In this document: one piece after another, positions 1 to 64,000 of the stretch
How the letters are laid out: every line of letters starts with the position of its first letter
Position numbering within the stretch: the first letter of the stretch is position 1
Source: Candidatus Palauibacter sp.
GTDB taxonomy: Bacteria; Gemmatimonadota; Gemmatimonadetes; Palauibacterales; Palauibacteraceae
Assembly: GCF_965216145.1 (NCBI RefSeq)
Contig: NZ_OZ244149.1
Span: 1,100,797 to 1,164,796 of the forward strand
DNA length: 64,000 nt
Reading direction: 5' to 3'
The notes under the pieces: generated by a model
The model's input: only the letters and a program-made list of their open reading frames with translations
Database searches by the model: none
What the model was told of the DNA's origin: nothing
Made by a program: the position numbers and the translations under genes

Positions 1-69
1 AGTTCGGGCAGGTGCGCGCCCCGGCGGGCGCTGTACCGTCGTGGCTGGACTCCGACATCGTTTTCTCTC

Positions 70-492
70 CTACGCGTTCCGTGCGATCCAATCGGTGGGA
101 GTGAAAGCCCCGGCCCGATCGATCAGCTCGCCATCCCACGACACGACCTCGGCACCCAGCCAATCGGCGAGGGCGGCGTAGAGAGCGTCCCCGGAGCGCA
201 GAAAGCCTCGAGTGCCGACCTCGAGGGCCTGTTGGAGCATCGCCCGGTTCAATGAGTACACGGTGACCAGCGGAGAGCCCAGCATTTGATCGGCCAGGCT
301 CCGGCCGCGCTCGGCGTCGCGCAGCCTCCGGGCGAGCGCGCAGGCAATCTCCAACTTCGCCAGCTCCGGGAGAGAAATCGGGAGCTCTCGTTCCACTACC
401 AGGGAGAGAAAGGCTCGGCTTGAGTCCGACAATCCATCGGTTGCGTCTGCCGCCGAGACCCACACGCTGGCGTCAATGACCAGCGTCGTCAC
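70..492 (-). CDS. vapC: PIN-domain toxin (VapC-like) of a type II toxin-antitoxin pair
   Basis: Translation VTTLVIDASVWVSA...LVTVYSLNRAML...GDALYAALADWLGAEVVSWD has PIN-domain acidic residues at the expected positions. GTG start at 490-492 overlaps the antitoxin stop (GTGA overlap). Confidence 0.6.
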   Translation of the reverse strand: MTTLVIDASVWVSAADATDGLSDSSRAFLSLVVERELPISLPELAKLEIACALARRLRDAERGRSLADQMLGSPLVTVYSLNRAMLQQALEVGTRGFLRSGDALYAALADWLGAEVVSWDGELIDRAGAFTPTDWIARNA

Positions 493-755
493 TCGGCTCC
501 CAACCGGTTCCGGTCGGCGGCCAGCTCTTCCCTCGCCGAACGGCCCCCAGGCGCACGCCTGAGCGCTTCGTCGGCCGCATCGAGCCAGGAGCGCAGCCAT
601 GCTTTGGGGGCCTCACGGGTTTCCGCACCTTCGTCCTCGCTCAGCCAGCGCCGATAGAGTTGCGTCGTGACTTCGCGAATGGTAAGGCCCCGCAGAGCTG
701 CCTCCGACTTGATCTGCCGGTACAGGTCATCCGGGATATCGATGGTCGCTTTCAT
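489..755 (-). CDS. ribbon-helix-helix antitoxin (VapB/CopG-like)
   Basis: MKATIDIPDDLYRQIKSEAALRGLTIREVTTQLYRRWL is a typical RHH antitoxin N-terminus. It sits immediately upstream of, and overlaps, the PIN gene. The long ORF-track version (489..908) is trimmed to the internal ATG at 753-755. Confidence 0.55.
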   Translation of the reverse strand: MKATIDIPDDLYRQIKSEAALRGLTIREVTTQLYRRWLSEDEGAETREAPKAWLRSWLDAADEALRRAPGGRSAREELAADRNRLGAE

Positions 756-787
756 GGTACCATGATAGCTGTATTGCCGTATACCCG

Positions 788-3646
788 TCAATGTGCGCCA
801 GGTGGTTTCGCCGCCACGCGCTTCTTCTCCTCCTCCAGCGCGTCCAGCGCGACCCCGTCCGTAATCCACGCCGGCGCCGGCTCGCCCTTCAGGTAGTGCC
901 CGAACCACTCCAGGATGCGCCGGTGGTAGTCCTTCTGGTTCGCCTCCTCTCGGAAACCGTGGTCCTCCCCTTCGTAGACCAGCAGCACCATCTGTTTCCC
1001 GGCGCGGCGGGCGAAGTTGAAGAACTCGGTCCCCTGGTCCCAGTCCACCACGCCATCCTCGTCGCCGAAGGCCATCAGCAGCGGCGTCTCCATGTTGTGC
1101 ACCTCGTGGATCGGCGAATTACGACGATGCGCCTCCGGATCCTCCCAGAACGGCACCTCCATGCGAGCCTGGCCGGTCTCCCAGTGGCTCAGCTCGGCGA
1201 TGCCCGGGTTCCAGTGCAGCGCGCCCATGAAGCTCACGAAGTCCGTGAGCGGCGCGCCCGCCACGGAAGCCGCGAAGATGTCGGTCCGCGTGGGCAGGAA
1301 CGTCGCCTGATAGCCGCCCCACGAGTGCCCGATGAGGCCGACCGCGTCCGGGTCCGTCACCCCCATCTCGACGGCCTTCGCCACGGCCGCGCGCACGGAC
1401 TCCAGCGCACTTACGCCCGGATCCCGCGCCCGGTATACGATGTCCGGCAGCAGCACCGCGTACCCATGCTGGGTCCAGGCCGTGTAGTTGTAGTACTCCC
1501 GCTCGCTGGGCACGCGGAAGAGGTGCATCTGCGGGGAGAGGATCTCGTAGGTGTACACGATCGTGGGGACCGCGCTGTCCTCCTCGTAGTTCGCGGGAAG
1601 AAGGAGGACGAACTGAAGGTCGCGGCCCGATTCGCTCACGAAGTCGACCAGCTCCGCCCGGCCCCACGCCACCTCGTCGATGAAGGGGTTGATCGCGGTC
1701 ACCCGGGCGGGGTTGGCGAGGTCGGGGCCGGCGACGAAGTAGTCCGGCGGGTCGTCGAAGCGTTCGTCGCGGTAGAAGAGCACGTCGGCGCTGTCGGCGC
1801 GGACGAGGCCACCCACGTAGCCGTCTTCCAGGACAAGGGTCTCGGCCGAGTCCCGGTCGCGCGCGTCGAGCCAGCCGCGGGTGAAGCGGGCATATCCGCG
1901 CTGCTCCGTCTTCTCGTTGTAGAGGGACAGATAGGGGCGCGAGTCGGGGTCGATGCCGGGCTCGTCGTCATCGGTGACGCGGGTCAACCGGTGGGTGATT
2001 CCCGTCTCGGCGCCGCGCGTCAGCCGCTCGCCTCCCGAGCCGTCGGGTGCGACGCGCCAGATGTCGTGCTTGTCGTAGAGCAGGACTGCGTTGTCGTCTT
2101 CCAGCCAGCCGCCGGGACCGGAGTCGCGTGGGGGGGTCACGTCGGTGGGCGTGTCGTAGTCCGTGTCGGCGAATTCGGCGGCCAGCGCTGACGTCAGGTC
2201 ATGCTGCTCGCCCGTGGCGACGTGGAGGCTGTGGTAGGCGGAGCCATCCCATGAGAGCAGCCAGTCGCCGCCCGCGCTTGGCCATTCGTAACGCACGCGA
2301 GCGAGGAGCTGGCGGCGCTCGCCGGTGTCCGCGTCAACGGCCCGGACATCGTGGTACGGACGGCCGAACATCGCGCCCCATGGGTAGGGCTCGTCAATGT
2401 CTTCCAGAGCGTACTCCCAGCCGTGCAGGAGTTGAGCGGTGCCCATGAGGTCGGATCCGAGAACGACCACGCGGTCGTCGTCGAGGTGCCAGACGGCCGG
2501 CAGCGATCGCGTGTTGTCGCGGTCCTCGGAGACCTGCTGCTCCGGGAAGAGGCGGACATCCCCGGTGTGCCAGATCTGCAGGGCGGGGAGGTCGGGTTCG
2601 GAGTCAGAGGCCGGAGCGTCCGGGGAGCCCTGATCCGGTTCCGTCTCCGCCTCCGGCTCCGGCTCGTCTTCCGCGCCGTCGCCGGGATCTTCGTCCTCTT
2701 CCTCTTCGATCGGCCTGAGCCCCAGAGAGATCATGATGCCATCGTCCGACCAGGCGGGGGCGCGGTGCCGGACGGTCTCGAGCGTGTCCGGGATGCCGGC
2801 GGTGTTCGCACCGAGGACCATCATCTCGACACGGCGGTCCAGGCCGCGCCAGGCCAGAACGTCGTAGGCGGTGCCGTCGGCGGAGGCGGCGCCGCTCGAG
2901 CGGAGGGCAGCCAGATCTGCAGAGTCATCACGCCAGCGGAGGCTCCGGTAGGCGGAACCGGAAGCGTCGGCGGAACGCAGGATACCGGCGGAGGCGTCGT
3001 ACACCTGCACGCCGTTGCCCACATCGGTGCCCGTCGCGATGGCGAGTGCAAGAAGGGATCCGGCCGGGCTCCAAGCCATCTCGCTCACGTTGCCGAAGGA
3101 GGTCTCCGTTCCCGTTTCCAGGGTGATGATGCGGAGATCGGCGCCCTTGCCCGAGGGCTCGTCCGGCGGGTAGCCACGCAGCGCCACGAAACGGCCGGAG
3201 GCGTCGAAGCGCTGTTCGGAGACCGCTTCGTACTCACGCGTCTCGCCGAATTGCAGATCCATCACCGAGGCCTTCTCACGGATCGGTTCGTCGCTCTCCT
3301 CGAGCCGCTCCCTTTCCTCCGGCGGTAGACCGATGGTCCAGGTCAGCCAACGGCCATCGGGGGAGAACCGCGGCGCCGAGCCCCATGGGAAGATCCGAAC
3401 GGAGTCCTCTTCGAGCTTCCGCACGCGGAGTTCCGACTTCTCGTCCACCCGGGTGACCACGTATGCGATCCACTCACCGAAGGGAGAGAACTCGAAGCCG
3501 CCGAGTCGCTCCCAGCGGCCGTAGTCGTCGGGAGTGACGAGGGGGCGGTCCTGGGAGTAGGCGGGGGACGGGAGGACGAGCGTGAGACCGCCAAGGGCAG
3601 CCAGTGTCGCGAGCGTCGGGAAACGGGAGGGGAGGGACCAGGTCAT
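788..3646 (-). CDS. secreted S9 family serine peptidase (TolB-like beta-propeller N-terminal, prolyl-oligopeptidase-type C-terminal)
   Basis: Signal peptide MTWSLPSRFPTLATLAALGGLTLVLP. C-terminal alpha/beta-hydrolase region with GLIGHSWGGYQ (GxSxGG nucleophile elbow). Acidic low-complexity insert EEEEDEDPGDGAEDEPEPEAETEPD. Confidence 0.8.
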   Translation of the reverse strand: MTWSLPSRFPTLATLAALGGLTLVLPSPAYSQDRPLVTPDDYGRWERLGGFEFSPFGEWIAYVVTRVDEKSELRVRKLEEDSVRIFPWGSAPRFSPDGRWLTWTIGLPPEERERLEESDEPIREKASVMDLQFGETREYEAVSEQRFDASGRFVALRGYPPDEPSGKGADLRIITLETGTETSFGNVSEMAWSPAGSLLALAIATGTDVGNGVQVYDASAGILRSADASGSAYRSLRWRDDSADLAALRSSGAASADGTAYDVLAWRGLDRRVEMMVLGANTAGIPDTLETVRHRAPAWSDDGIMISLGLRPIEEEEDEDPGDGAEDEPEPEAETEPDQGSPDAPASDSEPDLPALQIWHTGDVRLFPEQQVSEDRDNTRSLPAVWHLDDDRVVVLGSDLMGTAQLLHGWEYALEDIDEPYPWGAMFGRPYHDVRAVDADTGERRQLLARVRYEWPSAGGDWLLSWDGSAYHSLHVATGEQHDLTSALAAEFADTDYDTPTDVTPPRDSGPGGWLEDDNAVLLYDKHDIWRVAPDGSGGERLTRGAETGITHRLTRVTDDDEPGIDPDSRPYLSLYNEKTEQRGYARFTRGWLDARDRDSAETLVLEDGYVGGLVRADSADVLFYRDERFDDPPDYFVAGPDLANPARVTAINPFIDEVAWGRAELVDFVSESGRDLQFVLLLPANYEEDSAVPTIVYTYEILSPQMHLFRVPSEREYYNYTAWTQHGYAVLLPDIVYRARDPGVSALESVRAAVAKAVEMGVTDPDAVGLIGHSWGGYQATFLPTRTDIFAASVAGAPLTDFVSFMGALHWNPGIAELSHWETGQARMEVPFWEDPEAHRRNSPIHEVHNMETPLLMAFGDEDGVVDWDQGTEFFNFARRAGKQMVLLVYEGEDHGFREEANQKDYHRRILEWFGHYLKGEPAPAWITDGVALDALEEEKKRVAAKPPGAH

Positions 3647-3846
3647 CGGGCACTCTCCTGGGAGTCGCTGGAATTGGGGAAAGCAAGTTGCGTGGTGCTG
3701 GGGGACAATCGCCAGCGGGTGCCTCGGTTGGACCTCACGTGGGACGTGCGCCCCACTTGCCACGCGATCGGGTTCGGACGGGGCGTATGCGCAGGGGACG
3801 GTGCTTCACCGACTCCACCCGGGCACATGCCCCGCTTCCATTCCCG

Positions 3847-5265
3847 CTATTGCTGCAGGCGCAGCACGAAGAGGCCCTCGTTCCAGCTCGTGGCGACGAA
3901 GAAGCCGCTCTCGAAGTAGGGGTAGGTCGACCAGGAGCCGCGGAACTCCACGTTATTGTGTTCGGGCACGGTGTCAAAATAGCCCGCTTCCACGGGGTTC
4001 TCTCGGTCCGAGATGTCGATGATCCGGATGCCGAATGTGTAGTTGGAGTGGTAGATCACATCCTCGTGCACGTACAGGTTGTGGTCGATAGCTTCGGTGG
4101 GCCCCAGGTGCTCTCTCGCCAGAACCGGATCGTCGAGGTCGGTTAGATCCCAAACGAGCAGCCGCGTCCGCGAGACAGAGAACCCCTCATCGAGTTCATC
4201 GTTCTGATAGAAGTACTGGTGGTCCTCGCTGAGCCACCCCTGATGGATGTAGGCGTGATCGGCGTATGTACCGGTTGAGATGGTGATCGGGTTCTCCTTG
4301 TCGGTCACGTCCGACACTACAATGGCGGTCTCGTTCGAGCCGACGCAGATTTCCTGGCCCGCGTATTCCGAATCGGGGCCGCGATACACGACGCACTGAA
4401 CGTCGTGGGTGTAGCCTGGAATATAAAAACCCGTCGTCGTTTCAGCGTAGCAGCCCGCGAAAGTCGGATTCTTCGGGTCCGAGAGATCGATCATGTGCAG
4501 GCCGCTCCCGCATGTGTCGCCGCCACTGTTGCTACCGACGGCATAGGCGAAGCCGGTCTCTTCGTTGATCGCGATGTTGTGGACCGAACTCAGCCGCGAG
4601 TACCACGCATCGGGCTGCAACTCGGTGAACTCCGTCAACCCGCGCAGCCGTGTGAGGTCGAGAACCTGCATACCGTGGCCGGGGCTCAGGTCGGCGACGA
4701 CGTACACGTGATCCGCGTACACCTTCATGTCGCGCCACCACGAGGTACCCGTGTGCGAGGCGAGGTACGCGATCGGTCGCGGCTCGACCGGATTGGAGAG
4801 ATCGACAATGGAAAGTCCGTCGTGGCGGCCCACAAGAGCATACTCCACCCCGGTCTGAGGGTCGGTCCACCCCCAAATGTCGTTCACGTTCCACCACTCT
4901 TCCGGCCCCGAGGGCGGCGTCCCCGGTCTCAAGTCAGGCATGGATACCTGTCCCACGAGATCGACCCCCTCGCACGGAAAGCTGCCGGCCAGCCCATCGA
5001 CGCATATTGCCTCCGGGGCGACTGGAGGTGGCGGCGGTGGAGGTGGCGGCGGTGGAGGTGGCGGCGGTGGAGGTGGCGGCGGTGGAGGTGGCGGCGGTGG
5101 TGGTGGCGGCGGTGGAGGTGGCGGCGGCGGCTCGACGGGATCGGGGCCCGCGGGACCTGGGCCGGTCGGAGCCGGGGCGTCTTCACCGCATGCACCAAGG
5201 GCCACACTCAGCATGAGTACCGGAATCGCCGGTCGGATTCGCATAGAGGATGAATGGGCTCTCAT
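3847..5265 (-). CDS. choice-of-anchor B / LVIVD-repeat beta-propeller lipoprotein, paralog 1, with ~44-residue polyproline linker
   Basis: Lipoprotein-like leader MRAHSSSMRIRPAIPVLMLSVALGAC. SD GGGAGG 8 nt upstream of the ATG at 5263-5265. Conserved NDIWGWTDP, VYADHVYVVAD, YAVGSNSGG, HQGW motifs shared with the paralogs at 5425, 6933 and 31237. Confidence 0.75.
   Translation of the reverse strand: MRAHSSSMRIRPAIPVLMLSVALGACGEDAPAPTGPGPAGPDPVEPPPPPPPPPPPPPPPPPPPPPPPPPPPPPPPPPPPPVAPEAICVDGLAGSFPCEGVDLVGQVSMPDLRPGTPPSGPEEWWNVNDIWGWTDPQTGVEYALVGRHDGLSIVDLSNPVEPRPIAYLASHTGTSWWRDMKVYADHVYVVADLSPGHGMQVLDLTRLRGLTEFTELQPDAWYSRLSSVHNIAINEETGFAYAVGSNSGGDTCGSGLHMIDLSDPKNPTFAGCYAETTTGFYIPGYTHDVQCVVYRGPDSEYAGQEICVGSNETAIVVSDVTDKENPITISTGTYADHAYIHQGWLSEDHQYFYQNDELDEGFSVSRTRLLVWDLTDLDDPVLAREHLGPTEAIDHNLYVHEDVIYHSNYTFGIRIIDISDRENPVEAGYFDTVPEHNNVEFRGSWSTYPYFESGFFVATSWNEGLFVLRLQQ
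5024..5130. repeat. 15-bp tandem repeat (GGTGGAGGTGGCGGC)n, about 7 units, encoding poly-Pro on the minus strand
   Basis: Direct reading of the sequence. It is in-frame within the paralog-1 CDS. The plus-strand poly-Gly ORF here is an antisense artifact. Confidence 0.9.
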
Positions 5266-5424
5266 CTGACTATGCCTCCCGTCAACTGGAACGACGATCC
5301 GACGCACGAGTTGCTGCGGGTCGACGCGGTTTCGACGTAGATCTTGCGACCCAACCACCGTCGTACGTGCAACTTACACGTTTAGGCCTCTCCCTCGCGC
5401 CCCTAAACTGGAGGGGACTTGTCG
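5266..5424. repeat. ~160-bp intergenic cassette, copy A (near-identical to 6775..6932)
   Basis: Carries hairpins CCCCTAAACTGGAGGGG and ACGTGTAAGTTGCACGT. It lies downstream of paralog 2 and upstream (promoter/RBS side) of paralog 1. Confidence 0.85.
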
Positions 5425-6774
5425 CTATTGCTGCAGGCGCAGGACGAAGATGCCCTCACGCCAACTGGTGGCGACGAAGAGGCCGCTCTCGAACCAGGGG
5501 TAGATCGACCAGGAGCCGAATCCGCGAGGTTCGGGCACGGTGTCGAAGAACCCGCGTTCCAGGGGGTTCGCAGGATCCGCGATATCTATGACCCGGACTC
5601 CGAAGTCATAGTTGGAGTGGTAGATCAGGTCGCCGTGGACATACAGGTTGTGGTCGGTCTCGGTGCCCGGGCCCAGATGCTCCTTCGCCAGGATCGGGTC
5701 ATCGAGGTCGGTGAGGTCCCACACGAGCATGCGCGTGCGCGGTGTCAGCCCTTGAGCCTCGTCCCCTTCGTCGTTCTGGTAGAAATAGCCCTGGTCTGAG
5801 CTGAGCCAGCCCTGGTGGACGTAGCCATAGTCCGCGTACGTAGCGGTCGACAGGGTGATCGGATTCGTCTTGTCGGTCACGTCCGACACCACAATGGCGA
5901 TCTCGTTCGAGCCGACGCAGATCTCGCGGCCCGCATGTTCCGTATCAGGACCGCGATACACGACGCACTGGACATCGTGGGTGTAACCCGTACCGACCCA
6001 CCCGGTGCCTTCTACGGCGTGGCACCCCGCGAAACTCGGATTCTTCGGGTCCGTGAGGTCGATCATGTGCAGACCACCCCCGCACGTGTCGCCGCCGGAG
6101 TTGCTCCCGACGGCGTAGGCGAAGCCTGTCTCTTCGTTGATCGCGACGTTGTGGACCGCGCTCACGCGCGTGTACCGCCCGTCCGCCTGCATCTCCGTGA
6201 ACTCCGTCAGCCCGCGAAGTCGGGTAAGGTCGAGAATCTGCATGCCGTGGCCGGCTATGGCGTCGGCGACGACGTATACGTGGTCCGCGTACACTTTCAT
6301 GTCGCGCCAGATGCTCGAACCGGTATGGGAAGCGAGGTACGCGATCGGCCGGGGTTCGACGGGGTTCGAGAGATCGACGATCGAGAGTCCGTCATCGCGG
6401 CCGACGAGGGCGTACTCGACCCCCGTCTCCGGGTCGGTCCACCCCCAAATGTCGTTCAGGACAGAGGCCGGCCGCGCCGGTCTCAAGTCGCTCGGCGACA
6501 CGCGTGCCACCAGATCTACGCCATCGCACGGAAAGATGCCGGCAAGGCCACCGACACATGGTGTCTCTGTGGTGGGGAGCGGCGGTGGAGGCGGCGGTGG
6601 GGGAGGCGGCGGGGGCGGCGCGGGGGGAGGCGGCGGTGGCGCAAGCGTGGGCGGGGCGAGCGGATCCGGGGTCACCGGGCCCGCAGCGTCCTCTCCGCAT
6701 GCGCCGAGGACCACGCTCAGCATGAGTACCGGAATCGCCGGTCGGATTCGCATAGAGGATGAATGGGCTCTCAT
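5425..6774 (-). CDS. choice-of-anchor B / LVIVD-repeat lipoprotein, paralog 2 (Pro-rich linker)
   Basis: Same leader MRAHSSSMRIRPAIPVLMLSVVLGAC and the same motif set, roughly 75-80% identical to paralog 1. Linker is PPPPPPAPPPPPPPPPPPPPLP. Confidence 0.75.
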   Translation of the reverse strand: MRAHSSSMRIRPAIPVLMLSVVLGACGEDAAGPVTPDPLAPPTLAPPPPPPAPPPPPPPPPPPPPLPTTETPCVGGLAGIFPCDGVDLVARVSPSDLRPARPASVLNDIWGWTDPETGVEYALVGRDDGLSIVDLSNPVEPRPIAYLASHTGSSIWRDMKVYADHVYVVADAIAGHGMQILDLTRLRGLTEFTEMQADGRYTRVSAVHNVAINEETGFAYAVGSNSGGDTCGGGLHMIDLTDPKNPSFAGCHAVEGTGWVGTGYTHDVQCVVYRGPDTEHAGREICVGSNEIAIVVSDVTDKTNPITLSTATYADYGYVHQGWLSSDQGYFYQNDEGDEAQGLTPRTRMLVWDLTDLDDPILAKEHLGPGTETDHNLYVHGDLIYHSNYDFGVRVIDIADPANPLERGFFDTVPEPRGFGSWSIYPWFESGLFVATSWREGIFVLRLQQ

Positions 6775-6932
6775 CTGACCATGCCTCCCGTCAACTGGAA
6801 CGACGATCCGACGCAGGAGTTGCTGCGGATCGACGCGGTGTCGACGTAGATCTTGCGACCCAACCACCGTCGTACGTGCAACTTACACGTTTAGGCCTCT
6901 CCCTCGCGCCCCTAAACTGGAGGGGACTGTCG
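6775..6932. repeat. ~160-bp intergenic cassette, copy B
   Basis: Aligns almost base for base with 5266..5424 (a handful of substitutions). Confidence 0.85.
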
Positions 6933-8219
6933 CTATTGCTGGAGTCGCAGGACGAAGAGGCCCTCGTCCCGGCTGGTGGCGACGAAGAGGCCGCTCTCGA
7001 ACCAGGGGTAGGTCGACCAGGAGCCGCCGAACGTCTGGTCGTCATGGTCCGGTACCGTGTCGAAGAAGCCGCGCTCCACGGGATTCGCCGGATTCGAGAT
7101 GTCGAGGATCCGCACGCCGAACGTGTAGTTGGAGTGGTAGATCACATCCTCGTGGACGTAGATGTTGTGGTCGATGGCTCCGGTGGGGCCCAGGTGCTCC
7201 GTGACGAGGACCGGATCGTCCAGATCGACCATGTCCCATACCAGCATGCGCGTGCGTGAGACCCGGTTGTTTCTTTCATCCCCTTCATCGTTCTGGTAGA
7301 AATACCGGTGATCCTCGCTCAGCCATCCCTGATGGATGTAGTCGTGGTCGGCGTAGGAGGCGGTCGACAACGTCGTCGGGTTCGCCTTGTCGGTCACGTC
7401 CGACACGACGACCGCGGTCTCATTCGAGCCCACGCAGATCTCGCGGCCCGCGTGTTCCGCGTCGGGACCTCGATAGACGACGCACTGGACATCGTGGGTG
7501 TATCCAGTCCCATGCCAACCGGTGCCTGCCTCGGCGTGGCAACCCGCGAAGGTAGGGTTCTTCGGATCCGAGAGGTCGATCATGTGCAGGCCGCCCCCGC
7601 ACGTTTCGCCACCGGAGTTGCTTCCGACGGCGTACGCGAAGCCGGTCTCTTCGTTGATCGCGAGGTTGTGGACAGCGCTCACATTCCGGTATCTGGCGTC
7701 CGCGCTCAGTTCCGTGAACTCAGTCAACTCACGAAGCCGCGTGAGGTCGAGCACCTGGATCCCGTGCCCCGTAATCTCCGAGACGACGTACACGTGATCC
7801 GCATACACTTTCATGTCCCGCCAGAGGGTCTCCGAGAAGGCGGAGGGCATGAACGCGACCGGCCTCGGTTCGACCGGGTTGGAGAGATCGACGATCGAGA
7901 GGCCGTCGAAGTGCCCGACGAGGGCGTACTCCACCCCCGTCTGCGGATCGGTCCACCCCCAGATGTCGTTCAGGGAGGTGGCCATCCTTCCCGGCCGCAA
8001 CTCGCGCGGAAGCAGCCACCCCACCAGGTCCACGCCCTCGCACGGGAACCCGCGGGCCGTGCCGCCCTGGCAGGGGGCGAGCAGCGTGGCGACGGGTTCG
8101 GGCGGCGGCGGTTCCGGCGGATCGACCGGACCCGTCGCGCTTTCGCCGCACGCCACCGAGAGAAAAGCCAGCAGGAGAGTCGCGCCTCGCACCGAGGCGG
8201 GGATGCGCTTGGCAGTCAT
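6933..8219 (-). CDS. choice-of-anchor B / LVIVD-repeat lipoprotein, paralog 3 (short Pro linker)
   Basis: Leader MTAKRIPASVRGATLLLAFLSVACGES, then the conserved domain. The ORF-track N-terminal extension (to 8702) is Arg/Gly-rich junk that overlaps the upstream gene. Start taken at the ATG at 8217-8219. Confidence 0.7.
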   Translation of the reverse strand: MTAKRIPASVRGATLLLAFLSVACGESATGPVDPPEPPPPEPVATLLAPCQGGTARGFPCEGVDLVGWLLPRELRPGRMATSLNDIWGWTDPQTGVEYALVGHFDGLSIVDLSNPVEPRPVAFMPSAFSETLWRDMKVYADHVYVVSEITGHGIQVLDLTRLRELTEFTELSADARYRNVSAVHNLAINEETGFAYAVGSNSGGETCGGGLHMIDLSDPKNPTFAGCHAEAGTGWHGTGYTHDVQCVVYRGPDAEHAGREICVGSNETAVVVSDVTDKANPTTLSTASYADHDYIHQGWLSEDHRYFYQNDEGDERNNRVSRTRMLVWDMVDLDDPVLVTEHLGPTGAIDHNIYVHEDVIYHSNYTFGVRILDISNPANPVERGFFDTVPDHDDQTFGGSWSTYPWFESGLFVATSRDEGLFVLRLQQ

Positions 8220-8242
8220 CTGTTCGACATCCTCCCGTCCCC

Positions 8243-9397
8243 TCAATTCGTCAGCAGCAGCCGCGGCCCGAGGAGTCGGTGCGGGTCGGCGTCCGGCTTC
8301 GGGCTGAACTTGTTGATCCAGCCCCCGCTGTACGACGCGATGTACAGATTCCCATCCTCGTCCATGTCGAGTTGGTGCGGCAGCGACAGCCCGCCCGGCC
8401 AGGTACCGCGGCCGATCGCACCCGCCTGCCCGTAGGCGCCCCAGTAATCCTGGAGGACGCCATCCCGGTCGTACTTGAGCACGCGGTTCAGGCTCGCGTC
8501 CAGGACCCACACGGCGCCGTTCACATCCAGCCAGATGTTCACGGGATCGAAAATGTTCGGCCACTCCTCGATGAACTCCCCGTCGTGCGTGAACAGCTGA
8601 AGGCGCTCGTTCTGGCGGTCCGCGACGTAGACCCGGTCTTCGTCCACTGCGAGACCGTGCAGAAGATCGAACTCGCCGGGCCCTGTACCGAGCGCGCCCC
8701 ATTGCATGACGAACTCACCGTCCTCCGAGTACTTGACGATGCGCGAGTTCCAGTACCCGTCGGCGAGCAGGAAGCTCCCGTCCGGCAGGAACGCCAGCTT
8801 CGACGGCCACCCATAAGTATAAGGGTCCCAGTCGGATCGCGCGCGCGCGGCCTCTCGCGTCTTGGGATGGTCCCGCTCGCCCAGGCGCATGACGATCTCG
8901 CTGCCGTCGTTCGTGAACTTGACGACCTGCATGTGCCCCTGCCCGCCGCCGCTGTCGATCACCCACACGTGGCGGTCGGGGTCGTAGGGGCTGATGTACG
9001 CCTGGTGCGGCAGCGTGAAGATCGAGTCCCACTGCGCCCACTGTTCGACGATCTCGCCGTTCCCGTTCGCGACGACGACGAAGTTCGTCCGGCGGATCTG
9101 TCCGTTGCGGGGGGCCGAGCGGTCGGCGGGCCAGTCGCCGCGGGTGACGACGATGATGCGGTCCGCGTGGTCCACGGCCACTCCGGCCACCTGCCCCCAG
9201 CCCCACTCGTCGTCGTGATTGGGCGCGGGCTTCCACCAGCCCTCGACGGGGTCGTAGGCGCCGGTGCGGTCGTCGCCGCCCTTCACAGTCGTCGCGTTCG
9301 CCGGGTTCGCGGCCCGGCCTTCTTCGCCGCACGCCCAGGAGGCGGCCACGGCCGCCGCCCCGATCGCGACGAGGAGCGTCAGCGGGCGAGTCTTCAT
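8243..9397 (-). CDS. NHL-repeat (six-bladed beta-propeller) lipoprotein
   Basis: MKTRPLTLLVAIGAAAVAASWAC lipobox. Repeated blade motifs (VAVDxxDRIIVVTRG, VYVADRQNERLQLF, LYIASYSGGWINKF) typical of NHL / PAL-like propellers. Confidence 0.65.
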   Translation of the reverse strand: MKTRPLTLLVAIGAAAVAASWACGEEGRAANPANATTVKGGDDRTGAYDPVEGWWKPAPNHDDEWGWGQVAGVAVDHADRIIVVTRGDWPADRSAPRNGQIRRTNFVVVANGNGEIVEQWAQWDSIFTLPHQAYISPYDPDRHVWVIDSGGGQGHMQVVKFTNDGSEIVMRLGERDHPKTREAARARSDWDPYTYGWPSKLAFLPDGSFLLADGYWNSRIVKYSEDGEFVMQWGALGTGPGEFDLLHGLAVDEDRVYVADRQNERLQLFTHDGEFIEEWPNIFDPVNIWLDVNGAVWVLDASLNRVLKYDRDGVLQDYWGAYGQAGAIGRGTWPGGLSLPHQLDMDEDGNLYIASYSGGWINKFSPKPDADPHRLLGPRLLLTN

Positions 9398-11442
9398 TTA
9401 TCCCCCTTCGTCTGCTTCCTGTCCGTCTTCCCGGTTTCGGCCCCGTTTTCGGTCGTCACCCTCGCCGCGGGGGCCCATGGATCGTTGACGCCGGCGCCGG
9501 GGCAGGCGTCGCCCGTGTCGAGGAAGTGGGTGTGGAGGCACTCGAGCGTGGAGCCCAGTTCAGTGAGCAGTTCAACGGTCTCGGGGTAAGGCACGCGGGT
9601 GAAGAACCCGGCCCGACCGCCGCGCGCCATGTCCGCCGTGGACTGTCCGAGACGCGTGATGGCCGTGACATCCGCGCCTTGCGAGACCAGATATTCGATG
9701 AGTTCGTTGTCGCCGCGTGATGCCGCGTAGTGCATCGGCGTATAGAGCCAGGAATCGAGCCGATTCACGTCGGCGCCCAGTTCCTCGATCAGGTACTTCA
9801 CCGCCGGGATGAACTGATTGGGACGGCTGCGGACGCTGAACGCGCCGAGACCCAGATATCCCCCGCCCGCGGCGGCGTGCAGCGGCCAGGCGTTGGGTGC
9901 GCCCTCGGGGATCCCGGGCAGCGCCGAGTCCTCCTGCTGCCGGCCGTCCTGCTGCCGGCGCTCCCGCATCCCGACTTCCGGCCAGCGCGTGGGGATGTTC
10001 GGGTCCGCCCCGTGCGCGACGAGCAGCTTCATGGCCTCGAGGTCCTGCGCGAAGGCCGCGCGCCAGAACGGCGTCGCGCCGGTGAGGTCGATCCCCATCT
10101 TCGTGAGCCCGAACTCCCAGTACCACAGGTGCGTGTTCAGCCGGGGGTCGGGGTCCGCGCCGGCTTCGAGCAGGGCGCGCAGCACCTCCATGTGCCCGGC
10201 CTGCTGGCGGTCCTGAGCACGCGGCTGAGGGTAGTTGGACTTCGGGGCCCACTGCGTCTGCAGCGCGGCGAACAGGGGGGTGGCGCCGTCGGTCGAGGCG
10301 GCGAGATCCGGGTCGGCGCCGCGTTCGATGAGGACGAGCGAGAAATCGAACTGGCCGTTGAGCATCGCCATGAGGAGCGGGCTGGTCGCGTCCGCGCTCA
10401 CCTGGTCGATGTCCGCGCCGCCGTCGAGAAGCGCCGCGGCCGCCTCGATGTGCCCTTCCCGCGCGGCGTGCAGGAGCGCGGTCGTGCCGCCGGTCATGCC
10501 GACAAGGACTTCGCGGTACGGGGGGCGCACGACGTCGGGGCCGCCGGGGTAGTCGGGCCCGACGCGGGCGAGCGAGTGCGCGCCGACCTCGCCGACATCG
10601 AAGCCGGAACGGAGGAACTCGCGCTGCGCGTGGATGGCCGCCTGGACGTGCGCCGGGGCAGGCTCGCCCGGCCATTCGGCTTTGGAGTCCACCTCCGGTC
10701 CGTACGGTCCGAGCGTCTCGGCCGGCGCGCCGATCCAGTCCCGGAAGCGGCGGTTTGCTTCACGGTCGAGCGCCAGACTGGGCAGGACGTCGACCACGGC
10801 GGTCGCTATGCCGGGGTCGGCCCCGGCCTCGAGCAGCGCGGCCACGGCCGCCGCCCGGTTCGCCGCAGCGGCGAACATCAGGGGTGTCTGCCCCGCCGAC
10901 CCTTCGCGGGCGTTGGGGTCCGCGCCGTGGTCGAGCAGCGCGGTCACGGCCGCCGTGCCGTCCACGGCGCCCGCGGCGAGGTGCAACGCGGTCACGCCGC
11001 TGTTCGTCGTCGCGGCGTTCGGGTCGGCCCTCGCCTCGAGCAGGAGCGCGACGACGGCGCCGTGCCCCCCGCAGCCAGCCATATGGAGCGGCGTGTAGCG
11101 ACCGATGCGCGTCCCGGCATCCACCGCCGCGCCCGCGTCGATCAGCGCCCGGGCCGCCTCCGCATGGCCTCGCTCGGCGGCAAGATGCAGCGCGGTGATC
11201 CCGTCGCCCCGCGCCGCGTTCACGTCCGCGCCCTCCCCCACGAGCGCCCGCACGACCTCGACCTGCCCGTCCCGGGCGGCATCCAGCAGCCGATCGTCCC
11301 CACCCGACGATCCCGTCTGCGCCGCTGCCCCCACCGGGAGGAGCGCCAAAATCAGGAGCGCCGAAATCAGGAGCGTGCCCATGGCGGAGTTCGCTCCGGG
11401 CGCCATTCCGCCCTTCGCTCCGCGCCTCATGCCGCGCCTCAT
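9394..11442 (-). CDS. secreted ankyrin-repeat protein
   Basis: Multiple ANK units (GITALHLAAERGHAEAARALIDAGAAVD, GVTALHLAAG..., GQTPLMFAAAANRAAAVAALLEAGADP). N-terminal hydrophobic signal. 4-bp overlaps with both neighbours. Exact start (11442 or the internal ATG at 11382) is uncertain. Confidence 0.75.
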   Translation of the reverse strand: MRRGMRRGAKGGMAPGANSAMGTLLISALLILALLPVGAAAQTGSSGGDDRLLDAARDGQVEVVRALVGEGADVNAARGDGITALHLAAERGHAEAARALIDAGAAVDAGTRIGRYTPLHMAGCGGHGAVVALLLEARADPNAATTNSGVTALHLAAGAVDGTAAVTALLDHGADPNAREGSAGQTPLMFAAAANRAAAVAALLEAGADPGIATAVVDVLPSLALDREANRRFRDWIGAPAETLGPYGPEVDSKAEWPGEPAPAHVQAAIHAQREFLRSGFDVGEVGAHSLARVGPDYPGGPDVVRPPYREVLVGMTGGTTALLHAAREGHIEAAAALLDGGADIDQVSADATSPLLMAMLNGQFDFSLVLIERGADPDLAASTDGATPLFAALQTQWAPKSNYPQPRAQDRQQAGHMEVLRALLEAGADPDPRLNTHLWYWEFGLTKMGIDLTGATPFWRAAFAQDLEAMKLLVAHGADPNIPTRWPEVGMRERRQQDGRQQEDSALPGIPEGAPNAWPLHAAAGGGYLGLGAFSVRSRPNQFIPAVKYLIEELGADVNRLDSWLYTPMHYAASRGDNELIEYLVSQGADVTAITRLGQSTADMARGGRAGFFTRVPYPETVELLTELGSTLECLHTHFLDTGDACPGAGVNDPWAPAARVTTENGAETGKTDRKQTKGDK

Positions 11443-12866
11443 CGGGCGCCGCTCCCGCCGGGGGCCGCCCCGCCCGCGAAGTCGAGCGGCAAGGCACCGT
11501 CGCTGTCACCGAACGTGCTCAACTCCGGGTGTCCGATCTTCCGCATCAGGCTCACGAACGCGTTCGCCATCGGCGTCCCGTCGGGAGCCCGATGGTGCAC
11601 ACCCCCCTCCAGCGCGCCGTTCGCCCCGCCCAGGAAGAGGAGAGGCGCCCTCCGGTGGTTGTGGAGGTTCCCATCGGCCATCGGAGAGCCCCAGACGATC
11701 GCCGTCCTGTCGAGCAGCGACGCGTCGCCTTCCACGGTGCCGCCCAGCTTCTCGAGGAAGTAGGCGAGTTGGCCCAGCCGATAGGTGTTGATCCGGTTGA
11801 AGTCCATGATGTCCTCGGGGACGTTGCCGTGGTGCGAGGCCCCGTGGACGGACTTCGTCGTCCCGCTGTCGGGAAAAGCCCGGTTCGACTGATCGAACCC
11901 GGTCTTGAAGGTGATGACCCGCGTCAGATCGGTCTGCAGCGCGAGCAACTGCAGATCGAACATGAGCCGCATGTGTTCCTCGAAGGAGTCGGGGATCCCG
12001 GACGGCGCCTCCGGCATCTCCCGCTCCTCACCGCTCGCGTTGCGCGCCTCGACGAGCTGGATCCTGCGCTCGATCTCGCGGATATGGTCGATATACTCGT
12101 CCAGCGCGATCCGGTCCGCCGAGCCGAGCGCACTCCTGAGCCGCGCGACCTCGGTGGCGATCCAGTCGATCATGCTGCGGTCGGTGCGGCGGCGCGCCGC
12201 GCGATCCGCGGCGGTGTCGCCCGCCCCGAACAGCCGCTCGAAGACGACGCGCGGCTCCCGGATCGCCGGGAGCGGCAGGTCGGGCGAGGCCCACGCGAGC
12301 GAGGTCGTGTAGGCGCAGTGGTAGTTGTACGCGCAGCCGCCGCCCCGATCGATCCCCTCGATGCACAGTTCCAGCGACGGGAGCACCGTCTCCTGCCCGA
12401 AGCGTTGCGCGTGCAGCTGGTCGAGCGAAGTCCCGAGGTAGATGTCGGACCCCTGCGTCTGCTTCGGGTGCGCCTGGGTGAGGAACACCGCCGTCGAGCG
12501 GTCGTGGTCCCCGCCGATCTCCTCCGCGCGCGAGGCCTCGGCCGAGCGGCAGTCCGTGTTGCTGACGATCGTCATGTACCCGCGGAACGCCTCCAGCGGC
12601 TTGAGCTGGCTGTCCGCCACGAGTTCGAAGTCCCGGCCGGTCGTCCCCGGTGCGAACAGGTGCCGGGCGTCGCCCCAGTCGCTCGAGCCCGCCGCCCCCA
12701 TCGACTCCTCGACGCAGACCAGGCGCGTGAAGTTCGCGGCCTTCATCGGGTCGGCCCACAGCCGCCCTGCGGGAATCATCGCATCGAGAAGGGGCAGGGC
12801 CACGCTGGCGCCGGCGCCACGCAGGAAGGTGCGACGCGAGAGGTGTGTGCCGGTGACGAAGTTCAT
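11439..12866 (-). CDS. DUF1552 family protein with Tat signal
   Basis: N-terminus MNFVTGTHLSRRTFLRGAGASVALPLLDAMIP (twin-arginine motif). Family signature regions GGDHxRS, GGCAYxY, HHGN. It is the standard partner of DUF1592-family proteins. Confidence 0.7.
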   Translation of the reverse strand: MNFVTGTHLSRRTFLRGAGASVALPLLDAMIPAGRLWADPMKAANFTRLVCVEESMGAAGSSDWGDARHLFAPGTTGRDFELVADSQLKPLEAFRGYMTIVSNTDCRSAEASRAEEIGGDHDRSTAVFLTQAHPKQTQGSDIYLGTSLDQLHAQRFGQETVLPSLELCIEGIDRGGGCAYNYHCAYTTSLAWASPDLPLPAIREPRVVFERLFGAGDTAADRAARRRTDRSMIDWIATEVARLRSALGSADRIALDEYIDHIREIERRIQLVEARNASGEEREMPEAPSGIPDSFEEHMRLMFDLQLLALQTDLTRVITFKTGFDQSNRAFPDSGTTKSVHGASHHGNVPEDIMDFNRINTYRLGQLAYFLEKLGGTVEGDASLLDRTAIVWGSPMADGNLHNHRRAPLLFLGGANGALEGGVHHRAPDGTPMANAFVSLMRKIGHPELSTFGDSDGALPLDFAGGAAPGGSGAR

Positions 12867-15394
12867 GATCCAGCTCCTTCTGTCATTCTGCTCTCATTCT
12901 CTCGACTCTCACCCTCTCGACTCGCGCCCTCTCGGCTCGCGTCCCCCTGCTCGTCCACGACGGGCTGGGGGCGCACCATCCGGAACGCGTCGCTGTTCAC
13001 GACGCCGAAGATGAACGAGGACATCCGGTAGTCGTCCGCTTCCGCTTCCCGCGCGATCGCCCGGATCCCCGGTTCGTCGAAGTACTCCACGCGCCGCCCG
13101 ATCGCGTACGCCAAGAGGTGCGACGCGAAGTTCCGGACGAGCGGAATCGGCCGCTTCATCAGCACGTCGACAAGATCGGCCGGCGTGCTCACGTCCGTCC
13201 CGTCGTAGAAGGTGCCGCGCGTGTCGAGCGGGACGCCGTTCTCGCGGATCCGCACCTGTCCCGTCACGTCGTAGTTGTCGAGCGCGAGGCCGATCGGGTC
13301 CATGAAGCGGTGACAGGAGCGACACGTCGGATTCGCCCGGTGCATCTCCAGCCGTTCGCGGGTCGTGAGCAGCCGCCCACCTCGCGCCGATTCCGTGTCA
13401 TCGAAGGCGGGGATGTTGGGCGGCGGCGGCGGCGGCGGAGTACCCATGAGCACCTCCATCACCCACTTGCCTCGCAGCACCGGCGAGGTCCGCGCCGACA
13501 TGGACGTGAGGAGCAGCACGCTCCCGTGCCCCAGCACCCCGCGCCGGCTTTCGTCCGGGTAGGACACGCGCCGGAACCCGGGCCCCGAGACCCCCGGAAT
13601 CCCGTAGTGAGCCGCGAGCCGCTCGTTCAGGAAGGTGTAGTCCGCAGTGAACAGTTCCAGCAGGCTCCGATCCTCGCGCACGAGCCGGTCGAACAGGAGT
13701 TGCGTCTCCCGCACCAGATCTTCGCGCAGCTGCCCCGTGAAGTCCGGGTACAGGTAGGGCTCCGGCTGGTTGTCTTCCGCGTCCTGCAGCCGCAGCCACT
13801 GCGAGGCGAAGCGCGTCGACAGCGCCTCCGCGCGCGGGTCCGCCAGCATGCGGCGCACCTGAGCTTCGAGGACCGCGGGGTCCGAGAGCCGGCCGTCCGC
13901 GGCGAGGTCGAGCAGTTCATCGTCCGGGATCGTCGCCCAGAGGAAGAAGGAGAGCCGTGTCGCGAGATCGAGGTCCGAGATCGCGTAGCTCTCGTCGCCG
14001 GCCACACCCTCTGGAGCCCGCTCGAGGCGGAAGATGAACGACGGGCTGGCGAGAATCGCCTGCAGCGCCGTCCGGACCCCGACCTCGAAGCCTTCCTCCG
14101 CCGCAGCCCCGTCGTAGAACGACATCGGCCCGGCGATATCCTCCTCCGTGACCGGCCTCCGGTACGCCTCGCGCGCGAGGCGCGTGACGATCTCCGTCGC
14201 GCAGGCACGCGCCTCCCCGGAAGCCGCCGATGCGGGCCGGGCGGGACGGCAGCTGAAGAGCGTGCGGCGGCTCGCCGTCTCGGAGAGCCCCGCGGTGCGC
14301 CGCGGGCCCGTGATCATCAGCTCGCTCAAGTGCGGAAGCGCCGTGATCCCGTAGTTCGCCCACGACTGCGAGTCTTCCCCTCCCACGAACGACCAGCCCG
14401 GCGTCTTCAGGCGGTCCTCGTACGGCCCCTCGATCGTCCGCACGAACGCGGCCGCGATCTGCCGCTGGCCCGCCCGCACGAAGATCGGCTCGGTCCGGAT
14501 CGGGTAGGTCGAGCGGCTTCCGTGCTCGAGGCCGAGCAGCGCGACTCCCTCGCCGTCGATCGAGATGTCGACATCCTGGAAGCCGGTCCCCTGGCCGAAG
14601 AGCGTCTCGATCGTGAACACGTACTCCCCGTCGACCGGGAAGTCGTGCGTCACGACGATCCCTCCGCGGGTCCCGTACGGCGTGCCCTCGAGATGATCCC
14701 AGGCGTGCTGCGAGACTTCGATCGGGTTCGTGTATTTCGCCGAACGCGACAGGGCGTCGGGGTTGCCGACCGCGAGCCGGCTCACCTCGGTGGCAGCCCG
14801 CAGGTACGCTTCGAGCAGCGTAGTCGAGAGGCCCTGCGCGTCGGACATGTTGTCGAAGGCGCCCAGATACGTGTCCGCCGGGAGCCAGCGGCCGGCGTCG
14901 ATCTCGAGGTCGAGGAGGTCGCGGATGACGCGCTCGTACTCGGCCCGGTTCAAGCGCTGGAAGCGCCGCGCGCCGGGGTTCGGATCGTGTGCGGCCGCGC
15001 GGTCTACCACCGTCTCCAGCGTCTCGACGAGCGCCAGAAGCGTGTCCGGAGACGGTCGACGCTGGCCCGGCGGCGGCATCATCCCCGCACGCAGCTTGCG
15101 GATCATCTTTTCGGCGGTGGGCGCTCGCTCGTGCGCCGCGTCCACATCGAACGTCTCCAGCGTGAGGTTTCCCCGCAGCAGGCGCTCGTTGTGACAGCGC
15201 ACGCAGTACCGCTGGACAACATCGGTGAGGTCGGCGAAGGCGGGGGTCGGCGTCGGCGGGGTGGCGTCGACGTGTCCGGTCACGATCTGCGGCGGTCGCG
15301 CGACGGGCGCGACATCGGGCGCACGGCTCTCCGACGGCCCGCCCGCAACGGCAAGCCAGAACCACAGGATCGCGCCCACACTCAATGACTTCAT
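12863..15394 (-). CDS. DUF1592/DUF1587/DUF1595/DUF1588/DUF1585 multidomain protein with cytochrome-c-like CxxCH motif (PSCyt-type)
   Basis: Signal MKSLSVGAILWFWLAVAG. CVRCHN heme-binding-like motif followed by RKLRAGMMPP. Paired with DUF1552 as in Planctomycetes, Verrucomicrobia and Gemmatimonadota genomes. Start taken at the internal ATG (15392-15394) rather than the track's 15442. Confidence 0.7.
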   Translation of the reverse strand: MKSLSVGAILWFWLAVAGGPSESRAPDVAPVARPPQIVTGHVDATPPTPTPAFADLTDVVQRYCVRCHNERLLRGNLTLETFDVDAAHERAPTAEKMIRKLRAGMMPPPGQRRPSPDTLLALVETLETVVDRAAAHDPNPGARRFQRLNRAEYERVIRDLLDLEIDAGRWLPADTYLGAFDNMSDAQGLSTTLLEAYLRAATEVSRLAVGNPDALSRSAKYTNPIEVSQHAWDHLEGTPYGTRGGIVVTHDFPVDGEYVFTIETLFGQGTGFQDVDISIDGEGVALLGLEHGSRSTYPIRTEPIFVRAGQRQIAAAFVRTIEGPYEDRLKTPGWSFVGGEDSQSWANYGITALPHLSELMITGPRRTAGLSETASRRTLFSCRPARPASAASGEARACATEIVTRLAREAYRRPVTEEDIAGPMSFYDGAAAEEGFEVGVRTALQAILASPSFIFRLERAPEGVAGDESYAISDLDLATRLSFFLWATIPDDELLDLAADGRLSDPAVLEAQVRRMLADPRAEALSTRFASQWLRLQDAEDNQPEPYLYPDFTGQLREDLVRETQLLFDRLVREDRSLLELFTADYTFLNERLAAHYGIPGVSGPGFRRVSYPDESRRGVLGHGSVLLLTSMSARTSPVLRGKWVMEVLMGTPPPPPPPNIPAFDDTESARGGRLLTTRERLEMHRANPTCRSCHRFMDPIGLALDNYDVTGQVRIRENGVPLDTRGTFYDGTDVSTPADLVDVLMKRPIPLVRNFASHLLAYAIGRRVEYFDEPGIRAIAREAEADDYRMSSFIFGVVNSDAFRMVRPQPVVDEQGDASREGASREGESRENESRMTEGAGS

Positions 15395-16037
15395 GCGCCG
15401 CCCTTCGAGAAGCCGGGGTGCGCCGGAATGCGCTTCAGCCAATTAACTTAGGAAAAAGAACATCCCGCCGGGAGGGGCTTCGTGGCCAGCAGGCTCGGTC
15501 AACTGGCTTGCCGCGAGCGCCCCTCCACCCGGTAGTCGCTGAGCCGGCACGAGTGCCTCTGCGGCATCGCGATGCGTGTGCTGGAGCCGCTCCACCCGAC
15601 AACCCGAGGGAGCGAGACCGGAGGCTGCCTGGGGGTTGTTGCTGGTCCCTGCGAAGCCTTATGCCAATTCAAAATGAGACTTTCAATTGGCATAGGCCGA
15701 CACAGGGGCACCGACACTCCCATGATTGCTCGAGATCTCGCGCCGGTGAACAGTCATCCTGAGATCCAGAGCTAGCGCCTCCACTGTTCCGGCGCGGGGA
15801 TGCCGCGAGAGATCAGGATCTCGAGGTCCGCCGCGTCCCGCAGCACCGATGCGATGGCGCCGGGGTCGGCCGCGACGCCTGCGAGGGTTCCGAGATGACC
15901 CCCTCCGGGCGCGGAGAGTTCAATCGCCTTCAGCCTGGCCGCCCATGCGGATGACACCGGGAGCGTGAAGGCGAATCCCGATCCTCCGTCGCCGTCCGCC
16001 ACCTCCTGCATGGGAGCCACCTCGGTCTCGACATGGG

Positions 16038-17288
16038 CTACCTCCGTCCCGCGGGCACGAGTCGGACGATGCCGGTTGCGGGGCCGTCGATGTCGCGCGT
16101 TTCCCCATCGATGGCGACGTAGACGAAGCCGTCCGGTCCCTGGCGCACGTCGCGGATGCGGCCGATCCCCTGGAGGAGCGTCTCCTCGTGCGCCACCTCC
16201 TGCCCCTCCATCCGCAGCCGCGCGAGACGCCGGCCGCTCAGACCGCCGACGATCATGTCCCCGCGCCACTCGGGGAAGGCCTCGCCGGTGTAGAAGAGCA
16301 TCCCGGAGACGCCGATCGACGGGACCCAGATGTAGTCCGGCGGTTCCATGCCCTCCATGAGCGTCGCCGAGTGGATGCGCGCGCCGGTCCGGTAGTTCAC
16401 CCCGTAGCCGACCACGGGCCAGCCGTAGTTGAGGCCGGGCTCGATCAGGTTCAGTTCGTCCCCGCCCTGCGGGCCGTGTTCGTTCTGCCACAGTTCGCCC
16501 GTCTCCGGATGGACCGCCATCCCCTGCGCGTTCCGGTGGCCCCACGTCCAGATCTCGGGGTGGATCCCGTCGCGGCCCACGAACGGGTTGTCCTGCGGGA
16601 TCCGACCGTCGTCGTGGATGCGGATCGTGCTTCCGTTGTGATTGGAGAGATCCTGCGCCGGGTGCGCCATGAGGTCGCCGGCCGAGGGCCACTGCCGGTC
16701 GCCCAACGTCATGAACAGGTAGCCGTCGTGGTCGAACACGAGGCGCCCGCCCCACATCGAGCTTCTATCCGTCCCGTTCCCGAACGCGTCCGCGTGGAAC
16801 AGTTCCTCGACGTCGGTCAGGCGGTCGTTCTCGAACCGGCCCCGGGCGATCGCGATCGTGCCCAGCGAGTCCGCGCCCGGTTTCACGTAGCTCAGGTAGA
16901 GCAGCCGGTTCGTGGCGAAGTCCGGGTGGAGGATCGCGTCGCGCAGGCCAGCCTGCTCGAAGCCGCTCATGGAGCGCGCGCCGCGGCCCAGCGCCCGGAT
17001 CTCCGGCAGGCCCTCCACGGAGCCGGGGAGTAGCGCACCGTCCCGGATGATGCGAAGCCGGCCGGGCCGCTCGGTGACGAGCAGATCGCCCTCCGGCGTG
17101 AAGACCATCGAGAACGGGCGCACGAGGCCGTCGGCGACTTCTTCCACCCGGAAATCGTGGTGCGCTGTCTGGATGATGTCGCCGGCTGCCCCTTCCGGGT
17201 CGCCCGCAGCACACCCCGCGAATGGCAGAAGCAGCAGCAGGCAAGCCGTGCGTTCGAAGCTGTGCAGGGTGCGGGGGATATGGGTCAT
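16038..17288 (-). CDS. PQQ-dependent sugar dehydrogenase (soluble glucose/sorbosone dehydrogenase family) lipoprotein
   Basis: Motifs NHNGSTIRIHDDG, GHRNAQGMAVHPETGELW, DELNLIEPGLNYGWP. Leader MTHIPRTLHSFERTACLLLLLPFAGC. Confidence 0.8.
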   Translation of the reverse strand: MTHIPRTLHSFERTACLLLLLPFAGCAAGDPEGAAGDIIQTAHHDFRVEEVADGLVRPFSMVFTPEGDLLVTERPGRLRIIRDGALLPGSVEGLPEIRALGRGARSMSGFEQAGLRDAILHPDFATNRLLYLSYVKPGADSLGTIAIARGRFENDRLTDVEELFHADAFGNGTDRSSMWGGRLVFDHDGYLFMTLGDRQWPSAGDLMAHPAQDLSNHNGSTIRIHDDGRIPQDNPFVGRDGIHPEIWTWGHRNAQGMAVHPETGELWQNEHGPQGGDELNLIEPGLNYGWPVVGYGVNYRTGARIHSATLMEGMEPPDYIWVPSIGVSGMLFYTGEAFPEWRGDMIVGGLSGRRLARLRMEGQEVAHEETLLQGIGRIRDVRQGPDGFVYVAIDGETRDIDGPATGIVRLVPAGRR

Positions 17289-17373
17289 CGCAGGCTCGGT
17301 CTCGTCCGTGTACACGCGAGTAATCGGGCTCCTATACTAAGGGCGTCCCAGCAGAGCCTGACAGGAGGTTGAA

Positions 17374-18663
17374 ATGCGTCGAACCACAAGATCCCCATCG
17401 GTCACCCTCACCCGCCTCGCAATCCTCCTTCCGACTGCCGGACTTCTGGCGGGCTGCGCGCCGGACGGCGGCGGAGATGGCGCCGGCGCGGTCGCGTTCG
17501 AGGGCGCCCGCGTGATCACGGGCGACGGCTCGGTGATCGAGTCGGCCGTGCTCGTGGTCGAGGACGGACAGTTCGCGGCGGTCGGGGCGAGCGGCGAGGT
17601 CGAGGTGCCCGCCGGCGCCGAGCGGGTCGATCTCGGCGGCAAGACGGTCATGCCGGCGCTCGTGAACGCGCACATCCACCTCGCCTCCGAACGCGACGAA
17701 CGGACCACGCAGCTCCAGCACATGGCGTACTACGGGGCGGGGGCCGTCGTGAGCCTCGGCACCGAGAGCGGGAACGTCGGGTTCGAGATGCGAGAGGAAC
17801 TCGTCCCGGACGCGGCGCGTTCCAAGACGGCCGGGCGCGGGATCACGATGCCGGAGCCCGGTCGCTCCGATGTCCCCTACTGGATCGAGACGGAGGACGA
17901 GGCACGGGCTGCGGTTCGGGAACTGGCCGAACGGCAGGTCGACATCGTCAAGATCTGGGTCGACGACCGCGGGGGGCAGTACGAGAGGCTCTCCCCGGAA
18001 CTCTACGGCGCGATCATCGACGAGGCGCACCAGCACGGGCTCATGGTCACGGCGCACGTCTTCTACCTGGAAGACGCCAAGGGGCTGCTCGAGGCTGGGA
18101 TCGATATCTTCGCCCACGGCGTGCGGGATCTCGACGCCGATGACGAACTCATGGAACTGTGGGCGGAGCGCCCGGAGGTGGTGCTCGTCCCCAACCTCCC
18201 CGGACCCGGGGTGGCGCTCGACCTGAGCTGGCTGGGCGGCACCGTTCCCGCCGACCAGCTGGCGGAGATGCAGGCGGCATCCGCGGACAATCCCGCCGCG
18301 CAGGCGTCGTTCGGCATCCAGGCGCGGAACCTGGCCCGCTTCGCCGAGGCCGGCGTGACGATCGCCTTCGGCACGGACGGCAACGCGGCCTGGGCGCCGC
18401 ACCAGGAGATGGAGGACATGGTCCGCTCCGGGATGACGGCGGGCGACGTCATCGTGGCCGCGACGAAGACCTCCGCCGAACTGATGAACTGGAACGGACT
18501 CGGCGAGATCGCCGCCGGGAAGAGCGCCGACTTCATCGTGCTCGACGCGAACCCGCTCGACGACATCACGAACTCGCGCCAGATCGACGCGGTCTACCTG
18601 CGGGGGGCGATGGTCGACCGCGAGGGGATCAGCGCCCGCATGCTCGGCGCGGGAACCGAGTGA
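17374..18663 (+). CDS. amidohydrolase family protein (lipoprotein)
   Basis: VNAHIHL metal-binding start and FGTDGNAAW ... AGKSADFIVLD C-terminal amidohydrolase motifs. Strong RBS AGGAGG upstream. Leader with LLAGCAP lipobox. Confidence 0.75.
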   Translation: MRRTTRSPSVTLTRLAILLPTAGLLAGCAPDGGGDGAGAVAFEGARVITGDGSVIESAVLVVEDGQFAAVGASGEVEVPAGAERVDLGGKTVMPALVNAHIHLASERDERTTQLQHMAYYGAGAVVSLGTESGNVGFEMREELVPDAARSKTAGRGITMPEPGRSDVPYWIETEDEARAAVRELAERQVDIVKIWVDDRGGQYERLSPELYGAIIDEAHQHGLMVTAHVFYLEDAKGLLEAGIDIFAHGVRDLDADDELMELWAERPEVVLVPNLPGPGVALDLSWLGGTVPADQLAEMQAASADNPAAQASFGIQARNLARFAEAGVTIAFGTDGNAAWAPHQEMEDMVRSGMTAGDVIVAATKTSAELMNWNGLGEIAAGKSADFIVLDANPLDDITNSRQIDAVYLRGAMVDREGISARMLGAGTE

Positions 18664-18706
18664 CTGTCGGTCCGGTGACCGCCGTTCCCGACCTCGGGAC
18701 GCTTCG

Positions 18707-19306
18707 ATGATCGAACTTCAACCCGTGACGCTCGAGGGCCACGGCGTCCGCCTCGAGCCGCTGGGTCCAGAGCACGCGGACGCGCTCGCCGAGGCGGCGG
18801 CGAACGGCGAGTTGTGGAACCTCTTCTTCACCTTCGTCCCAGCCCCGGACGAGGTCACGGACTATATCGAGACCGCGCTCGAGGGTCAGGCCGCCGGTCA
18901 CATGCTGCCGTGGGTGGTCCGGCTCCTGGAGACGGGCGCCGTGATCGGCTCCACGCGCTACCACGACATCCTGCCGCATGTGGACCGGGTCGAGATCGGC
19001 TACACCTGGTACGGGGCGAGCCACCAGCGGACATACGTCAACACGGCCTGCAAGCTGCTCCTCATGACGCACGCGTTCGAGACGGTGGGATGCGGAGTGG
19101 TGGGACTCCGGACGGACGGCATGAACCTGCGCTCCCAGCGAGCCATCGAGGCGCTGGGCGCGAAGAAGGACGGCGTCCTCCGCAACCACTCGCTGCGCCG
19201 CGACGGGAGCGTGCGCGACGACGTGATGTACTCCGTGCTGCACCACGAATGGCCCGCCGTCAAGCAGCACCTGAAGACCCGCCTCTGGCGCCACCGCCAA
19301 GGCTGA
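18707..19306 (+). CDS. GNAT family N-acetyltransferase (RimJ/RimL-like)
   Basis: Typical GNAT architecture; VRLEPLGPEHADAL..., RVEIGYTWYG..., HAFETVGCGVVGLRTDGMNLRSQRAIEALGAKKDG. Confidence 0.7.
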   Translation: MIELQPVTLEGHGVRLEPLGPEHADALAEAAANGELWNLFFTFVPAPDEVTDYIETALEGQAAGHMLPWVVRLLETGAVIGSTRYHDILPHVDRVEIGYTWYGASHQRTYVNTACKLLLMTHAFETVGCGVVGLRTDGMNLRSQRAIEALGAKKDGVLRNHSLRRDGSVRDDVMYSVLHHEWPAVKQHLKTRLWRHRQG

Positions 19307-19327
19307 CGGTAGCGCCGGGCGTTCGGC

Positions 19328-19936
19328 TTACATGCCGAGCGGGATGTCGACCTGGGTATTCTCCCACGAGAGACGGAGCGCGCCGTCCATGTGCTCGAAG
19401 GTCATCATCTCGACCATCTCCGCGGTGGCGGAGGGCATCGCGCTGAAGCTGCCGATCTCGGTGCTGCGGACCTCGGCGTCGATCGGGATCCCCCAGCGCT
19501 CGAAGTTGGAGTTCAGGTAGAACTCCCACTCGCTCTCGCCGGGGATCGCGTACAGCGAGTAGCTCCCGGCCGCGAGCGCGACGCCGCCGACCATGGCGTC
19601 CGCCGACAGGTGCAGCGTCGTGGGTTCGTTCGCCCCGACGCGCCAGGGCTCGCCGAACGGAACGAGTTCGCCCATGACCACGCGCTCGCGGGCCGAAGGC
19701 GCCCCGTAGCACAGCAGGGCCTCACCGCCGCCGGCCGAGAACCGAAGCTCCTGGAGCGGGCTCTGCCGTCCCTCGGCGTCCCCCATCACGACACAACTCA
19801 GTTCGGCAGACGCCATTTCGGCCGAGGCCATTTCATCAGCGGCCTCGCCCGTCTCCGCCATCTCGGCCTCGCCGGATCCTCCGCCGCACCCCGCGACGAA
19901 GAAGACGGCCAGGTACCACGCATTGCTTCTCTTCAT
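19328..19936 (-). CDS. DUF2911-like lipoprotein
   Basis: Leader MKRSNAWYLAVFFVAGCGG. YSLYAIPGESEWEFYLN region resembles DUF2911. No enzymatic motif recognised. Confidence 0.45.
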   Translation of the reverse strand: MKRSNAWYLAVFFVAGCGGGSGEAEMAETGEAADEMASAEMASAELSCVVMGDAEGRQSPLQELRFSAGGGEALLCYGAPSARERVVMGELVPFGEPWRVGANEPTTLHLSADAMVGGVALAAGSYSLYAIPGESEWEFYLNSNFERWGIPIDAEVRSTEIGSFSAMPSATAEMVEMMTFEHMDGALRLSWENTQVDIPLGM

Positions 19937-19972
19937 CTCTTCCCTCTTCTCCTCAGGTCTCTCTTCCGAGAC

Positions 19973-21022
19973 CTATTTTGTCCACACAACGATGATCCCA
20001 CACCGTGATGCGGGGAACTCCGCCGGACCCGACGCGAGTCCCTTGTATACCTCGATGCCGGCGATCTCGACCGGCTTCACGAATTCGTCCAGCGCAGCCC
20101 CCCTCGCCGGCATGCCGTCCACATAGTAACTCAGCGGACAGGCATCGGGCGTGAACCCCGACGACAGCCTCGTGTTCACCAGGCGGCACGTGGTACGCCG
20201 GAGGCCGCACTCGAGTCGGATGCCCGACTCGTCGGCGACCATGTGCGAGATCTCCACCGGCCTGCGGCGATCGATGTCGTCCGCCGTGTAGAAGGTGCCC
20301 GTGCCGGCGAGTTCACCCCAGTACCTGCGCTCGTAGAACCCCTTGACCTCCAGCCGGCGCAACCTCAACGCCGTCGCCACGAGCGGTTCCATCTCCACCG
20401 GGTCCGGGACCAGACCGATGTCCACCTCCGTGGTAAGGCCACGTGAGATCTCGACCATATGAGAAAGCGGAGCGTAACCGAGGTGCCGCACGGCCAACTC
20501 CTGCATTCCGACCGGAACACCGCTGAGGACGAACCGCCCCCGGCGGTTGGTCTCGGCCACCTCCATGCGACCGGGGACGGACACCGCCGCCGCGACCACC
20601 GGATCATCCGTCAGGGCGTCCCGCACCTCGCCGATGAGCCGCCCGGTCCTTACCGGCCCCGAGCGCAGCGTGAGTTCTACTTCGTGGGAGGCCCCGGCGA
20701 CGATGACGACCACCGCCTCCTCGCTGGACGCGTCCCCGAACTCGGCCCACAGCGTGGCCTGTCTCGCGTCCCGCGGAGCACAGAGAACCAGACGCCCACC
20801 GCTTCCGACATCCTCGCGCACCGGCCTTCTCACCCGCTCGGTGTCGGTCCACCGCACGATCACGGTCGCGTTCGGCACCGGAACCGCCCCGGACTCGTCA
20901 AGGACCACCGCCCCCAAGACCGCACGGTCGTCACAGTCCGGGTCCTGGGCCGCGAGATCCCCCGCGCCGGCTCCAAATCCGAGCAGCGCAACGAGGACGG
21001 CGCGAGGTCCTCGTCCGGTCAT
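19973..21022 (-). CDS. carboxypeptidase-regulatory-like domain protein (two CarbopepD_reg-type beta-sandwich repeats, TonB-receptor-N-terminal-like tail)
   Basis: Signal MTGRGPRAVLVALLGFGAGAGDLAAQ at the internal ATG 21020-21022. Repeats ATVIVRW... and GEVRDALTDDPVVAAAVSV...ETNRRGRFVL. C-terminal VEIAGIEVYKG...GIIVVWTK. The ORF-track 5' extension to 21988 is antisense to nhaC and is rejected. Confidence 0.55.
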   Translation of the reverse strand: MTGRGPRAVLVALLGFGAGAGDLAAQDPDCDDRAVLGAVVLDESGAVPVPNATVIVRWTDTERVRRPVREDVGSGGRLVLCAPRDARQATLWAEFGDASSEEAVVVIVAGASHEVELTLRSGPVRTGRLIGEVRDALTDDPVVAAAVSVPGRMEVAETNRRGRFVLSGVPVGMQELAVRHLGYAPLSHMVEISRGLTTEVDIGLVPDPVEMEPLVATALRLRRLEVKGFYERRYWGELAGTGTFYTADDIDRRRPVEISHMVADESGIRLECGLRRTTCRLVNTRLSSGFTPDACPLSYYVDGMPARGAALDEFVKPVEIAGIEVYKGLASGPAEFPASRCGIIVVWTK

Positions 21023-21090
21023 GCTGGCGGGTTCGACATGCAGAGCGCCTCCTCTCTCCCCTCCCAAGATCAAGAAACCGCGACGAGGGA

Positions 21091-22404
21091 TCAAGCCAGA
21101 ACGAGGAAACCTCCGGCGGCCAGCGCCGCCGCGAAGAGGGCGTAGGGCAGCTGCGTGAGCGCGTGCTCGACCACGCCGCAGCCGGCGCCCCTCGCCGCGA
21201 GCACGGTCGAGTCGCCGTAGAAGCAGGCGTGGCTCCCGAACGCGCTCGCCGAGATGAGCGCGCCGATGACGAGCGGCATCTCCGCCCCGACGGAGTCCGC
21301 GAGCGGCAGCACGATGGGGATCGCCACCGCGAAGATTCCCCAGAAGGAGGCCGTCGCGAAGGCGACGAACGACATCGTGAGGAAGGTTACGGCCGGGAGG
21401 AGCCGAGGCGTCATCAGCGGTTCCACCGTCTCGATGAGATAGGCCGTGAGCCCGAGCCCGTCGTTCACTTCCTTGAGGAGGAAGCCGCCGAACACCGTCG
21501 CCAGCGGGACGATCATGGTGAGGACCCCCGCCATGGCCGTGTCGAGCGCCGCGCCCACGCGGAGGAGCCGCGTTCCCACCACCATGGCGAGGGTGAGGCA
21601 GAGCGCCACGACGACGCCCTTCAGGATGTCGAGGTCGAGCAGCCACGTGGCGGCCACGAGCGTCACGATGGGGAGGACGAAGTGCCACGGGTGGGCGCGC
21701 TCGGCCGCGGCCGCGTCGATGTCCCCCTCGAGCGCCGCCTCCTCGATGCCCGGCGGCACGACCTGGCCCGTCTCCCGGGCGCGGCGTTCGGCCTTCCGCA
21801 TCGGCCCGAGCGCCGGGACGAGGCCGATCCCGACCAGGACCGCCATGGCGACGGCGATCCACGCGTACAGCATGTACGGGATCGCGTCGGCGTAGAGGGC
21901 GAGGCCGCGGCCGGGCTCCGCCCATCCGGTGTCCTCGAGCAGGCCGGCGAAGAAGGCGGCCCATGTGGAGATGGGGACGAGGATGCACACCGGCGCGGCG
22001 GTCGAGTCCACGACGTAGGCGAGCATCTCACGCGAGACGCGGTGGCGGTCGGTGAAGCGTTTCACGGAGGAACTCACCGCGAGCACGTTCAGGTAGTCGT
22101 CGATGAACACGACGAGCCCCAACAGCCACGTCACGGCGAGCGCTCCGCCCCGACTCCGAATGTGTTCCGAGGCCGCGTCGCCGAAGCGGCCCGCCGCGCC
22201 CACCCGGACGAGAAGCGTGATGAGGCTGCCGAAGAGGGCGCAGACGAGGATGATCCAGCCCACCGTCTCGTTCTGCATGACGGCGACCATGCCGTCCGTG
22301 AACGCCGTGAGCGGATCGCTCGGCGCCAGGATCACGAACCCGACGATCGCGCCCGCGATGAGCGATTCGACCGGCCGGCGCGTCGCTATGGCAACCGCCA
22401 GCAC
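21091..22404 (-). CDS. nhaC: Na+/H+ antiporter NhaC family membrane protein
   Basis: Polytopic membrane protein. Family-typical FIDDYLNVLAVSSSV... and C-terminal SASAFGSHACFYGDSTVLAA regions. Confidence 0.65.
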   Translation of the reverse strand: MLAVAIATRRPVESLIAGAIVGFVILAPSDPLTAFTDGMVAVMQNETVGWIILVCALFGSLITLLVRVGAAGRFGDAASEHIRSRGGALAVTWLLGLVVFIDDYLNVLAVSSSVKRFTDRHRVSREMLAYVVDSTAAPVCILVPISTWAAFFAGLLEDTGWAEPGRGLALYADAIPYMLYAWIAVAMAVLVGIGLVPALGPMRKAERRARETGQVVPPGIEEAALEGDIDAAAAERAHPWHFVLPIVTLVAATWLLDLDILKGVVVALCLTLAMVVGTRLLRVGAALDTAMAGVLTMIVPLATVFGGFLLKEVNDGLGLTAYLIETVEPLMTPRLLPAVTFLTMSFVAFATASFWGIFAVAIPIVLPLADSVGAEMPLVIGALISASAFGSHACFYGDSTVLAARGAGCGVVEHALTQLPYALFAAALAAGGFLVLA

Positions 22405-22463
22405 GACCGCGGTCGGGATCAGGCTTACGGCGCCGAAATGCTCCAGCGGGGACTCCCTTCCCC

Positions 22464-22483
22464 GGGCGCGAGATCTCGCGCCC
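22464..22483. repeat. perfect 20-bp palindrome GGGCGCGAGATCTCGCGCCC
   Basis: Lies in the 90-bp gap between the MOSC gene stop and the nhaC start. No adjacent T-tract. Confidence 0.8.
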
Positions 22484-22494
22484 CCAGCGGCGGT

Positions 22495-23325
22495 CTAGGC
22501 GAGGCGCACCTCGTCGCCGACCCTGACGGTGCCCGCCCCGGCCACCTCGCACTTCACGCCGACGTTCCCCCCGTTGTGGTCGAAGGCGGCGCGCAACACC
22601 CGCGGATCCTTCGGCAGGTCCCCCTGCGGGAGCGTGACCATGACGCAGCGCAGGCACGGCTTGGTCACCTGCATGCGGGCCTCGCCGATGTGCAGGGCTC
22701 GACCCACCCAGGCGTTCTCGACGAACCCCCGCGCGCCGGCGGCCGGCTCGATGATGATGTTGGGCCGGAACCGGTCCGGGTGGAAATCGCTCCCGGGCAC
22801 GAGGCCGCGCAGGTGCTCCAGACTCGCCGTGGTCAGGACGTGCAGGCTCGAGCTGTCGAAGAACTCTCCGGTCGGCAGTTCCCACGACGTGATCTCGTCG
22901 CGGTACGTCCGTCCGTCCTGGACCAGGCCGTCCATGTCGGGCCAGTGGTACTCGCACGTCGCGCCCTCCGGCGACTCGGTCGCGAACGCCACGTCGCGAT
23001 CCAGCAGCGTGCTCAGGCGCACCTCCAGCCGCCGGCGGTCGGCGCTCGACACGGTTTCCCCGTCCTCGAACCGGACCACAATCGGCCCGTCCCCGTTCCC
23101 ACCCGCGAAGCTCGCCGAGAGACCGAACACGGCGCCCCACGTGCGCGGCCGCTTGGCGCTCACCACGCGTCCGGTCCCGCGGTCTACCAGCGCCCCGGCC
23201 CGGTCCCCCTCCACGCCTCGGGGTGTAATCCGGACCGCTTCGAGGCGTTCGCCCCCCATCGACTTCACGGGGTAGCGGTGAAGACGGACGACGTGCCCCA
23301 CGACTTCCGTTGACGCGGCGCTCAC
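22495..23325 (-). CDS. MOSC domain-containing protein (MOSC_N beta-barrel plus MOSC)
   Basis: RLHRYPVKSMGGE N-terminal MOSC_N signature; C-terminal CLRCVMVT cysteine region. Confidence 0.75.
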   Translation of the reverse strand: MSAASTEVVGHVVRLHRYPVKSMGGERLEAVRITPRGVEGDRAGALVDRGTGRVVSAKRPRTWGAVFGLSASFAGGNGDGPIVVRFEDGETVSSADRRRLEVRLSTLLDRDVAFATESPEGATCEYHWPDMDGLVQDGRTYRDEITSWELPTGEFFDSSSLHVLTTASLEHLRGLVPGSDFHPDRFRPNIIIEPAAGARGFVENAWVGRALHIGEARMQVTKPCLRCVMVTLPQGDLPKDPRVLRAAFDHNGGNVGVKCEVAGAGTVRVGDEVRLA

Positions 23326-23332
23326 GGGCGGG

Positions 23333-24607
23333 TCACAGGAGCAGCGACGCGAGGTAGGCGACGCCGGTCCCGCCGAGGAGGACGAGCCCCACCCAGGTGA
23401 GGGCGACCATGCGACGGCCCGGCCGGTGCTCCGCCGGCACCGCGGACGAGGTCACGGCGCGCAGGTTGAAGTACCCGAGGATGGGCGCGGTGAGGAAGGC
23501 CACGATCGTGGCGAAGTCCACCATCGCGGTCAGGCTGCCGGAGAAGCCGAGGATGATGAAGAAGGCGATGAGGGGGAGCGCGATCATGCTCCCCCAGTAG
23601 ACCCTGCCCACCCGGGTGACGGTCTCCGCCGCGACGCTACCGCGCAGGTTCGCCAACGTGCGTTCGATCGCCCGCGGAAAACCGTCCGTCACGGCGAGGA
23701 GGCTCGAGAAGATCGTCGCCATCGCCGCTACGAGGACGATGGGACGGGACCAGGAGCCGAGCGTCGTGCTGTACATGTCGACCAGCTGCGTCGAGAACAC
23801 GGCGCCGGCGCCGCTCAGCGTCACATCCGCCTGGTAGAGGACCGTGGCCCCGACCGACACGAAGACGAGGGCGAGGATACCGGTCCCGACAAACCCGACC
23901 AGGAAGTCACGTTTCGCGTCCGCGACCGATGTCCGGGCGCCCGTCGACTTGTCCTTGGCCAGCGTCCACAGACTGCTCCACACCGCCACGTCGACGGGCG
24001 ACGGCATCCATCCGATGAGGGCGAGGAGAAACGCGAACGGCACGACGGTGCCCACGACGTCGCCCGGCCACAGGGCGAGCGTCGACAGGTCCGCGCGCGG
24101 AGCCGCCACGAGCGCGGTCGCCACGGTCGAGAGGACGAGCATCGCGAGCAGGATCTTGATCGTGATGTCGAGGCCCCGGTAGCGCCCCACGACGAGGACC
24201 GCCACGCAGGCGCTCATCAGCACGGCCGCGGTCGCCGCCAGCGGCCACTCCGCCCCGAACGCGTAGCGCGTGAGGAACGCCATGAACATCGCCAGGGCCG
24301 CGAGCGAGATGATCGCGGTGATGAGGGTGATGGCGAGGAAGAGCCACAGCGCCCAGCGGCCGATGTCGCGGTATCCCTCGACCAGGCTCCGCCTCGTGGC
24401 GGCCGCGTACCGCGCCCCGTACTCGAAGAAGGGATACTTGAGGATGAGCGCGAAGACGATCACGCCGACGAAGGCGAACCCCGCCTCCGCCCCCGCGCGC
24501 GTGGACTGCACGAGGTGGGAGACCCCGATGGAGGTCGCGGCCCAGATGAGGCCGGGCCCGAAGCTCTTCCAGAAGCTGGAGCCGGTGCGCGCGGCAGGTT
24601 CGCTCAT
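23333..24607 (-). CDS. NRAMP family divalent-metal transporter (MntH-like)
   Basis: Start MSEPAARTGSSFWKSFGPGLIWAATSIGVSHLVQSTRAGAEAGF matches the NRAMP N-terminal consensus. About 11 TM segments. Confidence 0.7.
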   Translation of the reverse strand: MSEPAARTGSSFWKSFGPGLIWAATSIGVSHLVQSTRAGAEAGFAFVGVIVFALILKYPFFEYGARYAAATRRSLVEGYRDIGRWALWLFLAITLITAIISLAALAMFMAFLTRYAFGAEWPLAATAAVLMSACVAVLVVGRYRGLDITIKILLAMLVLSTVATALVAAPRADLSTLALWPGDVVGTVVPFAFLLALIGWMPSPVDVAVWSSLWTLAKDKSTGARTSVADAKRDFLVGFVGTGILALVFVSVGATVLYQADVTLSGAGAVFSTQLVDMYSTTLGSWSRPIVLVAAMATIFSSLLAVTDGFPRAIERTLANLRGSVAAETVTRVGRVYWGSMIALPLIAFFIILGFSGSLTAMVDFATIVAFLTAPILGYFNLRAVTSSAVPAEHRPGRRMVALTWVGLVLLGGTGVAYLASLLL

Positions 24608-24681
24608 TGGGTCTTCTCCGGCCGGACCGTGGGTGGCGGGGCAAAGGTCGGACGAACCTGAGGATGAACCTTGATCGCCCC

Positions 24682-27399
24682 ATGGTGCAACGCCGCGCGG
24701 ATCGTGCAATAGTGAGTCGCCGTCCGCTGTGTTTCTCGAACCCCGGAGATGTGCCCGTGCTATCCACGCTCGCGCTCGCCGCCGCGATCCAGCTGCCCGC
24801 CCAGGCGCAGGAACTCGCGCCCGGAGCGCGCTACGACCCCGAGATGCCGACCCTCGAAGAGGTGGCGGGACACGGCTTCCGCGAGGCCGTCACGCCGCCC
24901 GCCGATGTGATCCGCTACATGGAAGCGCTCGCCGCCGCCGCCCCCGAGCGGACGCGACTCATCCGCTACGCCGAGAGCTGGGAGGGCCGGCCGCTCGTCG
25001 TCCTCGTCATCGGGTCGCCGGAACGGATGGCGCGGCTTGAGGAGGTGAAGGCGGGGATCGCGCGGCTCGCCGATCCGCGCGGGCTCTCCGACGCGGAGGC
25101 CGAGACGCTCATGGCCGAGCTTCCCGTCGTCACCGCGCTCATGCACGGCGTGCACGGGAACGAGATCAGTTCGAGCGGGGCGGCCATGGCCGAGGCGTAC
25201 CACCTGCTCGCGGCCACGGGAGATGCGGACGTCGACCTCATCCTGTCCGAGTCGCTCGTCCTCATCGATCCCATGGAGAACCCCGACGGGCGCAACCGCT
25301 TCGTATACCAGAACAGGATCGCGCAGGCCCGGTGGCCGGACGAGGCCGGGGTCTCCGCCGAACACGACGAGCCGTGGCCCGGCGGGCGCGGGAACCACTA
25401 CCTGTTCGACCTCAACCGGGACCTCTTCATCCAGAGCCAGCCCGAGACGCGCGGGAAGGTGGACATCTTCCTCGAGTACCGGCCCCAGATCGTGGCGGAC
25501 CTGCACGAGATGGGAGGGGACGCGACCTACTTCTTTCCGCCCACGGCGGCCCCCTCCAACCCGTGGTACGGCGAGCGGCAGATCGCGCTCATGGACGTGT
25601 TCGGGGAGGCGATCGGGGCCCGGTTCGACGCGCGCGGGTTCGCGTACTTCAACCGGGATGTGTACGACCTCTTCTATCCCGGCTACGTGGACATGTGGCC
25701 GATGGGCCACGGCGCCCTGGGCATGACGTACGAGCAGGCGAGCGCCCGGGCGCTGGTGCTGCGGCGTTCGGACGGCGACCTGCTCACGTACGGCGACGGC
25801 GTGCTGCACCACTTCACGGCGGCGATCGAGACGGCGCTCACGTCCGCGCGCAACCGGGGTCGGATCCTGCGCGACTACCTCGCGTTCCGGCGCGAGGGGA
25901 TCGCGCTCGGCGAGCGGGGACCGGCCGAGATCGTGCTCCACTCGGCGCACGACCCGGGGATGGCGGAACGGCTCGCCGGGCTGCTGGCCGAGAACGGGAT
26001 CGACGTGTTTCGCGCCTCCGGGCCGGTGACCGTCGGCGCCCGGACGCTGGCCGCGGACGCGAGTTTCATCGTGCCGCTCGACCAGCCGACGCACCGCTTC
26101 ATCCACAACCTCCTCGACGCTCACGTCCCCATGGAGGAGGACTTCGTGAGGCGGCAGATCGAGCGCCGCGCGAACCGGCAGCCGGACGAGATCTACGATC
26201 TGACCGCGTGGAGCCAGGCGCTGCTGTGGGACGTCGAGGCGATCGAGACGCCCGCGACCGGCGCGCGCGGCGAGCCCATCGCAGCGGGGGAGGGCCTGCT
26301 CGAGGCGGGCGGGGCGCAGGCGGGCGTGCCCGCGGCGGACGTGCCCCCGCTGCCCGAGGCGCTCGTCGGGTACCTGATCCCGTGGGGCACGAACGGGGCC
26401 GCGGCGGTGACCGAGGCGCTCCGCGAGGGCATCCGTATTCGGGCGGCCGGCGCGGAGTTCACGCTGGACGGCCGCCGCTTCGGCGTCGGCACCGCGATCG
26501 TCCGGGCGGCCGAGAACGGCCCGGACGCGCGGGAGCGCCTGGCCGGCATCGCCGCCCGGCACCGCGCCGAGGTCGTGCCCATCGACGACGCGTACGTGCG
26601 CGAGGGCATGTCGCTGGGGAGCCGCCGCGTCCGGGCGCTGCGCGAGCCGCGCGTGCTGCTCGTCTACGACGCCCCCGGCCGCAGCCTCTCCGTGGGCTGG
26701 GCCCGCTACGTCCTCGAGCGGCGCTATGGCCAGCGCACGACCGCGGTGCGGGCGTCGAGCCTCGGCCGCGCGCGGCTGACCGACTACGACGTCATCGTCT
26801 TCCCGAGCGGCAACTACGGCGACGCCGTGGGCGACGGGCTCCTCGACGGACTGCGGGCCTGGATGCGCGACGGCGGCACCCTCATCACGATGGCCGAGTC
26901 CTCGCGTTGGGCCTCGCGGGCCGGACTGCTGGCCACCGAGACGGAGCGCCGCGGCGGGCGGGTCGAGGGCGACGACCCGCCCGAGCCCGACACCTCGGAG
27001 CAGCCCATCGAATACCTCGACGCCATCTCGCCGGAGGATGAGTCACCCGAGGGCGTGCCGGGCGCGATCCTGCGCACAGTGCTCGACACGGAACACTGGC
27101 TCGCGGCCGGCACCGACGGCGAGATCGGCGTCCTCGTAGAAGGCTCGCGCGTCTTCCGTCCGATCACGCTGGACGAGGGCACGAACGTCGGCCGCTACGC
27201 CGACCTCGAAAATCTCGTCCTCAGCGGCATCGTGTGGGAGGAATCTCAGCCACAGCTGGCCAGCAAGGCGTTCCTCATCCACCAGCCCGTGGGGAGCGGG
27301 CAGCTCGTGGCCTTCGCGGAAGACCCGAACTACCGCGCCTATGCCGAGGCGACGCAACTCCTGTTCATGAACGCCGTCCTGCTCGGACCAGGTCGATAG
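24682..27399 (+). CDS. secreted M14 family zinc carboxypeptidase, large multidomain
   Basis: HGVHGNEISSSGAAMAEAY (HxxE zinc-binding) and downstream M14 core. Signal VPVLSTLALAAAIQLPAQA. Start is either ATG 24682 or GTG 24751/24757. Confidence 0.7.
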   Translation: MVQRRADRAIVSRRPLCFSNPGDVPVLSTLALAAAIQLPAQAQELAPGARYDPEMPTLEEVAGHGFREAVTPPADVIRYMEALAAAAPERTRLIRYAESWEGRPLVVLVIGSPERMARLEEVKAGIARLADPRGLSDAEAETLMAELPVVTALMHGVHGNEISSSGAAMAEAYHLLAATGDADVDLILSESLVLIDPMENPDGRNRFVYQNRIAQARWPDEAGVSAEHDEPWPGGRGNHYLFDLNRDLFIQSQPETRGKVDIFLEYRPQIVADLHEMGGDATYFFPPTAAPSNPWYGERQIALMDVFGEAIGARFDARGFAYFNRDVYDLFYPGYVDMWPMGHGALGMTYEQASARALVLRRSDGDLLTYGDGVLHHFTAAIETALTSARNRGRILRDYLAFRREGIALGERGPAEIVLHSAHDPGMAERLAGLLAENGIDVFRASGPVTVGARTLAADASFIVPLDQPTHRFIHNLLDAHVPMEEDFVRRQIERRANRQPDEIYDLTAWSQALLWDVEAIETPATGARGEPIAAGEGLLEAGGAQAGVPAADVPPLPEALVGYLIPWGTNGAAAVTEALREGIRIRAAGAEFTLDGRRFGVGTAIVRAAENGPDARERLAGIAARHRAEVVPIDDAYVREGMSLGSRRVRALREPRVLLVYDAPGRSLSVGWARYVLERRYGQRTTAVRASSLGRARLTDYDVIVFPSGNYGDAVGDGLLDGLRAWMRDGGTLITMAESSRWASRAGLLATETERRGGRVEGDDPPEPDTSEQPIEYLDAISPEDESPEGVPGAILRTVLDTEHWLAAGTDGEIGVLVEGSRVFRPITLDEGTNVGRYADLENLVLSGIVWEESQPQLASKAFLIHQPVGSGQLVAFAEDPNYRAYAEATQLLFMNAVLLGPGR

Positions 27400-27469
27400 C
27401 CCGAAAACTTCGGCGCAGCGCCGCCCGCCCCGGCGACAGGCGTCGAAGATCCTTCTGCAAGCTTCGGGA

Positions 27470-27561
27470 TTGCAGAAACACGGCCACGTATATTGCAAAT
27501 CCACGAACAACAACCTTGCAATAGATCGACCGTAGACGTTGCAGATCGCCAAACGAGCCGT
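27470..27561. repeat. four direct repeats starting TTGCA(A/G) at exact 23-bp spacing (27470, 27493, 27516, 27539)
   Basis: Direct reading. They sit in a low-GC 175-bp intergenic region immediately upstream of the AAA+ ATPase start codon (27575). Confidence 0.8.
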
Positions 27562-27574
27562 CAGATTCACGATC

Positions 27575-28879
27575 ATGGCACGTAACGCTCGATCCGTTCC
27601 AGACTACGTTCCCCGCATCGCGGACCGCGAGTTGGCCCGGCGTCTCGCTTCGGCGGGCGCTGTCGTCATCGAGGGCCCCCGCGTCTGCGGAAAGACGACG
27701 ACAGCCCGGCAGGCGGCATCGAGCGAGCTGCTCGTGGATGCGGATCCGTCCGTCGCCGAGGTGATGGCGGTGGACCCGCGGCTCCTCCTGGAGGGGCCCA
27801 CACCCCGGCTGATCGACGAGTGGCAGGTGGAACCGGCCATCTGGAACTACATCCGCCGCGCGGTGGATGATCGCCCCGGGAAGGGGCACTTCATTCTCAC
27901 GGGATCGGCGGTCCCCCCCGACGACATCACGCGGCACACGGGCGCCGGGCGGATGAGCCGACTTCGGCTCCGCCCCATGTCGCTGTTCGAGTTGGGGGGG
28001 GCTAAGGCCCCGGTCCCGCGGGAGCGTGCCGGGGGTCGCATCTCGTTGAAGCGCCTGCTTCGCGGAGAGCCCGCGCCGAGCCTGAAGCACGAACTGTCGC
28101 TCGACGAGATCGCGGAACTGCTGTGCGTCGGCGGATGGCCCGGACACCTGCGCGGACGGTCTGCGGAAGACGCGATGGTGGCCAACCGGGACTACCTGGA
28201 CGAGGTCTGTCGTACCGATGTCCGCCGGGTCGACGGCATCGCGAGAGATCCGGAGCGGGTGCGACGTTTCCTGGACTCGATCGCGCGCAATACGGCAACG
28301 TGTGCCACCGTCGCGACGATGGCCGAGGACGCGGGCGGTTCGGACGCCTCGCTCTCGAACGAGACGGCCCGCTCGTACCTGAGGGCCCTTGAACGACTCA
28401 TGGTCGTCGAGCATCAGCGGCCGTGGGCACCCCACCTGCGCTCGCGGTCGCGGATGAGGAACACGCCGAAGCGGCACTTCGTCGACCCGTCCCTCGCCGT
28501 GGCGGCCCTGGGTGCCGGACCGGAACACCTGTTGCGCGACCTTCGATGGATGGGATTCCTCTTCGAGTCAATGGTCGTGCGGGACCTGCGCGTCTACGCA
28601 CAGGCCACGCGCGCGACCGTTTACCACTACCGCGACAACACCGGTCTCGAGGTGGATGCGATCGTGGACGGAGGGCCGGATAGGTGGGCGGCCTTCGAGA
28701 TCAAGCTTGGTGCCGGAAGGATCGAGGAGGCGGCGCAGGCTCTCCTCAAGTTTGCGGACCGGGTCGATACGGAACGCACCGGCGAGCCGGCGACGCTGGG
28801 CGTCATTACGGGCAGTCCGTACGGTTACCGCCGGCCGGATGGCGTGACCGTCATCCCCATCGGCGCGCTCGGACCCTAA
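27575..28879 (+). CDS. AAA+ ATPase with C-terminal DUF4143 (AAA_14 / ATP-binding protein family)
   Basis: Walker A GPRVCGKTT and Walker B HFILTGSA. C-terminal MGFLFESMVVRDLRVYA...HYRDNTGLEVDAIV is the DUF4143 signature. Start at the ATG MARNARS. Confidence 0.75.
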   Translation: MARNARSVPDYVPRIADRELARRLASAGAVVIEGPRVCGKTTTARQAASSELLVDADPSVAEVMAVDPRLLLEGPTPRLIDEWQVEPAIWNYIRRAVDDRPGKGHFILTGSAVPPDDITRHTGAGRMSRLRLRPMSLFELGGAKAPVPRERAGGRISLKRLLRGEPAPSLKHELSLDEIAELLCVGGWPGHLRGRSAEDAMVANRDYLDEVCRTDVRRVDGIARDPERVRRFLDSIARNTATCATVATMAEDAGGSDASLSNETARSYLRALERLMVVEHQRPWAPHLRSRSRMRNTPKRHFVDPSLAVAALGAGPEHLLRDLRWMGFLFESMVVRDLRVYAQATRATVYHYRDNTGLEVDAIVDGGPDRWAAFEIKLGAGRIEEAAQALLKFADRVDTERTGEPATLGVITGSPYGYRRPDGVTVIPIGALGP

Positions 28880-28887
28880 TCGACGCG

Positions 28888-28925
28888 AAACGCCCCGTCC
28901 GAACCGAAGCTCGAACGGGGCGTCC
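28888..28925. terminator. bidirectional stem-loop between convergent genes
   Basis: AAACGCCCCGTCCGAACCGAAGCTCGAACGGGGCGTCC gives an 8-bp GC-rich stem plus extension. It sits between the ATPase stop (28879) and the S9 peptidase stop (28974). Confidence 0.5.
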
Positions 28926-28973
28926 GCAGTCTGCTCGCGACCGGGCGATCGGGCCCGGCGCCAGCGCTATGCG

Positions 28974-31043
28974 CTAGGAACCGGCGTCGTCCGAGACGGC
29001 CCTGGCGTCGCCGTCGTCGTGGGTGCCGAACTTCTCGAACCAGCTGCGCAGGAAGAGTTGCGTGCGCAGGAAGTTCGAGGGCGTGCTGCTCGTCCCGTGC
29101 CACTCGTTGCGGAAGCGGATCATGGCCGTCGGCACGCGCTCCATCTTCAGCGCCTGGTAATACTCCTCGGTCTGCGGCATCGGCGTCCGCAGGTCCATCT
29201 CTCCCGTCATCAGCATGGTGGGCGTCGTCACGTTGCCCACGTACATGAGCGGAGAGCGGCGCAGGTGTTCCGAGGGGTCATCCCACGGGAAGTTCTCGAA
29301 GTTGCGGTACCAGCCGGGGCCGTCCGTCGTCCCCACGAACGAGAGCCAGTTCGTGACCGGGCAGTTCGCCGAGGCGGCGCGGAAGCGGTCCGTGTGCCCG
29401 ACCACCCATGAGGTGAGCACGCCGCCGCCGGAGCAGCCGTACACGAACATGTTGTCTTCGTCGACGTAGCCGCGCGCCACGACCTCATCGACGCCCGCCA
29501 TCAGGTCGTCGAAGTCCTTCGAGGGATACGCGTTCTTGATCGCGTTCCCGAAGTCGGTCCCGTACCCGGAGCTGCCGCGCGGGTTGGTGTAGAGGACGAC
29601 GTACCCGTTCGCGGCGTGTTCCTGCCAGCCGAAGTTGAAGCCGGTGTTGTACATGCCGTGTGGCCCGCCGTGGATCGACAGGATCAGCGGATACTGCTTC
29701 GACGGGTCGAAGTCGGGCGGCTTTACGATCCAGCCCTGGATGTCCCAGTCGTCCACCGACTTGTACCAGACCTCCTCGACCTCGCCCAGCGTGACCCCGG
29801 CCAGGACATCGTCGTTCACGTGCGTGAGCTGCATGACGTTGGCGCCGTCGTCGAGATCGAACGACACGACATCGCCCGGACCGTGCGCGTCGCTGAGCGT
29901 GCCGAGCGCCATCCCGTCCTCGGTGAACGAACTCAGGCTGAGGAGATGGTTGCCGCTCGTGACCTCGCTTACGCCCCCATCGGCCGACGCGAAGTGCAGG
30001 TTGCGCGTGCCCTCGCGGCTCACGTTGAAGTAGACGCCGCTCCCGTCGGGCGCCCACATGAGCTGCGGGCTCCCCCGCAGGCCGCGGTCGAAGTCGCCGG
30101 AGATCTGCCGCACGCCCGAGCCGTCGGGGTTCATCACGTAGATATGCGAGTTCCGGTACGTGTCGTCGTTCCAGTCCTGCCCCGCGTAGGCGACGAGGCT
30201 GCCGTCGGGCGAGGGATAGGCGCCCCCGTCCGGTCCGCGCCGCGTGGTGAGCTGCCGGATCGAACCCGAGGCGACGCTCACGGCGTAGATCTCGGACTCC
30301 CGCCAGTTATACTCGGAGTCCTCCTCGCGCAGCGACGAGAAGTAGATCTCGCTCCCGTCCGCGCTCCACTGGGGGTTGCTGTGGTTCCAGGTGCCGTCGC
30401 TGAGCTGACGCGGCGTCCCGCCGTCGGCCGGGACGACGAAGATGTGGGAATGGCCCTGGTCCACGTACCCGCGCCGGTCCTGACGGTAGTCCATGCGGGT
30501 GACGATCTTCGGGCCCTCGGTCCAGGTGGCGCCGTCCGGCCGGCTCGGCATGTCGATCGGCCATCTCTCCTCGTCCTCGACCAGCATCGTGAACGCGATC
30601 TGCGTCCCGTCCGGCGACCAGCGGAGGCTGCCGGGGGAATGTTCCAGCCGCGTGATCTGGGTCGTCGCGCCCTCCGCGTCCATCCAGCGCACGAAGATCT
30701 GCGAGCCCTCCGGCTCGCCCGCCGCCGTGAAGGCGATGCGCGTCCCGTCCGGGGACCAGATGGCGCCGGACCCGTCGATCAACTCCCGCTTGCGGGTGCC
30801 GTCGGCGTTCATGATGTAGAGCGTGGATTCCCAGCGGTCGTTGATCTGGTCGATCCAGCCGCGCGTGTAGACAACGTGCTGGCCGTCGGGGGAGATCTGG
30901 GGATTCGAGACCCGTTCCCAGTCCATGTACATGTCGAGGGAGAGCGTCTTCGCCCCGTCCCCGTTTTGGGCCGAGACGGGCGCGACCCCGATGAAGAGGA
31001 CCAGAAGCAGGCTCGCGGAAGCGAAGCGGGCGGCGCGATACAT
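28974..31043 (-). CDS. secreted S9 family peptidase (beta-propeller plus prolyl-oligopeptidase catalytic domain)
   Basis: Signal MYRAARFASASLLLVLFIGVAPVSAQ. TolB-like repeats (SPDGxxIAF). Catalytic VYGCSGGGVLTSWVVGH (GxSxGG) and the Asp/His region near the C-terminus. Confidence 0.8.
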   Translation of the reverse strand: MYRAARFASASLLLVLFIGVAPVSAQNGDGAKTLSLDMYMDWERVSNPQISPDGQHVVYTRGWIDQINDRWESTLYIMNADGTRKRELIDGSGAIWSPDGTRIAFTAAGEPEGSQIFVRWMDAEGATTQITRLEHSPGSLRWSPDGTQIAFTMLVEDEERWPIDMPSRPDGATWTEGPKIVTRMDYRQDRRGYVDQGHSHIFVVPADGGTPRQLSDGTWNHSNPQWSADGSEIYFSSLREEDSEYNWRESEIYAVSVASGSIRQLTTRRGPDGGAYPSPDGSLVAYAGQDWNDDTYRNSHIYVMNPDGSGVRQISGDFDRGLRGSPQLMWAPDGSGVYFNVSREGTRNLHFASADGGVSEVTSGNHLLSLSSFTEDGMALGTLSDAHGPGDVVSFDLDDGANVMQLTHVNDDVLAGVTLGEVEEVWYKSVDDWDIQGWIVKPPDFDPSKQYPLILSIHGGPHGMYNTGFNFGWQEHAANGYVVLYTNPRGSSGYGTDFGNAIKNAYPSKDFDDLMAGVDEVVARGYVDEDNMFVYGCSGGGVLTSWVVGHTDRFRAASANCPVTNWLSFVGTTDGPGWYRNFENFPWDDPSEHLRRSPLMYVGNVTTPTMLMTGEMDLRTPMPQTEEYYQALKMERVPTAMIRFRNEWHGTSSTPSNFLRTQLFLRSWFEKFGTHDDGDARAVSDDAGS

Positions 31044-31236
31044 GACTACCTCCTGCTGATAGCGGGATTCCGTGCAGATTCTGAACGTACGCCCGAAAAC
31101 GCACCCGGCGAAACCGTAGCCCGCGCGGCGGCGTGCGGCGCGGCGCATGGGGAAGCGGCGGACGCTGGCGTGTCGGTCGGGTGACGGCGCAGCTTGCATC
31201 GAGCTTGAGCGAACGGAATTCCGGGAGAGGTGCCTC

Positions 31237-33588
31237 ATGGATCGACGAGTGCTCTCAGTGGCGGCGGCGCTGGTCTTCGCGTTGCCGGCGGGCGTCGCCG
31301 CGCAGCAGTTCGGCGGTGCGCTGGCGGTGAGCGGCGATCAGGTGCTGGTCGGCGAGGCCGGCAACGGGACGATGTCGGGGATCGTGTGGGTCTTCGGCCG
31401 AACCGCCGCGGGCTGGACCGAGACGGGCCAGGTCACGGTGTCCGACGAGATACGGGTGCCGGACGGCTTCGGGCGCGCGATCGCCGCACGCGGGGAGTGG
31501 TTGTGGGCGGGCGCGCCGCTCGAAGGGGACGGCGCCGGCGCGGTCTACGTGTTCCGGGCGGACGGATCGGGCGGATGGGAGCAGGCCGCCCGGCTCGAAG
31601 CGCCCGAGGGCGGGGGCGGGGCGTTCGGCAGCGCGATTGCCGTGTCGGAAGATATCGTGATCGTGTCTGCTCCCGGGGCGGACGATGGACGGGGCGCCGT
31701 GTTCTGGTACGGCCGCGGGCCGGACGGTGCGTTTTCCCCCGGCGGGCCGGTGCAGCCGCCGACCGGCGTGGCCGCCTCCGGCTTCGGCGCGGCGCTGGCG
31801 TTGGACGGTGACGCGCTGCTCGTGAGCACGCGCGAGGACGATGTCGGACGGCCCGCCGTATTCGCGTTCGACCGCGACGCCTCGGGCCTGTGGACGTTCG
31901 GCGGCAACCTCGAAGCACCTTCGCTCGCGGAGCGCAGCGGCTATGGCACCTCGCTCGCGGTGCGGGACGGCTTCGCGCTCGTGGGTGCTCCGGCGCTCCG
32001 GGAGAGCGGTGGGGCGGTGTTCGCGTTCGCGCGGGGGCCGGAGGGCTGGGGCCTGGAAGCCCGGCTCGGCCCGCTGCTGCCCGAACCCAACGCGCAGTTC
32101 GGATCTTCGATCGGCTTCGATGGCGACGAGATCCTCATCGGGGCGCCGGGCAGCATGATCGGCGCCGGCACCCTGTATGCCTACCGGCGCGATACCAACG
32201 GCCGCTGGAGCGAGGCCTCCGTCCTGATGCGCTCGCCGCTGGGGGAGCGCTCGAGCTTCGCCGGCACCGCCGTCCTTTCCGGCGACCACCTCGTCGTGGG
32301 CGCGACGGGCGTGGATTCCCGGGCCGGTGCCGCCGTCGTCTACGAGCGATCCGGAGCGGGCACCTGGGAAGAGCACGGCACCCTGGTCAACGACTATCGC
32401 GGCTTCCCCGCCATCGCGGGCGAGGAGATCGAATGCCTCGAGGGCAACGCCACGATCTTCGAGTGCCGGGACGTGAACATCACGGCGTTCCTGCCGATCA
32501 AGGATCTCGGCGGAACCCGGGCCACCCGCGTCAACGACATCTGGGGCTGGACCGACCCGGACACGGGCCGCGAGATCGCGCTCGTCGGACGGACGGACGG
32601 CACCTCGTTCGTCGACGTCAGCGACCCCTACCACCCCCGCTTTCTCGGCGACCTTCCGGCCACCGAGGGCTCGCGGCACATGATCTGGCGCGACATCAAG
32701 GTGTATCGCGATCACGCCTACATCGTCGCCGACGCCGCCCTCGAGCACGGGGTGCAGGTCTTCGATCTCCGGCAACTGCGAGACGTTGGGGACGAACCCG
32801 TGACGTTCGAGGAGACCTACCTCTACGACGGGATCCATTCGGCCCACAACATCGTCATCAACGAAGAGACCGGCTTCGCCTATGCGGTCGGGAACAGCGG
32901 CGGCGGCGAGACCTGCGGCGGCGGCCTCCACATGATCGACCTGGAAGACCCGGCCCGGCCCGTCTTCGCCGGCTGCTTCGCGCAGGAAGGGACGGGGCGC
33001 CGCGGCACCGGATACGTACACGACGCCCAGTGCGTCATCTATCAAGGGCCCGACACGGAGCACGCCGGCAAGGAGATCTGCCTCGGCTCCAACGAGACCG
33101 CGTTCAACATCGCCGACGTCAGCGACAAGGACGCCCCGATCGGCCTCGCCACGATCCGCTATCCGAACGTGGCCTATGCGCACCAGGGCTGGCTGACGGA
33201 CGACCACCGCTACTTCTACATGAACGACGAGGGGGACGAGCCCCAGGGCCTCGTGGCCGGGACGCGCACGCTGGTGTGGGACGTGACGGACCTCGACGAC
33301 CCTGTCCTCGCCAAGGAGTACATCGCCGAGACGACGGCCACCGACCACAACCTCTACATCGTCGGCGACCTCATGTACCAGTCGAACTACTCGGCCGGTT
33401 TCCGGGTCCTCGACATCTCGGATCCGGAAAACCCGGTCGAGATCGGCTTCTTCGACACATCCCCGTACGAGGGCGGCGCGTCGTGGAGCAACTACCCGTT
33501 CTTCGAGAGCGGGACGATCGCCGTGACGGGAACGGGCGACGGGCTGTTCCTCCTCAAGAACATGGCGAGACCTCGCCTCGTGCCGTGA
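31237..33588 (+). CDS. fusion protein: FG-GAP-like repeat propeller (about 7 repeats) plus C-terminal choice-of-anchor B / LVIVD domain
   Basis: Signal MDRRVLSVAAALVFALPAGVAAQ. Repeats of type GAVYVFRADGSGGWEQAARLEAP. C-terminal half has NDIWGWTDPDTGREIALVG...VYRDHAYIVADA...YAVGNSGGGETCGGGLHMIDL...HQGW, homologous to the 3847-8219 paralogs. Confidence 0.75.
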   Translation: MDRRVLSVAAALVFALPAGVAAQQFGGALAVSGDQVLVGEAGNGTMSGIVWVFGRTAAGWTETGQVTVSDEIRVPDGFGRAIAARGEWLWAGAPLEGDGAGAVYVFRADGSGGWEQAARLEAPEGGGGAFGSAIAVSEDIVIVSAPGADDGRGAVFWYGRGPDGAFSPGGPVQPPTGVAASGFGAALALDGDALLVSTREDDVGRPAVFAFDRDASGLWTFGGNLEAPSLAERSGYGTSLAVRDGFALVGAPALRESGGAVFAFARGPEGWGLEARLGPLLPEPNAQFGSSIGFDGDEILIGAPGSMIGAGTLYAYRRDTNGRWSEASVLMRSPLGERSSFAGTAVLSGDHLVVGATGVDSRAGAAVVYERSGAGTWEEHGTLVNDYRGFPAIAGEEIECLEGNATIFECRDVNITAFLPIKDLGGTRATRVNDIWGWTDPDTGREIALVGRTDGTSFVDVSDPYHPRFLGDLPATEGSRHMIWRDIKVYRDHAYIVADAALEHGVQVFDLRQLRDVGDEPVTFEETYLYDGIHSAHNIVINEETGFAYAVGNSGGGETCGGGLHMIDLEDPARPVFAGCFAQEGTGRRGTGYVHDAQCVIYQGPDTEHAGKEICLGSNETAFNIADVSDKDAPIGLATIRYPNVAYAHQGWLTDDHRYFYMNDEGDEPQGLVAGTRTLVWDVTDLDDPVLAKEYIAETTATDHNLYIVGDLMYQSNYSAGFRVLDISDPENPVEIGFFDTSPYEGGASWSNYPFFESGTIAVTGTGDGLFLLKNMARPRLVP

Positions 33589-34031
33589 CCGAAGCGGCCC
33601 GGCCCGCCGACCTGAGCCTCGAGGGCCCGATCGTCCTCTTCGACGGCGTCTGCAACCTGTGTGCGGGCGCCGTCCGCTTCATCATCCCGCGGGACCGGCG
33701 CGGCCGTTTCCGCTTCGCTTCCCTGCAGTCGGAGGCGGGTCGCCGGATCCTCGCTCACGTCGGCCTTGCCCTGGACGCTGAGGATCCTGCCGAGTGGTCG
33801 CTGGTCCTCGTTGCGAACGGCCGGGGCTACCTGCGGAGCGCAGCCGCCCTCCGTATCGCTGCCGGTCTCGGTCGCGGGTGGCCGCTAGTCGCGGTTTTCC
33901 TCGTCGTCCCCGCCCCGCTGCGCGATCTCGCCTACCGCTTCGTGGCCCGGAACCGATACCGATGGTTCGGCCGGAAGACGGCCTGCGAACTTCCACGGAC
34001 CGAGGAAAGCTCGCGGTTCCTCGACACCTAG
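33585..34031 (+). CDS. DCC1-like thiol-disulfide oxidoreductase (DUF393)
   Basis: PIVLFDGVCNLCAGAVRFI is the DUF393 CxxC signature. GTG start overlaps the upstream TGA (GTGA). Confidence 0.65.
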   Translation: MTEAARPADLSLEGPIVLFDGVCNLCAGAVRFIIPRDRRGRFRFASLQSEAGRRILAHVGLALDAEDPAEWSLVLVANGRGYLRSAAALRIAAGLGRGWPLVAVFLVVPAPLRDLAYRFVARNRYRWFGRKTACELPRTEESSRFLDT

Positions 34032-34185
34032 GCGCTTCACCGAAGCTCCTCCCCGTCTTCGCACATCCGGCTCACTGCCGATCGTTCGCCCCACTCCTCC
34101 GTCTTGATAGCGGGATGCTTCCGGACCGGACCCTGCGCTGGACCCTTTTGCGCTCTCTGGAAGAATCGCGGAGAGAGGGGCCGGC

Positions 34186-34257
34186 GGGGGCGGTACTGGT
34201 GTACCCGGTGCGGGCTTGACACTCAACCGGCGGGGTTCGATTCCCCGCGCCTCCACC
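34186..34257 (+). other. tRNA-like element 1 (canonical T-arm and 7-bp acceptor with G3:U70 and discriminator A, ends CC; non-canonical anticodon region)
   Basis: CGGGG-TTCGATT-CCCCG T-arm. Acceptor GGGGGCG / CGCCTCC. D-like hairpin GTAC-TGGT-GTAC. Middle hairpin CCGGT / ACCGG with a 16-nt loop instead of a 7-nt anticodon loop. Coordinates +/-2. Confidence 0.35.
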
Positions 34258-34280
34258 TTCCCCTCGAACGGAGGGTCGGC

Positions 34281-34353
34281 GGGGACGGTACTGGTGTACC
34301 CGGTTCCGGACTTGACACCCAACCGGCGGGGTTTGATTCCCCGCGCCTCCACC
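34281..34353 (+). other. tRNA-like element 2 (diverged tandem copy of element 1; T-loop TTTGATT; one acceptor mismatch)
   Basis: Same architecture 24 nt downstream of element 1. The 13-nt leaders preceding the two elements are also similar. Confidence 0.3.
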
Positions 34354-34402
34354 TATCCCTCTACGTTTCAACCTATTGCGGGCTCGCGGATCCGTAAAGC
34401 AG

Positions 34403-36229
34403 CTACGGGGCGCCACGCTCGTGGACGACGCGCCCGCCGACGATCGTGTACAGCGCCTCGGCATCGAGCAGCCGCGCGGGGGCGTCCCGTCCGGCTTCGA
34501 TCAGATCCACGTCGAACACCGCGATGTCCGCCAGCTTGCCGGGCGTCAGCGTGCCCTTGATCTCTTCCTCGAACGAGGCCCAGGCGGGGTTCCGCGTGTA
34601 GGCTTCGATCGCCTCCTCGATCGTCAGCCGCTGCTCCGGGAACCAGCCCTCGGCCGGCTCGCCGGCGAGCGTCTGTCGGCTCACCGCCGCGTACAGGCCG
34701 TACCTCGGATGCAGGAAGTAGCGGGCCGCGTTCGTCCCGGGGCTGTCGCTCCCGAACACGAGCACCGCCCCCGCGTCCTTCAGCGCCCGGAACGCGTATG
34801 CGCCGCGCGACCGCTCGGAGCCGATCCTCTCCTCCATCCAGCGCATGTCGTCCGATATGTGGTACGGGTTCACCTCCGCCACGAGGTTGAGTTCGCCGAA
34901 GCGGTGGAAGTCCGCCTCCTCCACGACCTGCGCGTGGATCATCCGCCAGCGGTGGTCCGCCTCGATCATGTCGTTGTCGCTCAACACAGCCTCAAACAGG
35001 TCGAGCAGGACCTTCACCGCCTTGTCGCCGATGGCGTGGATGTGAGGCGGGAGGCCGGTCGGCACGGCCTCCTCCATGAGGCGTTGGAGGTTCCCCTTCG
35101 GGAACTCGGTGTAGTTCTGGTCCCGGGCCAGCGACAGCGCGAGACCGTCGATGCCCTCGGGAAGCATGATCTGACGCACGATCCCGAAGTTGCCGGGCGC
35201 GTGGTCGTATTCCTCGTAGAACATGGCGCTCGAGCCGCCCATGATGCCGTCGACCCACGCCTTGTAGCCGATGAAGCGGAGCCAGTCGTCGCCGAAGCCG
35301 CGCGTGATGCCGAGCCCGCCGGTGTGGGTCACGTTGTCGAGCGAGGGACGGATGTTGATGCGGGCGGTCAGCTCGCCGCGCGCCCGCAGTTCCTGGTAGG
35401 CACGCAACTGCTCGGAGGAGGTGATGTCCTGGATCGTGGTCACGCCGCCCTCGCGCGCCTCCCGGAGCACGGCGCGAACCTCGGTGAGACGCTGCTCGAA
35501 CGACTTGGGCGTGATGGCGGCCTGGACGAGGTCGACGGCGGTGCCGGTGAGGATGCCCGTGACCCGGCCGTCCTCGGCCTTCGCGATCGTGCCGCCCTGA
35601 GGCGCGGGTGTGGCGTCCGTGATGCCGGCCAGCTCCAGCGCGAGGCTGTTCGCGAGGTACATCGAGCGGTCGAAGCGGTTCACCAGGACCGGGTGATCCG
35701 GGGTCACGTCGTCGATGAGATCGCGGTGCGGCGTGAACGGCCCGTCAGCTCCGGCCTCGCCCGCCTCCGCACCGCCGCCATCACCCTCGCGGCCCGTCGA
35801 GCCGACCTCCCATTGCTCGTAAGCGCCCCAGTCGCCGCGCGTGATCCAGCTCCCGGGCGCGAGACGCTGCACCGCCTGCGCAATCTCCTCGCGGAAGCCC
35901 TCCGGCTCGTGCACCTCCAGCAGGTTGACGCCCACGATCAAAGCCCCCGTGCTCTCGACATGCACGTGGCCATCGTTGAAGCCCGGCGAGACGAAGGCGC
36001 CGTCCAGGTCGATGACGCGCGTGTCGCGCCCCACCAGCGCCTCGGCCTCCGCGTTCGAGCCTACAACCGCGATGCGCTCCCCGCGGATCGCGATCGCCTC
36101 GGCGGCGGGCCGCTCATCGTCGAGCGTGTACACGTCCCCGTTGATCAGCACGAGGTCGGCCGGGTCCTCCGGTCCCGCGGTCCCGCAGGCGGCCAGCAGG
36201 ACGAGCGCGGCGATGTTCCACTTCTTCAT
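34403..36229 (-). CDS. amidohydrolase 3 family protein (lipoprotein)
   Basis: MKKWNIAALVLLAACG lipobox. PGFNDGHVHV metal-binding motif. C-terminal VFGSDSPGT and LADIAVFDVD motifs of the Amidohydro_3 family. Confidence 0.8.
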   Translation of the reverse strand: MKKWNIAALVLLAACGTAGPEDPADLVLINGDVYTLDDERPAAEAIAIRGERIAVVGSNAEAEALVGRDTRVIDLDGAFVSPGFNDGHVHVESTGALIVGVNLLEVHEPEGFREEIAQAVQRLAPGSWITRGDWGAYEQWEVGSTGREGDGGGAEAGEAGADGPFTPHRDLIDDVTPDHPVLVNRFDRSMYLANSLALELAGITDATPAPQGGTIAKAEDGRVTGILTGTAVDLVQAAITPKSFEQRLTEVRAVLREAREGGVTTIQDITSSEQLRAYQELRARGELTARINIRPSLDNVTHTGGLGITRGFGDDWLRFIGYKAWVDGIMGGSSAMFYEEYDHAPGNFGIVRQIMLPEGIDGLALSLARDQNYTEFPKGNLQRLMEEAVPTGLPPHIHAIGDKAVKVLLDLFEAVLSDNDMIEADHRWRMIHAQVVEEADFHRFGELNLVAEVNPYHISDDMRWMEERIGSERSRGAYAFRALKDAGAVLVFGSDSPGTNAARYFLHPRYGLYAAVSRQTLAGEPAEGWFPEQRLTIEEAIEAYTRNPAWASFEEEIKGTLTPGKLADIAVFDVDLIEAGRDAPARLLDAEALYTIVGGRVVHERGAP

Positions 36230-36286
36230 GACGTGTCCTCGAAGTCTCTGTTGAGCGACGGTCGTTGCGGGCGAGCGCTCGGCGAT

Positions 36287-36811
36287 TCAGCGGCCGGAGA
36301 CGCGCTCCCAGACGAGCGTACCGATTGCGCCCCCGCCCCGCGCCGGGTCCGGCTCGGTGCTGAGAATCAGCCGGTCCGGTCCGTCAAAGGTGAACGACCT
36401 CGGCCGGTCCGAGCCGACCCAGCTCGGCAGCAGCGCTCCCTCCACATGGTGCGTGACGACCCCGGCATCCATGTCGACGCTGTAGTCCCCGTAGTAGGAG
36501 AAGAAACCACCCATGATCGCATCCCGCATCTCCTGCCCGGTGACTTCCGCCGCGGCCGGCAACTCCCGCCCGACCTGCATGAGCTGGGCCGACATGCGGC
36601 CGTCCGCCGTATACGTGATCTGGCCCGCCGGGCTCCCGTCGTAGGGGAGCGTCACCTCGCCGTCGGCCGACCGACTCTCCCACGAAGCGAGCGTCCACGC
36701 CCCGACGAAGGGGTTGTCCTCCTCCTCGGAGGGTGCGGGGCCGCAGCCCGCAGCCAGAACCAGTGTCAGAACGCAGCACACGCCGCGCAGCGGGGGAAGA
36801 CTTGCAGACAT
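36287..36811 (-). CDS. lipocalin-like domain lipoprotein
   Basis: Leader MSASLPPLRGVCCVLTLVLAAGCG. FVGAWTLASWE ... RLILS pattern of the lipocalin-like (PF13924-type) domain. Confidence 0.5.
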   Translation of the reverse strand: MSASLPPLRGVCCVLTLVLAAGCGPAPSEEEDNPFVGAWTLASWESRSADGEVTLPYDGSPAGQITYTADGRMSAQLMQVGRELPAAAEVTGQEMRDAIMGGFFSYYGDYSVDMDAGVVTHHVEGALLPSWVGSDRPRSFTFDGPDRLILSTEPDPARGGGAIGTLVWERVSGR

Positions 36812-36936
36812 CCGTACCTCCATTCGCTTGGGTGGTCTGTGGTTGCCGGGGTTCGGAACGATAGGTCCGTATCCGGCGCCTTTCCACCGCCGCGTTCCCG
36901 CGGGAACGTCCGGCGTGTCGCCCCGAGCCCGGATCG

Positions 36937-38532
36937 TTGACCCCTCGGCAGGGAGCGATGCCCTCCGTACCTTCCGTGTCCGGCCTGAAAGGCAGCGGCG
37001 TGAAGCTGTGGTCTCTGAACGGAGTTCCTGGCGTGTCCGATCGCGAATCCAAGGCCGTCGATGGACTGAATCGGGACGACTTCACTCTGCCTTCCATGCG
37101 TCCGCGCGATCTCCTCGCGCACTTCGGTCCCGGCATGATCCTCATGATGACGGGCATCGGGACCAGCCACCTCGTCACCGCACCCACCGCCGGGGGCCGC
37201 TTCGCCTACGCGCTGCTCTGGTGCCTGCCCGTCGCCTACGTGTTCAAGTACTACGGCTTCGAGATGGCCTTCCGGTTCACCAACGCCACCGGCAAGAGCC
37301 TGCTCGAGGCCTACGCCACGGCGCGGTGGAAGTGGCCGCTGTGGTACGTGATGATCACGACACTCATCCAGTGCGCCATCGGCCAGGCGGGGCGTCTGAT
37401 CGCGGCCGCCGCGGTGCTCTACTACCTGTTCAGCGAAACCCTGGGTCTCCCCGTTGCGATCGAGGTCTACGCGGCCCTGCTCGGCGTGCTCTCCGTGGCG
37501 ATCATCCTCCGGGGCAGCTACCGGGCGCTCGAGACCACGACGAAGGTCCTCGCGGGCGTACTCGTCATCTCATCGCTCGCCGTCTACTTCGTCCAGCCGG
37601 CCCCCCTGGCACAGATGGGATACTTCTTCCTGGTCGAGATCCCGGACGGCTCGTGGCTCGTCATCGCGGGCTTCCTCGGCCTCCTGCCTACGGGCATCGA
37701 CGTGTCGCTGCAGGCGTCCGAATGGGGGAAGGCGAAGCGGGCGGGAATGAGCAAGATCCGGCCCCGCCTCGAGGAGGCCGGCGTCGTGCCCCGGTTCGAT
37801 CCGTTCTCTTCACCGCGATCCGACCTTGCCGTCGACATCTCCAGGCTCTCGCCGGACGCTCGCGAATACTGCCGCCGCTGGTTCCGGATCGGGCTGTGGG
37901 ACTTCCGCACCGGCCACGTCGTCTCCTTCTTCCTCGCCGCGATCTTCGTCCTCCTCGCCGCGGTGTGGCTCTATCCGAGCCCGATCGCCGGACACGCTGT
38001 CATGGGGGAGATCGCCGGGATCTTCACGCTCAGCGTGGGACCGTGGATGATGATGGTCTTCATCCTCGGGGCGCTCGCCGCCACCTTTTCCACCGCCTTC
38101 AACTACTTCGACGGGTGGCCACGCATCGTCGGCGCCTGCTGCCGGAACCTCTTCCGAGCCACGGCCCGCCTGCACGGGATCTCGCCCGAGGAACGGGCCG
38201 ATCCGGAGCGGCGGAGGGCGTGGAACTCCGAGTACAACATCTATCGGATGACGATGTTCTATTCGCTCATCGCCTCCGTCCTCTACATCGCGTTCGACCC
38301 GCGCCCCGTGTATCTCGTGCTCGTCGCCTCGGCGCTCGCCTTCTTCGTGGCGCCCGTGATCTACTTCTTCAACCTCTACTACTGTCTGAAGGTGATCCCG
38401 AAGGAGGACGAGGTCTTCTACCCGTCCTCGTTCGCACGCTGGTTCGGGGGACTGAGCCTGCTGATCTTCTCGGGTCTGAGCGTGATCCTGATCTTCGCGC
38501 GCGTGTTCGAGATCCCCCTCTTCGGTGCCTGA
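36937..38532 (+). CDS. NRAMP-related divalent-metal transporter family membrane protein
   Basis: AHFGPGMILMMTGIGTSHLVTAPTAGGRFAY matches the NRAMP N-terminal core. 11-12 TM helices. Start may be the internal ATG near 37096. Confidence 0.6.
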   Translation: MTPRQGAMPSVPSVSGLKGSGVKLWSLNGVPGVSDRESKAVDGLNRDDFTLPSMRPRDLLAHFGPGMILMMTGIGTSHLVTAPTAGGRFAYALLWCLPVAYVFKYYGFEMAFRFTNATGKSLLEAYATARWKWPLWYVMITTLIQCAIGQAGRLIAAAAVLYYLFSETLGLPVAIEVYAALLGVLSVAIILRGSYRALETTTKVLAGVLVISSLAVYFVQPAPLAQMGYFFLVEIPDGSWLVIAGFLGLLPTGIDVSLQASEWGKAKRAGMSKIRPRLEEAGVVPRFDPFSSPRSDLAVDISRLSPDAREYCRRWFRIGLWDFRTGHVVSFFLAAIFVLLAAVWLYPSPIAGHAVMGEIAGIFTLSVGPWMMMVFILGALAATFSTAFNYFDGWPRIVGACCRNLFRATARLHGISPEERADPERRRAWNSEYNIYRMTMFYSLIASVLYIAFDPRPVYLVLVASALAFFVAPVIYFFNLYYCLKVIPKEDEVFYPSSFARWFGGLSLLIFSGLSVILIFARVFEIPLFGA

Positions 38533-38602
38533 TCCGGGTGCGGGGGAAGTGCCGGGTCCAGGCGACCGGCCGAGGAGCTACTCTGGGAGGCAGCCGACAC
38601 CG

Positions 38603-39394
38603 ATGGGTATGACGCGCAGGCTGGCGGTGACGGGTGCTGTCGCGCTGACCGTCGCTTCGTGTGCGGCCTCTGCGCCCTCGCGGTCTTTCCGTCGAGTTCC
38701 GTCGGGCCCCACGCCCGCGGAAGTGTCGCCCGTCATCGCCAACGCGCCCGAAGTGCAGCAGGAGGTGGTGCGAGCCTATCCGCCGGAGCTCCTCGAACAG
38801 GGTGTGGGAGGCCGAGTCGAAGTCTGGGTGCACGTCGACACGGCCGGCCGTGGCGGATCGGGCGCGGTCAAGACATCCAGCGGGAACGACGATCTGGACT
38901 GCGCCGCAATGCAGGTCGCCGACGCCATGGAGTTCGAGCCTGCGCTGAACCAGGGCGCGCCCGCGGACGTCTGGATCTCCGAGTGGGTGGAGTTTCGGCC
39001 CGAGGCGGCCGAAGGAAGGGTCGCCGACCCGGGCCGCCAGCGTTGCGAGCCCTGGGACACCCTACCCGTCGCCCTGGAGACCAACGAAATCGAGCGGTGG
39101 CTTGACGAAGCGTATCCACCCGAGCTGATCGAGCGGGGCAGCGGAGGCAAGACCCTCCTCTGGCTGTATGTCACCGAGTCGGGCGAGGTCCTCAAGTACG
39201 AGATCAGGGAGTCGAGCGGCTATGATGTGCTCGACGAGGCCGCAGGCACGGTCGCCATGAACATGCGCTTCGAGCCGGCGAGGCGCCTCGGGCTGCCCAC
39301 GGGCATCTGGGTTGCGCAACCGATCACGTTCCGGGCCCCGGTGCCGACGATCCGCGAGCCGAGACAGCCCCGGCGTCCGTTCCAGAGGCCGTAA
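38603..39394 (+). CDS. lipoprotein with two tandem TonB C-terminal-like domains
   Basis: Leader MGMTRRLAVTGAVALTVASC. Two copies of AYPPELxExGxGGxxxxWxxVxxxGxV...FEPA, the TonB_C fold signature. Confidence 0.6.
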   Translation: MGMTRRLAVTGAVALTVASCAASAPSRSFRRVPSGPTPAEVSPVIANAPEVQQEVVRAYPPELLEQGVGGRVEVWVHVDTAGRGGSGAVKTSSGNDDLDCAAMQVADAMEFEPALNQGAPADVWISEWVEFRPEAAEGRVADPGRQRCEPWDTLPVALETNEIERWLDEAYPPELIERGSGGKTLLWLYVTESGEVLKYEIRESSGYDVLDEAAGTVAMNMRFEPARRLGLPTGIWVAQPITFRAPVPTIREPRQPRRPFQRP

Positions 39395-39409
39395 CCGGAG
39401 CGTCGCCGG

Positions 39410-39844
39410 CTACCCCCTGAGACGCTGCACGAACCACCAGTAGTGACCCTCGAGGTCTCTGACCTCGTAGCTTCGGTCAGCCCAGTAGTCCTCGCCGTAG
39501 TCCTGGGTTGCCGGCTCGGTCGTGATGGCGGCGGCGGCGGCCCGCGCGCGCGCGCAGTGGGCGTCCGCATCGTCCACGTACACCATCAGCGACTGCGTGT
39601 TCGCGCCGTCGACCCCCTGCGGAGACCGGGGGTACGTCCGGCCCGGCGTCAGCCCCGCCTGTCCGACCATGATGAGCCCGCCGTTGAGGGCGAGTTGCGA
39701 ATGTACGACCTGTCCCTGCTCGTTCTCGATTCGCTCCTGCACCTCGAAGCCGAACGCGCTCGTCAGCCAGTCGATCGCGGCCCCTGCGTCGTCATAGAAC
39801 ACGGCGGGGGTGATTCTCGGCCAGCCGTCCGGCGGGTTCTTCAT
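39410..39844 (-). CDS. VOC / glyoxalase-bleomycin resistance family protein
   Basis: MKNPPDGWPRITPAVFYDDAGAAIDWLTSAFGFEV ... GHYWWFVQ is the typical two-module VOC fold. Start at the internal ATG 39842-39844. Confidence 0.65.
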   Translation of the reverse strand: MKNPPDGWPRITPAVFYDDAGAAIDWLTSAFGFEVQERIENEQGQVVHSQLALNGGLIMVGQAGLTPGRTYPRSPQGVDGANTQSLMVYVDDADAHCARARAAAAAITTEPATQDYGEDYWADRSYEVRDLEGHYWWFVQRLRG

Positions 39845-39881
39845 GTGGTTCTCCGTTGGGTTGAGGCGGGTTCGGGCGGGT

Positions 39882-40814
39882 TCAGGCGGCGGGATACGCA
39901 CCGGCGACGCGCGCGCGCTGGCGGACCAGAGCCAGGACCACGTCGATCGTGGGCGTGGGTACGTCGACCATGCGCCCCATCTCCTGCACGGCGGTGACGA
40001 GGGCATCGATCTCCATCGGGCGGCCCTTGTCGAGGTCCTGCAGCATTGACGTGCGGTGGGCGCCCACGGCCTCGATCCCGTTGATCCGCCGCTCGATGTC
40101 GATCGAGAAGCGGGCGCCCAGCGCCTCGGCGACCGCCTGTCCCTCGAGCATCATCGTCTTCGCGACGGCGCGCGTGGCGGGGTCTCCGGCGATGTTGTCC
40201 AGCGTCTCCAGCGTGAGGGCGCTCAGCGGGTTGAAGGCGAGGTTCCCCCACAGCTTCACCCACATCTCATCCCGGATCCCGCGGACCGGAACCCGGAATC
40301 CGGCCTCGATCAGGGCCCGGCTCAGGCGCTTGACCCGCTCCGTCTTATCTCCACTGGGCTCGCCGAGCGTGAAGCGGTTGTACTTCAGGTGCCGGATCAC
40401 GCCGGGCTCCGACACCTCGGTGGCGGCGTAGACGACGCAGCCGATCACGCGTTCGGGGCCGATCCCGTCCCACTGCACGCCGCCGGGGTCGAGGCTCTCC
40501 AGGCGCCGGTCCCGCCAGGGCCCCTCGAGACGGTAGAAGTACCACCACGGGAAACCGTTCGTTGCCGTGACGACCGCGGTGTCCGGCCTCAGCAGCGGTT
40601 GCATCGGCTCCACGATCCAGGGGACGGAATGCGCCTTGAGCGTGATGATCACATAGTCCTGCGGGCCCACCTCCTCCGGGTCGTCCGTGCAGAAGGGGTG
40701 GGCGACGCGCTCTTCGCCGTCGATCAGAAGCCGCACGCCGTGCCGCTGCATGGCCTCGAGGTGGGGGCCCCTCGCTATGAGCACGACATCTTCCCCCGCC
40801 AGCGACAGCTGCAC
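39882..40814 (-). CDS. panE: 2-dehydropantoate 2-reductase (PanE/ApbA family), 5' end disrupted by an apparent -1 frameshift
   Basis: ApbA core and C-terminal domain are present. The Rossmann N-terminus MKICIYGAGAIG is encoded in another frame from the ATG at 40859-40861. The frames join at a C4 run (40825-40828). Confidence 0.6.
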   Translation of the reverse strand: MQLSLAGEDVVLIARGPHLEAMQRHGVRLLIDGEERVAHPFCTDDPEEVGPQDYVIITLKAHSVPWIVEPMQPLLRPDTAVVTATNGFPWWYFYRLEGPWRDRRLESLDPGGVQWDGIGPERVIGCVVYAATEVSEPGVIRHLKYNRFTLGEPSGDKTERVKRLSRALIEAGFRVPVRGIRDEMWVKLWGNLAFNPLSALTLETLDNIAGDPATRAVAKTMMLEGQAVAEALGARFSIDIERRINGIEAVGAHRTSMLQDLDKGRPMEIDALVTAVQEMGRMVDVPTPTIDVVLALVRQRARVAGAYPAA

Positions 40815-40877
40815 ACCGAGATATCCCCGATCGCGCCCGCCCCGTAGATGCAGATCTTCATCCGCGGCCGGTCCGGC

Positions 40878-42431
40878 TCAGGCCAGGCCGAGCTTCTCGG
40901 CCATGCCGATGCGCTGGAGCTTGCCGGTCGGTCCCTTGGGAATGTCGTCCATGATGAGGATCTTCCGCGGAACCTTGAAGTCGGCGAGACGCTCCGCCGC
41001 GAAGGCCTGGATCTCGCGCGGCGTGGCCTCCATTCCCTCGCGGAGGACCGCGGCCGCCACCACCTCCTCGCCCAGCTTGGGATGGGGCATCGCGAACGCC
41101 ACCACCTGGCGCACGGCGGGGTGGTCGAGGATCGCTTCGTCGACCTCGCGCGGCGAGATCTTCTCCCCCCCGCGGTTGATGATCTCCTTCAGGCGGCCCG
41201 TAATCGTGACGTAGCCCTCAGCGTCCATCCTGCCCTGGTCTCCCGTCCGGAACCACCCGTCGGTGAAGGCTTCGGCGTTGGCCGTGGGGTTGTTCTCGTA
41301 CCCGTCGCTGACGTTCGCGCCGCGGATGACGATCTCGCCCACCTCGCCCGGCGCCAGGTGCGCCCCGGCCTCGTCCATGACCGAGACCTCGGGACCGGCG
41401 GCGATTCCCACCGTCCCCGGCTTGCGGGCCGCGGGCGGGAGCGGGTTGCAGGTCATCTGGTGCGCCGCCTCGGTCATCGCGTACGCCTCCACCACGGGAG
41501 CGCCGAACGTCTCCTCGAGTTCCGCCATCACCTGCGGGGGCAGGGAGGCGGAGGCCGAGCGGATGAAGCGCAGCGCCGCCCGTTCGATCGCCTCGCGGTT
41601 CCGCGGGGCGCGCGCCAGGATGGCCTGGTGCATGGTGGGGACGGCCGTGTAGTACGTGGGCCGCGCTTCGTCGAGCCACGAGTAGAAGCGGAGCACGTTG
41701 AAGCCGGGGCTGCAGAAGATCGAGCCGCCGACGCCGAGCGGCGCCAGGACCGCGGCCATCAGCCCGTGGATGTGGAACAGGGGCATCACGTTCAGGCAGC
41801 GGTCGGCGGCGCTCAGCTCCAGGGTGCGCTGGATGTTCGCCGCGGAGGCGCAGACGTTCCGGTGCGAGAGCGGCACGATCTTGGGGCGGGACGTCGTCCC
41901 CGAGGTATGGAGGATGAGGGCGATGTCCCCCGCTTCCGCCAGACCGCCCCGGAGGCCGTCTCCTGCAGAGTTGCCGCCCGCCGATCCGTTCTCCCCGGCT
42001 CCCTCCGGCACGAGTTCGAACGTTCCGGCCGGAGCTTCGGAATCGGCATGCAGTTCGAGGACCGGGATCCCGAGGTCGGCGGCCGCGACCCGCGCGGGAG
42101 AGTCGCTTCCCGCCTCGAGGATCAGCGCCTTGGCGCTCAGGTCGGAGAGGTAGAACGCGTATTCGGGCTGCCGGTAGGCCGGATTCAGCGGGGCGGCCGT
42201 GGCCGCGCAGGCCACGGACACGAAGGCGGAGGCCATCTCGGGCCCGTTCGGGAGGACGATCGCCATGCGATCGTTCCGTCCGATGCCGAAGCCGTTGAGC
42301 GCGCGGACGGTGCTCTCGACGTGCCTGTGGAGACCGGCGAAGTCCAGCGACTCGCGTCCGGGGGCGGCGATGGCGGGACTCTCCCCCGAACCGCCCGCGA
42401 GCAGTTCCCGAACAGTAACGGAATCCGGCAT
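40878..42431 (-). CDS. AMP-dependent synthetase/ligase (acyl-CoA synthetase family)
   Basis: LHTSGTTSRPK AMP-binding P-loop. YGxTE-like motif AYAMTEAA. C-terminal GWFRTGDQG...GRLKEIINRGGEKISPREVDEAI...IPKGPTGKLQR. Confidence 0.8.
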   Translation of the reverse strand: MPDSVTVRELLAGGSGESPAIAAPGRESLDFAGLHRHVESTVRALNGFGIGRNDRMAIVLPNGPEMASAFVSVACAATAAPLNPAYRQPEYAFYLSDLSAKALILEAGSDSPARVAAADLGIPVLELHADSEAPAGTFELVPEGAGENGSAGGNSAGDGLRGGLAEAGDIALILHTSGTTSRPKIVPLSHRNVCASAANIQRTLELSAADRCLNVMPLFHIHGLMAAVLAPLGVGGSIFCSPGFNVLRFYSWLDEARPTYYTAVPTMHQAILARAPRNREAIERAALRFIRSASASLPPQVMAELEETFGAPVVEAYAMTEAAHQMTCNPLPPAARKPGTVGIAAGPEVSVMDEAGAHLAPGEVGEIVIRGANVSDGYENNPTANAEAFTDGWFRTGDQGRMDAEGYVTITGRLKEIINRGGEKISPREVDEAILDHPAVRQVVAFAMPHPKLGEEVVAAAVLREGMEATPREIQAFAAERLADFKVPRKILIMDDIPKGPTGKLQRIGMAEKLGLA

Positions 42432-42504
42432 GGTCAGGTCAGGCCGGCCTGACGTCGCCGGTCTTGGTCATGGGTTCTCGCCACGGGCTGCGGACGGCTC
42501 GCGG

Positions 42505-43329
42505 TCAGCAGGAGACGCATCGGTGGTTGTTCTTCGCCCCGAGGCTCTCGAGCAGGGCGATCGTCTCCGGGAACGGCTGCACGCGCTGCACCGGCCCGTT
42601 CGCCAGGTCCACCGTGGTCTGGCCGTTACGGGCCACGAAGGTCACATCCGCGCCCTTCTCCACGAGATAGAGGATCATCTCGTTGTCCCCGCGCGAGGCG
42701 GCGTGGTGGGCGGGCGCATAGCCATTTTGGTCCCGGGCGTTCACGTCGGCGCCGAGTTCCTCGACGAGGAACTGCATCGCGGGGAGCCACCCGTCCGGTA
42801 CGTGGCGGTGCGAGTTGCCGGCGAAACCCTGCCCATAACCGACGCCGGCCGCGGCGTGGATCGGGTAGACGGCCGGCCCGCCCACGGGGATCGGCTCGAG
42901 GCCGGAATGGTCGACGGGGTCGCCCCGGCCGTACCGGCGCTCCTCCACCTTCGTCGTCGGGAGCGTGGGATCGGCCCCGTACTCGAGGAGCAGCTTCATG
43001 CCGTCGATGTCGAGGGCGTGCGCGGCGCGCCAGAAGGGGGTGGCGCCGGTACGGTCGACGCCGAGCAGGTCCCGGTTGTAGGTCGTGAACCAGAGCGACT
43101 TCTTCAGCCGCGGGTTCGGGTCGACCCCCGCTTCCAGCAGCGTTCGCATGACCTCGAGGTACGACCACTCCTGCTGGTTCACGTCCGTCGGCTGCGGATG
43201 CCGGGCCTTCGGCGCCCAGTGCATGTTAATAGCCGCGTACAGCGCGGTGGCGCCGGCGTCGCTCGCGAGGCCGGGGTCCGCGCCCTCGGCGAAGAACCGC
43301 ATGGCCAGGTCGAAGTGCCCGTTGATCAT
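42505..43329 (-). CDS. ankyrin-repeat protein, C-terminal piece of a split gene
   Basis: Starts MINGHFDL..., homologous to the middle and C-terminus of the 9394..11442 ankyrin protein. Its ATG overlaps the TGA of the upstream piece (ATGA). Confidence 0.55.
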   Translation of the reverse strand: MINGHFDLAMRFFAEGADPGLASDAGATALYAAINMHWAPKARHPQPTDVNQQEWSYLEVMRTLLEAGVDPNPRLKKSLWFTTYNRDLLGVDRTGATPFWRAAHALDIDGMKLLLEYGADPTLPTTKVEERRYGRGDPVDHSGLEPIPVGGPAVYPIHAAAGVGYGQGFAGNSHRHVPDGWLPAMQFLVEELGADVNARDQNGYAPAHHAASRGDNEMILYLVEKGADVTFVARNGQTTVDLANGPVQRVQPFPETIALLESLGAKNNHRCVSC

Positions 43330-44285
43330 GCCATGAGCAGCGGGGTCGTGCCGTCCGCGTCGCTCCGCTGATCGATATCCGCGCCGTGCTCGAGCAGGGT
43401 GAACGCGACGTCCTCGTGGCCCTCGCGCGCCGCGAGCAGCAGCGCGGTCAGCCCGCCGTGCGTACCGACGAGGTCCGCGTAGTTGCCCAGGCAGCCGGAG
43501 CAGGTCGGCTCCTCGGGGTCCTCCAGCCGCACGGGCTGCAGGCCGGGGCCGGCCCCGGCGGTCGGCATGGGGGCAGCGCCGCGCTCGGCCGGGGCCGGCG
43601 GCGTGCGGCCGACCCGGAGCGCCGCGATGCGTGCATTGCGCTCGCGGCGGTCCAGTTGGTCCCACGCGTCCCGCGCCACGACATCGAGCACGTACGCGGT
43701 GAGCGAGGCGTCCGCCCCCGCCTCGAGGAGGGCGCGCACCGAGCCGGCCCGGCCCGCCGCCGCGGCGAACATGATCGGCGTCTGCCCCCACTCGGGCTCG
43801 CGCGCGTCGGGGTCGGCCCCGTGACGCACGAGGGCCTCGATCGCCGCCGCCGACCCGGCCGCGGCCGCAAAGTGCAGCGGTGTCGCGGCGGTCGTCGTCG
43901 CGGCGGTGGCGTCAGCTCCCGCCTGGAGCAGCGCCTCGACCAGCGGCGCCTGCGCCGCCCGGCTCGCGACGTGGAGCGGCGTGTGGCCGCCCAGCCGGGT
44001 GCCCGCTTCGAGGTCCGCACCCGCGTCGACCAGCATCTCGGCCAGATCCAGCCGCCCCTTCATCGCGGCCCAGTGGAGCGCGGTCATCCCGTCGCCCCGG
44101 GCGCCGTTCACATCCTCGCCCGCGTCGAGCAGCGACCGCACCGCCGCCAGGTCGCCGCGCATGGCCGCGTCCGCCACCGGCGCATCCGGCCCCATCGAAG
44201 AGCCGACCGGCGAGCCCGCCGGGCCGGCGGCCCCGAGCGCGAGCAGGGCCGCCGCCGCGGTCACGGAGAGTCGCGCGCGCCGCAT
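43326..44285 (-). CDS. secreted ankyrin-repeat protein, N-terminal piece of a split gene
   Basis: Signal MRRARLSVTAAAALLALGAAG. ANK repeats. Ends ...TTPLLMA exactly where the intact paralog continues ...SPLLMAMLNGQFDF. Confidence 0.6.
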   Translation of the reverse strand: MRRARLSVTAAAALLALGAAGPAGSPVGSSMGPDAPVADAAMRGDLAAVRSLLDAGEDVNGARGDGMTALHWAAMKGRLDLAEMLVDAGADLEAGTRLGGHTPLHVASRAAQAPLVEALLQAGADATAATTTAATPLHFAAAAGSAAAIEALVRHGADPDAREPEWGQTPIMFAAAAGRAGSVRALLEAGADASLTAYVLDVVARDAWDQLDRRERNARIAALRVGRTPPAPAERGAAPMPTAGAGPGLQPVRLEDPEEPTCSGCLGNYADLVGTHGGLTALLLAAREGHEDVAFTLLEHGADIDQRSDADGTTPLLMA

Positions 44286-45676
44286 CAGTCGGCCGTCGCC
44301 GTGAAGGAGAACGGCCCCGTGCTGTTCCCGAAGCTCGTCATGTCGTCCAGGCCCAGCCTGTGCATCAGGCTCAGCATCACGTTCGCCATCGGCGTCCCCG
44401 GCGCCGCGCGCAGGTGGAGGTTGCCGTCCATCCGCCCCTGCGCGCCGCCCACCACGAACAGCGGGCAGCGCTTGTGGTTGTGCACGTTCGGGTCCCCCAT
44501 CGGCGAACCGTAGACGATCATCGTCTTGTCGAGCAGGTGCGTATCCCCCTCCATCGATGCCTTCAGCCGGTCGAGGAAGTACGGGACCAGCCCCACATGG
44601 TAGCGGTTGAGCTGCGCGAAGTCCGTGATGTTGTCCTCGTTGTCGCCGTGGTGCGACGCCGGGTGGAAGCCCTTGTCGATCCCGCTCGCCGGATAGACCC
44701 GGCCCGACGCGTCCCGCCCCATCTTGAACGAGAACACGCGCGTCGTGTCCGCCTGGAAGGCGAGCGCCTGCAGGTCGAACATCAGCTTCACGTGCTCGTC
44801 GAACGAATCCGGCACCCCCGCCGGCGCTTCGGGCAGTTCACGCTGCTGACCCGACTCGTTGCGGGCCACGACGCGCTGGATCCGCCGTTCAATCTCCCGC
44901 ACGTTCTCCAGATAGCGGTCCATCCGTTGCCGGTCGGAGGGATCGAGCCGTCCCCTGAGGCTCGCGACCTCGCCCGTGATGAAGTCGAGGATGCTGGCGC
45001 TCGACCGCTGCCGTGCGGCCCGCGCTTCCGGCGTCCCGCCGGCCCCGAACAGCTGGTCGAACGCGACGCGCGGGTCCCGGATCATCGGGAGCGGCTGGGT
45101 CGGCGAGGACCAGCTGATCGTGTCCGTGTAGACGCACGCGTACCCGTAAGCGCAGCCCCCCGCCTGGTCCACGTTCTCGATGCAGAGCTGCATGGACGGG
45201 ATCGGCGTGTCCTGCCCGAAGCGGTTCGCGTACACCTGATCGAGCGACGTCCCCACCAGCACGTCCGAACTTTCCGTCTGCTTCGGGTGCGACTGGGTTA
45301 GGAAGGTGGCGCTCGACCGGAAGTGGTCGCCCCCGATCTCCTTCGGCTTGGTGGCTTCGGCCGTCTCGACATCGGTGTCGCTGATGATCGTGAGATAGTC
45401 GCGGTACGGCTCGAGTGCACTCATCGCGGTGGGCGAGAGGTCGAAGTTCCGCCCGGTCCCTACCGGCGACCAGTAGTTCTGCGCCGCGCCCCACTCGCTG
45501 CTCCCCGCCGCGCCGTGCACCATCTCGATGCAGACGAGCCGCGTCGGGTCCGCCACCTCCCGCGCCCACAGCCGGCCCGCGGGGACCATGGCGTCGAGGA
45601 GCGGCAGGGCGACCGTCGCCCCGGCGCCCTGGAGGAACGTCCGGCGAGAAAGATGTTTCCCTGTGATGAACTCCAT
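44285..45676 (-). CDS. DUF1552 family protein with Tat signal (paralog 2)
   Basis: MEFITGKHLSRRTFLQGAGATVALPLLDAMVP. About 55-60% identical to the 11439..12866 protein across its length. Confidence 0.7.
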   Translation of the reverse strand: MEFITGKHLSRRTFLQGAGATVALPLLDAMVPAGRLWAREVADPTRLVCIEMVHGAAGSSEWGAAQNYWSPVGTGRNFDLSPTAMSALEPYRDYLTIISDTDVETAEATKPKEIGGDHFRSSATFLTQSHPKQTESSDVLVGTSLDQVYANRFGQDTPIPSMQLCIENVDQAGGCAYGYACVYTDTISWSSPTQPLPMIRDPRVAFDQLFGAGGTPEARAARQRSSASILDFITGEVASLRGRLDPSDRQRMDRYLENVREIERRIQRVVARNESGQQRELPEAPAGVPDSFDEHVKLMFDLQALAFQADTTRVFSFKMGRDASGRVYPASGIDKGFHPASHHGDNEDNITDFAQLNRYHVGLVPYFLDRLKASMEGDTHLLDKTMIVYGSPMGDPNVHNHKRCPLFVVGGAQGRMDGNLHLRAAPGTPMANVMLSLMHRLGLDDMTSFGNSTGPFSFTATAD

Positions 45677-45703
45677 CGGGCCTCCTCGGCTCGCTGGTTG
45701 CCG

Positions 45704-48205
45704 CTAGTTCCCGTTCTCGGCCTGCATGTCGTCGACCACGGCCTCGGCCCCCTTCATTCGGAAGGCGGGGCTGTTGACGACGCCCATGATAAAGGCCGAC
45801 ATGCGGTGGTCCTGTGCCTGGGCCTGCCTCGCGATCGACCGGACCGTGGGCATGTCGTAGTGCTCGACCCGCCGGCCCAGCGCGTAGGCGAGCAGGTTCT
45901 CGGTGAAGGCGCGCACGAGCGGGACGGGTCGCGCGAGGAGCGCCGCGCGCAGATCCGCCGCCGTCCGGATGGGCGTCCCGTCGTACAGTTCGCCCTCCGC
46001 GTCGATCGGCATCCCGTTGTCCTTGATGCGCCGCGCCCCGGTGCCGTCGAAGTGCTCGAGGGCGAGGCCGATCGGATCGATGACGCGGTGGCACGACCGA
46101 CAGGCCGGACTCGCCCGGTGCATCTCCATCCGCTCGCGCACCGTGAGCAGGCGTCCCTCCTCGGCCTCCGGCGTCGCCTCCAGATCCGAGACATCCGGCG
46201 GGGGCGGGGGCGGGGGCGTCCCCATCAACACTTCCATCACCCACTTCCCGCGCAGCACCGGAGAGGTCCGGCTCGCGTGAGAGGTCAGCGTGAGCACGCT
46301 CCCGTGTCCGAGCACGCCGCGGCGCTCGGGTTCGGGGATCTCGACCCGGCGGAAGTCGGTGCCGGTCACGCCGGGGATCCCGTAGTGCCGCGCCAGCCGC
46401 TCGTTCACGAAGGTGTAGTCGGCCGTCAGCAGCTCGAACAGGCTGCGATCCTCCTGGACCAGCGTGTGGAAGAGCAGCTCCGTCTCGCGCTGCATCGCGT
46501 CCTTGAGCTGCTGGTCGAAGTCCGGGTAGAGGCGGACGTCCGGGTGCATCCCCTCCAGATCCTGGAGCCGGAGCCACTGCCCGGCGAAGCGCGTGGCCAG
46601 CGCCTCGGCGCGCGGATCGGCGAGCATGCGCCACACCTGCGCCTCGAGCACGCCCGGATCGGAGAGACGGCCCTCTCCGGCGACTTCCAGCAGCTCCGCA
46701 TCGGGGCCCGTCGCCCACAGGAAGAAGGAGAGCCGCGAAGCGAGATCGTAATCGCCCAGGGCGTACACGCCGTCCGCGTCCGCCGCCGGGCGCTCCTCGA
46801 ACCGGAACACGAAGTGCGGGCTGGCGAGAACCCCCTCCAGCGCCAGGCGGATGCCCTCCTCGAAGCCGCCCGTTTCGGCCCCTGCACGGTACAGCGCCAT
46901 GAGAGCGCTGAGGTTGTCCTCCGTCAGCGGCCGGCGGTAGGCCTGTGTCCCGAGCCGGGACAGGATCGCCTCCGCGCACGGTGACTCCTCTTCCGGCGCG
47001 GCGGGACGGCACGAAAAGACGCGCCGGCGGCTCGGCGTGCTCGACATCCCCGCCGGGTCGAACGGACCCGTGACCGCGAGATCCCGCAGGTGGGGCAGCG
47101 TCGTGAACCCGTACGCGTCGGTGATGCTCGTGCTCGCGATCGACCAGTCGTGCGGCGACATAAGGTCCTGCAGCGGCCCCTCGAAGGTGCGGATGAAGGC
47201 GGCCGCCACCCGGTGCGGTCCCGCCTCGATGAAGACGGACTCGGTGCGCAGGTCCACCCCGCCGGGATCGGAGACGTGCATCCAGCGATCGATGTCGAGG
47301 AGCGCGACGCGTTCGCCGTCGATCGAGATCTCGATCCGCTCGGGCTCGTCGGTCGTATGCAGGGCTCCCTTCCCGTTCCCGAACAGGGCGCCGGTCGTCT
47401 CGTGATGGAAGGAAACGCGGAAGGCGTACTCGCCATCGGCCGGGAAGTTGTGGTCGACCGCGACGCCGCCGCGGCTTCCGTACGGGGTGCCCTCGACGTG
47501 CCCCGCCTGCGAGGTCCAGCGCGACACCTTGAAGGTCGCCTCGCTCGGCGTGACTTCGGGGTCGCCGATCGCAAGCCGACTGATCCCGCTCGCCGCGCGC
47601 AGGTACCCGTCCATCAGCGTGGGCGAGAGGAGTTGCACGTCGGCGATGTTGTCGAAGTTCGCGCTCTTGGTGTCGAGCGGCAGGTAGGCTCCCGCGTCGA
47701 CATCGAGGTCGAGAAGATCGTAGATCGAGCGCGCGTACTCGGCCCGGTTCAGGCGCTGGAAGGTGCGGCGCCCGGGGTTCGGATCCGCCTCCCACGCCGC
47801 GTCGAGCCGCGATTCGAGGACGGCCGCGAGCGTCGCCAGGCTGTCCGGAGTCGGCCGGCGGACTCCCGTCGGCGGCATCATCCCGGCCCGAAGCTTGCGG
47901 ACCATCCGCTCGGCGATCACCGCGTTGTCGGCCGCACCATCGACCTCGAACGTCTCCAGCGACATGCCTCCGCTGAGCCGGCGGGGGTTGTGGCAGCGCT
48001 GGCACGTCCCGGCAACGACGCCCTGCGCGACTTCGACGGAGAGCGTGTCGACGGCGGGCGTCGAGGTCGGCGGCGAGAGCGGTGTGACCGGGCCCGGCCA
48101 GACGGAGGGAGGATGCTCGGCTCCCGCCGCGCCGTCAGCGCTCTGGCCAACTACGGGGCTCGGGAGAAAGCCCGCTGTGACCAGCAGCAGAACCGATGTT
48201 CGCAT
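45704..48205 (-). CDS. DUF1592-family multidomain protein with CxxCH motif (paralog 2)
   Basis: Signal MRTSVLLLVTAGFLPSPVVGQ. CQRCHN ... RKLRAGMMPP. Collinear with the 12863..15394 protein. Confidence 0.7.
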   Translation of the reverse strand: MRTSVLLLVTAGFLPSPVVGQSADGAAGAEHPPSVWPGPVTPLSPPTSTPAVDTLSVEVAQGVVAGTCQRCHNPRRLSGGMSLETFEVDGAADNAVIAERMVRKLRAGMMPPTGVRRPTPDSLATLAAVLESRLDAAWEADPNPGRRTFQRLNRAEYARSIYDLLDLDVDAGAYLPLDTKSANFDNIADVQLLSPTLMDGYLRAASGISRLAIGDPEVTPSEATFKVSRWTSQAGHVEGTPYGSRGGVAVDHNFPADGEYAFRVSFHHETTGALFGNGKGALHTTDEPERIEISIDGERVALLDIDRWMHVSDPGGVDLRTESVFIEAGPHRVAAAFIRTFEGPLQDLMSPHDWSIASTSITDAYGFTTLPHLRDLAVTGPFDPAGMSSTPSRRRVFSCRPAAPEEESPCAEAILSRLGTQAYRRPLTEDNLSALMALYRAGAETGGFEEGIRLALEGVLASPHFVFRFEERPAADADGVYALGDYDLASRLSFFLWATGPDAELLEVAGEGRLSDPGVLEAQVWRMLADPRAEALATRFAGQWLRLQDLEGMHPDVRLYPDFDQQLKDAMQRETELLFHTLVQEDRSLFELLTADYTFVNERLARHYGIPGVTGTDFRRVEIPEPERRGVLGHGSVLTLTSHASRTSPVLRGKWVMEVLMGTPPPPPPPDVSDLEATPEAEEGRLLTVRERMEMHRASPACRSCHRVIDPIGLALEHFDGTGARRIKDNGMPIDAEGELYDGTPIRTAADLRAALLARPVPLVRAFTENLLAYALGRRVEHYDMPTVRSIARQAQAQDHRMSAFIMGVVNSPAFRMKGAEAVVDDMQAENGN

Positions 48206-48308
48206 GGCCGAGGCCTCTTCCAGGCAGCCGTGTCGCGCCCCCTAGGGACGCAAGGGTACACCGCGTGAAAATGTACCATCGACGCGGATCGCCCGGCCAG
48301 CCGTCCTG

Positions 48309-49031
48309 TCAGGGAGTCGGGAGGGAGATAGACGCGACGGACGGCCTGTCGAATTCGTCTCTGTATACGCCCCAGACGCGAGAATCCGAGAACCGGTACG
48401 CATCGAACCGGTCGGGCAGTCGCACCCCCTGAGTGGTTCCGTCAGCCGCGATGCGCAGCCACCACGCACCGCCGCTCAAACCGCCAGCGTCGAGGTCCAA
48501 GGGATTCAGCCACATCGTTCCGTCTTCGCTGCAGCGGAAGTCCACATACCACGGCAGGTAACTCGCGAGTTCGTGCGGCTCCCCCTGGACCCTCTGCGCC
48601 ATCTGATCCAGAAGCCGAAGACTGTCCTCCGCGGTGAGCCGGGATGCGACATCTCCCGTCAGTTCGGCCTGCCTCAGCGCAAACACCGCGGCGGCAAACT
48701 GTCGAGGACTGACCTCGGTGAAGGGAACGGGAGGAAGGTCGATAGGGGGCACGCCGGCCCGTCCGTGAGCGCCTAGGGACTCGCCCTCCGGGCCGAATCC
48801 GACGAAGTACGGCGCGCTCGAATTCAGAACCCAGACGGAGCCGTCACTCAACACCTCCAGGTCCCGCGCTACGGCGAGGACGTCAGAGCTGCCCAGCACT
48901 TCGATGGACGACGCCTCGAGCTCGACGGGGGCGCCGGGCTCGCCGCCGACGTACTCGCCTTCAACGCAGGCAAGGAACGCCGCTCCGGAAAGAAACGCGG
49001 CGACGCGTAGTGAAGTCAGCAGTTCAACAGC
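48309..49031 (-). CDS. hypothetical secreted/lipoprotein
   Basis: Hydrophobic leader LTSLRVAAFLSGAAFLAC. No recognisable domain. The ORF-track N-terminal extension overlaps the upstream gene and is trimmed. Start coordinate is approximate. Confidence 0.35.
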   Translation of the reverse strand, partial: AVELLTSLRVAAFLSGAAFLACVEGEYVGGEPGAPVELEASSIEVLGSSDVLAVARDLEVLSDGSVWVLNSSAPYFVGFGPEGESLGAHGRAGVPPIDLPPVPFTEVSPRQFAAAVFALRQAELTGDVASRLTAEDSLRLLDQMAQRVQGEPHELASYLPWYVDFRCSEDGTMWLNPLDLDAGGLSGGAWWLRIAADGTTQGVRLPDRFDAYRFSDSRVWGVYRDEFDRPSVASISLPTP

Positions 49032-49708
49032 TCCGGTTTGGCGGATGCCCGTTCGCGTTTGCGAAGCCAGAGGGCGGCGGAAACGCAGACGAACGATGCG
49101 CACCACGCCCAGTAGCCGGGACCCAGATACCCGACCCCGCCGACGCCATCGGCCGTGATCCTCGGAGGCGAGCCGAGACTGATGACGCCGAAACCAAGCG
49201 TGAGAGCCCCCACGGCTCCGACGAGCAGCGACGGTGCTCGCCACCGACGCGAGCGCCACAGCGTCGGCAGGGTCATCAGCATTGGAAGATTGAGTAGCAA
49301 GACAACCAGCGGCGGCCCGAACTCACCCTCCTGGAAGGGCCCCACAAGGAACTCATAGCCATAGGCCGTCAGGTCACCGGCAGCGTTGGACGGGCCAGAC
49401 CCCAGGGTCGCCGTCAGAGCCGGGAGGAGAAACGACGCCGCGTACATCGCCCAGCCAGCCAGCAGGAGGCGCCGCCACCGGGGCCGTCCCGCCCGGGCGA
49501 ACTCTCTTGAGAGCGCCATCGGCTCGCCGAGTTCCTTCCGGACGATCGCGAACGCCTCGTGCGGCGCCAACGCGGCGTCCAGCTCCAGTTCCAGATCGAC
49601 CCGGGCGCGCAGGTGATCCTCGAGTTCATCCAGCTCGCGGGGCGAGAGCGATGCCTTGCGTTCCAAGCTCCTGCGCCAATTCCTGACTTCGGGCTCGAGT
49701 TCAAACAT
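49016..49708 (-). CDS. PadR-associated membrane protein (permease-prefix / DUF1700-like)
   Basis: Cytoplasmic helical N-terminus (RSLERKASLSPRELDELEDHL) followed by 3-4 TM helices. 8-bp overlap with the upstream padR gene. Confidence 0.5.
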   Translation of the reverse strand: MFELEPEVRNWRRSLERKASLSPRELDELEDHLRARVDLELELDAALAPHEAFAIVRKELGEPMALSREFARAGRPRWRRLLLAGWAMYAASFLLPALTATLGSGPSNAAGDLTAYGYEFLVGPFQEGEFGPPLVVLLLNLPMLMTLPTLWRSRRWRAPSLLVGAVGALTLGFGVISLGSPPRITADGVGGVGYLGPGYWAWCASFVCVSAALWLRKRERASAKPELLNC

Positions 49709-50042
49709 GACTGCCTCCCCAGGACAGTTCGAGGGCTCCGTACACCGCGCGCCAGCTCTCGCGGTCGGTCGCCAGCCGGCGTTTTCCGCGGGCCGTCAGC
49801 CGGTAGTACTTACGACGCCGTCCCGCGTCCGTCAGTTGCCAGCGGCCGGCGATGAGTCCGTCCCGCTCCAGCCGGTGAAGAACGGGGTAGAGCATCCCAT
49901 CGGACCACTCGAGTTCGCCATCGGAGAGTCGTTTGACCTGCTTGAGGATCTCGTAGCCATATGTCTCGCCGCTGGCCAGGATGGAGAGCACCATCGGGCG
50001 CGACGACGCGGCCACCAACTCCTTGTAGACCGTTTTCTTCAT
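49701..50042 (-). CDS. PadR family transcriptional regulator
   Basis: YGYEILKQVKRLSDGELEWSDGMLYPVLHRLERDGLI is the winged-HTH PadR signature. Confidence 0.8.
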   Translation of the reverse strand: MKKTVYKELVAASSRPMVLSILASGETYGYEILKQVKRLSDGELEWSDGMLYPVLHRLERDGLIAGRWQLTDAGRRRKYYRLTARGKRRLATDRESWRAVYGALELSWGGSHV

Positions 50043-50077
50043 GCGAACCCCGCGTATCCGGCCTCATACCATGAGAC

Positions 50078-50104
50078 ACAATGTACATTGCAGTACAATG
50101 TATA
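50078..50104. promoter_or_regulatory. putative PadR operator: 12-bp perfect palindrome CAATGTACATTG plus an adjacent TACAATGTA half-site
   Basis: Located 35-60 bp upstream of the padR start codon; ATGT/ACAT-containing inverted repeats are the reported PadR-operator pattern. Also an unusually AT-rich spot in the window. Confidence 0.5.
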
Positions 50105-50132
50105 GGGGTCGGCGGACCAACCGCAAGCAACT

Positions 50133-51116
50133 CTAGAGATTGAGATCGAGCAGGATCTTGCCGAGCGGGCCCGATTCCACGGCCTCGTGAGCGGCCGCGA
50201 TGTCCTCGATCGAGAAGCGCGCCGCGATCGTGTGGCGCAGTTCGCCGCTCGCCAGCCACTTCGTGAGATCCTCCACGGCGCGCTGCTTCGCGGCTTCGGG
50301 CATCAGGAAGACGAGTTCGAAGCGCAGCGTCACGTTCTTGTAGAGGAGGGTGTAGAACGGAACGGCAGGCTGCGGATCGCCCTCGGAAGCGTAGGCGGAG
50401 ATCACCCCGTTCGCTTTCAGCATCGCGATAGAGGCGTCGAGGTTCCCGCCCATCTCCACCTCGACGATTCTGTCGAGCCCCTCTCCATCGGTCAGTTCCA
50501 TGACGCGGGCCGCGACATCTTCCTCTCGATAGTTGATGACGACGTCCGCGCCGGCCGCCCGCGCAATCCTCCCCTTTTGGTCCCCACTCACGGTGGCGAG
50601 GACCCGCGCACCCCCCAGCCGGGCGCACTGGATGGCGTAGGCGCCGACGGCACCGGCACCGCCGGTCACGAGCACGGTCTGTCCGTCGACGGGGCCATCG
50701 GCGTACACGCAGCGATGCGCGGTCAGCGCGGGGATGCCGAGACACGCACCCTCGGGGAAGGACGCGCCCGGGGGGAGCGGGACCGCGCGGGACTCGGAGA
50801 CAGTCACGAACTCGGCGGCGGTGCCGAAGTCGCTCCCCCACTGGGCTTCGTAGATCCAGACGCGCTTGCCGAGGCTGCCGGGATCGACCCCGTCCCCCAC
50901 CTTGTCGATGACCCCTGCGCCATCGAAGTGGGGCACGACGAGTGCCGAGTCCAACCCGCCGCGGCCGCCGAACCTGCGTTTCACATCGACCGGGTTTATC
51001 CCCGAGGCGAACATCCGCACTCGCACCTCGCCGGACCCGGGGGAAGGCAACTCGCGTTCGCCGACTTCCAGCACGTCGCGCGCCGATCCCTGCTTCGTGT
51101 ACCAGGCCGCTCGCAT
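50133..51116 (-). CDS. NADPH:quinone oxidoreductase / zinc-type MDR alcohol dehydrogenase family
   Basis: VLVTGGAGAVGAYAIQCARLGGARV Rossmann motif and MDR fold. Confidence 0.75.
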   Translation of the reverse strand: MRAAWYTKQGSARDVLEVGERELPSPGSGEVRVRMFASGINPVDVKRRFGGRGGLDSALVVPHFDGAGVIDKVGDGVDPGSLGKRVWIYEAQWGSDFGTAAEFVTVSESRAVPLPPGASFPEGACLGIPALTAHRCVYADGPVDGQTVLVTGGAGAVGAYAIQCARLGGARVLATVSGDQKGRIARAAGADVVINYREEDVAARVMELTDGEGLDRIVEVEMGGNLDASIAMLKANGVISAYASEGDPQPAVPFYTLLYKNVTLRFELVFLMPEAAKQRAVEDLTKWLASGELRHTIAARFSIEDIAAAHEAVESGPLGKILLDLNL

Positions 51117-51132
51117 GTTACCTCTCTCGTGG

Positions 51133-51942
51133 CTAGTCGCCGTTGCTGTCCCCCCCGGAACTCAGGCCCTCCGTGTGTCCGTCCACGGGGAGCGCCTGCC
51201 CGGAGATCTTCGCACCTGCGCCGGAGGTGAGGAAGAGGACGAGCGCGGCCACGTCCTCGGCGTCGACGAAGGTTCGGAGCGAGATCTGCCGGAGCCAGGT
51301 CTGCCGGATCGCGTCCTCGGACACGCTCTGGGCGGCGGCCTGGGCGGCGATCACGCGGTCGATGCGTTCGCCGCGCACGCTGCCCGGGCAGATCGCGTTC
51401 ACGCGGATTCCGGCCGGACCCAGCTCCATGGCCAGGGTACGGGTGAAGCCGATCACGCCCCACTTGGCCGTGGCGTACGGGCTCCGCAGCGGGTAGCCGT
51501 GCAGCCCCGCGGTCGAGGAGAGGTTCACGATCGATCCGCCGCCCGCCCGCCGCAGGGCCGGAACGGCGGCGCGGGCGCAGAGGAACATGCCGTCGAGGTT
51601 GACGGCCAGCGTCCGCCGCCAGCCGTCGAGGTGGAGCGTCTCGACGGGGCCCGTCGGCCCGGCGGTCCCCGCGTTGTTGACGAGGACATCGAGCCCGCCC
51701 AGCCGGTCCAGCGCCTCCTCGAAGAGTCGGACCACATCCGCTTCCGACGAGACGTCCGCCACCGTTCCGTCGAGGTCGCCTTCCGTCGATCCCGTCAGTT
51801 CCTCGAGCGCCGCGGGTTCCAGGTCGCCGACGTGCACCCGTGCTCCTTCGTCGAGGAAGGCGCGCGCGATCGCCCGCCCGATTCCGGCCCCGGCCCCGGT
51901 GACGATGACGCGCCGGCCCTCGTGAGCGGGCGCGATCGTCAC
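51133..51942 (-). CDS. SDR family oxidoreductase
   Basis: VIVTGAGAGIGRAIA (TGxxxGxG) and the Y-x3-K catalytic region PYATAKWG. GTG start overlaps the panB stop (GTGA). Confidence 0.75.
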   Translation of the reverse strand: MTIAPAHEGRRVIVTGAGAGIGRAIARAFLDEGARVHVGDLEPAALEELTGSTEGDLDGTVADVSSEADVVRLFEEALDRLGGLDVLVNNAGTAGPTGPVETLHLDGWRRTLAVNLDGMFLCARAAVPALRRAGGGSIVNLSSTAGLHGYPLRSPYATAKWGVIGFTRTLAMELGPAGIRVNAICPGSVRGERIDRVIAAQAAAQSVSEDAIRQTWLRQISLRTFVDAEDVAALVLFLTSGAGAKISGQALPVDGHTEGLSSGGDSNGD

Positions 51943-52808
51943 CCTTCGTACCCGTGTTCGGCCGCGGGGTACTTTCCCTCCCGCACTTCTCCGGCGTATC
52001 GGCCCACCGCGTCGCGTACCGCGGCGCCGAGTTCGGCGTACCTCTTCAGGAAACGGGGGCTGAACCCCTCGTTCAGGCCGAGCATGTCGTGCAGGACGAG
52101 CACCTGCCCGTCGCACTCCGGACCGGCGCCGATCCCGACGGTCGGCACGGAGATCGCCTCCGTCACCCGCCGCGCCGCCACCGTCGGCATCAGTTCGAGG
52201 ACGATCGAGAAAACGCCGGCCTCCTCCAGAGCGACCGCTTCCTCCACCAGCCGCGACACCGCCTCTTCGTCCTTCGCCTGAATCCGGTGCCCGCCGAGGG
52301 CATGCACCGACTGCGGCGTGAACCCGAGGTGGCCCATCACGGGAATCCCCGCCCGGACGATCGCCCGCACCGCGTCGAGTATGTCGAATCCGCCCTCCAG
52401 CTTCACCGCGCCCGCCCCGGTCTGTTTGAGGATGTTTCCCGCGTTCCGTACCGCCTCTTCGACTGAGACCTGGTAGCTGAGGAAGGGCATGTCCACGACG
52501 ACGAACGCGTGCGAGGTCCCCCGAACCACGATGCGGCCGTGATACGTCATCTGCTCCACGGTGGCGGCGAGCGTCGTTTCTTCTCCGCACAGGACGCTGG
52601 CCAGGGAGTCGCCCACCAGGATGAGATCGACCGCCGCCGCGTCGACGAGCGAGGCGAAGAGCGCGTCGTAGGCGGTAATGGCCACGATCTTTTCGCCTCG
52701 CGACTTCATGGACACGAGATCGAAGGTCGTCACCTTCCGCCCGCCGGAGCCGCCTCCGAAGCCCCCGCCCGGCACGCTCATGGTCCGCGGCGTCGGATCA
52801 CTCGCCAT
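51939..52808 (-). CDS. panB: 3-methyl-2-oxobutanoate hydroxymethyltransferase
   Basis: EKIVAITAYDALFASLVDAAAVDLILVGDSLA ... VKLEGG ... GHLGFTPQS are PanB signatures. Confidence 0.85.
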   Translation of the reverse strand: MASDPTPRTMSVPGGGFGGGSGGRKVTTFDLVSMKSRGEKIVAITAYDALFASLVDAAAVDLILVGDSLASVLCGEETTLAATVEQMTYHGRIVVRGTSHAFVVVDMPFLSYQVSVEEAVRNAGNILKQTGAGAVKLEGGFDILDAVRAIVRAGIPVMGHLGFTPQSVHALGGHRIQAKDEEAVSRLVEEAVALEEAGVFSIVLELMPTVAARRVTEAISVPTVGIGAGPECDGQVLVLHDMLGLNEGFSPRFLKRYAELGAAVRDAVGRYAGEVREGKYPAAEHGYEG

Positions 52809-52812
52809 CGGT

Positions 52813-53040
52813 TCACCCGTCCTCGGCCGGGAACAGCGACCGTCCCGTCTCGGCCTCGACCACGCGGATCGCGCTCACCGGGCAGTTCGCCGCCGCCGCC
52901 AGCACCGCGGACTCGCTGTCGCCCGCGGGGTCGACGACCGTCGACTGCCGGTTCTCGTTGTGCGCGAACACGCGCGGCGCCGTGTCCACGCACATCGCGT
53001 TGCCGACGCACAGTCCGTGATCGATCTCGATCTTCACCAT
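52813..53040 (-). CDS. small ferredoxin (single-cluster, P450-associated type)
   Basis: MVKIEIDHGLCVGNAMCVDTAPRVF ... AAAANCPVSAI gives the CxxxxxC...CP cluster ligands. It is immediately downstream of the P450. Confidence 0.75.
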   Translation of the reverse strand: MVKIEIDHGLCVGNAMCVDTAPRVFAHNENRQSTVVDPAGDSESAVLAAAANCPVSAIRVVEAETGRSLFPAEDG

Positions 53041-53061
53041 GCGACACTCATGCTGTACTGC

Positions 53062-54330
53062 TCACGACGGGACCGTCCAGGTGACGGGCAGCGATTCGAG
53101 GGACCGGAACTGGATGCTCGGCTGGTAGCGCAGTTCCTCCGTCTCCAGCTCGAACCGGTCGAAGCGGCGGGCCAGGCCGCGGAAGACCTCCTGTCCCTCC
53201 ATGCGCGCGAGCGCGACCCCGAGGCAGTAGTGGATCCCGGAGCCGAAGGAAAGATGCGGGTTCGGCTGGCGCCCGATATCGAACCGGTCCGGGTCCTCGA
53301 ACACCGCGGGGTCCCGGTTCGCCGCCGCGATGATCCACCGGATGCGCTCGCCCGGGGAGAGCGTCTTGCCGCACAGTTCGGCCTCCCGCGCGACGATGCG
53401 CTGGGTCGACTTCACGGGCGGGTCGTAGCGAAGGCACTCCTCGGTCGCCGTCCGGGCGAAGCCGTCCGGGTCCGCTCGCAGCCGGTCCCACTGCTCCGGG
53501 TGCGCGATGAAGGCGCGGAGCCCGTTGCAGATCAGGTTCATCGTCGTCTCGTGTCCCGCGAACAGCATCAGTCCGGTATTCACCAGCACCTGGTGGCGCG
53601 TGAACGCGCCGTCCGTCTCGCCCCGGGCCAGCGCCGAGATCAGATCGTCGCCGGGGTCCTCGATCCGATCGCGCACGAACGGCCGGGCGTATTCCATGAT
53701 CCCGCGGATCCCCTCCGTCAGCGGCCGCAGCCGGTCGGGCTCGCCGCGGTTCAGGTGGAGGATGCTGTCCGCCAGCCCCCGCAGCGTGTCCATGTCCTCG
53801 CGCGGCACACCCATCATCCGCGCGATCACCCGCACCGGGAGCGGCGCCGCGAGGTCCGTGACGACGTTCATCCGCCCACGGGGCCACACCTCGTCCAGGA
53901 GTTCGTCCACTACCCGTCGCACGAACGGCCGCCAGCCTTCCATCGCCGTCGGTGTGAAGAAGGAGTGAACGGTCTTCCGTTGCTCCAGATGGTCGGGTCG
54001 GTCCTGTTCCACCAGCTGATCCGCGCGGAACGTCCTCACCTCGTCGAACAGGTGCGCGTCCTCGGGCAGCACCGGCGGGTACGGGGCCGCCTGGACCCCC
54101 CGGATGACAGCCGAAGAGAAGAGTTCGTGATGCCGGAGAATCCAGACGACGGGGTCGTATCCCGTCACCACCCACAGCCCGAACTTCTCGTTCCAGTGGA
54201 CGGGGTCCCGTTCCCGCAGCCGCGCGAAGTGGGCGTAGGGGCGGGCGATCACCTCCTCCGCGAAGAGGTCGTCGAGGTCCGCCGCCGGCTCAGGGGACGA
54301 AGCGATAGACGACGGGCAGTTGCTCGACAT
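53062..54330 (-). CDS. cytochrome P450
   Basis: FGSGIHYCLGVALAR heme-thiolate loop. ExxR (ETTMNL / EECLRYDPP) and AGHETT I-helix. Start codon choice is uncertain (about a 40-nt overlap with the upstream gene if the ATG at 54330 is used). Confidence 0.8.
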   Translation of the reverse strand: MSSNCPSSIASSPEPAADLDDLFAEEVIARPYAHFARLRERDPVHWNEKFGLWVVTGYDPVVWILRHHELFSSAVIRGVQAAPYPPVLPEDAHLFDEVRTFRADQLVEQDRPDHLEQRKTVHSFFTPTAMEGWRPFVRRVVDELLDEVWPRGRMNVVTDLAAPLPVRVIARMMGVPREDMDTLRGLADSILHLNRGEPDRLRPLTEGIRGIMEYARPFVRDRIEDPGDDLISALARGETDGAFTRHQVLVNTGLMLFAGHETTMNLICNGLRAFIAHPEQWDRLRADPDGFARTATEECLRYDPPVKSTQRIVAREAELCGKTLSPGERIRWIIAAANRDPAVFEDPDRFDIGRQPNPHLSFGSGIHYCLGVALARMEGQEVFRGLARRFDRFELETEELRYQPSIQFRSLESLPVTWTVPS

Positions 54331-55570
54331 CCGTGATGCTCGAGTCGGTGTGATGGTAGATGTTCTGCCGTCCGGTACCGCAGTCGCCGAAGGCGTCGCA
54401 GGAGACCGTTCCGATGAGACCCTGGATGTCGCCGGTGCCGATCCGCGACCGCAACCCGGCGCGGTCAATGTACAGTCGTCCGCCTTCCTCGACGGCGACG
54501 GAGCGGACGGCGTCCAGGAGCAGCGTCGCCGCGTCGTAGGCGAGCGCCCAGTAGGGCGTCGCGGGATGCTCGCCGTACGCCGTTCCGTAGGCGGCGATGA
54601 CGGCTTCCGCGCTCTTTCCCGTCACCTGGTTGACGTTGCCGGTGTAGTCCGATTCCGGGCCCGCGAAGTAGATCCCCTCGGACTGCGGCTCCGCCAGGAA
54701 CTCGGAGACAAGCAGTGCCGCGCCGGAGATGAGCGTCACCCCCTCGAGGCCGTCGAAGGCCCGCGCCTGCGCCGCGAAGGGGGACCCTTCGGGGCGGAAC
54801 AGGGGGAAGAAGATTCCGTCCGGCCCGGCCGCCGCGAACTCCGTGAGCACGGACGTCATATCCGTCTGGCCCTTCCGGATCCCGGTGGCGACCGGGACCT
54901 CGCCGCCCAGGGCCCGGAACGCATCCCCGAAGGCCTTCACCAGCGCCGTCGTGTAGGGGTCGCCGTCGTGCAGTGTCACGATGCGGCTGAGACCCAGCTG
55001 GTTGTAGGCGAAGTTGGAGACGGCCCGCGCCTGATAGAGGTCGTTGTTGGCGACGCGGAAATAGCCGGGGTGATGGTCGGGGTTCGGGTTGCCCGCCAGA
55101 TCCGAGGTCAGCAGCGGCGACGTGGTGCTCGGTGCGACCATCACGTACCCAGCCTGGCTGATCACCGGCGAGGCGGCCACCGCCGCGGCCGAACAGGACG
55201 TGCCGATGACGCCCACGATTTGCGGGTCGGCGACGATCTCACGGGCGCCCGCCCGTCCGCCCTCCGGCGAGCACATCGAGTCCATGGCGTCACCCAGTTC
55301 GATGTTGCGGCCGCGGATGGCGGCCACGTCCCGGACCGCGAGTTCGACGCCGCGCCGGGCCGTCACCCCCAACGAAGGCGCCCCGGTCATCGCAAGCAGC
55401 GACCGGATCTTCACGGCCTCGCCGCGCCTCACCGTGACCACGCCCAGCGGACCCGGCTCGAAGCTCGATGGCCCGGTGGTTCCGTCGCAGGACACTGTAA
55501 CAGCCGCCGCGAGAATCGCTGCGAGAGCGGTAAGCGGCGTCCGCGGGACAATTCCGACTCGGTGGCCCAT
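54290..55570 (-). CDS. ABC transporter substrate-binding protein, branched-chain-amino-acid (LivK-like, type I PBP) family
   Basis: Lipoprotein leader ...AAILAAAVTVSCDG. Type I periplasmic binding fold motifs (VIGTSCSAAAVA, YFAGPE). Confidence 0.65.
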   Translation of the reverse strand: MGHRVGIVPRTPLTALAAILAAAVTVSCDGTTGPSSFEPGPLGVVTVRRGEAVKIRSLLAMTGAPSLGVTARRGVELAVRDVAAIRGRNIELGDAMDSMCSPEGGRAGAREIVADPQIVGVIGTSCSAAAVAASPVISQAGYVMVAPSTTSPLLTSDLAGNPNPDHHPGYFRVANNDLYQARAVSNFAYNQLGLSRIVTLHDGDPYTTALVKAFGDAFRALGGEVPVATGIRKGQTDMTSVLTEFAAAGPDGIFFPLFRPEGSPFAAQARAFDGLEGVTLISGAALLVSEFLAEPQSEGIYFAGPESDYTGNVNQVTGKSAEAVIAAYGTAYGEHPATPYWALAYDAATLLLDAVRSVAVEEGGRLYIDRAGLRSRIGTGDIQGLIGTVSCDAFGDCGTGRQNIYHHTDSSITDVEQLPVVYRFVP

Positions 55571-55669
55571 CCCTGCACCCTCCCCGTGACAGGACGAACG
55601 GTCTGACCGCAAGCTACGCAGAGGCACAGACGCCTCCAAGACGTGGCGACAGCTCTCAGGGGAGCACGA

Positions 55670-57442
55670 ATGGCTCGCAACCGGCGGTTTCAGCGTCTCA
55701 CGATCTTCACAACTCTGCTTGCGTTCGGGTGCGGCGACCCGGGAGTCCCGGAGTCTTCGGCTCCCGTCCCGCTGGACGAACTGACCCTCGGGGCGTGGGC
55801 TCCGCCCCTCATGCTCACGAACGACCGATTCCTCCCGTCGAGTCGAGCCCAGGCCCCCCGGCACGTCTTCTCGGGAACCCTCGCCCTCGCGGGTGCCGAG
55901 ATACGGACGGACCCCGCGGAACTCGACGAACGCCGCGTCATGGGCCGGGACACGAAGCGCTTCCCGGATGTCTCCCTCGGGTTCGTCTCGGATGGTTCCG
56001 ATCTCGTCCCGTGGGACCGCAACCTCATCGTCGCCGGCACGCGCACGGAGACGGGCAGCTACTGGGACGTCCTCGTCGGCCCCGGCACCGTGTGGTCGGA
56101 GCCGGGCGAGGACTGGTCACGCGGGGGGTTCCCTCTCCAACTCGCGAGTTCGGTGGAGAACGAGACGTACAACGGCGTCGCGACGTTCGCCTTCAACGAC
56201 CGCGAGGTCTCCGGCGTCCGCTTCCAGACCGTGACCCAGGGGCGGCCCTATTTCCTCGTCCAGCGGCGTCTCATGTGGGGACAGCTTGCGGCGGAGTACG
56301 CGCCGGACCCGGCCCCTCCCGGCGTGGTCGAGGAGTTCGCGGCGGAGAAGGCGCGGCGGCTTCCGCTGCGTCCGATCTCCGACCTGCGCCCGCTCGTCGG
56401 CGACTCCGTGTTCGACGCCATGCACGCGGGCATGAACCCCGAGAACGTCGTCACCGCGGCCTTCCTCGTCGGTGACACGCTTTACGCGGCCGATTGTCCC
56501 ACGCCGTTCGGGGAGCTTCCGTTCTGCCGGGAGCAGCGCTTCGGAATCTGGTCCGTCACCAAGTCCACCGGGAACACGGTGGCCGCGCTCCGGCTGGCGC
56601 AGCGCTACGGCCGGGAGATCCTCGACGAGCGCGTGGCCGACCACCTGAACGTGACGGCCGAACACGACGGCTGGGACGACGTCCGCTTCCGGGACGTCCT
56701 CAACATGGCCACCGGCGTCGGCGAGGGCTCGACCCGCACCGAGCCCAACAACACGGGCGACGGCTACCTCATCGGCTACGACGACTGGTACACGGCGATC
56801 TCGAGGGACGAACGCATCCGGCAGGTGTTCCGCGCCTCGAACCATCCCTGGGGGCCCGGGGAGGTCGTCCGCTACCGCGACCAGGACGCGTTCCTCATCG
56901 GCGCGGCGATGGATGCGTACCTGAAGCATCGGGCCGGACCGCAGGCGGATCTGTGGCGGATGCTGGAGGAGGAGGTGTACCGGCCCATCGGCGTGCCGCA
57001 CGCGCCGACCAATCGGCTCATCGAGGCGGATGGCTCGCTCAGCCTGCCCCAGATGTCACAGGGCTACTACCCCACGGTGGACGACCTCGCGAAGATCGCG
57101 CGTCTCCTGCAGGACGGGGGCGCCAACGAGGGCGAACAACTCCTCCACCGGGAGCTGACCGCCGAGGTCCTGTACCGGACGGACGCGCGCGGGATCACCT
57201 TCGGCCGGCCGGTCGAGACCGGCCCGCCCAGCTACTATCTGGCGCTCTGGCACCAGAACTACGTCGGCGAGGGGGGCTGCATCGTCGACCTCACGCGCAT
57301 GTCGGGCTGGGGCGGACACCGCGTCGTCCTCTTCCCCAACGGGATCGTCGGCATCCGCATCTCGAAGGTGACGGGGAGCGAAGGGTCCCCGGTGGATGGC
57401 CTTGCCGCGGTGGCCGACCGATTGGAACCGTTCTGTCCCTGA
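55670..57442 (+). CDS. serine hydrolase (beta-lactamase / PBP-related, PF00144-like) lipoprotein with N-terminal extra domain
   Basis: Leader MARNRRFQRLTIFTTLLAFGCG. S-x-x-K motif in FGIWSVTKSTG. Downstream Y-x-N-like and HxG elements. Confidence 0.6.
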   Translation: MARNRRFQRLTIFTTLLAFGCGDPGVPESSAPVPLDELTLGAWAPPLMLTNDRFLPSSRAQAPRHVFSGTLALAGAEIRTDPAELDERRVMGRDTKRFPDVSLGFVSDGSDLVPWDRNLIVAGTRTETGSYWDVLVGPGTVWSEPGEDWSRGGFPLQLASSVENETYNGVATFAFNDREVSGVRFQTVTQGRPYFLVQRRLMWGQLAAEYAPDPAPPGVVEEFAAEKARRLPLRPISDLRPLVGDSVFDAMHAGMNPENVVTAAFLVGDTLYAADCPTPFGELPFCREQRFGIWSVTKSTGNTVAALRLAQRYGREILDERVADHLNVTAEHDGWDDVRFRDVLNMATGVGEGSTRTEPNNTGDGYLIGYDDWYTAISRDERIRQVFRASNHPWGPGEVVRYRDQDAFLIGAAMDAYLKHRAGPQADLWRMLEEEVYRPIGVPHAPTNRLIEADGSLSLPQMSQGYYPTVDDLAKIARLLQDGGANEGEQLLHRELTAEVLYRTDARGITFGRPVETGPPSYYLALWHQNYVGEGGCIVDLTRMSGWGGHRVVLFPNGIVGIRISKVTGSEGSPVDGLAAVADRLEPFCP

Positions 57443-57444
57443 GA

Positions 57445-57855
57445 TCAGGGGCCGTCGTCAGCCGCGGCGTAGGATTTCTCTTCGAGGATGCCTGAGCCGT
57501 AGGCCTCGCTGAGGGTGCGCTTGAGGCGGTGGCGCTCGTCGTTCAGGCGGTACACCTGTCGTGCAGCCGCGGTGAAGCGGGGGCCGAAGTCGCCGGCGCG
57601 TTCGAGCGCGCGCAACTCGTCCTCGACATCCCAGATGCCGCGGTTCGCCTCGTCCAGTTCTGCGACGCGCCTCCTGACATGGGGCGGAGCGTCGTCGAGC
57701 GGCCCGATCGCACGTTCGCAGATTGCTTCGAAGCGTTCCAGTTCCGAGGTCACGTTCGCGAGCTTCCGGCGATCGCGGATCCGGGCCCGCTTGAGCCGCA
57801 GAATCGTGATGCGGTCGATGAGTTCGCCGACGGAGATGGGGATTTCGATATTCAC
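57445..57855 (-). CDS. conserved hypothetical protein (DUF6165-like)
   Basis: MNIEIPISVGELIDRITILRLKRARI. Helical, Arg-rich. No enzymatic motif. Confidence 0.4.
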   Translation of the reverse strand: MNIEIPISVGELIDRITILRLKRARIRDRRKLANVTSELERFEAICERAIGPLDDAPPHVRRRVAELDEANRGIWDVEDELRALERAGDFGPRFTAAARQVYRLNDERHRLKRTLSEAYGSGILEEKSYAAADDGP

Positions 57856-57887
57856 GCCCCGAACATAACGGAGGGGGAGGAGGCGCG

Positions 57888-58928
57888 GTGAAGATTGGGC
57901 TCGTGGGTTTCGCGGGTTCCGGGAAGACGACGGTGTTCAACGCGATGACGGGGCTCGGCGTGCCGGTCGGGTTCGGCGGCGAGGTGCGGCTGGGGACGGT
58001 CAGTGTTCCGGATGCGCGCGTCGACGCGCTCAGCGCCCACTACTCCCCCCGCAAGACGACGTACGCGGAGATGCGCTTCTGCGACATCCCGGGCGAGTAC
58101 GGCGCGGCGATGAAGGGTCTTTCGCCGCGCGCGCTCCAGCAGATCCGCGAGCAGGAGGCGCTGTGCCTGGTGCTGCGGGACTTCGACAACCCGGCGCTCG
58201 CGGTGCCGGCCGACCCGGCCGGCGCACTCGAAGCGTTCGGGACGGAGTGTCTGCTCGCGGACCTCGACATCGTCGAGCGACGGCTGGACCGGGCGCGCAA
58301 GGAGCGCGCGGACCCGGTCGAGATCGCGGCCTTCGAGCGGGCTCGGGATACGCTGGAGCGCGAGCGCCCGCTCCGGACCGTCCCGCGCACCGAGCTGGGC
58401 CGGACGCCGTTCCGCGGCTACGGCCTCCTGACCTATCGTCCGCTGCTCGTGCTGCTCAACCGCAGCGAAGCGCGGGCCGGGGAGGCGCTGCCGCCCGAGT
58501 TGGCCACGCGGCTCGACGCCGTCGGCGCGGCCGGGCTGGCGCTGTCCGCACCCGTGGAGGCGGAGATCGCCGACCTGGAGACCGGAGACCGGGCCGCGTT
58601 CGTGGAGGCGCTCGGCCTGCGCGAGCCGGCCCTCGAGCGTTTCATCCGGACGGCCCACGGCCTGCTCGATCTGATCTCGTTCTTCACGGTCGGCCCCGAC
58701 GAGGTGCGCGCGTGGACCATTCGTCGCGGCACCCGGGCGCGGAGGGCGGCGGGCCGCATTCACTCCGATCTCGAGCGCGGCTTCATCCGCGCCGAGGTCA
58801 TCCCCTACGCGACGTTCGCGGCCCACGGCTCGGAACAGGCGGTGAAGGAGGCGGGTCTCCTGCAGGTCGAAGGGAAGGACTACGTCGTCGCGGACGGAGA
58901 CATGCTCCACATCCGCTTCAACGTCTGA
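57888..58928 (+). CDS. ychF: ribosome-binding ATPase YchF (Obg family, TGS C-terminal domain)
   Basis: GxxGxGKT P-loop MKIGLVGFAGSGKTTVFNAM. EVRAWTIRRGTRARRAAGRIHSDLERGFIRAEV and KDYVVADGDMLHIRFNV align closely with YchF. Confidence 0.8.
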   Translation: MKIGLVGFAGSGKTTVFNAMTGLGVPVGFGGEVRLGTVSVPDARVDALSAHYSPRKTTYAEMRFCDIPGEYGAAMKGLSPRALQQIREQEALCLVLRDFDNPALAVPADPAGALEAFGTECLLADLDIVERRLDRARKERADPVEIAAFERARDTLERERPLRTVPRTELGRTPFRGYGLLTYRPLLVLLNRSEARAGEALPPELATRLDAVGAAGLALSAPVEAEIADLETGDRAAFVEALGLREPALERFIRTAHGLLDLISFFTVGPDEVRAWTIRRGTRARRAAGRIHSDLERGFIRAEVIPYATFAAHGSEQAVKEAGLLQVEGKDYVVADGDMLHIRFNV

Positions 58929-58993
58929 TCCGCCTCCCGGCCGGGCGCGGCGGCGGCGTCCGACGTTCCCGCTGGAACGCGCCCGTCCGCGAC

Positions 58994-60037
58994 CTATTCT
59001 TCGAGCAGCGTCTCGATGTGGGCGGCGGTCGCGAGCGCCGTGCCGTCCAGGTTGTAGCCGCCCTCCAGCAGCGAGACGAGGCGGCCTTCGCAGCAGGCGT
59101 CCGCGTAGTCCATCGCCAGGCGCGTCATGCGCCGGAAGGCGTCGTCCGTGAGGGCGAAGCACCCGAGGAGATCGTCCTGCCGGCTGTCGAACCCCGCCGA
59201 GACGATCACGAAATCCGGATCGAAGGCGGCGACGGCCGGAGAGAGCGTGTCATCCCAGCGGCCCAGCATGTCAGCGTCGGTGGCACCGCAGTCCAGGTGC
59301 ACATTGATGTTGAGCCCGCTCCCCTCGCCTTCCCCGGTGAGCGACGGGTCGCCGGTGCGCGGGTAGGCGGCCCAGTCGTGCGCGGAGAAGAAGAGCACCG
59401 AAGGGTCGTCGTAGAAGGCGTTCTGCGTCGCGTTCCCGTGGTGGTAGTCCCAGTCGATGACGAGCACGCGCTCGAACCCGTATGCCTGCTGCGCGTACTT
59501 CGCGGCGACGGCGGCGTTGCTGTAGTAGCAGAAGCCTTCCTCGGCGCCGGTGTTGTTCGCGTGATGGCCCGGGGGTCGGATCGCGCAGAAGGCGTTCAGC
59601 ACCTGGCCCGTGGCCACGGCATCGATGCCGGCGAGCGCCCCGGACACGGCGAGTTCCGCGACCGGCCCAGTGACGTTGAGTTCGCGGATCGCCGCCACGT
59701 GCTCCGGCGTATGGTGCGCCTCGATGTGCGGCCTCGGCTCGGCGTCCGGCGCCAAAGCGATCGTGGCCTCGTCCAGGCCGCGCGCGACGAGTTCCTCGCG
59801 GATGCGGACGAGCCGCTCGGGGATCTCGGGCGGGCGCCCGCCGTCCGGCCGGATCAGCACGTGATCCAGGTAGCGGGAATCCCACACGAGCCCGGTGCCC
59901 GTCCCCCGGGGGCGGGCGCCGCCCGGGCTCGCGCACGACCACGCCGCCGCGGGCAGCAGCCCGAGGCCCGCCGCCCCCAGCGCGGCGTCCCTGACGAATC
60001 TCCTCCGGGTGGTGGTGAACTGGCTCGTCGTGCGCAT
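58994..60037 (-). CDS. histone deacetylase / acetoin-utilisation AcuC family enzyme with Tat signal
   Basis: TTRRRFVRDAALGAAGLG Tat motif. RPPGHHA, DWDYHHGN, GFDSRQDD, EGGY catalytic motifs of the arginase/deacetylase fold. Confidence 0.8.
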   Translation of the reverse strand: MRTTSQFTTTRRRFVRDAALGAAGLGLLPAAAWSCASPGGARPRGTGTGLVWDSRYLDHVLIRPDGGRPPEIPERLVRIREELVARGLDEATIALAPDAEPRPHIEAHHTPEHVAAIRELNVTGPVAELAVSGALAGIDAVATGQVLNAFCAIRPPGHHANNTGAEEGFCYYSNAAVAAKYAQQAYGFERVLVIDWDYHHGNATQNAFYDDPSVLFFSAHDWAAYPRTGDPSLTGEGEGSGLNINVHLDCGATDADMLGRWDDTLSPAVAAFDPDFVIVSAGFDSRQDDLLGCFALTDDAFRRMTRLAMDYADACCEGRLVSLLEGGYNLDGTALATAAHIETLLEE

Positions 60038-60129
60038 GGCGGGACCCCCTTTGCTGAAACTAGACTAACCAACGCCGGCCGCGGGTCGCGAGAGTCCCGG
60101 GGCGTGTTCTTCCAACTCCGAGGTATCCC

Positions 60130-60978
60130 ATGGCTGCCCGAAACACGCGCGCGACCCCGCCGCTCCGTACCCTCTGCCTGCTGGGAGGCGTCGCGGGAGG
60201 CGTCCTCCTCTTTCACGGCTGCGGCGGCGAACCGGGCGAGTCGGACGCGGGGGAGGCCCCCGAAGCCGCTGGCGACGTGAACACACAGCTGGCCGGGCGG
60301 CTCGCGGCCGGGGACGCGATCTTCGGGCTCTTCTCCGGGGACCACACCGCCGAGGCCGGCGCCGCCATGGCCGCGACCCGCCCGCTCGATTTCGTCTTCT
60401 ACTCGCTGGAGTCCGGCCCCTTCGACATCCCCGCCCTCGAGAGCTACGCCGCCGGCATGGCGGAGGCTTCGGGCGACATGGGCACGCACCCGATGCTGCT
60501 GCGGATCCCGCCGATCCGTGACGGTCACGACGAGGCGCGGGATCGCGCGGCCCAGGGGCTGGCGGCGAGTGTGGCCGGCATCGTCTACCCGCACGTCGAG
60601 ACCGCGGAGGAGGCCGCGCTCGCCGTGGACGCCCTCGGCGACGCCGCCTGGCCAGGCAACCCGGATGGCCACCTGATCAGCTTCCTCCTGATCGAGGACC
60701 AGGTCGGGCTCGACAACGTGCGCGAGATCGTCTCGACACCGGGTGTGAGCGCCGTCTCGCCGGGGCCCGGCGACCTCCGCCGCGTCTACGACGGCGACAT
60801 GGAGAAGGTGGAGGAGGCGATCCAGATCGTGCTCGCCGCCTGCCTCGAGTTCGACGTGCCGTGCGGCGTCACGGCGAACGCGGACGACGTGGCCATGCGG
60901 ATCGAACAGGGGTTCCGCGTCATCATCGCCACTCAGCCAGAGGCCGTCGCCGCCGGGATGGCCGCCGCCGGCCGCTAG
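60130..60978 (+). CDS. HpcH/HpaI aldolase-citrate lyase family protein with N-terminal signal/lipobox
   Basis: LIEDQVGLDNVREIV and surrounding TIM-barrel motifs. Leader ...LLGGVAGGVLLFHGCGG. Confidence 0.55.
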   Translation: MAARNTRATPPLRTLCLLGGVAGGVLLFHGCGGEPGESDAGEAPEAAGDVNTQLAGRLAAGDAIFGLFSGDHTAEAGAAMAATRPLDFVFYSLESGPFDIPALESYAAGMAEASGDMGTHPMLLRIPPIRDGHDEARDRAAQGLAASVAGIVYPHVETAEEAALAVDALGDAAWPGNPDGHLISFLLIEDQVGLDNVREIVSTPGVSAVSPGPGDLRRVYDGDMEKVEEAIQIVLAACLEFDVPCGVTANADDVAMRIEQGFRVIIATQPEAVAAGMAAAGR

Positions 60979-61014
60979 CCGACGGACCAACGTGACGCTT
61001 CCTGGAGGAAAAGT

Positions 61015-62544
61015 ATGAAGTCGCTCACTGTGATCGCCGCGCTCGCACTGCTGCCCGGGGGGGGCCTCGCGCAGGACAGCTCAGACGGTGGCGCTGACCG
61101 CTCCGAGCCCCAGCCCTCTCGCTGGGAGTCGAACCATTCCATCGTCGTGAACGGGGAGACCGTCGCCTACCAGGCAGTCGTGGGCAGCGTCATCCTCCGG
61201 GATGACGAGGAGAACGCGACGGCGGAACTCTTCTACACGGGATACTTCCGCACGAACGGCGGAGACCCCTCCACGCGCCCCGTCATCTTCGCGTACAACG
61301 GGGGACCGGGGTCGGCCTCCTTCTGGCTCCATATGGGGATCATGGGGCCGCGCCGCGTGGTCACGCCGCACGTCGGCCAGCAGGCACCGCCGCCCTACCC
61401 ACTCGTCGACAACGGCTACACGCTGCTCGACATCGCTGACGTCGTGATGGTGGACCCGATCGGGACCGGCTTCAGCCGACCCGCCGGCGACGCGGACGGG
61501 AGCGATTTCTGGGGGATGGATGAGGACGCGTCCTCGCTGACGCAGTTCATCCGCCGCTTCCTGAGCGAGAACCACCGCTGGAACTCGCCGCGCTATCTCC
61601 TGGGTGAGAGCTATGGCACGACCCGGTCCGTGCTGCTGACGCGGCACCTCCAGAACGCGAACATCGATCTGAACGGGGTCGTACTCGTATCCGCCGTCAT
61701 CGATTTCAACACACTCCAGTTCCCGCCCGGATCCCACATCGGGTTCATCACGAACGTGCCGTCCTTCGCGGTCGCGGCAGCCTACCACGACCGTCTGCCC
61801 GGCGGACGCCCCGACGACCTCGAGGCGTTCATGAAGGAGGTCGAGGCGTGGGCGCTCACCGACTACGCCCAGACGCTGCTCGCGGGAACCGCCGTCGATC
61901 CCGCCCAGCGGGCCCGAGTGTTGCAGCAGATGCACGAGTACACGGGGCTCAACCTCGAATACCTCGAGAAAGCCGACCTGCGTGTTTCCGCGCCGGAGTT
62001 CGAGAAGGAGCTGCTGCGGGACCAGCGGCTCACCCTGGCCCGGCTCGACACCCGTTTCACCGGCCCCACCGGGGACCTGCTCGACACGACGCCCATCCAC
62101 GACGCCCAGTCCTCCGCGATCAGTTCCGCCTACACGTCTCTCTTCAACACCTACGTGCGGGAGGAACTCGGCTATGACGGCGACCGGGAGTACTGGCCCA
62201 GCGGCATGACCCGGAACTGGAACTGGGAGCGGGAAGGCGGTCGCCGCGGACCGTTCGGCGGCTCGGCACTCAACGTGGGACCCGACCTCGCACACGCGAT
62301 CGAACGCAACCCGCGTCTCGAGGTGCTGCTGGTCAACGGGATCTACGACTTCGCGACGCCGTACTTCCCCATCGTGTGGTCGCTGGAGCAACTGGGGCTG
62401 CCGCCGGACCTGCGTGACAACATCAGCCGCGCGGACTTCGCCGCCGGACACATGATGTACGTGGAGGAAAGCCTGCTGCCCCAATGGCGGGAGACGCTGG
62501 AAGCGTTCATCACGCGGACCTCCGGGGGCGCTCTGGTTCCGTAG
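61015..62544 (+). CDS. secreted S10 family serine carboxypeptidase
   Basis: Signal MKSLTVIAALALLPGGGLAQ. LLGESYGTT (GESYxG nucleophile motif). NGGPGSAS oxyanion region. Confidence 0.8.
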   Translation: MKSLTVIAALALLPGGGLAQDSSDGGADRSEPQPSRWESNHSIVVNGETVAYQAVVGSVILRDDEENATAELFYTGYFRTNGGDPSTRPVIFAYNGGPGSASFWLHMGIMGPRRVVTPHVGQQAPPPYPLVDNGYTLLDIADVVMVDPIGTGFSRPAGDADGSDFWGMDEDASSLTQFIRRFLSENHRWNSPRYLLGESYGTTRSVLLTRHLQNANIDLNGVVLVSAVIDFNTLQFPPGSHIGFITNVPSFAVAAAYHDRLPGGRPDDLEAFMKEVEAWALTDYAQTLLAGTAVDPAQRARVLQQMHEYTGLNLEYLEKADLRVSAPEFEKELLRDQRLTLARLDTRFTGPTGDLLDTTPIHDAQSSAISSAYTSLFNTYVREELGYDGDREYWPSGMTRNWNWEREGGRRGPFGGSALNVGPDLAHAIERNPRLEVLLVNGIYDFATPYFPIVWSLEQLGLPPDLRDNISRADFAAGHMMYVEESLLPQWRETLEAFITRTSGGALVP

Positions 62545-62568
62545 CCCGCCGGTCGCCCGCCGACAGAC

Positions 62569-63072
62569 CTACCAGATCGTCTCGTAGCGGGAGTGGGCGA
62601 GGTCCCAGTCGCGCCCGTAGACGTGCAGGCGGTTCGTCGGGCCATCCGGACCCACGAGCGGCCCGCCGGCGTGAGTCCAGGCGAGCAGGCTGCCCCGCAG
62701 GTTGAGGACCCGCCGGCCCTCGGTCGTCATGCGCCCGGCGTACACCGAACTGCGATGCCCGATCGTGCAGTACGCCACGACCGTCCGATCCGCGTAACGC
62801 TCCGGGTCCTGCTCGAATTCGTCGGAGGTGATGGAGCCGGGAATCCAGGAGATCTCCCGCTCGCGAGCCTCCCGGGCGTCGACGAGCACGACGCCTCCGG
62901 TCTCGAGCAAACGCCCGACCTCCGCCACCGTCACCGTCTCCACATCGGGAAACTGCCGCTCGACGTCATCCGACATCTGCTCCACGCGCGCCAGCTTCTC
63001 CCCGTCCGAGAGCGGGGGCGGGTTGGCGCAACTCGCCGCCGTGAAGAGGGCGAGGGCCGGAGCCAGCGCCAT
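62569..63072 (-). CDS. rhodanese-domain sulfurtransferase lipoprotein
   Basis: Leader MALAPALALFTAASC. Active-site loop CTIGHRS. Confidence 0.7.
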   Translation of the reverse strand: MALAPALALFTAASCANPPPLSDGEKLARVEQMSDDVERQFPDVETVTVAEVGRLLETGGVVLVDAREAREREISWIPGSITSDEFEQDPERYADRTVVAYCTIGHRSSVYAGRMTTEGRRVLNLRGSLLAWTHAGGPLVGPDGPTNRLHVYGRDWDLAHSRYETIW

Positions 63073-63109
63073 GGTCTGTGTTCGTCGGTGAGGTTCCATG
63101 GGTCTTCCC

Positions 63110-64000
63110 TCAGGCTGCGGCGGCGCGGGCCGCCGCCAGGCCGTTCGCCAGGGCTTCCACGAGCCGCGGAAGCGACGCCGCGGGCGTGGCGCAAAGCGCG
63201 ATCCGGACGGCGCCCTCCATGGGGACTACGTACACCCCGGCCTCGCGCATGGTCGCCGCCGTCACCCCCGCGTCGGGTGTGAACACAGAGACGAAGAAAC
63301 CGCCCTCGTAGCGCGGGTACGACAGTCCCGTGCGGCCGGCCAACTCGTTGAAGGCCGCGACCCGGCCATCCAGCAGCCGGATCATCGCGGCGCGCTCGGC
63401 GTCCGAACGCGCCCGCAACTCCGGGTCCGTGAGAAGTTCGACGGCGGCGAGCAGACCCAGATGGTTGCAGTTCGACCAGGTGGCCCGGCACGAGAACCCG
63501 AGCGCGTTCGACATTCTCTGCCGCTCGGCCGGGTCCCGATGGAGAGCCACGAGGGCGCCGACGCGCGCGCCGTAGAGAGCGAACGACTTCGAGACCGTCC
63601 ACCCCACAAGCACCGTCGCCGACTCCATCATCCGCGGGACGTAGTCGATCCAGCGGTTCGAGGCCTCGTCCCCGAACTTCGCATACGCGTGGTCGAGGAG
63701 GAACGCGATGGGCCCCCGTTCTCCCACATCCTGGACGATTTCCGCCACGGCCTCCCACTCCGCCTCGTCGAGTGAATACCCGGTCGGGTTATTGCAGGGG
63801 AAGTTGAAGAGGACGAGCGAGCGCCCCTGCTGTTCGATCTGGCCCTCGAGCCCCCTGCGGAAGGCATCGAGGTCGAGGCGGATCCCGGCGTCGAACATGT
63901 TGAAGGTCTCGACCGAGCGTCCCGAATGGGTCGAGATCGTGTGGTACGGGCCCCAGTAGTAGCTGGGCGTGAGCGCCGCCTGCCCGGGCTCGAGGAAGTT
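63110..64000 (-). CDS. class I/II pyridoxal-phosphate aminotransferase, partial (5' end beyond window)
   Basis: LVGWTVSKSFALYGARVG (PLP-lysine SKS motif). NFPCNNPTG. The ORF continues in frame past the stated 63898 to the window edge. Confidence 0.75.
   Translation of the reverse strand, partial: NFLEPGQAALTPSYYWGPYHTISTHSGRSVETFNMFDAGIRLDLDAFRRGLEGQIEQQGRSLVLFNFPCNNPTGYSLDEAEWEAVAEIVQDVGERGPIAFLLDHAYAKFGDEASNRWIDYVPRMMESATVLVGWTVSKSFALYGARVGALVALHRDPAERQRMSNALGFSCRATWSNCNHLGLLAAVELLTDPELRARSDAERAAMIRLLDGRVAAFNELAGRTGLSYPRYEGGFFVSVFTPDAGVTAATMREAGVYVVPMEGAVRIALCATPAASLPRLVEALANGLAAARAAAA

Follow-up and report, generated by a model that had tools for sequence, protein, structure and literature searches.

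The near-perfect repeat that separates three tandem beta-propeller genes in a Palauibacter genome mimics a conserved regulatory cassette, yet it diverges between orthologous positions at a roughly neutral rate and owes its identity within the genome to recent gene conversion. The genes themselves are old duplicates. We propose that an offset tandem duplication carried the 3′ end of a neighbouring NHL-repeat gene into the array, that a much later conversion event overwrote one spacer and leader with the other, and that copies have been gained and lost across Palauibacter; to this account as a whole we assign a probability of about 0.7.

The window, the whole stretch of DNA that was analysed, comprises 64,000 nt from a marine member of the Gemmatimonadota (Palauibacter). 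Its relevant features are as follows.

788..3646, minus strand: S9-family peptidase, marking the conserved downstream edge of the array
3847..5265, minus strand: gene A, 472 aa; B-type leader, 61-residue linker with 36 consecutive Pro, propeller
5023..5127, minus strand: 15-nt tandem repeat, 7 copies, 97% matches, coding for most of the poly-Pro run of A
5207..5433, minus strand: gene-conversion tract, copy into A; last 9 nt of B, whole spacer, first 59 nt of A
5266..5424, minus strand: spacer B-A, 159 nt; putative NHL 3′-end relic at 5299-5383, RBS GGGAGG at 5275-5280
5425..6774, minus strand: gene B, 449 aa; leader MRAHSSSMRIRPAIPVLMLSVVLGAC common to A, 46-residue linker (13-Pro run), same propeller
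6716..6941, minus strand: gene-conversion tract, copy into B; last 9 nt of C, whole spacer, first 59 nt of B
6775..6932, minus strand: spacer C-B, 158 nt; about 40 nt of old 3′ flank, putative NHL 3′-end relic (~6808-6892, placed by register with the other copy, nhmmer giving no match there), RBS GGGAGG at 6784-6789
6933..8219, minus strand: gene C, 428 aa; lipoprotein signal (ending LSVAC), 25-residue Pro-rich linker, choice-of-anchor-B / LVIVD seven-bladed beta-propeller
8243..9397, minus strand: NHL-repeat beta-propeller lipoprotein gene, just upstream of C
31237..33588, plus strand: distant fourth family member, FG-GAP_2 repeats plus choice-of-anchor-B domain, outside the array

Arrangement and identity of the genes

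Genes A, B and C are head-to-tail open reading frames on the minus strand, and the start of C lies 23 nt past the stop codon of the NHL gene. The preliminary description of this DNA had reported three tandem paralogs of roughly 75-80% identity with an NHL gene directly upstream, and this layout is borne out: the propeller domains are 75-77% identical at the protein level and ~78% at the DNA level. All three match the TIGR04312 (choice_anch_B) model over its full length, from model positions 1-2 to 363-364 of 364, with 437, 403 and 438 bits for A, B and C against a curated cutoff of 100 bits; the Pfam LVIVD family (PF08309) is likewise matched above its gathering threshold of 20.2 bits (35.7, 31.6 and 41.1 bits). 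The nearest database proteins carry the choice-of-anchor B name and come from Candidatus Palauibacter. A tblastn search of the window recovers four family members and no more, the fourth of which scores 427 bits with TIGR04312 and, as the preliminary description had it, fuses the family domain to FG-GAP repeats.

A lipobox occupies residues 23-26 (L-G-A-C in A and B, S-V-A-C in C) and is preceded by a basic n-region and a hydrophobic core; by inspection of this pattern all three proteins are predicted bacterial lipoproteins, and a cysteine is present at the equivalent site in 24 of 24 related copies. A nearly identical leader had been claimed for all three, which is true of A and B; C has its own leader, MTAKRIPASVRGATLLLAFLSVAC, and a different upstream region.

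A conversion tract across spacer and leader

The two spacers are identical at 154 of 158 positions with one 1-nt indel, confirming the near-perfect duplication noted earlier, and their 35-nt core occurs exactly twice in the window (0 occurrences expected by chance). The identity forms a sharply bounded tract that runs from the preceding stop codon into leader codon 20, with 222 of 227 columns matching compared with 72.6% outside (log-likelihood ratio 43.8; the highest value among 2000 permutations was 12.2). This ~230-nt repeat contains perfect matches 88 and 64 nt long, and the 59 nt of coding leader that it includes show zero differences, synonymous sites included. Across four sequences with ~20% difference in their gene bodies, 38 consecutive nt of the leader do not vary, and conversion alone is an insufficient explanation for this.

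Two relatives allow orthologous spacers to be compared: L165, a conspecific genome (~97% identical), and L160, a sister species. The window spacers match that of L165 at 151 of 158 (95.6%, upstream of A) and 149 of 158 positions with 4-5 gap columns (5 upstream of A), while gene A next to the former has a dS of 0.040; against L160 they are 81-83% identical with 15-16 gap columns and indels totalling 12-16 nt. Orthologous spacers thus diverge at a roughly neutral rate and no constraint is seen, whereas the paralogous pair within the window is closer than either copy is to the spacer of L165. Both window spacers agree against L165 at 15 sites, and L160 sides with L165 at 5 of these, so that the state shared within the window is derived. 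Near-neutral divergence of orthologs together with five shared derived bases argues for recent gene conversion and against constraint.

The preliminary description had instead read the spacer as a conserved regulatory cassette with GC-rich hairpins, a candidate terminator and the RBS of the next gene, each gene forming its own transcription unit; promoter, 5′ UTR and terminator would then be preserved by purifying selection. Its RBS is real, GGGAGG lying at the correct distance, 9 nt 5′ of each ATG. The 3′ 70 nt of the spacer are ~91% conserved in L160 (counted by eye), better than the 5′ part, and may have some function as 5′ UTR or RBS context; a small CCCC/GGGG hairpin after the stop codon is kept in L165 and L160 (z −2.2 in the L160 version), and a gap of 158 nt is long for a tightly coupled operon. 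A cassette under selection is nevertheless hard to reconcile with orthologs that diverge at about the synonymous rate and differ by indels totalling 12-16 nt in a sister species, nor would it explain why the identity extends 59 nt into coding sequence. A blastn search of the first 159 related loci found no spacer homolog, only the leader in L001; homologs came to light with the closer relatives reached through protein search, among them L165 and L160. In the arrays of other species the spacer is absent, the copies either abutting (4 nt apart or overlapping in L004 and L005) or being separated by unrelated spacers of 220-253 nt.

Signal searches point the same way. On both strands of 3500-9600 there are 0 sites of sigma-70 type (−35/−10 hexamers, 16-18 nt spacing), which is weak evidence because Gemmatimonadota promoter types are uncharacterised and the scan covered the sigma-70 type only. 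Neither spacer contains an intrinsic terminator (GC-rich stem-loop plus T run); the post-stop hairpin has 5 bp, lacks a T tail and is unremarkable against shuffles (z +0.8 to +0.9). The spacers as a whole fold no better than shuffled sequence (z −0.64 and +0.11), the same is true of sub-hairpins including the leader hairpin ACCGG...CCGGT, and Rfam gives no match at E ≤ 1 on either strand of 3000-10000. Neither the GC-rich hairpins nor the terminator are confirmed, and independent transcription units lack support, there being no promoter- or terminator-like sites and the upstream genes overlapping by 4 nt as in an operon; the array is probably co-transcribed. Apart from its RBS, the regulatory reading is improbable, and recent conversion of a neutrally diverging spacer is preferred.

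Coding potential in the spacer was considered separately. A forward ORF extension (MVGSQDLRR...) without an RBS was rejected on inspection, and antisense ORFs at 5250-5591 and 6759-7259 were rejected because 4 of 4 between-copy substitutions are non-synonymous in the antisense frame.

Origin of the spacer

A profile of NHL 3′ ends matches the spacer at 5383-5299 with E = 5.7e-5, the best non-self match in the window, and a 12-sequence NHL-tail profile recovers the same spacer interval at E = 1.5e-4. The 3′-end profile also matches the spacers of L160 (E = 1.5e-4) and L165 (E = 6.9e-4), and all such matches are collinear and on the same strand. Reciprocally, a profile of the two spacers finds its best matches among 159 loci in L001 (E = 0.0037) and L002 (E = 0.028), in both cases at the 3′ end of the NHL gene. 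Scores are weak (15-17 bits); even with relaxed filters the second window copy was missing from the nhmmer output, as was L165 when the larger profile was used. Marginal but reciprocal, these matches suggest that the spacer core most likely descends, in decayed form, from the final ~110 nt of the NHL gene upstream, together with the native RBS.

The duplicated unit would then have begun within the NHL gene, ~110 nt before its 3′ end, taken in the native RBS and the propeller gene, and ended ~40 nt beyond the stop codon of the latter, so that the intergenic cassette would be mostly a decayed NHL pseudo-fragment that brought the RBS along. A second duplication of this unit, spacer included, would have founded the lineages of B and A. 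The gene-conversion event, of ~230 nt, would have come much later, once the strain had split from the ~97%-identical conspecific, overwriting one spacer-plus-leader copy with the other and so producing the near-perfect repeat. The earlier proposal that gene and regulatory cassette were duplicated as one unit survives for the gene with its upstream DNA, RBS included, and fails for the cassette as a regulatory element.

Copy number and possible exchange between strains

Across 13 Palauibacter assemblies the syntenic locus NHL-(gene)n-S9 peptidase holds 1, 2 or 3 copies, which bears out a locally variable family of lipid-anchored beta-propellers. The order of the operon-like cluster is conserved (DUF1592-family, DUF1552, ankyrin, NHL, (propeller)n, S9 peptidase), and wherever related loci keep that side, their NHL ortholog is 85-97% identical. 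L165 carries B-spacer-A-S9 with 96.8% identity over 6.5 kb; its A ortholog is 99% identical where aligned, and its B ortholog is 97.6% identical over the domain, with the 5′ end cut by an IS element in the Pro linker. L160 carries C-spacer-copy 2 on a 1.3-Mb contig, and its C ortholog shows 95% identity across 428 aa, rising to 97% within the domain.

The boundary with L160 invites a further reading, in which the locus is programmed to vary and gene ends, spacer and leader serve as homology anchors for swapping propeller bodies behind a common leader. Identity between window and L160 is 97-100% across gene C and falls abruptly at its stop codon to ~80% for all that lies downstream; the position-2 genes differ by a dS of 0.65 where the flanks show 0.08-0.20, and the IS element in the L165 linker fits as well. 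Ordinary homologous recombination between strains, however, yields the same mosaic, no recombinase or specific sites are tied to the locus in the window, and the comparison covers only a handful of genomes. We consider a programmed system unlikely and regard the locus as a case of ordinary birth-and-death and concerted evolution in an annotated family.

Age of the paralogs

Outside the tract the three genes are far apart. Pairwise dS (NG86) is 0.74 for A-B, 0.76 for B-C and 0.92 for A-C, values near saturation in a genome of 68% GC, with dN/dS of 0.17-0.21 for these pairs; A and B agree at 86 of 143 fourfold sites, and informative sites are distributed in a star-like manner (AB 107, BC 107, AC 91). 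In neighbour-joining trees C clusters with the genes that occupy the first position in other species (bootstrap 83-98%), and A joins L001_1/L160_2 (68-76%); support at some key nodes is 41-58%. A mosaic test of the gene bodies yields one significant cluster, A=C≠B at body nt 875-972 (p < 0.0005), which a burst of change in B alone would explain equally well. The dN/dS ratio ranges from 0.17 to 0.23 for paralogs and from 0.10 to 0.43 for orthologs, and 82 columns, including 6 His and 6 Cys, are invariant across 53 homologs. We regard all three paralogs as functional.

To call this a locally expanding family is therefore misleading: its members are old, and the fourth is a conserved gene with orthologs of 84-86% identity in two other species (L046 and L049). 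Antigenic variants, also suggested previously, sit badly with a dN/dS of ~0.2 and the invariant columns, and the sole repeat has a 15-nt period that preserves the frame, contrary to what phase variation would lead one to expect. The differing copy content of close relatives and the polymorphic linkers of conspecifics might still suggest a very recent A-B duplication whose bodies were driven apart quickly by diversifying selection of the kind seen in antigenic variation. Selection on the protein cannot yield the synonymous divergence of A and B, though (body dS 0.74, 60% fourfold identity, dN/dS 0.21), and L165 holds a separate ortholog for A and for B (96-98%); with the invariant columns added, this reading is very improbable and an old origin of the paralogs stands.

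That assembly joined strain variants into a spurious array at the ~230-nt repeat, whose exact runs could mislead a short-read assembler, we discount almost entirely, given that the two junctions differ at their edges, that the independent assemblies L165 and L160 reproduce them, and that six other assemblies contain arrays of 2-3 copies.

Linkers, fold and significance

The paralogs differ in the length of the Pro-rich linker, as had been observed: 61, 46 and 25 residues separate the lipobox Cys from the first domain Cys in A, B and C, with 43, 26 and 9 Pro and longest Pro runs of 36, 13 and 4 (that of C read from the sequence). The run in A spans 36 Pro in the window and 22 in the conspecific L165, and we propose that linkers change length across Palauibacter through slippage of short repeats such as the 15-nt repeat of A, alongside the gain and loss of copies.

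An AlphaFold2 model of C (mean pLDDT 89) predicts a seven-bladed beta-propeller. The six invariant His of the family lie at or beside strand starts, and invariant Asp and Glu are also present. The six His, and the fact that the best match by fold is a phosphotriesterase with a binuclear Mn site (below), hint at a metal-dependent centre at the propeller hub, a suggestion only. One might go further and picture the same hub-site propeller held at graded distances from the membrane on rigid poly-Pro stalks of 25, 46 and 61 residues, tuned in length by 15-nt slippage (36 vs 22 Pro), with bodies swapped between strains behind a common leader and the invariably adjacent S9 peptidase, of the prolyl-oligopeptidase family, possibly acting on the stalks. 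We offer this composite as speculation and consider it unlikely.

The array carries a caution, in that a near-perfect non-coding repeat between tandem paralogs can pass for a conserved regulatory cassette; here, setting it beside its counterparts in a conspecific genome and a sister species reveals neutral evolution and identity from recent gene conversion. For the Palauibacterales, an uncultured and widespread marine group, it provides a variable envelope-protein array of 1-3 copies with polymorphic poly-Pro stalks that could serve as a strain marker, and it gives an entry point to the function of the choice-of-anchor-B family, in which the pattern of invariant His and Cys hints at a metal centre. 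The family was already annotated, and existing ideas are not overturned.

Comparison with known systems

The name choice-of-anchor derives from C-terminal sorting signals. In the array genes, which match the whole of TIGR04312 and contain PF08309, the anchor would be the N-terminal lipobox with its poly-Pro stalk. The family name is absent from the literature searched, and no function is reported there for any TIGR04312 member. By sequence, the best match of known structure is Sb-PTE, the phosphotriesterase of Sphingobium sp. TCM1 (PDB 5HRM; E = 0.0015), and Foldseek aligns it with the array propeller at E = 2.5e-13 and a TM score of 0.60, both being seven-bladed; identity is only 15%, the likeness is one of fold, and the other fold matches are generic WD40 propellers.

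Pro-rich rigid spacers are a feature of envelope proteins such as TonB. The array linkers resemble them in placing a Pro-rich segment between membrane anchor and globular domain, but the linker of A goes far beyond them with its 36 uninterrupted Pro, specified by a 15-nt repeat and variable in number from one conspecific strain to another.

Concerted evolution of bacterial paralogs by gene conversion is exemplified by tufA/tufB and by tandem surface-protein families. The array shares with these a sharply bounded tract, copies closer within a genome than between orthologs, and common derived sites; it differs in that its tract leaves aside the functional gene body and consists mainly of what appears to be a non-coding NHL pseudo-fragment together with a signal peptide.

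The gene array and its neighbourhood

The choice-of-anchor-B/LVIVD lipoprotein genes A, B and C of this Candidatus Palauibacter (Gemmatimonadota) lie head to tail on one strand, where a preliminary description made from the sequence alone had placed them.

70-908, minus: pair of small genes downstream of the S9 gene, the second encoding a PIN-domain protein
788-3646, minus: S9-family peptidase, 200 nt downstream of A
3847-5265, minus: gene A, 472 aa (ORF, TIGR04312, LVIVD)
5023-5127, minus: 15-nt tandem repeat in the gene A linker, 7 copies, 97% matches
5425-6774, minus: gene B, 449 aa (ORF, TIGR04312, LVIVD)
6933-8219, minus: gene C, 428 aa (ORF, TIGR04312, LVIVD)
8243-9397, minus: NHL-repeat gene, its stop 23 nt 5' of C
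8243-15442, minus: operon-like run with 4-nt overlaps between upstream genes
31237-33588, plus: fourth family member, FG-GAP_2 repeats N-terminal to the choice-of-anchor-B domain

The three proteins match the NCBIfam model TIGR04312 (choice-of-anchor B) end to end with 403-438 bits (cutoff 100) as well as Pfam LVIVD, and share a layout of lipoprotein-type signal ending in Cys, Pro-rich linker and propeller domain. Exactly four family members occur in the 64-kb window (tblastn); domain searches bear out the FG-GAP fusion proposed for the fourth, and the NHL propeller lipoprotein lies directly upstream as described. The run 5' of the NHL gene comprises a DUF1585/1587/1588/1592/1595 gene, a DUF1552 (HXXSHH) gene whose product carries a twin-arginine-like leader, and a gene for an ankyrin-repeat protein of 682 aa; this run including NHL is kept upstream of the array at the related loci L160-L164. 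The small gene pair at 70-908, which looks like a toxin-antitoxin pair, is conserved in L160 (14922-15607), L163 and L164. The triplet is real, yet ordinary: an old tandem array of an already annotated lipoprotein family, at a locus whose copy number changes through gain and loss.

Linker length differs strongly: 61 (A), 46 (B) and 25 (C) residues separate the lipobox Cys from the first Cys of the domain. The A linker contains 36 consecutive prolines encoded by the 15-nt repeat, compared to 22 in the orthologue of the conspecific assembly L165 (about 6900-6970). The length of this run looks polymorphic between conspecifics, and the difference fits repeat slippage; assembly error in low-complexity sequence is also possible. 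Such a proline run should stall ribosomes without EF-P.

Age of the paralogues

The paralogues are old and under purifying selection. In the propeller domain dS is 0.74 for A-B, 0.76 for B-C and 0.92 for A-C (dN/dS 0.21, 0.20 and 0.17), A and B are identical at only 86/143 fourfold-degenerate sites (60%), and the informative sites supporting each grouping (AB 107, BC 107, AC 91) describe a near-star. As the NHL gene differs from its orthologues in other Palauibacter species by dS 0.48-0.74, the splits between A, B and C cannot be younger than those species. This age is consistent with neighbour-joining trees, in which C clusters with genes that hold the first position in other genomes (83%; in a second tree with L160_1 and L161_1, the first copies at two related loci, 98-100%) and A with L001_1 and L160_2 (68-76%), whereas several deeper nodes are weak (41-58%). 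The suggestion of antigenic variants fares poorly, since dN/dS of 0.17-0.23 between paralogues and 0.10-0.43 between orthologues speaks against diversification of the domain. Within the gene bodies, A equals C and differs from B at 21 of 28 informative sites in nt 875-972 of the domain alignment (permutation p<0.0005), which points either to an old conversion between A and C or to a burst of change specific to B.

Copy number at related loci

Among related assemblies the copy number at the one syntenic position, between NHL and S9, varies from 1 to 3.

Propeller gene copies between NHL and S9 at related loci
1 copy: L001, L002, L003, L163
2 copies, with a 4-nt gap or a 4-nt overlap: L004, L005
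2 copies, separated by an unrelated 220-253-nt spacer: L080, L161
3 copies: L160, L162, L164 (middle copy truncated in L164)

Across 6.5 kb (window 6605 to 125) L165 shares 96.8% identity with the window, and it contains B (97.6%), the spacer, A (99% over the aligned part) and S9. An rve-type IS element inside the Pro linker removes the 5' end of B; its rve-family transposase occupies L165 4354-5426, and the leader and entire NHL/C side of the array are gone. L160, from a sister species, holds C, an orthologous 147-nt spacer, a second copy with an A/B-type leader and a third copy of a type not present in the window. Its C is 97-100% identical to that of the window in most 75-nt bins, and this near identity falls abruptly to ~80% at the C stop codon (breakpoint at window 6930-6990 versus L160 about 9240-9300); dS is 0.076 for C, 0.20 for the adjoining NHL gene and 0.65 for the second-position genes. 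The low dS of C and the abrupt edge suggest a recent recombination import with its breakpoint at the gene end. Ordinary inter-strain recombination with gene gain and loss explains the differences in gene content among these close relatives; a more organised exchange of cassettes behind them is possible. In L161, rearrangement has also affected the downstream edge of the array, with a phage-integrase-family gene following an S9 peptidase truncated to 276 aa (10919-13453).

Probable gene conversion between the spacers

The near-perfect duplication of the intergenic spacer is confirmed: 5266-5424 and 6775-6932 are identical at 154/158 positions with one single-base indel. Aligning the end of B, the spacer and the start of A with the end of C, the spacer and the start of B yields a sharply bounded best-scoring segment, 5433-5207 versus 6941-6716, in which 222/227 columns match compared to 72.6% of the 1096 columns outside it (log-likelihood ratio 43.8; highest of 2000 permutations 12.2). 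The similarity is therefore not restricted to coding sequence: the tract starts 9 nt 5' of the preceding gene's stop codon, covers the whole spacer and reaches 59 nt into the coding leader with zero differences, synonymous sites included. Beyond it, identity decays through the leader end (6 synonymous differences in 38 leader-alignment columns) into the linker. The leader said to be common to all three genes is shared by A and B only; both the leader and the upstream region of C are different. The A/B-type leader contains 38 nt (ATGCGAATCCGACCGGCGATTCCGGTACTCATGCTGAG; estimated at ~5216-5253 and ~6725-6762) that do not vary among four sequences, the L160 and L165 leaders included, with gene bodies ~20% different; the small hairpin there does not exceed shuffled sequence in stability.

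Long-term selective constraint could be invoked to keep the spacers identical, but it is not needed and is contradicted by the orthologous comparisons. The spacer upstream of A matches its L165 orthologue at 151/158 positions (5 gap columns), a divergence similar to the dS of 0.040 of the adjacent gene A, and thus evolves between genomes at a roughly neutral rate; both window copies match the L160 spacer at only 81-83% (15-16 gap columns). The copies within the genome, with a single gap column, differ less from each other than either does from the orthologue in a 97%-identical strain. They agree with each other against L165 at 15 sites, at five of which L160 sides with L165 (for example ATGAGAGCC in both window copies versus ATGAAATCC or ATGAAATTC). 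Without copying, these five shared derived changes would each have to occur twice, the signature expected of gene conversion between the spacer sites after the strains split. The conspicuous repeat is explained by such a recent event of ~230 nt, which would have rendered the two spacers near-identical; as L165 lacks the region upstream of B, either copy may have been the donor. An assembly artefact is unlikely: the two junctions differ at their edges, B-spacer-A recurs in the independent assembly L165 and C-spacer-copy 2 in L160, and six other assemblies contain multi-copy arrays.

Origin of the spacer

The spacer core is probably a relic of an NHL 3' end, a reading to which we assign a probability of roughly three in four. 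A profile made from the terminal ~260 nt of six NHL genes together with ~50 nt downstream, searched against both strands of the whole window, found its best non-self match in the spacer at 5383-5299 (E=5.7e-5, collinear, same strand), and it also matches the spacers of L160 (E=1.5e-4) and L165 (E=6.9e-4); the second window copy gave no nhmmer match to it. With a 12-sequence NHL profile the window and L160 spacers score E=1.5e-4 and 2.5e-4, the L160 alignment beginning around the codons for DGNLYIASYSGGW and extending as far as the stop region. Reciprocally, when both window spacers were made into a profile and searched against 159 loci, NHL 3' ends were its top two matches (L001, E=0.0037; L002, E=0.028). 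The NHL-spacer scores are low (15-17 bits). By inspection, the final ~25 nt of each spacer (TTGACGGGAGGCAT.GTCAGATG) also look similar to the sequence between the NHL stop and the next start that precedes C and L001_1. The duplicated unit would then start ~110 nt inside NHL, include the native RBS and end ~40 nt past the stop of the propeller gene, and the supposed regulatory cassette would be a pseudo-fragment as opposed to a dedicated module. The unrelated 220-nt spacers before the third-type copy in L160 (10955-11045) and L161 (9452-9542) match the NHL-tail profile faintly in its 3' part (E 0.05-0.2) and may be an older relic of like kind.

Transcription of the array

The preliminary description had read the spacers as carrying GC-rich hairpins and a candidate terminator, each copy probably being its own transcription unit. 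Scans of either spacer revealed no terminator-like or sigma-70-like site, although Gemmatimonadota promoters are uncharacterised; neither the spacers nor their hairpins fold more stably than shuffled sequence, and an Rfam search returned nothing at E<=1. The upstream genes overlap by 4 nt, C follows NHL after 23 nt, and the paralogues of L004 and L005 abut or overlap. None of this indicates independent transcription units, and co-transcription of the array would be the simpler reading.

Protein features and possible role

Possible leads towards something new are confined to the linker-length series beside a prolyl-oligopeptidase-family enzyme and a possible metal site at the propeller hub. An alignment of 53 homologues contains 82 invariant columns, including six Cys (C50, C60, C207, C227, C246, C262) and six His (H152, H184, H212, H242, H296, H351). 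The AlphaFold2 model of C (mean pLDDT 89, pTM 0.85) is an all-beta propeller with disordered leader and linker. In consecutive blades the invariant His are found where a strand begins or immediately before it, an arrangement compatible with a possible hub site for a metal or ligand, stabilised by disulfides in an extracytoplasmic protein. The seven-bladed phosphotriesterase Sb-PTE (5HRM) is the best solved structure in the sequence search (E=0.0015) as well as in the fold search (Foldseek E=2.5e-13, TM 0.60, 15% identity); the remaining matches are generic WD40 propellers.

What the first reader, a model, noticed from the sequence alone, without database searches (positions are those of the whole stretch)
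5024..5130. 15-bp tandem DNA repeat encoding an uninterrupted polyproline run of about 44 residues
(GGTGGAGGTGGCGGC)n on the plus strand is in frame as (Pro)n in the minus-strand lipoprotein. Such a long consecutive-proline run would stall ribosomes strongly and should depend heavily on EF-P. At the DNA level the perfect 15-bp repeat is a slipped-strand or recombination hotspot that would change linker length in 5-residue steps. The three tandem paralogs already show three different linker lengths, consistent with ongoing length variation. A rigid PPII stalk would set the distance of the propeller domain from the membrane anchor.
Basis: partly seen in the sequence, partly recalled or inferred. 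Interest (0 to 1): 0.6.

Follow-up and report, generated by a model that had tools for sequence, protein, structure and literature searches.

The report
Length-variable polyproline stalk in a lipoprotein
A marine Gemmatimonadota bacterium (Candidatus Palauibacter) encodes a membrane-anchored propeller protein whose tether is 36 prolines in a row, written as a 15-base DNA repeat whose copy number differs between strains; the run is far longer than any in E. coli or B. subtilis, but it belongs to a known kind of repeat-encoded spacer.

Summary
The repeat is real, but the count is wrong. Window 5023-5130 (minus strand) holds 36 consecutive Pro codons, not about 44, as seven copies of CCGCCGCCACCTCCA (five perfect).

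The tract lies in the 61-residue linker between a lipoprotein signal peptide (lipobox LGAC, Cys26) and a seven-bladed choice-of-anchor B (TIGR04312) beta-propeller. The organism is a Candidatus Palauibacter sp.

Length variation is confirmed. Four contigs from conspecific strains have nearly identical flanks but carry 22 Pro (three contigs) or P11-A-P12 (one contig). One of them has a propeller-coding body identical to the window's over 1176 nt.

The tandem paralogues have linkers of 61, 46 and 25 residues. Among 268 relatives the longest Pro run is 11.

The tract uses no CCC codon, against 37% in the window background. Fourteen of 14 other long polyproline tracts from metagenomes show the same bias. 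Those tracts run to 30-70 Pro in bacterial exported proteins, so the case is rare but not unique.

All five public gene calls start after the tract.

Best reading: an extended spacer whose length is loosely constrained and mutates quickly. EF-P dependence, localisation and adaptive tuning are untested.

The parts
5023..5130 (-). 36 consecutive proline codons (residues 46-81 of g1), encoded as a 15-bp minisatellite. The unit is CCGCCGCCACCTCCA on the coding strand and GGTGGAGGTGGCGGC on the + strand. There are seven copies, five of them perfect.
   Evidence: TRF: period 15, 7.0 copies, 97% matches, score 203. Codon list CCG15/CCA15/CCT6/CCC0. Longest single-base run is 2. Alleles of 22, 24 and 36 residues occur in conspecific contigs.
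5188..5265 (-). Signal peptide of g1, MRAHSSSMRIRPAIPVLMLSVALGAC, with lipobox L-G-A-C. The Cys26 codon is at 5188-5190. A GGGAGG Shine-Dalgarno-like motif lies 9 nt upstream of the ATG at 5265.
   Evidence: Sequence reading. The Cys is invariant in 65/65 aligned homologues and the preceding Ala is nearly invariant. The same start is conserved in L001-L004. Lipidation itself is inferred.
5005..5187 (-). Full 61-residue linker between the lipidated Cys and the first Cys of the propeller domain: GEDAPAPTGPGPAGPDPVE-P36-VAPEAI, 70% Pro.
   Evidence: AlphaFold2 gives no helix or strand for residues 1-85, with pLDDT 68-87 over the Pro run.
3847..5004 (-). Choice-of-anchor B / LVIVD-repeat seven-bladed beta-propeller domain of g1, residues 88-472 plus the stop codon.
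   Evidence: TIGR04312 E = 5.6e-131, 437 bits against a cut-off of 100. Pfam LVIVD. AF2 mean pLDDT 88.3. Best solved match is 5HRM, the Sphingobium phosphotriesterase propeller.
5266..5424 (-). Upstream intergenic region of g1. Together with the signal-peptide codons it forms a 5' module of about 240 bp that is 93-98% identical to the one in front of g2 (6775-6932), while the gene bodies are about 78% identical.
   Evidence: Sliding identity on the MAFFT alignment of the three repeat units.
5425..6774 (-). Paralogue g2 (449 aa). It has the same signal peptide and a 46-residue linker with P6-A-P13 (Pro codons at 6580-6639). That tract has no tandem unit and contains CCC codons and a C6 run.
   Evidence: Its length is unchanged between the window and L002. 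L004 has one extra C in the C-run, which frameshifts the gene.
6933..8219 (-). Paralogue g3 (428 aa). It has a different signal peptide (…LLLAFLSVAC) and a 25-residue linker, GESATGPVDPPEPPPPEPVATLLAP.

Best explanation
Gene g1 (3847-5265, minus strand) encodes an exported, N-terminally lipid-anchored protein. A run of 36 prolines forms most of the 61-residue tether between the anchoring cysteine and a seven-bladed choice-of-anchor B propeller.

The run most likely adopts an extended polyproline-II conformation. At about 0.31 nm per residue that gives about 11 nm for P36 against about 7 nm for the common P22 allele. It would then act as a stiff, protease-resistant spacer that holds the propeller away from the membrane.

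At the DNA level the run is an in-frame 15-bp minisatellite. It changes length by replication slippage or unequal recombination. The window carries a recent expansion, from two to five perfect units at the 3' side.

Linker length in this family is only loosely constrained, so such changes are tolerated. The codon mix (CCG/CCA/CCT, no CCC) leaves no single-base run longer than 2. Slippage therefore changes length but not frame, and the codons that are slow and +1-frameshift-prone in E. coli are avoided.

Shown: the repeat, the reading frame, domain identity, the polymorphism and the codon bias.

Inferred: lipidation, PPII conformation, spacer function, the slippage mechanism and a need for EF-P.
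For: - Repeat and frame.
- Lipoprotein signal: Cys invariant in 65/65 homologues.
- Domain identity: TIGR04312 at 437 bits. Confident propeller model with a coil-like Pro run at pLDDT 68-87.
- The family is exported: Rhodothermales and Bacteroidota relatives carry a T9SS sorting tail instead of a lipobox.
- Spacers vary widely in the family: 16-36-residue linkers, or one to three Big_2 domains of 100-278 aa. The paralogues have 61, 46 and 25 residues.
- Polymorphism: 36 Pro in the window; 22 Pro in L001, L003 and L004; P11-A-P12 in L002. There is at most 1 SNP in the 131 nt upstream and at most 1 in the 120 nt downstream, and all length differences are multiples of 3.
- Window against L002: 0 substitutions in 1176 nt of propeller-coding DNA, yet the tracts differ by 12 codons.
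- L002 and L004 come from one metagenome assembly, so two alleles co-occur in one sample.
- Internal control: g2's non-repetitive Pro tract keeps its length across strains.
- Codon bias: 0/36 CCC against 354/948 in the window background; CCA+CCT 21/36 against 61/948.
- The same bias appears in 14/14 other long polyproline tracts.
- In E. coli, CCG and CCA are decoded faster, and CCC/CCU are slower and +1-frameshift-prone (PMC12856214).
Against: - No read-level data, so the seven-copy allele rests on one assembly.
- Three of the five strains share an identical 22-Pro allele. The tract is therefore not hypermutable on every lineage.
- The organism is uncultured, and there is no expression, lipidation or localisation evidence.
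- All five public gene calls start downstream of the tract.
- Polyproline is not a perfectly rigid rod, because of cis-proline kinks (my own knowledge). The quoted lengths are upper bounds.
- Codons inside a repeat are not independent, so the single-locus P values for codon bias are inflated.
Confidence: 0.7

Rival explanations
1. Adaptive stalk-length tuning. Repeat-number variation is maintained by selection as a contingency-like device. It would adjust how far the propeller reaches, through peptidoglycan, an S-layer, capsule or a host matrix. It would act together with the copy-number and cassette variation seen at this locus.
For: - Alleles of 22, 24 and 36 residues, and paralogues of 61, 46 and 25.
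- The tandem array has 1, 3 or 4 copies in different strains and species.
- The propeller body is swapped or strongly diverged (55-85% identity) under a conserved 5' module, both in L009 against L010 and in g1 against g2.
- Other family members use Big_2 domains as longer stalks.
Against: - Three of five strains share exactly the same 22-Pro allele.
- There is no phenotype, no within-clone heterogeneity data and no test of selection.
- The wide spread of linker lengths in the family fits relaxed constraint equally well.
Confidence: 0.2
2. Translational brake. The tract exists mainly to slow or gate translation just as the signal peptide emerges from the ribosome. This would aid targeting, or make the protein's yield depend on EF-P activity or proline supply.
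For: - The run starts at residue 46, about 20 residues after the signal-peptide cleavage site, so the signal peptide would be emerging from the ribosome while the run is made.
- In E. coli, polyproline motifs are enriched near N-termini, in inter-domain linkers and downstream of membrane helices (PMC5811046).
- Consecutive prolines need EF-P (PMC12856214 and PMC13602936).
Against: - The codon choice is the opposite of what a brake would use: no CCC, few CCT, mostly the faster CCG and CCA.
- Paralogue g3 and most relatives work with only 3-4 consecutive prolines or none.
- Length varies from 22 to 36 without any other change.
- A three-proline motif would be enough to cause a pause.
Confidence: 0.1
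3. The tract is not part of a protein. The real gene would start after the tract, as in the public annotations. The tract would then be non-coding simple sequence, an assembly artefact, or the remnant of a decaying gene.
For: - PGAP and Prodigal calls in all five records start after the tract (381, 386 and 364 aa).
- One record calls a 55-aa ORF on the opposite strand.
- No full-length sequence is present among 15 billion proteins.
Against: - The frame is open from a conserved ATG with a GGGAGG motif, through the signal peptide and tract, into the domain in all five alleles.
- All indels are multiples of 3.
- Orthologues and paralogues have the same signal peptide, lipobox and Pro-rich linker architecture, called full-length.
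- The annotated internal starts are ATA and CTG codons or an internal Met, with no signal peptide, for a family that is otherwise exported.
Confidence: 0.05

Closest known systems
Serine-aspartate (SD) repeat stalks of staphylococcal Clf/Sdr adhesins
   Same: A low-complexity stalk encoded by in-frame tandem DNA repeats lies between the cell anchor and a globular functional domain. Repeat number differs between strains (PMC3324548, listed; the minimum stalk length needed for display is my own knowledge).
   Different: The repeat is a Ser-Asp dipeptide rather than homopolymeric proline. The anchor is a C-terminal LPXTG wall anchor in Gram-positives rather than an N-terminal lipid anchor in a diderm. 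SD repeats are glycosylated.
TonB/TolA proline-rich periplasm-spanning spacers
   Same: A Pro-rich segment thought to adopt an extended polyproline-II conformation separates a membrane anchor from a functional domain in a diderm envelope (papers listed; details are my own knowledge).
   Different: TonB uses alternating Glu-Pro and Lys-Pro dipeptides, not pure proline. Its anchor is a transmembrane helix. It is not encoded by a perfect minisatellite, and no comparable strain polymorphism is known to me.
Long-linker lipoproteins whose reach matters (Lpp, LpoB, RcsF)
   Same: These are lipoproteins in which the length of the segment after the lipidated Cys sets how far the functional part reaches across the envelope (my own knowledge).
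   Different: Their linkers are coiled-coil or disordered and of mixed composition. They are not polyproline and not repeat-encoded.
Mycoplasma Vlp-type size-variable lipoproteins
   Same: These are lipoproteins that change size through gain and loss of in-frame tandem repeats, in multi-gene tandem families (my own knowledge).
   Different: The Vlp repeats are 12-13-residue units in the C-terminal region. Expression is also phase-variable through promoter homopolymers. No such on/off element was found here.
Other very long polyproline linkers in environmental bacterial exported proteins (found here)
   Same: These are uninterrupted runs of 30-70 Pro between domains: PKD, Kelch-P46-PASTA, P40-OmpA, P70-GH5, F5/8 type C, Calx-beta-P34-RTX and Big_2-P34-fn3. 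They come from high-GC contigs and show the same avoidance of CCC codons.
   Different: Their DNA periodicity is weaker (82-88% self-match at periods of 18-45), which suggests older tracts. Those examined connect two folded domains or precede a single one (OmpA, GH5), and no lipobox was seen among them. No strain comparison is available for them.

Membership tests
TIGR04312 choice-of-anchor B family (LVIVD-repeat propeller) | Match to the NCBIfam model above its curated cut-off | tested here: met
   437.1 bits against a cut-off of 100, E = 5.6e-131, covering model positions 2-363 of 364. The match starts right after the tract. The paralogues score 403 and 438 bits. Pfam LVIVD is above its gathering score.
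TIGR04312 choice-of-anchor B family (LVIVD-repeat propeller) | The same domain is found with alternative cell-surface anchors in different lineages | tested here: met
   A lipobox here and in Palauibacter relatives. A T9SS type A sorting domain (TIGR04183) at the C-terminus in Rhodothermales and Bacteroidota relatives L006 and L007.
Bacterial lipoprotein (Lgt/LspA substrate) | Positively charged n-region, hydrophobic h-region, and a lipobox ending in an invariant Cys | tested here: met
   MRAHSSSMRIRP / AIPVLMLSVA / L-G-A-C. The Cys is present in 65/65 homologues and the preceding Ala is nearly invariant. No dedicated signal-peptide predictor was available.
Bacterial lipoprotein (Lgt/LspA substrate) | Actual diacylglyceryl modification, and the final location (inner membrane, outer membrane or surface) | not testable with these tools
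   This needs biochemistry. The only lead is a conserved C-G-[E/D] motif after the Cys: +2 is G in 47/65 and +3 is E or D in 59/65.
Coding minisatellite / VNTR stalk | Near-perfect head-to-tail DNA repeats whose unit is a multiple of 3 | tested here: met
   Period 15, 7.0 copies, 97% matches, no indels.
Coding minisatellite / VNTR stalk | Copy-number polymorphism between closely related genomes with conserved flanks and a preserved frame | tested here: met
   Tracts of 108, 66 and 72 nt in five contigs that are 97.4-98.3% identical overall. The flanks differ by 0-1 SNP, and the gene body has 0-6 substitutions in 1176 nt.
Coding minisatellite / VNTR stalk | Repeat-number heterogeneity within one clonal population | not testable with these tools
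   No reads were available. Two alleles co-occur in one metagenome assembly, but on different strain backgrounds.
Phase-variable (on/off) contingency locus | A repeat whose slippage shifts the reading frame or alters a promoter | tested here: not met
   The unit is 15 bp, the longest single-base run in the tract is 2, and all alleles are in frame. No promoter-like repeat was found.
EF-P-dependent polyproline stalling motif | Three or more consecutive prolines | tested here: met
   36 consecutive Pro. For comparison, the maximum is 8 in E. coli and 4 in B. subtilis (PMC13602936).
EF-P-dependent polyproline stalling motif | efp and its modification genes present; stalling relieved by EF-P | not testable with these tools
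   No EF-P homologue lies in the 64-kb window (tblastn with EF-P sequences recalled from memory). EF-P is reported in virtually all bacteria (PMC12856214).
TonB-type proline-rich spacer | Alternating charged X-Pro dipeptide repeats (Glu-Pro, Lys-Pro) | tested here: not met
   The tract is pure proline. Only the short flanks (PDPVE, and PPEPPPPEP in g3) resemble X-Pro spacers. It may work like such a spacer but is not a member of that family.

The most novel reading that the evidence does not exclude
The polyproline minisatellite would be one component of a surface-variation locus. A conserved 5' module (promoter, signal peptide, lipobox) would drive interchangeable propeller cassettes, with the low-complexity linker DNA as the recombination junction. 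Stalk length (22 to 36 Pro), cassette identity and tandem copy number (1, 3 or 4) would all vary between strains of a possibly host-associated bacterium.

In parallel, runs of 30-70 Pro with a CCC-free codon pattern would be an overlooked and systematically mis-annotated class of bacterial linker. That would imply a capacity to translate polyproline far beyond what E. coli and B. subtilis proteomes contain.
Probability: 0.15. Interest if true: 0.65.

Novelty: new member of a known kind. Interest (0 to 1): 0.4.

Why it matters
Reviews of proline translation quote maxima of 8 consecutive prolines in E. coli and 4 in B. subtilis, and call a 20-proline tract artificially long. This locus, and the 30-70-Pro tracts found in other environmental bacteria, are natural genes that go well beyond those figures.

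They also share a codon pattern: CCC is avoided and CCA and CCT are enriched. That pattern is directly testable for its effect on stalling, frameshifting and DNA stability.

The locus is a clean natural series for asking how tether length affects a lipoprotein's function. It offers 22, 24 and 36 Pro on an almost identical protein, plus paralogues with 25- and 46-residue linkers.

There is also a practical point. Gene callers start all five known copies after the tract, so the signal peptide and the polyproline are missing from protein databases. Similar linkers may be under-counted in high-GC genomes.

Tried and rejected
- Exact-flank scan of JGI metagenomes for more alleles: 0 hits.
- The search for related loci in GTDB genomes: only four distant relatives from other phyla, and no Palauibacter.
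- Protein search with the N-terminal 139 residues, to find full-length gene calls or other long polyproline proteins: 65 candidates, none significant.
- Look-up of the 4.3-Mb contig encoding WP_420464336.1, probably the window's source: not on record.
- Exact look-ups of full-length g1 and g2 with three alternative starts: absent from the collection.
- EF-P in the window: none.
- Sigma-70 promoter scan of 3700-8500: no site. The terminator-like hits were not informative.
- Rfam and ARAGORN on the window: nothing at the gathering threshold and no tRNA.
- Opposite-strand polyglycine ORF (4877-5269, +): rejected. It has no homologues, and the minus-strand frame is continuous with a conserved signal peptide and domain.
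- On/off phase variation: rejected. The unit is 15 bp and there are no homopolymer runs.
- G-quadruplex potential of the (GGN)36 template strand. ViennaRNA with G-quadruplexes enabled predicts nine two-tier quadruplexes (-162 against -72 +/- 16 kcal/mol in shuffles). The coding strand has no structure (0.0 kcal/mol). The quadruplex energy terms were not derived for DNA, so I treat this only as a lead.
- Neighbouring S9 peptidase as a possible linker-cleaving enzyme: no support. It gives only sub-threshold family matches, and Pro-Pro bonds generally resist such enzymes (my own knowledge).
- Literature on choice-of-anchor B function: none found.
Full report
**Observation.** Tandem Repeats Finder reports one array at 5023-5127: period 15, 7.0 copies, 97% matches, no indels, score 203. 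Read on the minus strand, every triplet from 5130 down to 5023 is a proline codon. That makes 36 consecutive prolines (CCG 15, CCA 15, CCT 6, CCC 0), not about 44. On the coding strand the tract is CCG + U + U' + 5xU, where U = CCGCCGCCACCTCCA and U' = CCGCCGCCACCACCA. The count was too high by eight, and the repeat is perfect only over its last five copies.

**Gene model.** The tract lies in an ORF that is open from an ATG at 5265 to a stop at 3847, giving 472 aa. A GGGAGG motif lies 9 nt upstream of that ATG. The N-terminus MRAHSSSMRIRPAIPVLMLSVALGAC has a charged n-region, a hydrophobic core and an L-G-A-C lipobox. The Cys is present in 65 of 65 aligned homologues. Residues 88-472 match NCBIfam TIGR04312 (choice-of-anchor B family) at 437 bits against a cut-off of 100, and they match Pfam LVIVD.

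**Fold and export.** An AlphaFold2 model built on 65 homologues has mean pLDDT 88.3 and shows a beta-propeller. Residues 1-85 have no helix or strand, and pLDDT is 68-87 over the proline run. The best solved matches are the propeller of the Sphingobium phosphotriesterase (5HRM) and then seven-bladed WD40 propellers. Relatives in Rhodothermales and Bacteroidota carry a C-terminal T9SS sorting domain instead of a lipobox. The family is therefore exported or cell-surface. The best protein hits are named Candidatus Palauibacter sp., in the Gemmatimonadota. [quoted passage not shown]

**Paralogues and family.** Three paralogues lie in tandem: g1 at 3847-5265, g2 at 5425-6774 and g3 at 6933-8219. 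Their propeller bodies are about 75% identical. Their Cys-to-domain linkers are 61, 46 and 25 residues, with 70%, 57% and 36% Pro. Among the 120 closest database relatives, linkers are 16-36 residues, or else consist of one to three Big_2 domains (100-278 aa). The longest Pro run among them is 11. Among 148 representatives of clusters at 50% identity, 142 have no run of four or more prolines, and the maximum is again 11. In the other 29 probable genes of the window there are only four runs of three or more Pro, and the longest is 7. The P36 run is therefore an outlier both in its family and in its genomic neighbourhood.

**Polymorphism.** Four contigs from conspecific strains, 97.4-98.3% identical to the window, carry the same gene. 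The 131 nt upstream and the 120 nt downstream of the tract each differ by at most one base. The tract itself is 22 Pro in L001, L003 and L004, with identical DNA in all three. It is P11-A-P12 in L002 and 36 Pro in the window. All length differences are multiples of three.

The propeller-coding 1176 nt differ by only 0-6 substitutions among the five contigs. Between the window and L002 they differ by none, although those two tracts differ by 12 codons. L002 and L004 come from the same metagenome assembly.

Relative to the common 22-Pro allele, the window has three extra copies of U at the 3' side. It also has several single-codon indels and one substitution in the 5' part. Both 15-bp and 3-bp slippage steps have therefore occurred. 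As an internal control, g2's Pro tract has no tandem unit, and its length is the same in the window and in L002. The tract is not equally unstable everywhere, however, because three strains share one allele.

**Codon pattern.** In 29 probable genes of the window, Pro codons are CCG 533, CCC 354, CCT 38 and CCA 23. The tract has no CCC at all, and 21 of its 36 codons are CCA or CCT. The consequence is that no single-base run in the 108 nt exceeds 2. By contrast g2's tract has a C6 run, and in L004 that run has gained one C and frameshifts the gene.

I then scanned the JGI metagenomes for (CCN)30. Most of these are poly-C. Thirty-one are mixed-codon tracts (not dominated by CCC or by any single codon), and many of those lie inside ORFs. 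Eight of them were put through Pfam, and all eight are typical bacterial extracytoplasmic proteins: PKD-P32, Kelch-P46-PASTA, P40-OmpA, P70-GH5, P30-F5/8 type C, Calx-beta-P34-RTX, Big_2-P34-fn3 and P44-PASTA.

In 14 of 14 such loci with a usable background, the CCC fraction is lower in the tract than elsewhere on the contig (sign test P = 1.2e-4). In 13 of 14, CCA+CCT is higher. One caveat applies: I excluded tracts with more than 60% CCC as likely poly-C artefacts.

A 2026 review states that in E. coli CCG and CCA are decoded faster, and that CCC and CCU are slower and prone to +1 frameshifting (PMC12856214). The bias is thus general. It fits selection for in-frame, reasonably fast decoding and for avoiding homopolymer slippage.

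**How it most likely works.** The best-supported reading is a spacer: a long, extended, protease-resistant tether between the lipid anchor and the propeller. At the standard polyproline-II rise of about 0.31 nm per residue (my own knowledge), P22 spans about 7 nm and P36 about 11 nm. These are upper bounds, because real polyproline bends. The family tolerates spacers from 16 residues to three Ig-like domains, so length seems loosely constrained. The minisatellite then explains why this one changes quickly.

Translation of 36 consecutive prolines should require EF-P or equivalent factors. Reviews give maxima of 8 in E. coli (amiB) and 4 in B. subtilis, and they call a 20-Pro tract artificially long (PMC13602936 and PMC12856214). 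This could not be tested. No efp lies in the window, and the rest of the genome was out of reach.

**Rivals.**
- Adaptive length tuning is possible but unsupported beyond the polymorphism itself.
- A translational-brake role is suggested by the position of the run, which starts 20 residues after the signal-peptide cleavage site, and by the E. coli statistics (PMC5811046). It fits poorly with the fast-codon choice and with paralogues that lack long runs.
- The idea that the tract is not translated rests only on automatic gene calls. All five records start the gene after the tract, at ATA or CTG codons or at an internal Met, and one record calls a polyglycine ORF on the other strand. The conserved start, the signal peptide, the frame preservation and the full-length orthologues argue against it.

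**Context seen along the way.** The roughly 240 bp comprising the upstream intergenic region and the signal-peptide codons are 93-98% identical between g1 and g2, while the gene bodies are about 78% identical. The drop occurs at the start of the linker. In another Palauibacter species the locus has a single copy. Two strains there are 96-98% identical in the flanks but only 55-85% identical in the propeller body, and the break falls at the polyproline tract. One strain has four copies (L004). In L001 an IS element abuts the middle of g2's Pro tract. The locus is therefore dynamic in several ways, which keeps a surface-variation reading open.

**Comparison and novelty.** Functionally the nearest analogues are repeat-encoded stalks such as the staphylococcal SD repeats, Pro-rich envelope spacers such as that of TonB, and long-linker lipoproteins. 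The locus meets the tests for a coding minisatellite stalk and for a lipoprotein-type signal. It fails the tests for an on/off contingency locus and for a TonB-type X-Pro repeat. It is a new and extreme member of a known kind. The metagenome scan shows that it is rare but not unique.

**Limits.** There are no reads and no expression or localisation data, and only five alleles. The source genome is identified only by inference: the C-terminal 386 residues of g1 equal WP_420464336.1 except for the start residue.

Noticed in passing
window 3847-5265; L001 5782-7146; L002, L003 and L004 equivalents: All five public gene calls for g1 begin after the polyproline tract (381, 386 or 364 aa). They lack the signal peptide. 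In L001 a 55-aa ORF is called on the opposite (polyglycine) strand. No full-length g1 or g2 sequence with any of three candidate starts is present among about 15 billion proteins.
   Followed up: yes
window 5188-5424 against 6697-6932; L009 against L010 around position 7000-8400: A 5' module (intergenic region plus signal-peptide codons) is 93-98% identical between g1 and g2, while the propeller bodies are about 78% identical. In another Palauibacter species, two strains share 96-98% identical flanks but have propeller bodies only 55-85% identical, and the break falls at the polyproline tract. This looks like gene conversion or cassette exchange with a junction in the linker.
   Followed up: partly
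window 3847-8219; L004 1236-7095; L009 and L010 7001-8413; L001 2926-4452: The tandem array varies in copy number: one gene in L009 and L010, three in the window and L002, four in L004. In L001 an IS element (HTH_Tnp_1 plus rve transposase) abuts the middle of g2's Pro tract, and g2's 5' end is gone.
   Followed up: partly
L004 about 4341-4401 (the g2 linker); window 6580-6639: g2's Pro tract contains CCC codons and a C6 run. In L004, a contig at 7x coverage, the run has seven Cs and the gene is frameshifted. This could be a real mutation or a sequencing error, but it illustrates the risk that g1's CCC-free tract avoids.
   Followed up: partly
L018, L048, L062, L069, L070, L080, L098, L101, L120, L126 and others (JGI metagenome contigs): Uninterrupted runs of 30-70 Pro codons occur inside ORFs of bacterial exported multidomain proteins: PKD, Kelch-PASTA, OmpA, GH5, F5/8 type C, Calx-beta/RTX and Big_2/fn3. 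In 14 of 14 loci the tract has a lower CCC fraction than the rest of the contig, and in 13 of 14 it has more CCA+CCT.
   Followed up: partly
window 3850-5004 (g1 body) against 788-3646 (S9 peptidase): The g1 propeller-coding DNA differs by only 0-6 substitutions in 1176 nt among five strains. The adjacent DNA is 1-2.3% diverged. This could reflect strong constraint or recent spread of this gene among strains.
   Followed up: no
window 3850-5004; alignment A2: The nearest solved structure is the binuclear-metal phosphotriesterase propeller of Sphingobium (5HRM). The family alignment has many invariant His, Asp and Glu residues (for example H197, H229, H257, H287-D288, H341, D356-E357, D394-H395). 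The propeller may therefore be a metalloenzyme rather than a binding module.
   Followed up: no
window 5176-5187 and homologues: The residues after the lipobox Cys are conserved as C-G-[E/D]: +2 is Gly in 47/65 and +3 is Glu or Asp in 59/65. This may be a lipoprotein sorting or surface-export signal in this lineage.
   Followed up: no
window 34178-34359: There are two tandem units of about 96 bp, each folding like a tRNA (a canonical T-arm GGGGTTCGATTCCCC plus an acceptor-like end CCTCCACC). ARAGORN calls no tRNA. Rfam gives only sub-threshold matches to tRNA-like families (mascRNA at 33.9 bits, permuted tmRNA at 27.8 bits).
   Followed up: partly
window 13419-13438 and 46197-46218: Two large paralogous genes (about 12866-15442 and 45707-48241, minus strand) each sit next to a DUF1552/HXXSHH-type gene. 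Each contains a P7 run after the identical peptide PVLRGKWVMEVLMGT.
   Followed up: no
window 5023-5130, + strand: The template strand is (GGN)36. ViennaRNA with G-quadruplexes enabled predicts nine stacked two-tier quadruplexes, whereas the C-rich mRNA has no predicted structure. This might add to repeat instability, but the energy model is not calibrated for DNA.
   Followed up: partly

Follow-up and report, generated by a model that had tools for sequence, protein, structure and literature searches.

We analysed a 64-kb stretch of DNA (hereafter the window) from Candidatus Palauibacter (Gemmatimonadota), in which a three-gene unit is present twice as the result of an ancient duplication. 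Each copy encodes a DUF1592-type protein, a DUF1552/HXXSHH protein and an ankyrin-repeat (ANK) protein. The genes of both copies, and those lying downstream of copy 1, are as follows.

12863..15394, minus strand: copy 1 DUF1592-type protein, 843 aa from ATG; signal peptide; cytochrome-like N-terminus with CVRCH and MPP, PSD3, PSD5, PSD4, PSCyt3 (CRSCH) and PSD2 (Pfam)
11439..12866, minus strand: copy 1 DUF1552/HXXSHH protein, 475 aa; twin-arginine (Tat) signal; predicted alkaline-phosphatase-superfamily fold
9394..11442, minus strand: copy 1 ANK protein, 682 aa; signal peptide; two ANK blocks and a variable linker (Pfam and orthologues)
45704..48205, minus strand: copy 2 DUF1592-type protein, 833 aa; CQRCH and CRSCH (Pfam)
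44285..45676, minus strand: copy 2 DUF1552/HXXSHH protein, 463 aa; Tat motif; GAGGAGG in the upstream spacer
42505..44285, minus strand: copy 2 ANK gene, interrupted; ORFs of 319 aa (43326..44285) and 274 aa (42505..43332)
8243..9397, minus strand: NHL-repeat beta-propeller gene, 384 aa; start overlaps the stop of the copy 1 ANK gene (ATGA); accessory, outside the invariant core
6933..8702, minus strand: choice-of-anchor-B/LVIVD gene, co-directional ORF, copy 1 only
5425..6882, minus strand: choice-of-anchor-B/LVIVD gene, co-directional ORF, copy 1 only
3847..5373, minus strand: choice-of-anchor-B/LVIVD gene, co-directional ORF, copy 1 only
788..3805, minus strand: S9 peptidase, co-directional, downstream of copy 1 only

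The two copies, their minus-strand position and their Pfam content had been described in an initial annotation made from the sequence, and all of these were confirmed. In both copies, the DUF1592-type protein contained five Pfam domains above the gathering threshold (PF07631, PF07627, PF07624, PF07637 and PF07626; E values of 1e-18 to 1e-48), arranged in the order PSD3-PSD5-PSD4-PSCyt3-PSD2. The two DUF1552 proteins scored 271 and 294 bits for PF07586 (cut-off 30), and the copy 1 ANK protein matched Ank and Ank_2 (PF00023/PF12796) with 190 and 188 bits, respectively; both halves of the copy 2 ANK gene were also matched. The division of the latter into two ORFs is due to one missing base at approximately 43330, a frameshift in this assembly. 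Close relatives lack this frameshift, and intact 593-aa proteins from related genomes fall in the same 90%-identity cluster. These two were the only ANK genes in the window. Protein identity between the copies had been put at about 55–60%, which was correct for the DUF1592-type and DUF1552 proteins (56% each) but too high for the ANK protein (46%).

Four bacterial lineages were found to carry the trio, at about 140 loci altogether, and this recurrence rules out chance adjacency. Metagenomes were scanned with a three-sequence DUF1552 alignment, and for the neighbour census in high-GC loci ORFs were picked by the rule GC3 > GC1 > GC2. The ANK gene adjoined the DUF1592/DUF1552 pair in 138 of 139 evaluable loci, which represent three subfamilies (38–57% identity to one another) and two arrangements. 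In type A, comprising the closest genomic relatives of the window DUF1552 (60–95% identity; Gemmatimonadota, Acidobacteriota and Gammaproteobacteria), ANK lay directly downstream in 80/80 loci. It was likewise downstream in all 31 evaluable loci of the Novosphingobium-type (type N), while type B contained it in 27 of 28 evaluable loci, downstream in 13 and upstream and divergent in 14, with a single exception. Each of the 143 ANK matches in 2.2 Mb of fetched DNA had a pair at most 4 kb away. The trio is also carried by Pseudohongiella chromosomes, many metagenome contigs and a cultured soil isolate, Novosphingobium sp. KACC 22771 (1.33-Mb replicon NZ_CP117882.1, at about 943–948 kb). The view that this is an old, maintained three-part unit is thereby upheld. 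The expectation that ANK genes would accompany DUF1552/DUF1592 pairs in other genomes was borne out in the three subfamilies but not beyond them: no ANK gene was detected beside the distant pairs (24–31% identity) sampled from Planctomycetota, Verrucomicrobiota, Bacteroidota and Sphingobium-type loci. The ANK protein is a partner in a large clade and not a general partner of DUF1592/DUF1552.

Overlapping junctions of the ATGA or TGATG type had been proposed for both copies as a sign of translational coupling. Such overlaps were present at both junctions of copy 1 (ATGA) and between DUF1552 and ANK in copy 2 (TGATG), but the DUF1592–DUF1552 junction of copy 2 is a 27-nt spacer containing GAGGAGG. 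Among the relatives, a 4-nt NTGA overlap was observed at 76 of 81 type-A junctions, and 24 of 31 type-N junctions overlapped, 23 of them by 8 nt. That the start/stop overlap has been retained among relatives speaks for the proposed translational coupling. When the surroundings of the two copies were scanned for promoters and terminators, no more sites were returned than in shuffled sequence, and these scans are therefore uninformative on transcription units.

ANK proteins of all three types (444–682 aa) could be aligned from end to end, sharing a two-block plan and signal peptides of the AxA type. No His, Cys or Met residue was conserved across all types in this alignment, making it unlikely that the ANK protein is a heme carrier. 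All three products of the trio carry export signals, in agreement with the predicted export by signal peptide or Tat. An outer-membrane location, which the initial annotation had also considered, was rejected, as neither beta-barrel nor lipobox features were present.

The DUF1552 family is large, with 12,846 clusters at 50% identity matching at E ≤ 0.001. A sequence search of the PDB gave no meaningful match of DUF1552 to any chain. The predicted model, of moderate confidence (pLDDT 69.9), contained the core alpha/beta fold of the alkaline phosphatase superfamily and matched sulfatases, NPP, LtaS and phosphonate monoester hydrolases, at 8–14% identity to members of the superfamily. Ten residues are invariant family-wide (H121, D149, H298, D304, D313, H341, S344, H345, D386 and H402), including H341, S344 and H345 of the HxxSHH motif. 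The twin-arginine pair R11-R12 is at least 90% conserved, and the TAT_signal scores of the window copies (19.4 and 22.0) fell just under the Pfam cut-off of 22.7. Members of the alkaline phosphatase superfamily, including sulfatases, NPP, LtaS/LtaP, phosphonate monoester hydrolases and PEtN transferases, use a Ser, Thr or formylglycine nucleophile and, as canonical metal ligands, an Asp after the first strand and an Asp-His pair. Neither the nucleophile nor the first-strand Asp is evident in DUF1552, which has the His-rich invariant set instead: strand 1 is followed by Asn-Gly (types B, P and N) or Met/His-Gly (type A) in the alignment, and H121 is located at the start of the helix where the nucleophile would be expected from secondary structure. 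Since the canonical Asp is not conserved, DUF1552 could be non-catalytic. We read the invariant His/Asp set as a putative metal centre acting on a substrate. A CX5C loop was found in DUF1552 of the ANK-linked clade, and representatives without this loop exist at 41–44% identity.

For the DUF1592-type protein, both CxxCH motifs (C64/C67/H68 and C691/C694/H695) together with M106-P107-P108 were present in 126 of 127 aligned orthologues, suggesting that the protein most likely binds two c-type hemes. The N-terminal cytochrome region of the window copies scored below the cut-offs for Cytochrome_CBB3 (20.5 versus 27) and PSCyt1 (21.5 versus 22), while a type-B orthologue reached the Cytochrome_CBB3 threshold (27.2 versus 27). 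A search of PDB sequences with DUF1592 found nothing meaningful, and an AlphaFold2 model built on an alignment of the two window copies only (pLDDT 31, pTM 0.24) was too poor to be used, so that the cytochrome folds rest on the motifs and the weak Pfam matches. In type N, ANK is followed in the same orientation by a gene for cytochrome c' at 16 loci and by one for cytochrome b561 at 14; the same two genes also follow a distant, ANK-less Sphingobium pair. No cytochrome c'/b561 gene was detected near the trio in types A and B, the window included. PQQ-type dehydrogenases were repeatedly found nearby. The heme or redox role suggested earlier from CxxCH gains support from the invariant motifs and from these cytochrome neighbours.

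We regard the trio as a new version of a known, uncharacterized gene pair. The PSCyt3/PSD plus DUF1552 pair of Planctomycetota and Verrucomicrobiota (He et al. 2017, PMC5615132) shows the same Pfam architecture, gene order and adjacency but no third partner, whereas the trio clade adds the exported ankyrin and the CX5C loop. DUF1552 and its PSCyt/PSD partners are abundant in some Verrucomicrobia genomes, where a single MAG may contain as many as 17 DUF1552 genes, and according to the literature nothing is known of their function (PMC5615132). The fixed ANK partner of this family had previously gone unnoticed. The PSCyt2/PSD1 (DUF1549/DUF1553) plus DUF1501 pair follows the same design, a multidomain CxxCH protein and then a protein of unknown function, and adjoins DUF1592/DUF1552 pairs in loci L090–L098; its families, however, differ from those of the trio, and no ANK partner was seen. 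Alignment of the DUF1552 profile with one DUF1501 sequence by hhalign was not significant (probability 1.9%), so no homology is claimed. Cellvibrio japonicus Cbp2D (X183 cytochrome c domain plus DUF1587), a proposed electron donor to LPMOs, resembles the DUF1592-type protein in being secreted and in combining a c-type cytochrome domain with PSD3/DUF1587, but it contains CBM2, FN3 and other X domains, and no DUF1552 or ANK partner has been reported (PMC8981238). A precedent for the ANK protein is provided by periplasmic ankyrins that bind heme catalases and promote their activity. In the pairs KatB-AnkB of P. aeruginosa, KatA-Cj1386 of C. jejuni, ank-katE of Leptospira and CatB-AnkB of Xanthomonas, an exported ankyrin is encoded beside a periplasmic heme protein, as in the trio, and is either required for that protein or interacts with it (PMC10294975). 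Their partner is a catalase, unrelated to DUF1592/DUF1552, and the trio ANK is much larger, with two blocks. The trio ANK thus resembles the AnkB/Cj1386-like accessories by analogy and not by membership.

Taken together, the chances appear even that the three proteins form a metalloprotein complex in the periplasm, linked to cytochromes and equipped with an ankyrin subunit of its own. From the observed gene content, trio conservation, overlap geometry, motif invariance, predicted fold and cytochrome neighbours, we infer the complex, its heme and metal occupancy, its redox chemistry and the direction of electron flow. The DUF1592-type protein, multidomain and Sec-exported, would carry probably two c-type hemes, and DUF1552, exported by Tat with its alkaline-phosphatase-superfamily fold, would bring a putative metal centre to bear on a substrate. 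The ANK protein, also Sec-exported and with its proportion to DUF1552 presumably fixed by the start/stop overlap, would be a dedicated protein-binding subunit that holds, stabilizes or docks the DUF1552/DUF1592 pair. The DUF1592 hemes would then relay electrons between the respiratory chain and the site in DUF1552; in some lineages, the co-encoded cytochrome c' and membrane cytochrome b561 would take part as well. A bolder proposal, which we put forward only tentatively, is a new class of periplasmic enzyme, in which an alkaline-phosphatase-fold metalloprotein would be connected to the quinone pool by its diheme partner, joined in some lineages by cytochrome c'/b561, with the ankyrin needed for assembly or docking. 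No redox enzyme is known in the alkaline phosphatase superfamily, which counts against the favoured redox reading; if the bolder proposal is true, the enzyme would be the first on that fold.

Three other explanations were weighed against the complex. The least credible, which we regard as highly improbable, is that the ANK proteins are eukaryote-like effectors with which sponge symbionts manipulate their host, their adjacency to the pair being incidental. In favour of this view, ANK and LRR proteins abound in sponge symbionts, the source of the window is Candidatus Palauibacter, the names of many closely matching MAGs suggest a sponge origin, and in some of these loci a large LRR protein adjoins the module. 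However, the same partner occurs in the soil isolate, in Pseudohongiella and in many metagenome contigs; at most loci its start codon and the DUF1552 stop codon overlap, it has persisted even where it moved to the opposite side of the pair, the fetched DNA contained no ANK gene remote from a pair, and its signal peptide is of the plain Sec type. Considerably more plausible, though still doubtful, is a hydrolase or transferase system for nutrients, in which a sulfatase- or phosphodiesterase-like DUF1552 would act on an imported organic ester, with DUF1592 in substrate binding or heme sensing and ANK as a scaffold. The structural matches of DUF1552 fit such a system, as do the loci L042, L044, L056 and L069, in which SusC-like and SusD genes are inserted between DUF1592 and DUF1552 and a GH116-like gene lies upstream, the TonB-dependent receptors repeatedly nearby and the sulfatase genes near PSCyt genes (He et al., PMC5615132). 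The lack of a conserved canonical nucleophile and first-strand Asp speaks against it, as do the two invariant CxxCH motifs and the dedicated cytochrome c'/b561 genes that belong to the gene string in type N and Sphingobium, for which a pure hydrolase has no obvious need.

The remaining explanation makes the ANK protein a transient assembly or maturation factor, serving DUF1552 after Tat export or the heme loading of DUF1592, and no stable subunit. We consider it unlikely. The role proposed for Cj1386 and AnkB with catalase is a precedent (PMC10294975), and the divergent ANK genes of type B indicate that strict co-translation is not required; on the other hand, the overlapping start and stop codons of types A and N point to production in matched amounts, which is more typical of subunits, and the ANK alignment offers no conserved ligand-type residue. 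The trio provides four handles on the DUF1552 family: the fixed ankyrin partner in a large clade, the predicted fold, the invariant heme motifs of DUF1592 and the cytochrome c'/b561 pair. The Novosphingobium isolate is a cultured host of the trio, and the roughly 140 naturally paired sets of orthologues are usable for coevolution analysis and complex modelling. Few exported ankyrins of bacteria have a defined bacterial partner; those of the trio would form the second such class, after the catalase ankyrins.

A homologue of the NHL-repeat gene that follows copy 1 was present in 29 of the 80 type-A loci, directly after ANK in 19. The choice-of-anchor-B ORF at 6933..8702 overlaps this gene, so its true start is probably further downstream. 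The string of choice-of-anchor-B and S9 peptidase genes was seen only in the closest Palauibacter-type loci and is a lineage-specific context.

The two-copy arrangement proposed for the window in the initial annotation was borne out with corrections. The window (G+C content of 69%) lies on a 4.3 Mb contig of Candidatus Palauibacter sp., Gemmatimonadota, and both sites carry the same three genes in the same order, as follows.

Genes of the two modules and their neighbours in the window
Within 9394..15394, minus strand: copy 1 DUF1592-type protein, 843 aa, with PSD3, PSD5, PSD4 (DUF1592), PSCyt3, PSD2 and two CxxCH motifs
11439..12866 (within 9394..15394), minus strand: copy 1 DUF1552/HXXSHH protein, 475 aa, with a twin-arginine leader
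Within 9394..15394, minus strand: copy 1 ankyrin-repeat (ANK) protein, 682 aa, with a signal peptide
42505..48205, minus strand: copy 2 trio, same gene order as copy 1
8243..9397: NHL-repeat propeller gene, directly after the copy 1 ANK gene
16038..17315, minus strand: PQQ-type glucose/sorbosone dehydrogenase homologue, just upstream of copy 1

The earlier estimate of 55–60% identity between the copies holds for DUF1592 (56%) and DUF1552 (56%), but ANK reaches only 46%. Likewise, the proposed ATGA and TGATG joins were found at both junctions of copy 1 (ATGA) and at the DUF1552/ANK junction of copy 2 (TGATG), whereas the DUF1592/DUF1552 junction of copy 2 is a 27-nt spacer containing GAGGAGG. 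Promoter and terminator scans around both copies were uninformative. The copy 1 ANK gene is followed by the NHL-repeat propeller gene with an ATGA overlap, three choice-of-anchor-B/LVIVD proteins and an S9 peptidase; the genes after the copy 2 trio are unrelated. Exported peptidases (two S9 and one M14) and amidohydrolases are abundant in the window (788..3805, 24550..27399, 28974..31337, 17374..18663 and 34403..36286), consistent with a peptide-scavenging lifestyle.

The copy 2 ANK gene lacks one base near 43330 (43326..43345, minus strand; …CTGCTCATGGC-ATGATCAAC…) and is split into ORFs of 319 and 274 aa, the stop and start of which form ATGA. Since intact 593-aa proteins of related genomes share its 90% cluster, and in another genome the gene is interrupted at other positions, the break is specific to this assembly and reflects an assembly error or else a pseudogene that arose very recently.

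To survey the trio in other genomes, DUF1552 was scanned with both window copies as queries, using one genome per GTDB species. The best 80 of the 532 relatives (60–95% identity), which we call type A, belong to Gemmatimonadota, Acidobacteriota and Gammaproteobacteria such as Pseudohongiella, and the contig is of megabase size for several of them. A same-strand ANK homologue lies directly downstream in 80/80, and DUF1592 lies upstream in every locus whose contig extends so far. One type-A contig (L032) carries a second pair of just 38–42% identity, whose ANK gene (499 aa) lies upstream in divergent orientation. This pair defines type B, and ANK was again upstream, adjacent or 3 kb off, for two type-B proteins looked up. 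Type N was founded on the soil isolate Novosphingobium sp. KACC 22771, in which a protein search of plasmid records gave the order DUF1592–DUF1552 (41–44%)–ANK (444 aa). A further 80 loci came from a metagenome scan that used types N, B and A as seeds. Here ANK was downstream in all 31 evaluable type-N loci, and in type B it was downstream in 13 loci and upstream and divergent in 14; a single evaluable type-B locus (L177) had no ANK despite room on both sides, and the remaining type-B loci, cut by contig ends, are outside this count. Across 2.2 Mb of locus DNA, each of the 143 ANK matches was at most 4 kb from a pair, leaving none elsewhere. Tandem modules, two per contig, occur at L065, L078, L165 and L178, and at the latter two, two type-B pairs flank a single ANK gene.

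The ANK proteins of types A, B and N align end to end at 32–35% identity and share one plan, namely a signal peptide, a first ANK block, a linker and a second ANK block. A single ANK lineage has thus stayed with the pair since before the three types split. The ANK start (A/G/T-TG) overlaps the DUF1552 TGA stop at 76/81 type-A junctions, and overlap is seen at 24/31 type-N junctions (8 nt in 23); in divergent type-B loci the gap between ANK and DUF1592 matches is roughly 100–430 bp, mostly 100–260 bp. When each of the three genes is compared with the window copy, their identities correlate across loci (r about 0.95), as expected if they were inherited, and sometimes transferred, together. DUF1552 is up to 88% identical between Gemmatimonadota and Acidobacteriota records, and in eight of the latter (L008–L012, L014, L016 and L017) all three genes are 77–88% identical to the window; for Gammaproteobacteria (Pseudohongiella) the figure is 60–73%. 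This suggests that the entire trio has moved between phyla. Although the phylum labels on short MAG contigs may not be trustworthy, the pattern is also seen on megabase contigs.

The earlier interpretation was partly supported. The trio is kept across types, but ANK is not a general partner of the pair. Pairs whose DUF1552 is 24–31% identical to that of the window (a Planctomyces plasmid, Chondrinema of Bacteroidota, Sphingobium and two Planctomycete/Verrucomicrobial metagenome contexts) had no ANK within 7–8 kb, and the published description of the Verrucomicrobial pair mentions no ankyrin and calls its function entirely obscure (PMC5615132). ANK is therefore a clade-specific third partner. 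A CX5C loop in DUF1552 (C178 and C184 of the 11439..12866 product) occurs in types A, B and N and in 0/120 Planctomycete-type sequences, and of the 90 full-length representatives at 50% identity that are closest to the query only 35 have it; it could be a disulfide, a metal site or an ANK contact. In Planctomycete/Verrucomicrobial contigs (L090–L098), the pair adjoins an analogous PSCyt2-PSD1/DUF1501 pair and the DUF1592 proteins are far longer (1406–1606 aa).

Both CxxCH motifs, and the MPP motif after the first, are kept in 126/127 aligned DUF1592 sequences of types A, N and B; against Pfam cytochrome c thresholds, the N-terminal region scores just below in the window copies and just above in type B. 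The neighbour census revealed further redox and uptake genes, including the following.

Neighbouring genes at other loci
L102, L103, L105, L109, L111–L113, L115, L117 and L121–L127 (Novosphingobium-type): cytochrome c' (PF01322)/cytochrome b561 (PF01292) after ANK
L089, 9423..10534: cytochrome c' and cytochrome b561 after a distant ANK-less Sphingobium pair
L044, about 5520..9975: SusC-like TonB-dependent receptor (CarboxypepD_reg, Plug and barrel) and SusD

In type N, same-strand cytochrome c' follows ANK in 16 loci and cytochrome b561 in 14. PQQ-type dehydrogenases recur near types A and B, and TonB-dependent receptors near other loci. In four type-A loci (L042, L044, L056 and L069), inserted genes for a SusC-like receptor and SusD/RagB separate DUF1592 from DUF1552 and a GH116-like gene lies upstream, a hint that the module works on a substrate that is imported. 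An NHL propeller homologue, found in 29/80 type-A loci, may be a facultative fourth component; near type-A and type-B modules (L085, L147, L149, L157 and L173) its position and orientation vary.

Based on this census of cytochromes, dehydrogenases, SusC/SusD, TonB receptors and NHL propellers, we favour a periplasmic, cytochrome-linked metalloprotein complex. Its substrate would be a compound imported through the outer membrane, and ANK would be a dedicated binding subunit. For this ANK, the closest precedent comes from heme catalases, which certain periplasmic ankyrins bind and promote (PMC10294975). The main rival, a hydrolase or transferase, draws on the predicted alkaline-phosphatase superfamily fold of DUF1552. 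His and Asp are abundant among the family-wide invariant residues, and a sequence search of PDB gave no relative; because DUF1552 does not conserve the canonical Asp that follows the first strand, the chemistry need not be hydrolytic. A transient chaperone role for ANK would be a variant of the favoured complex, and a role as a sponge-symbiont effector is poorly supported. The pair itself is already known, though uncharacterised. The literature searched contained nothing on an exported ankyrin as its conserved partner, on the DUF1552 fold or on the cytochrome c'/b561 link.

Full PQQ propeller dehydrogenases adjoin several type-B modules, and the glucose/sorbosone dehydrogenase homologue also lies just upstream of the closest copy 1 orthologues (L004–L007 and L045). 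A leucine-rich-repeat protein of about 1000 aa lies beside the module in Candidatus Palauibacter irciniicola (L004, 336..3353) and in five further type-A loci.
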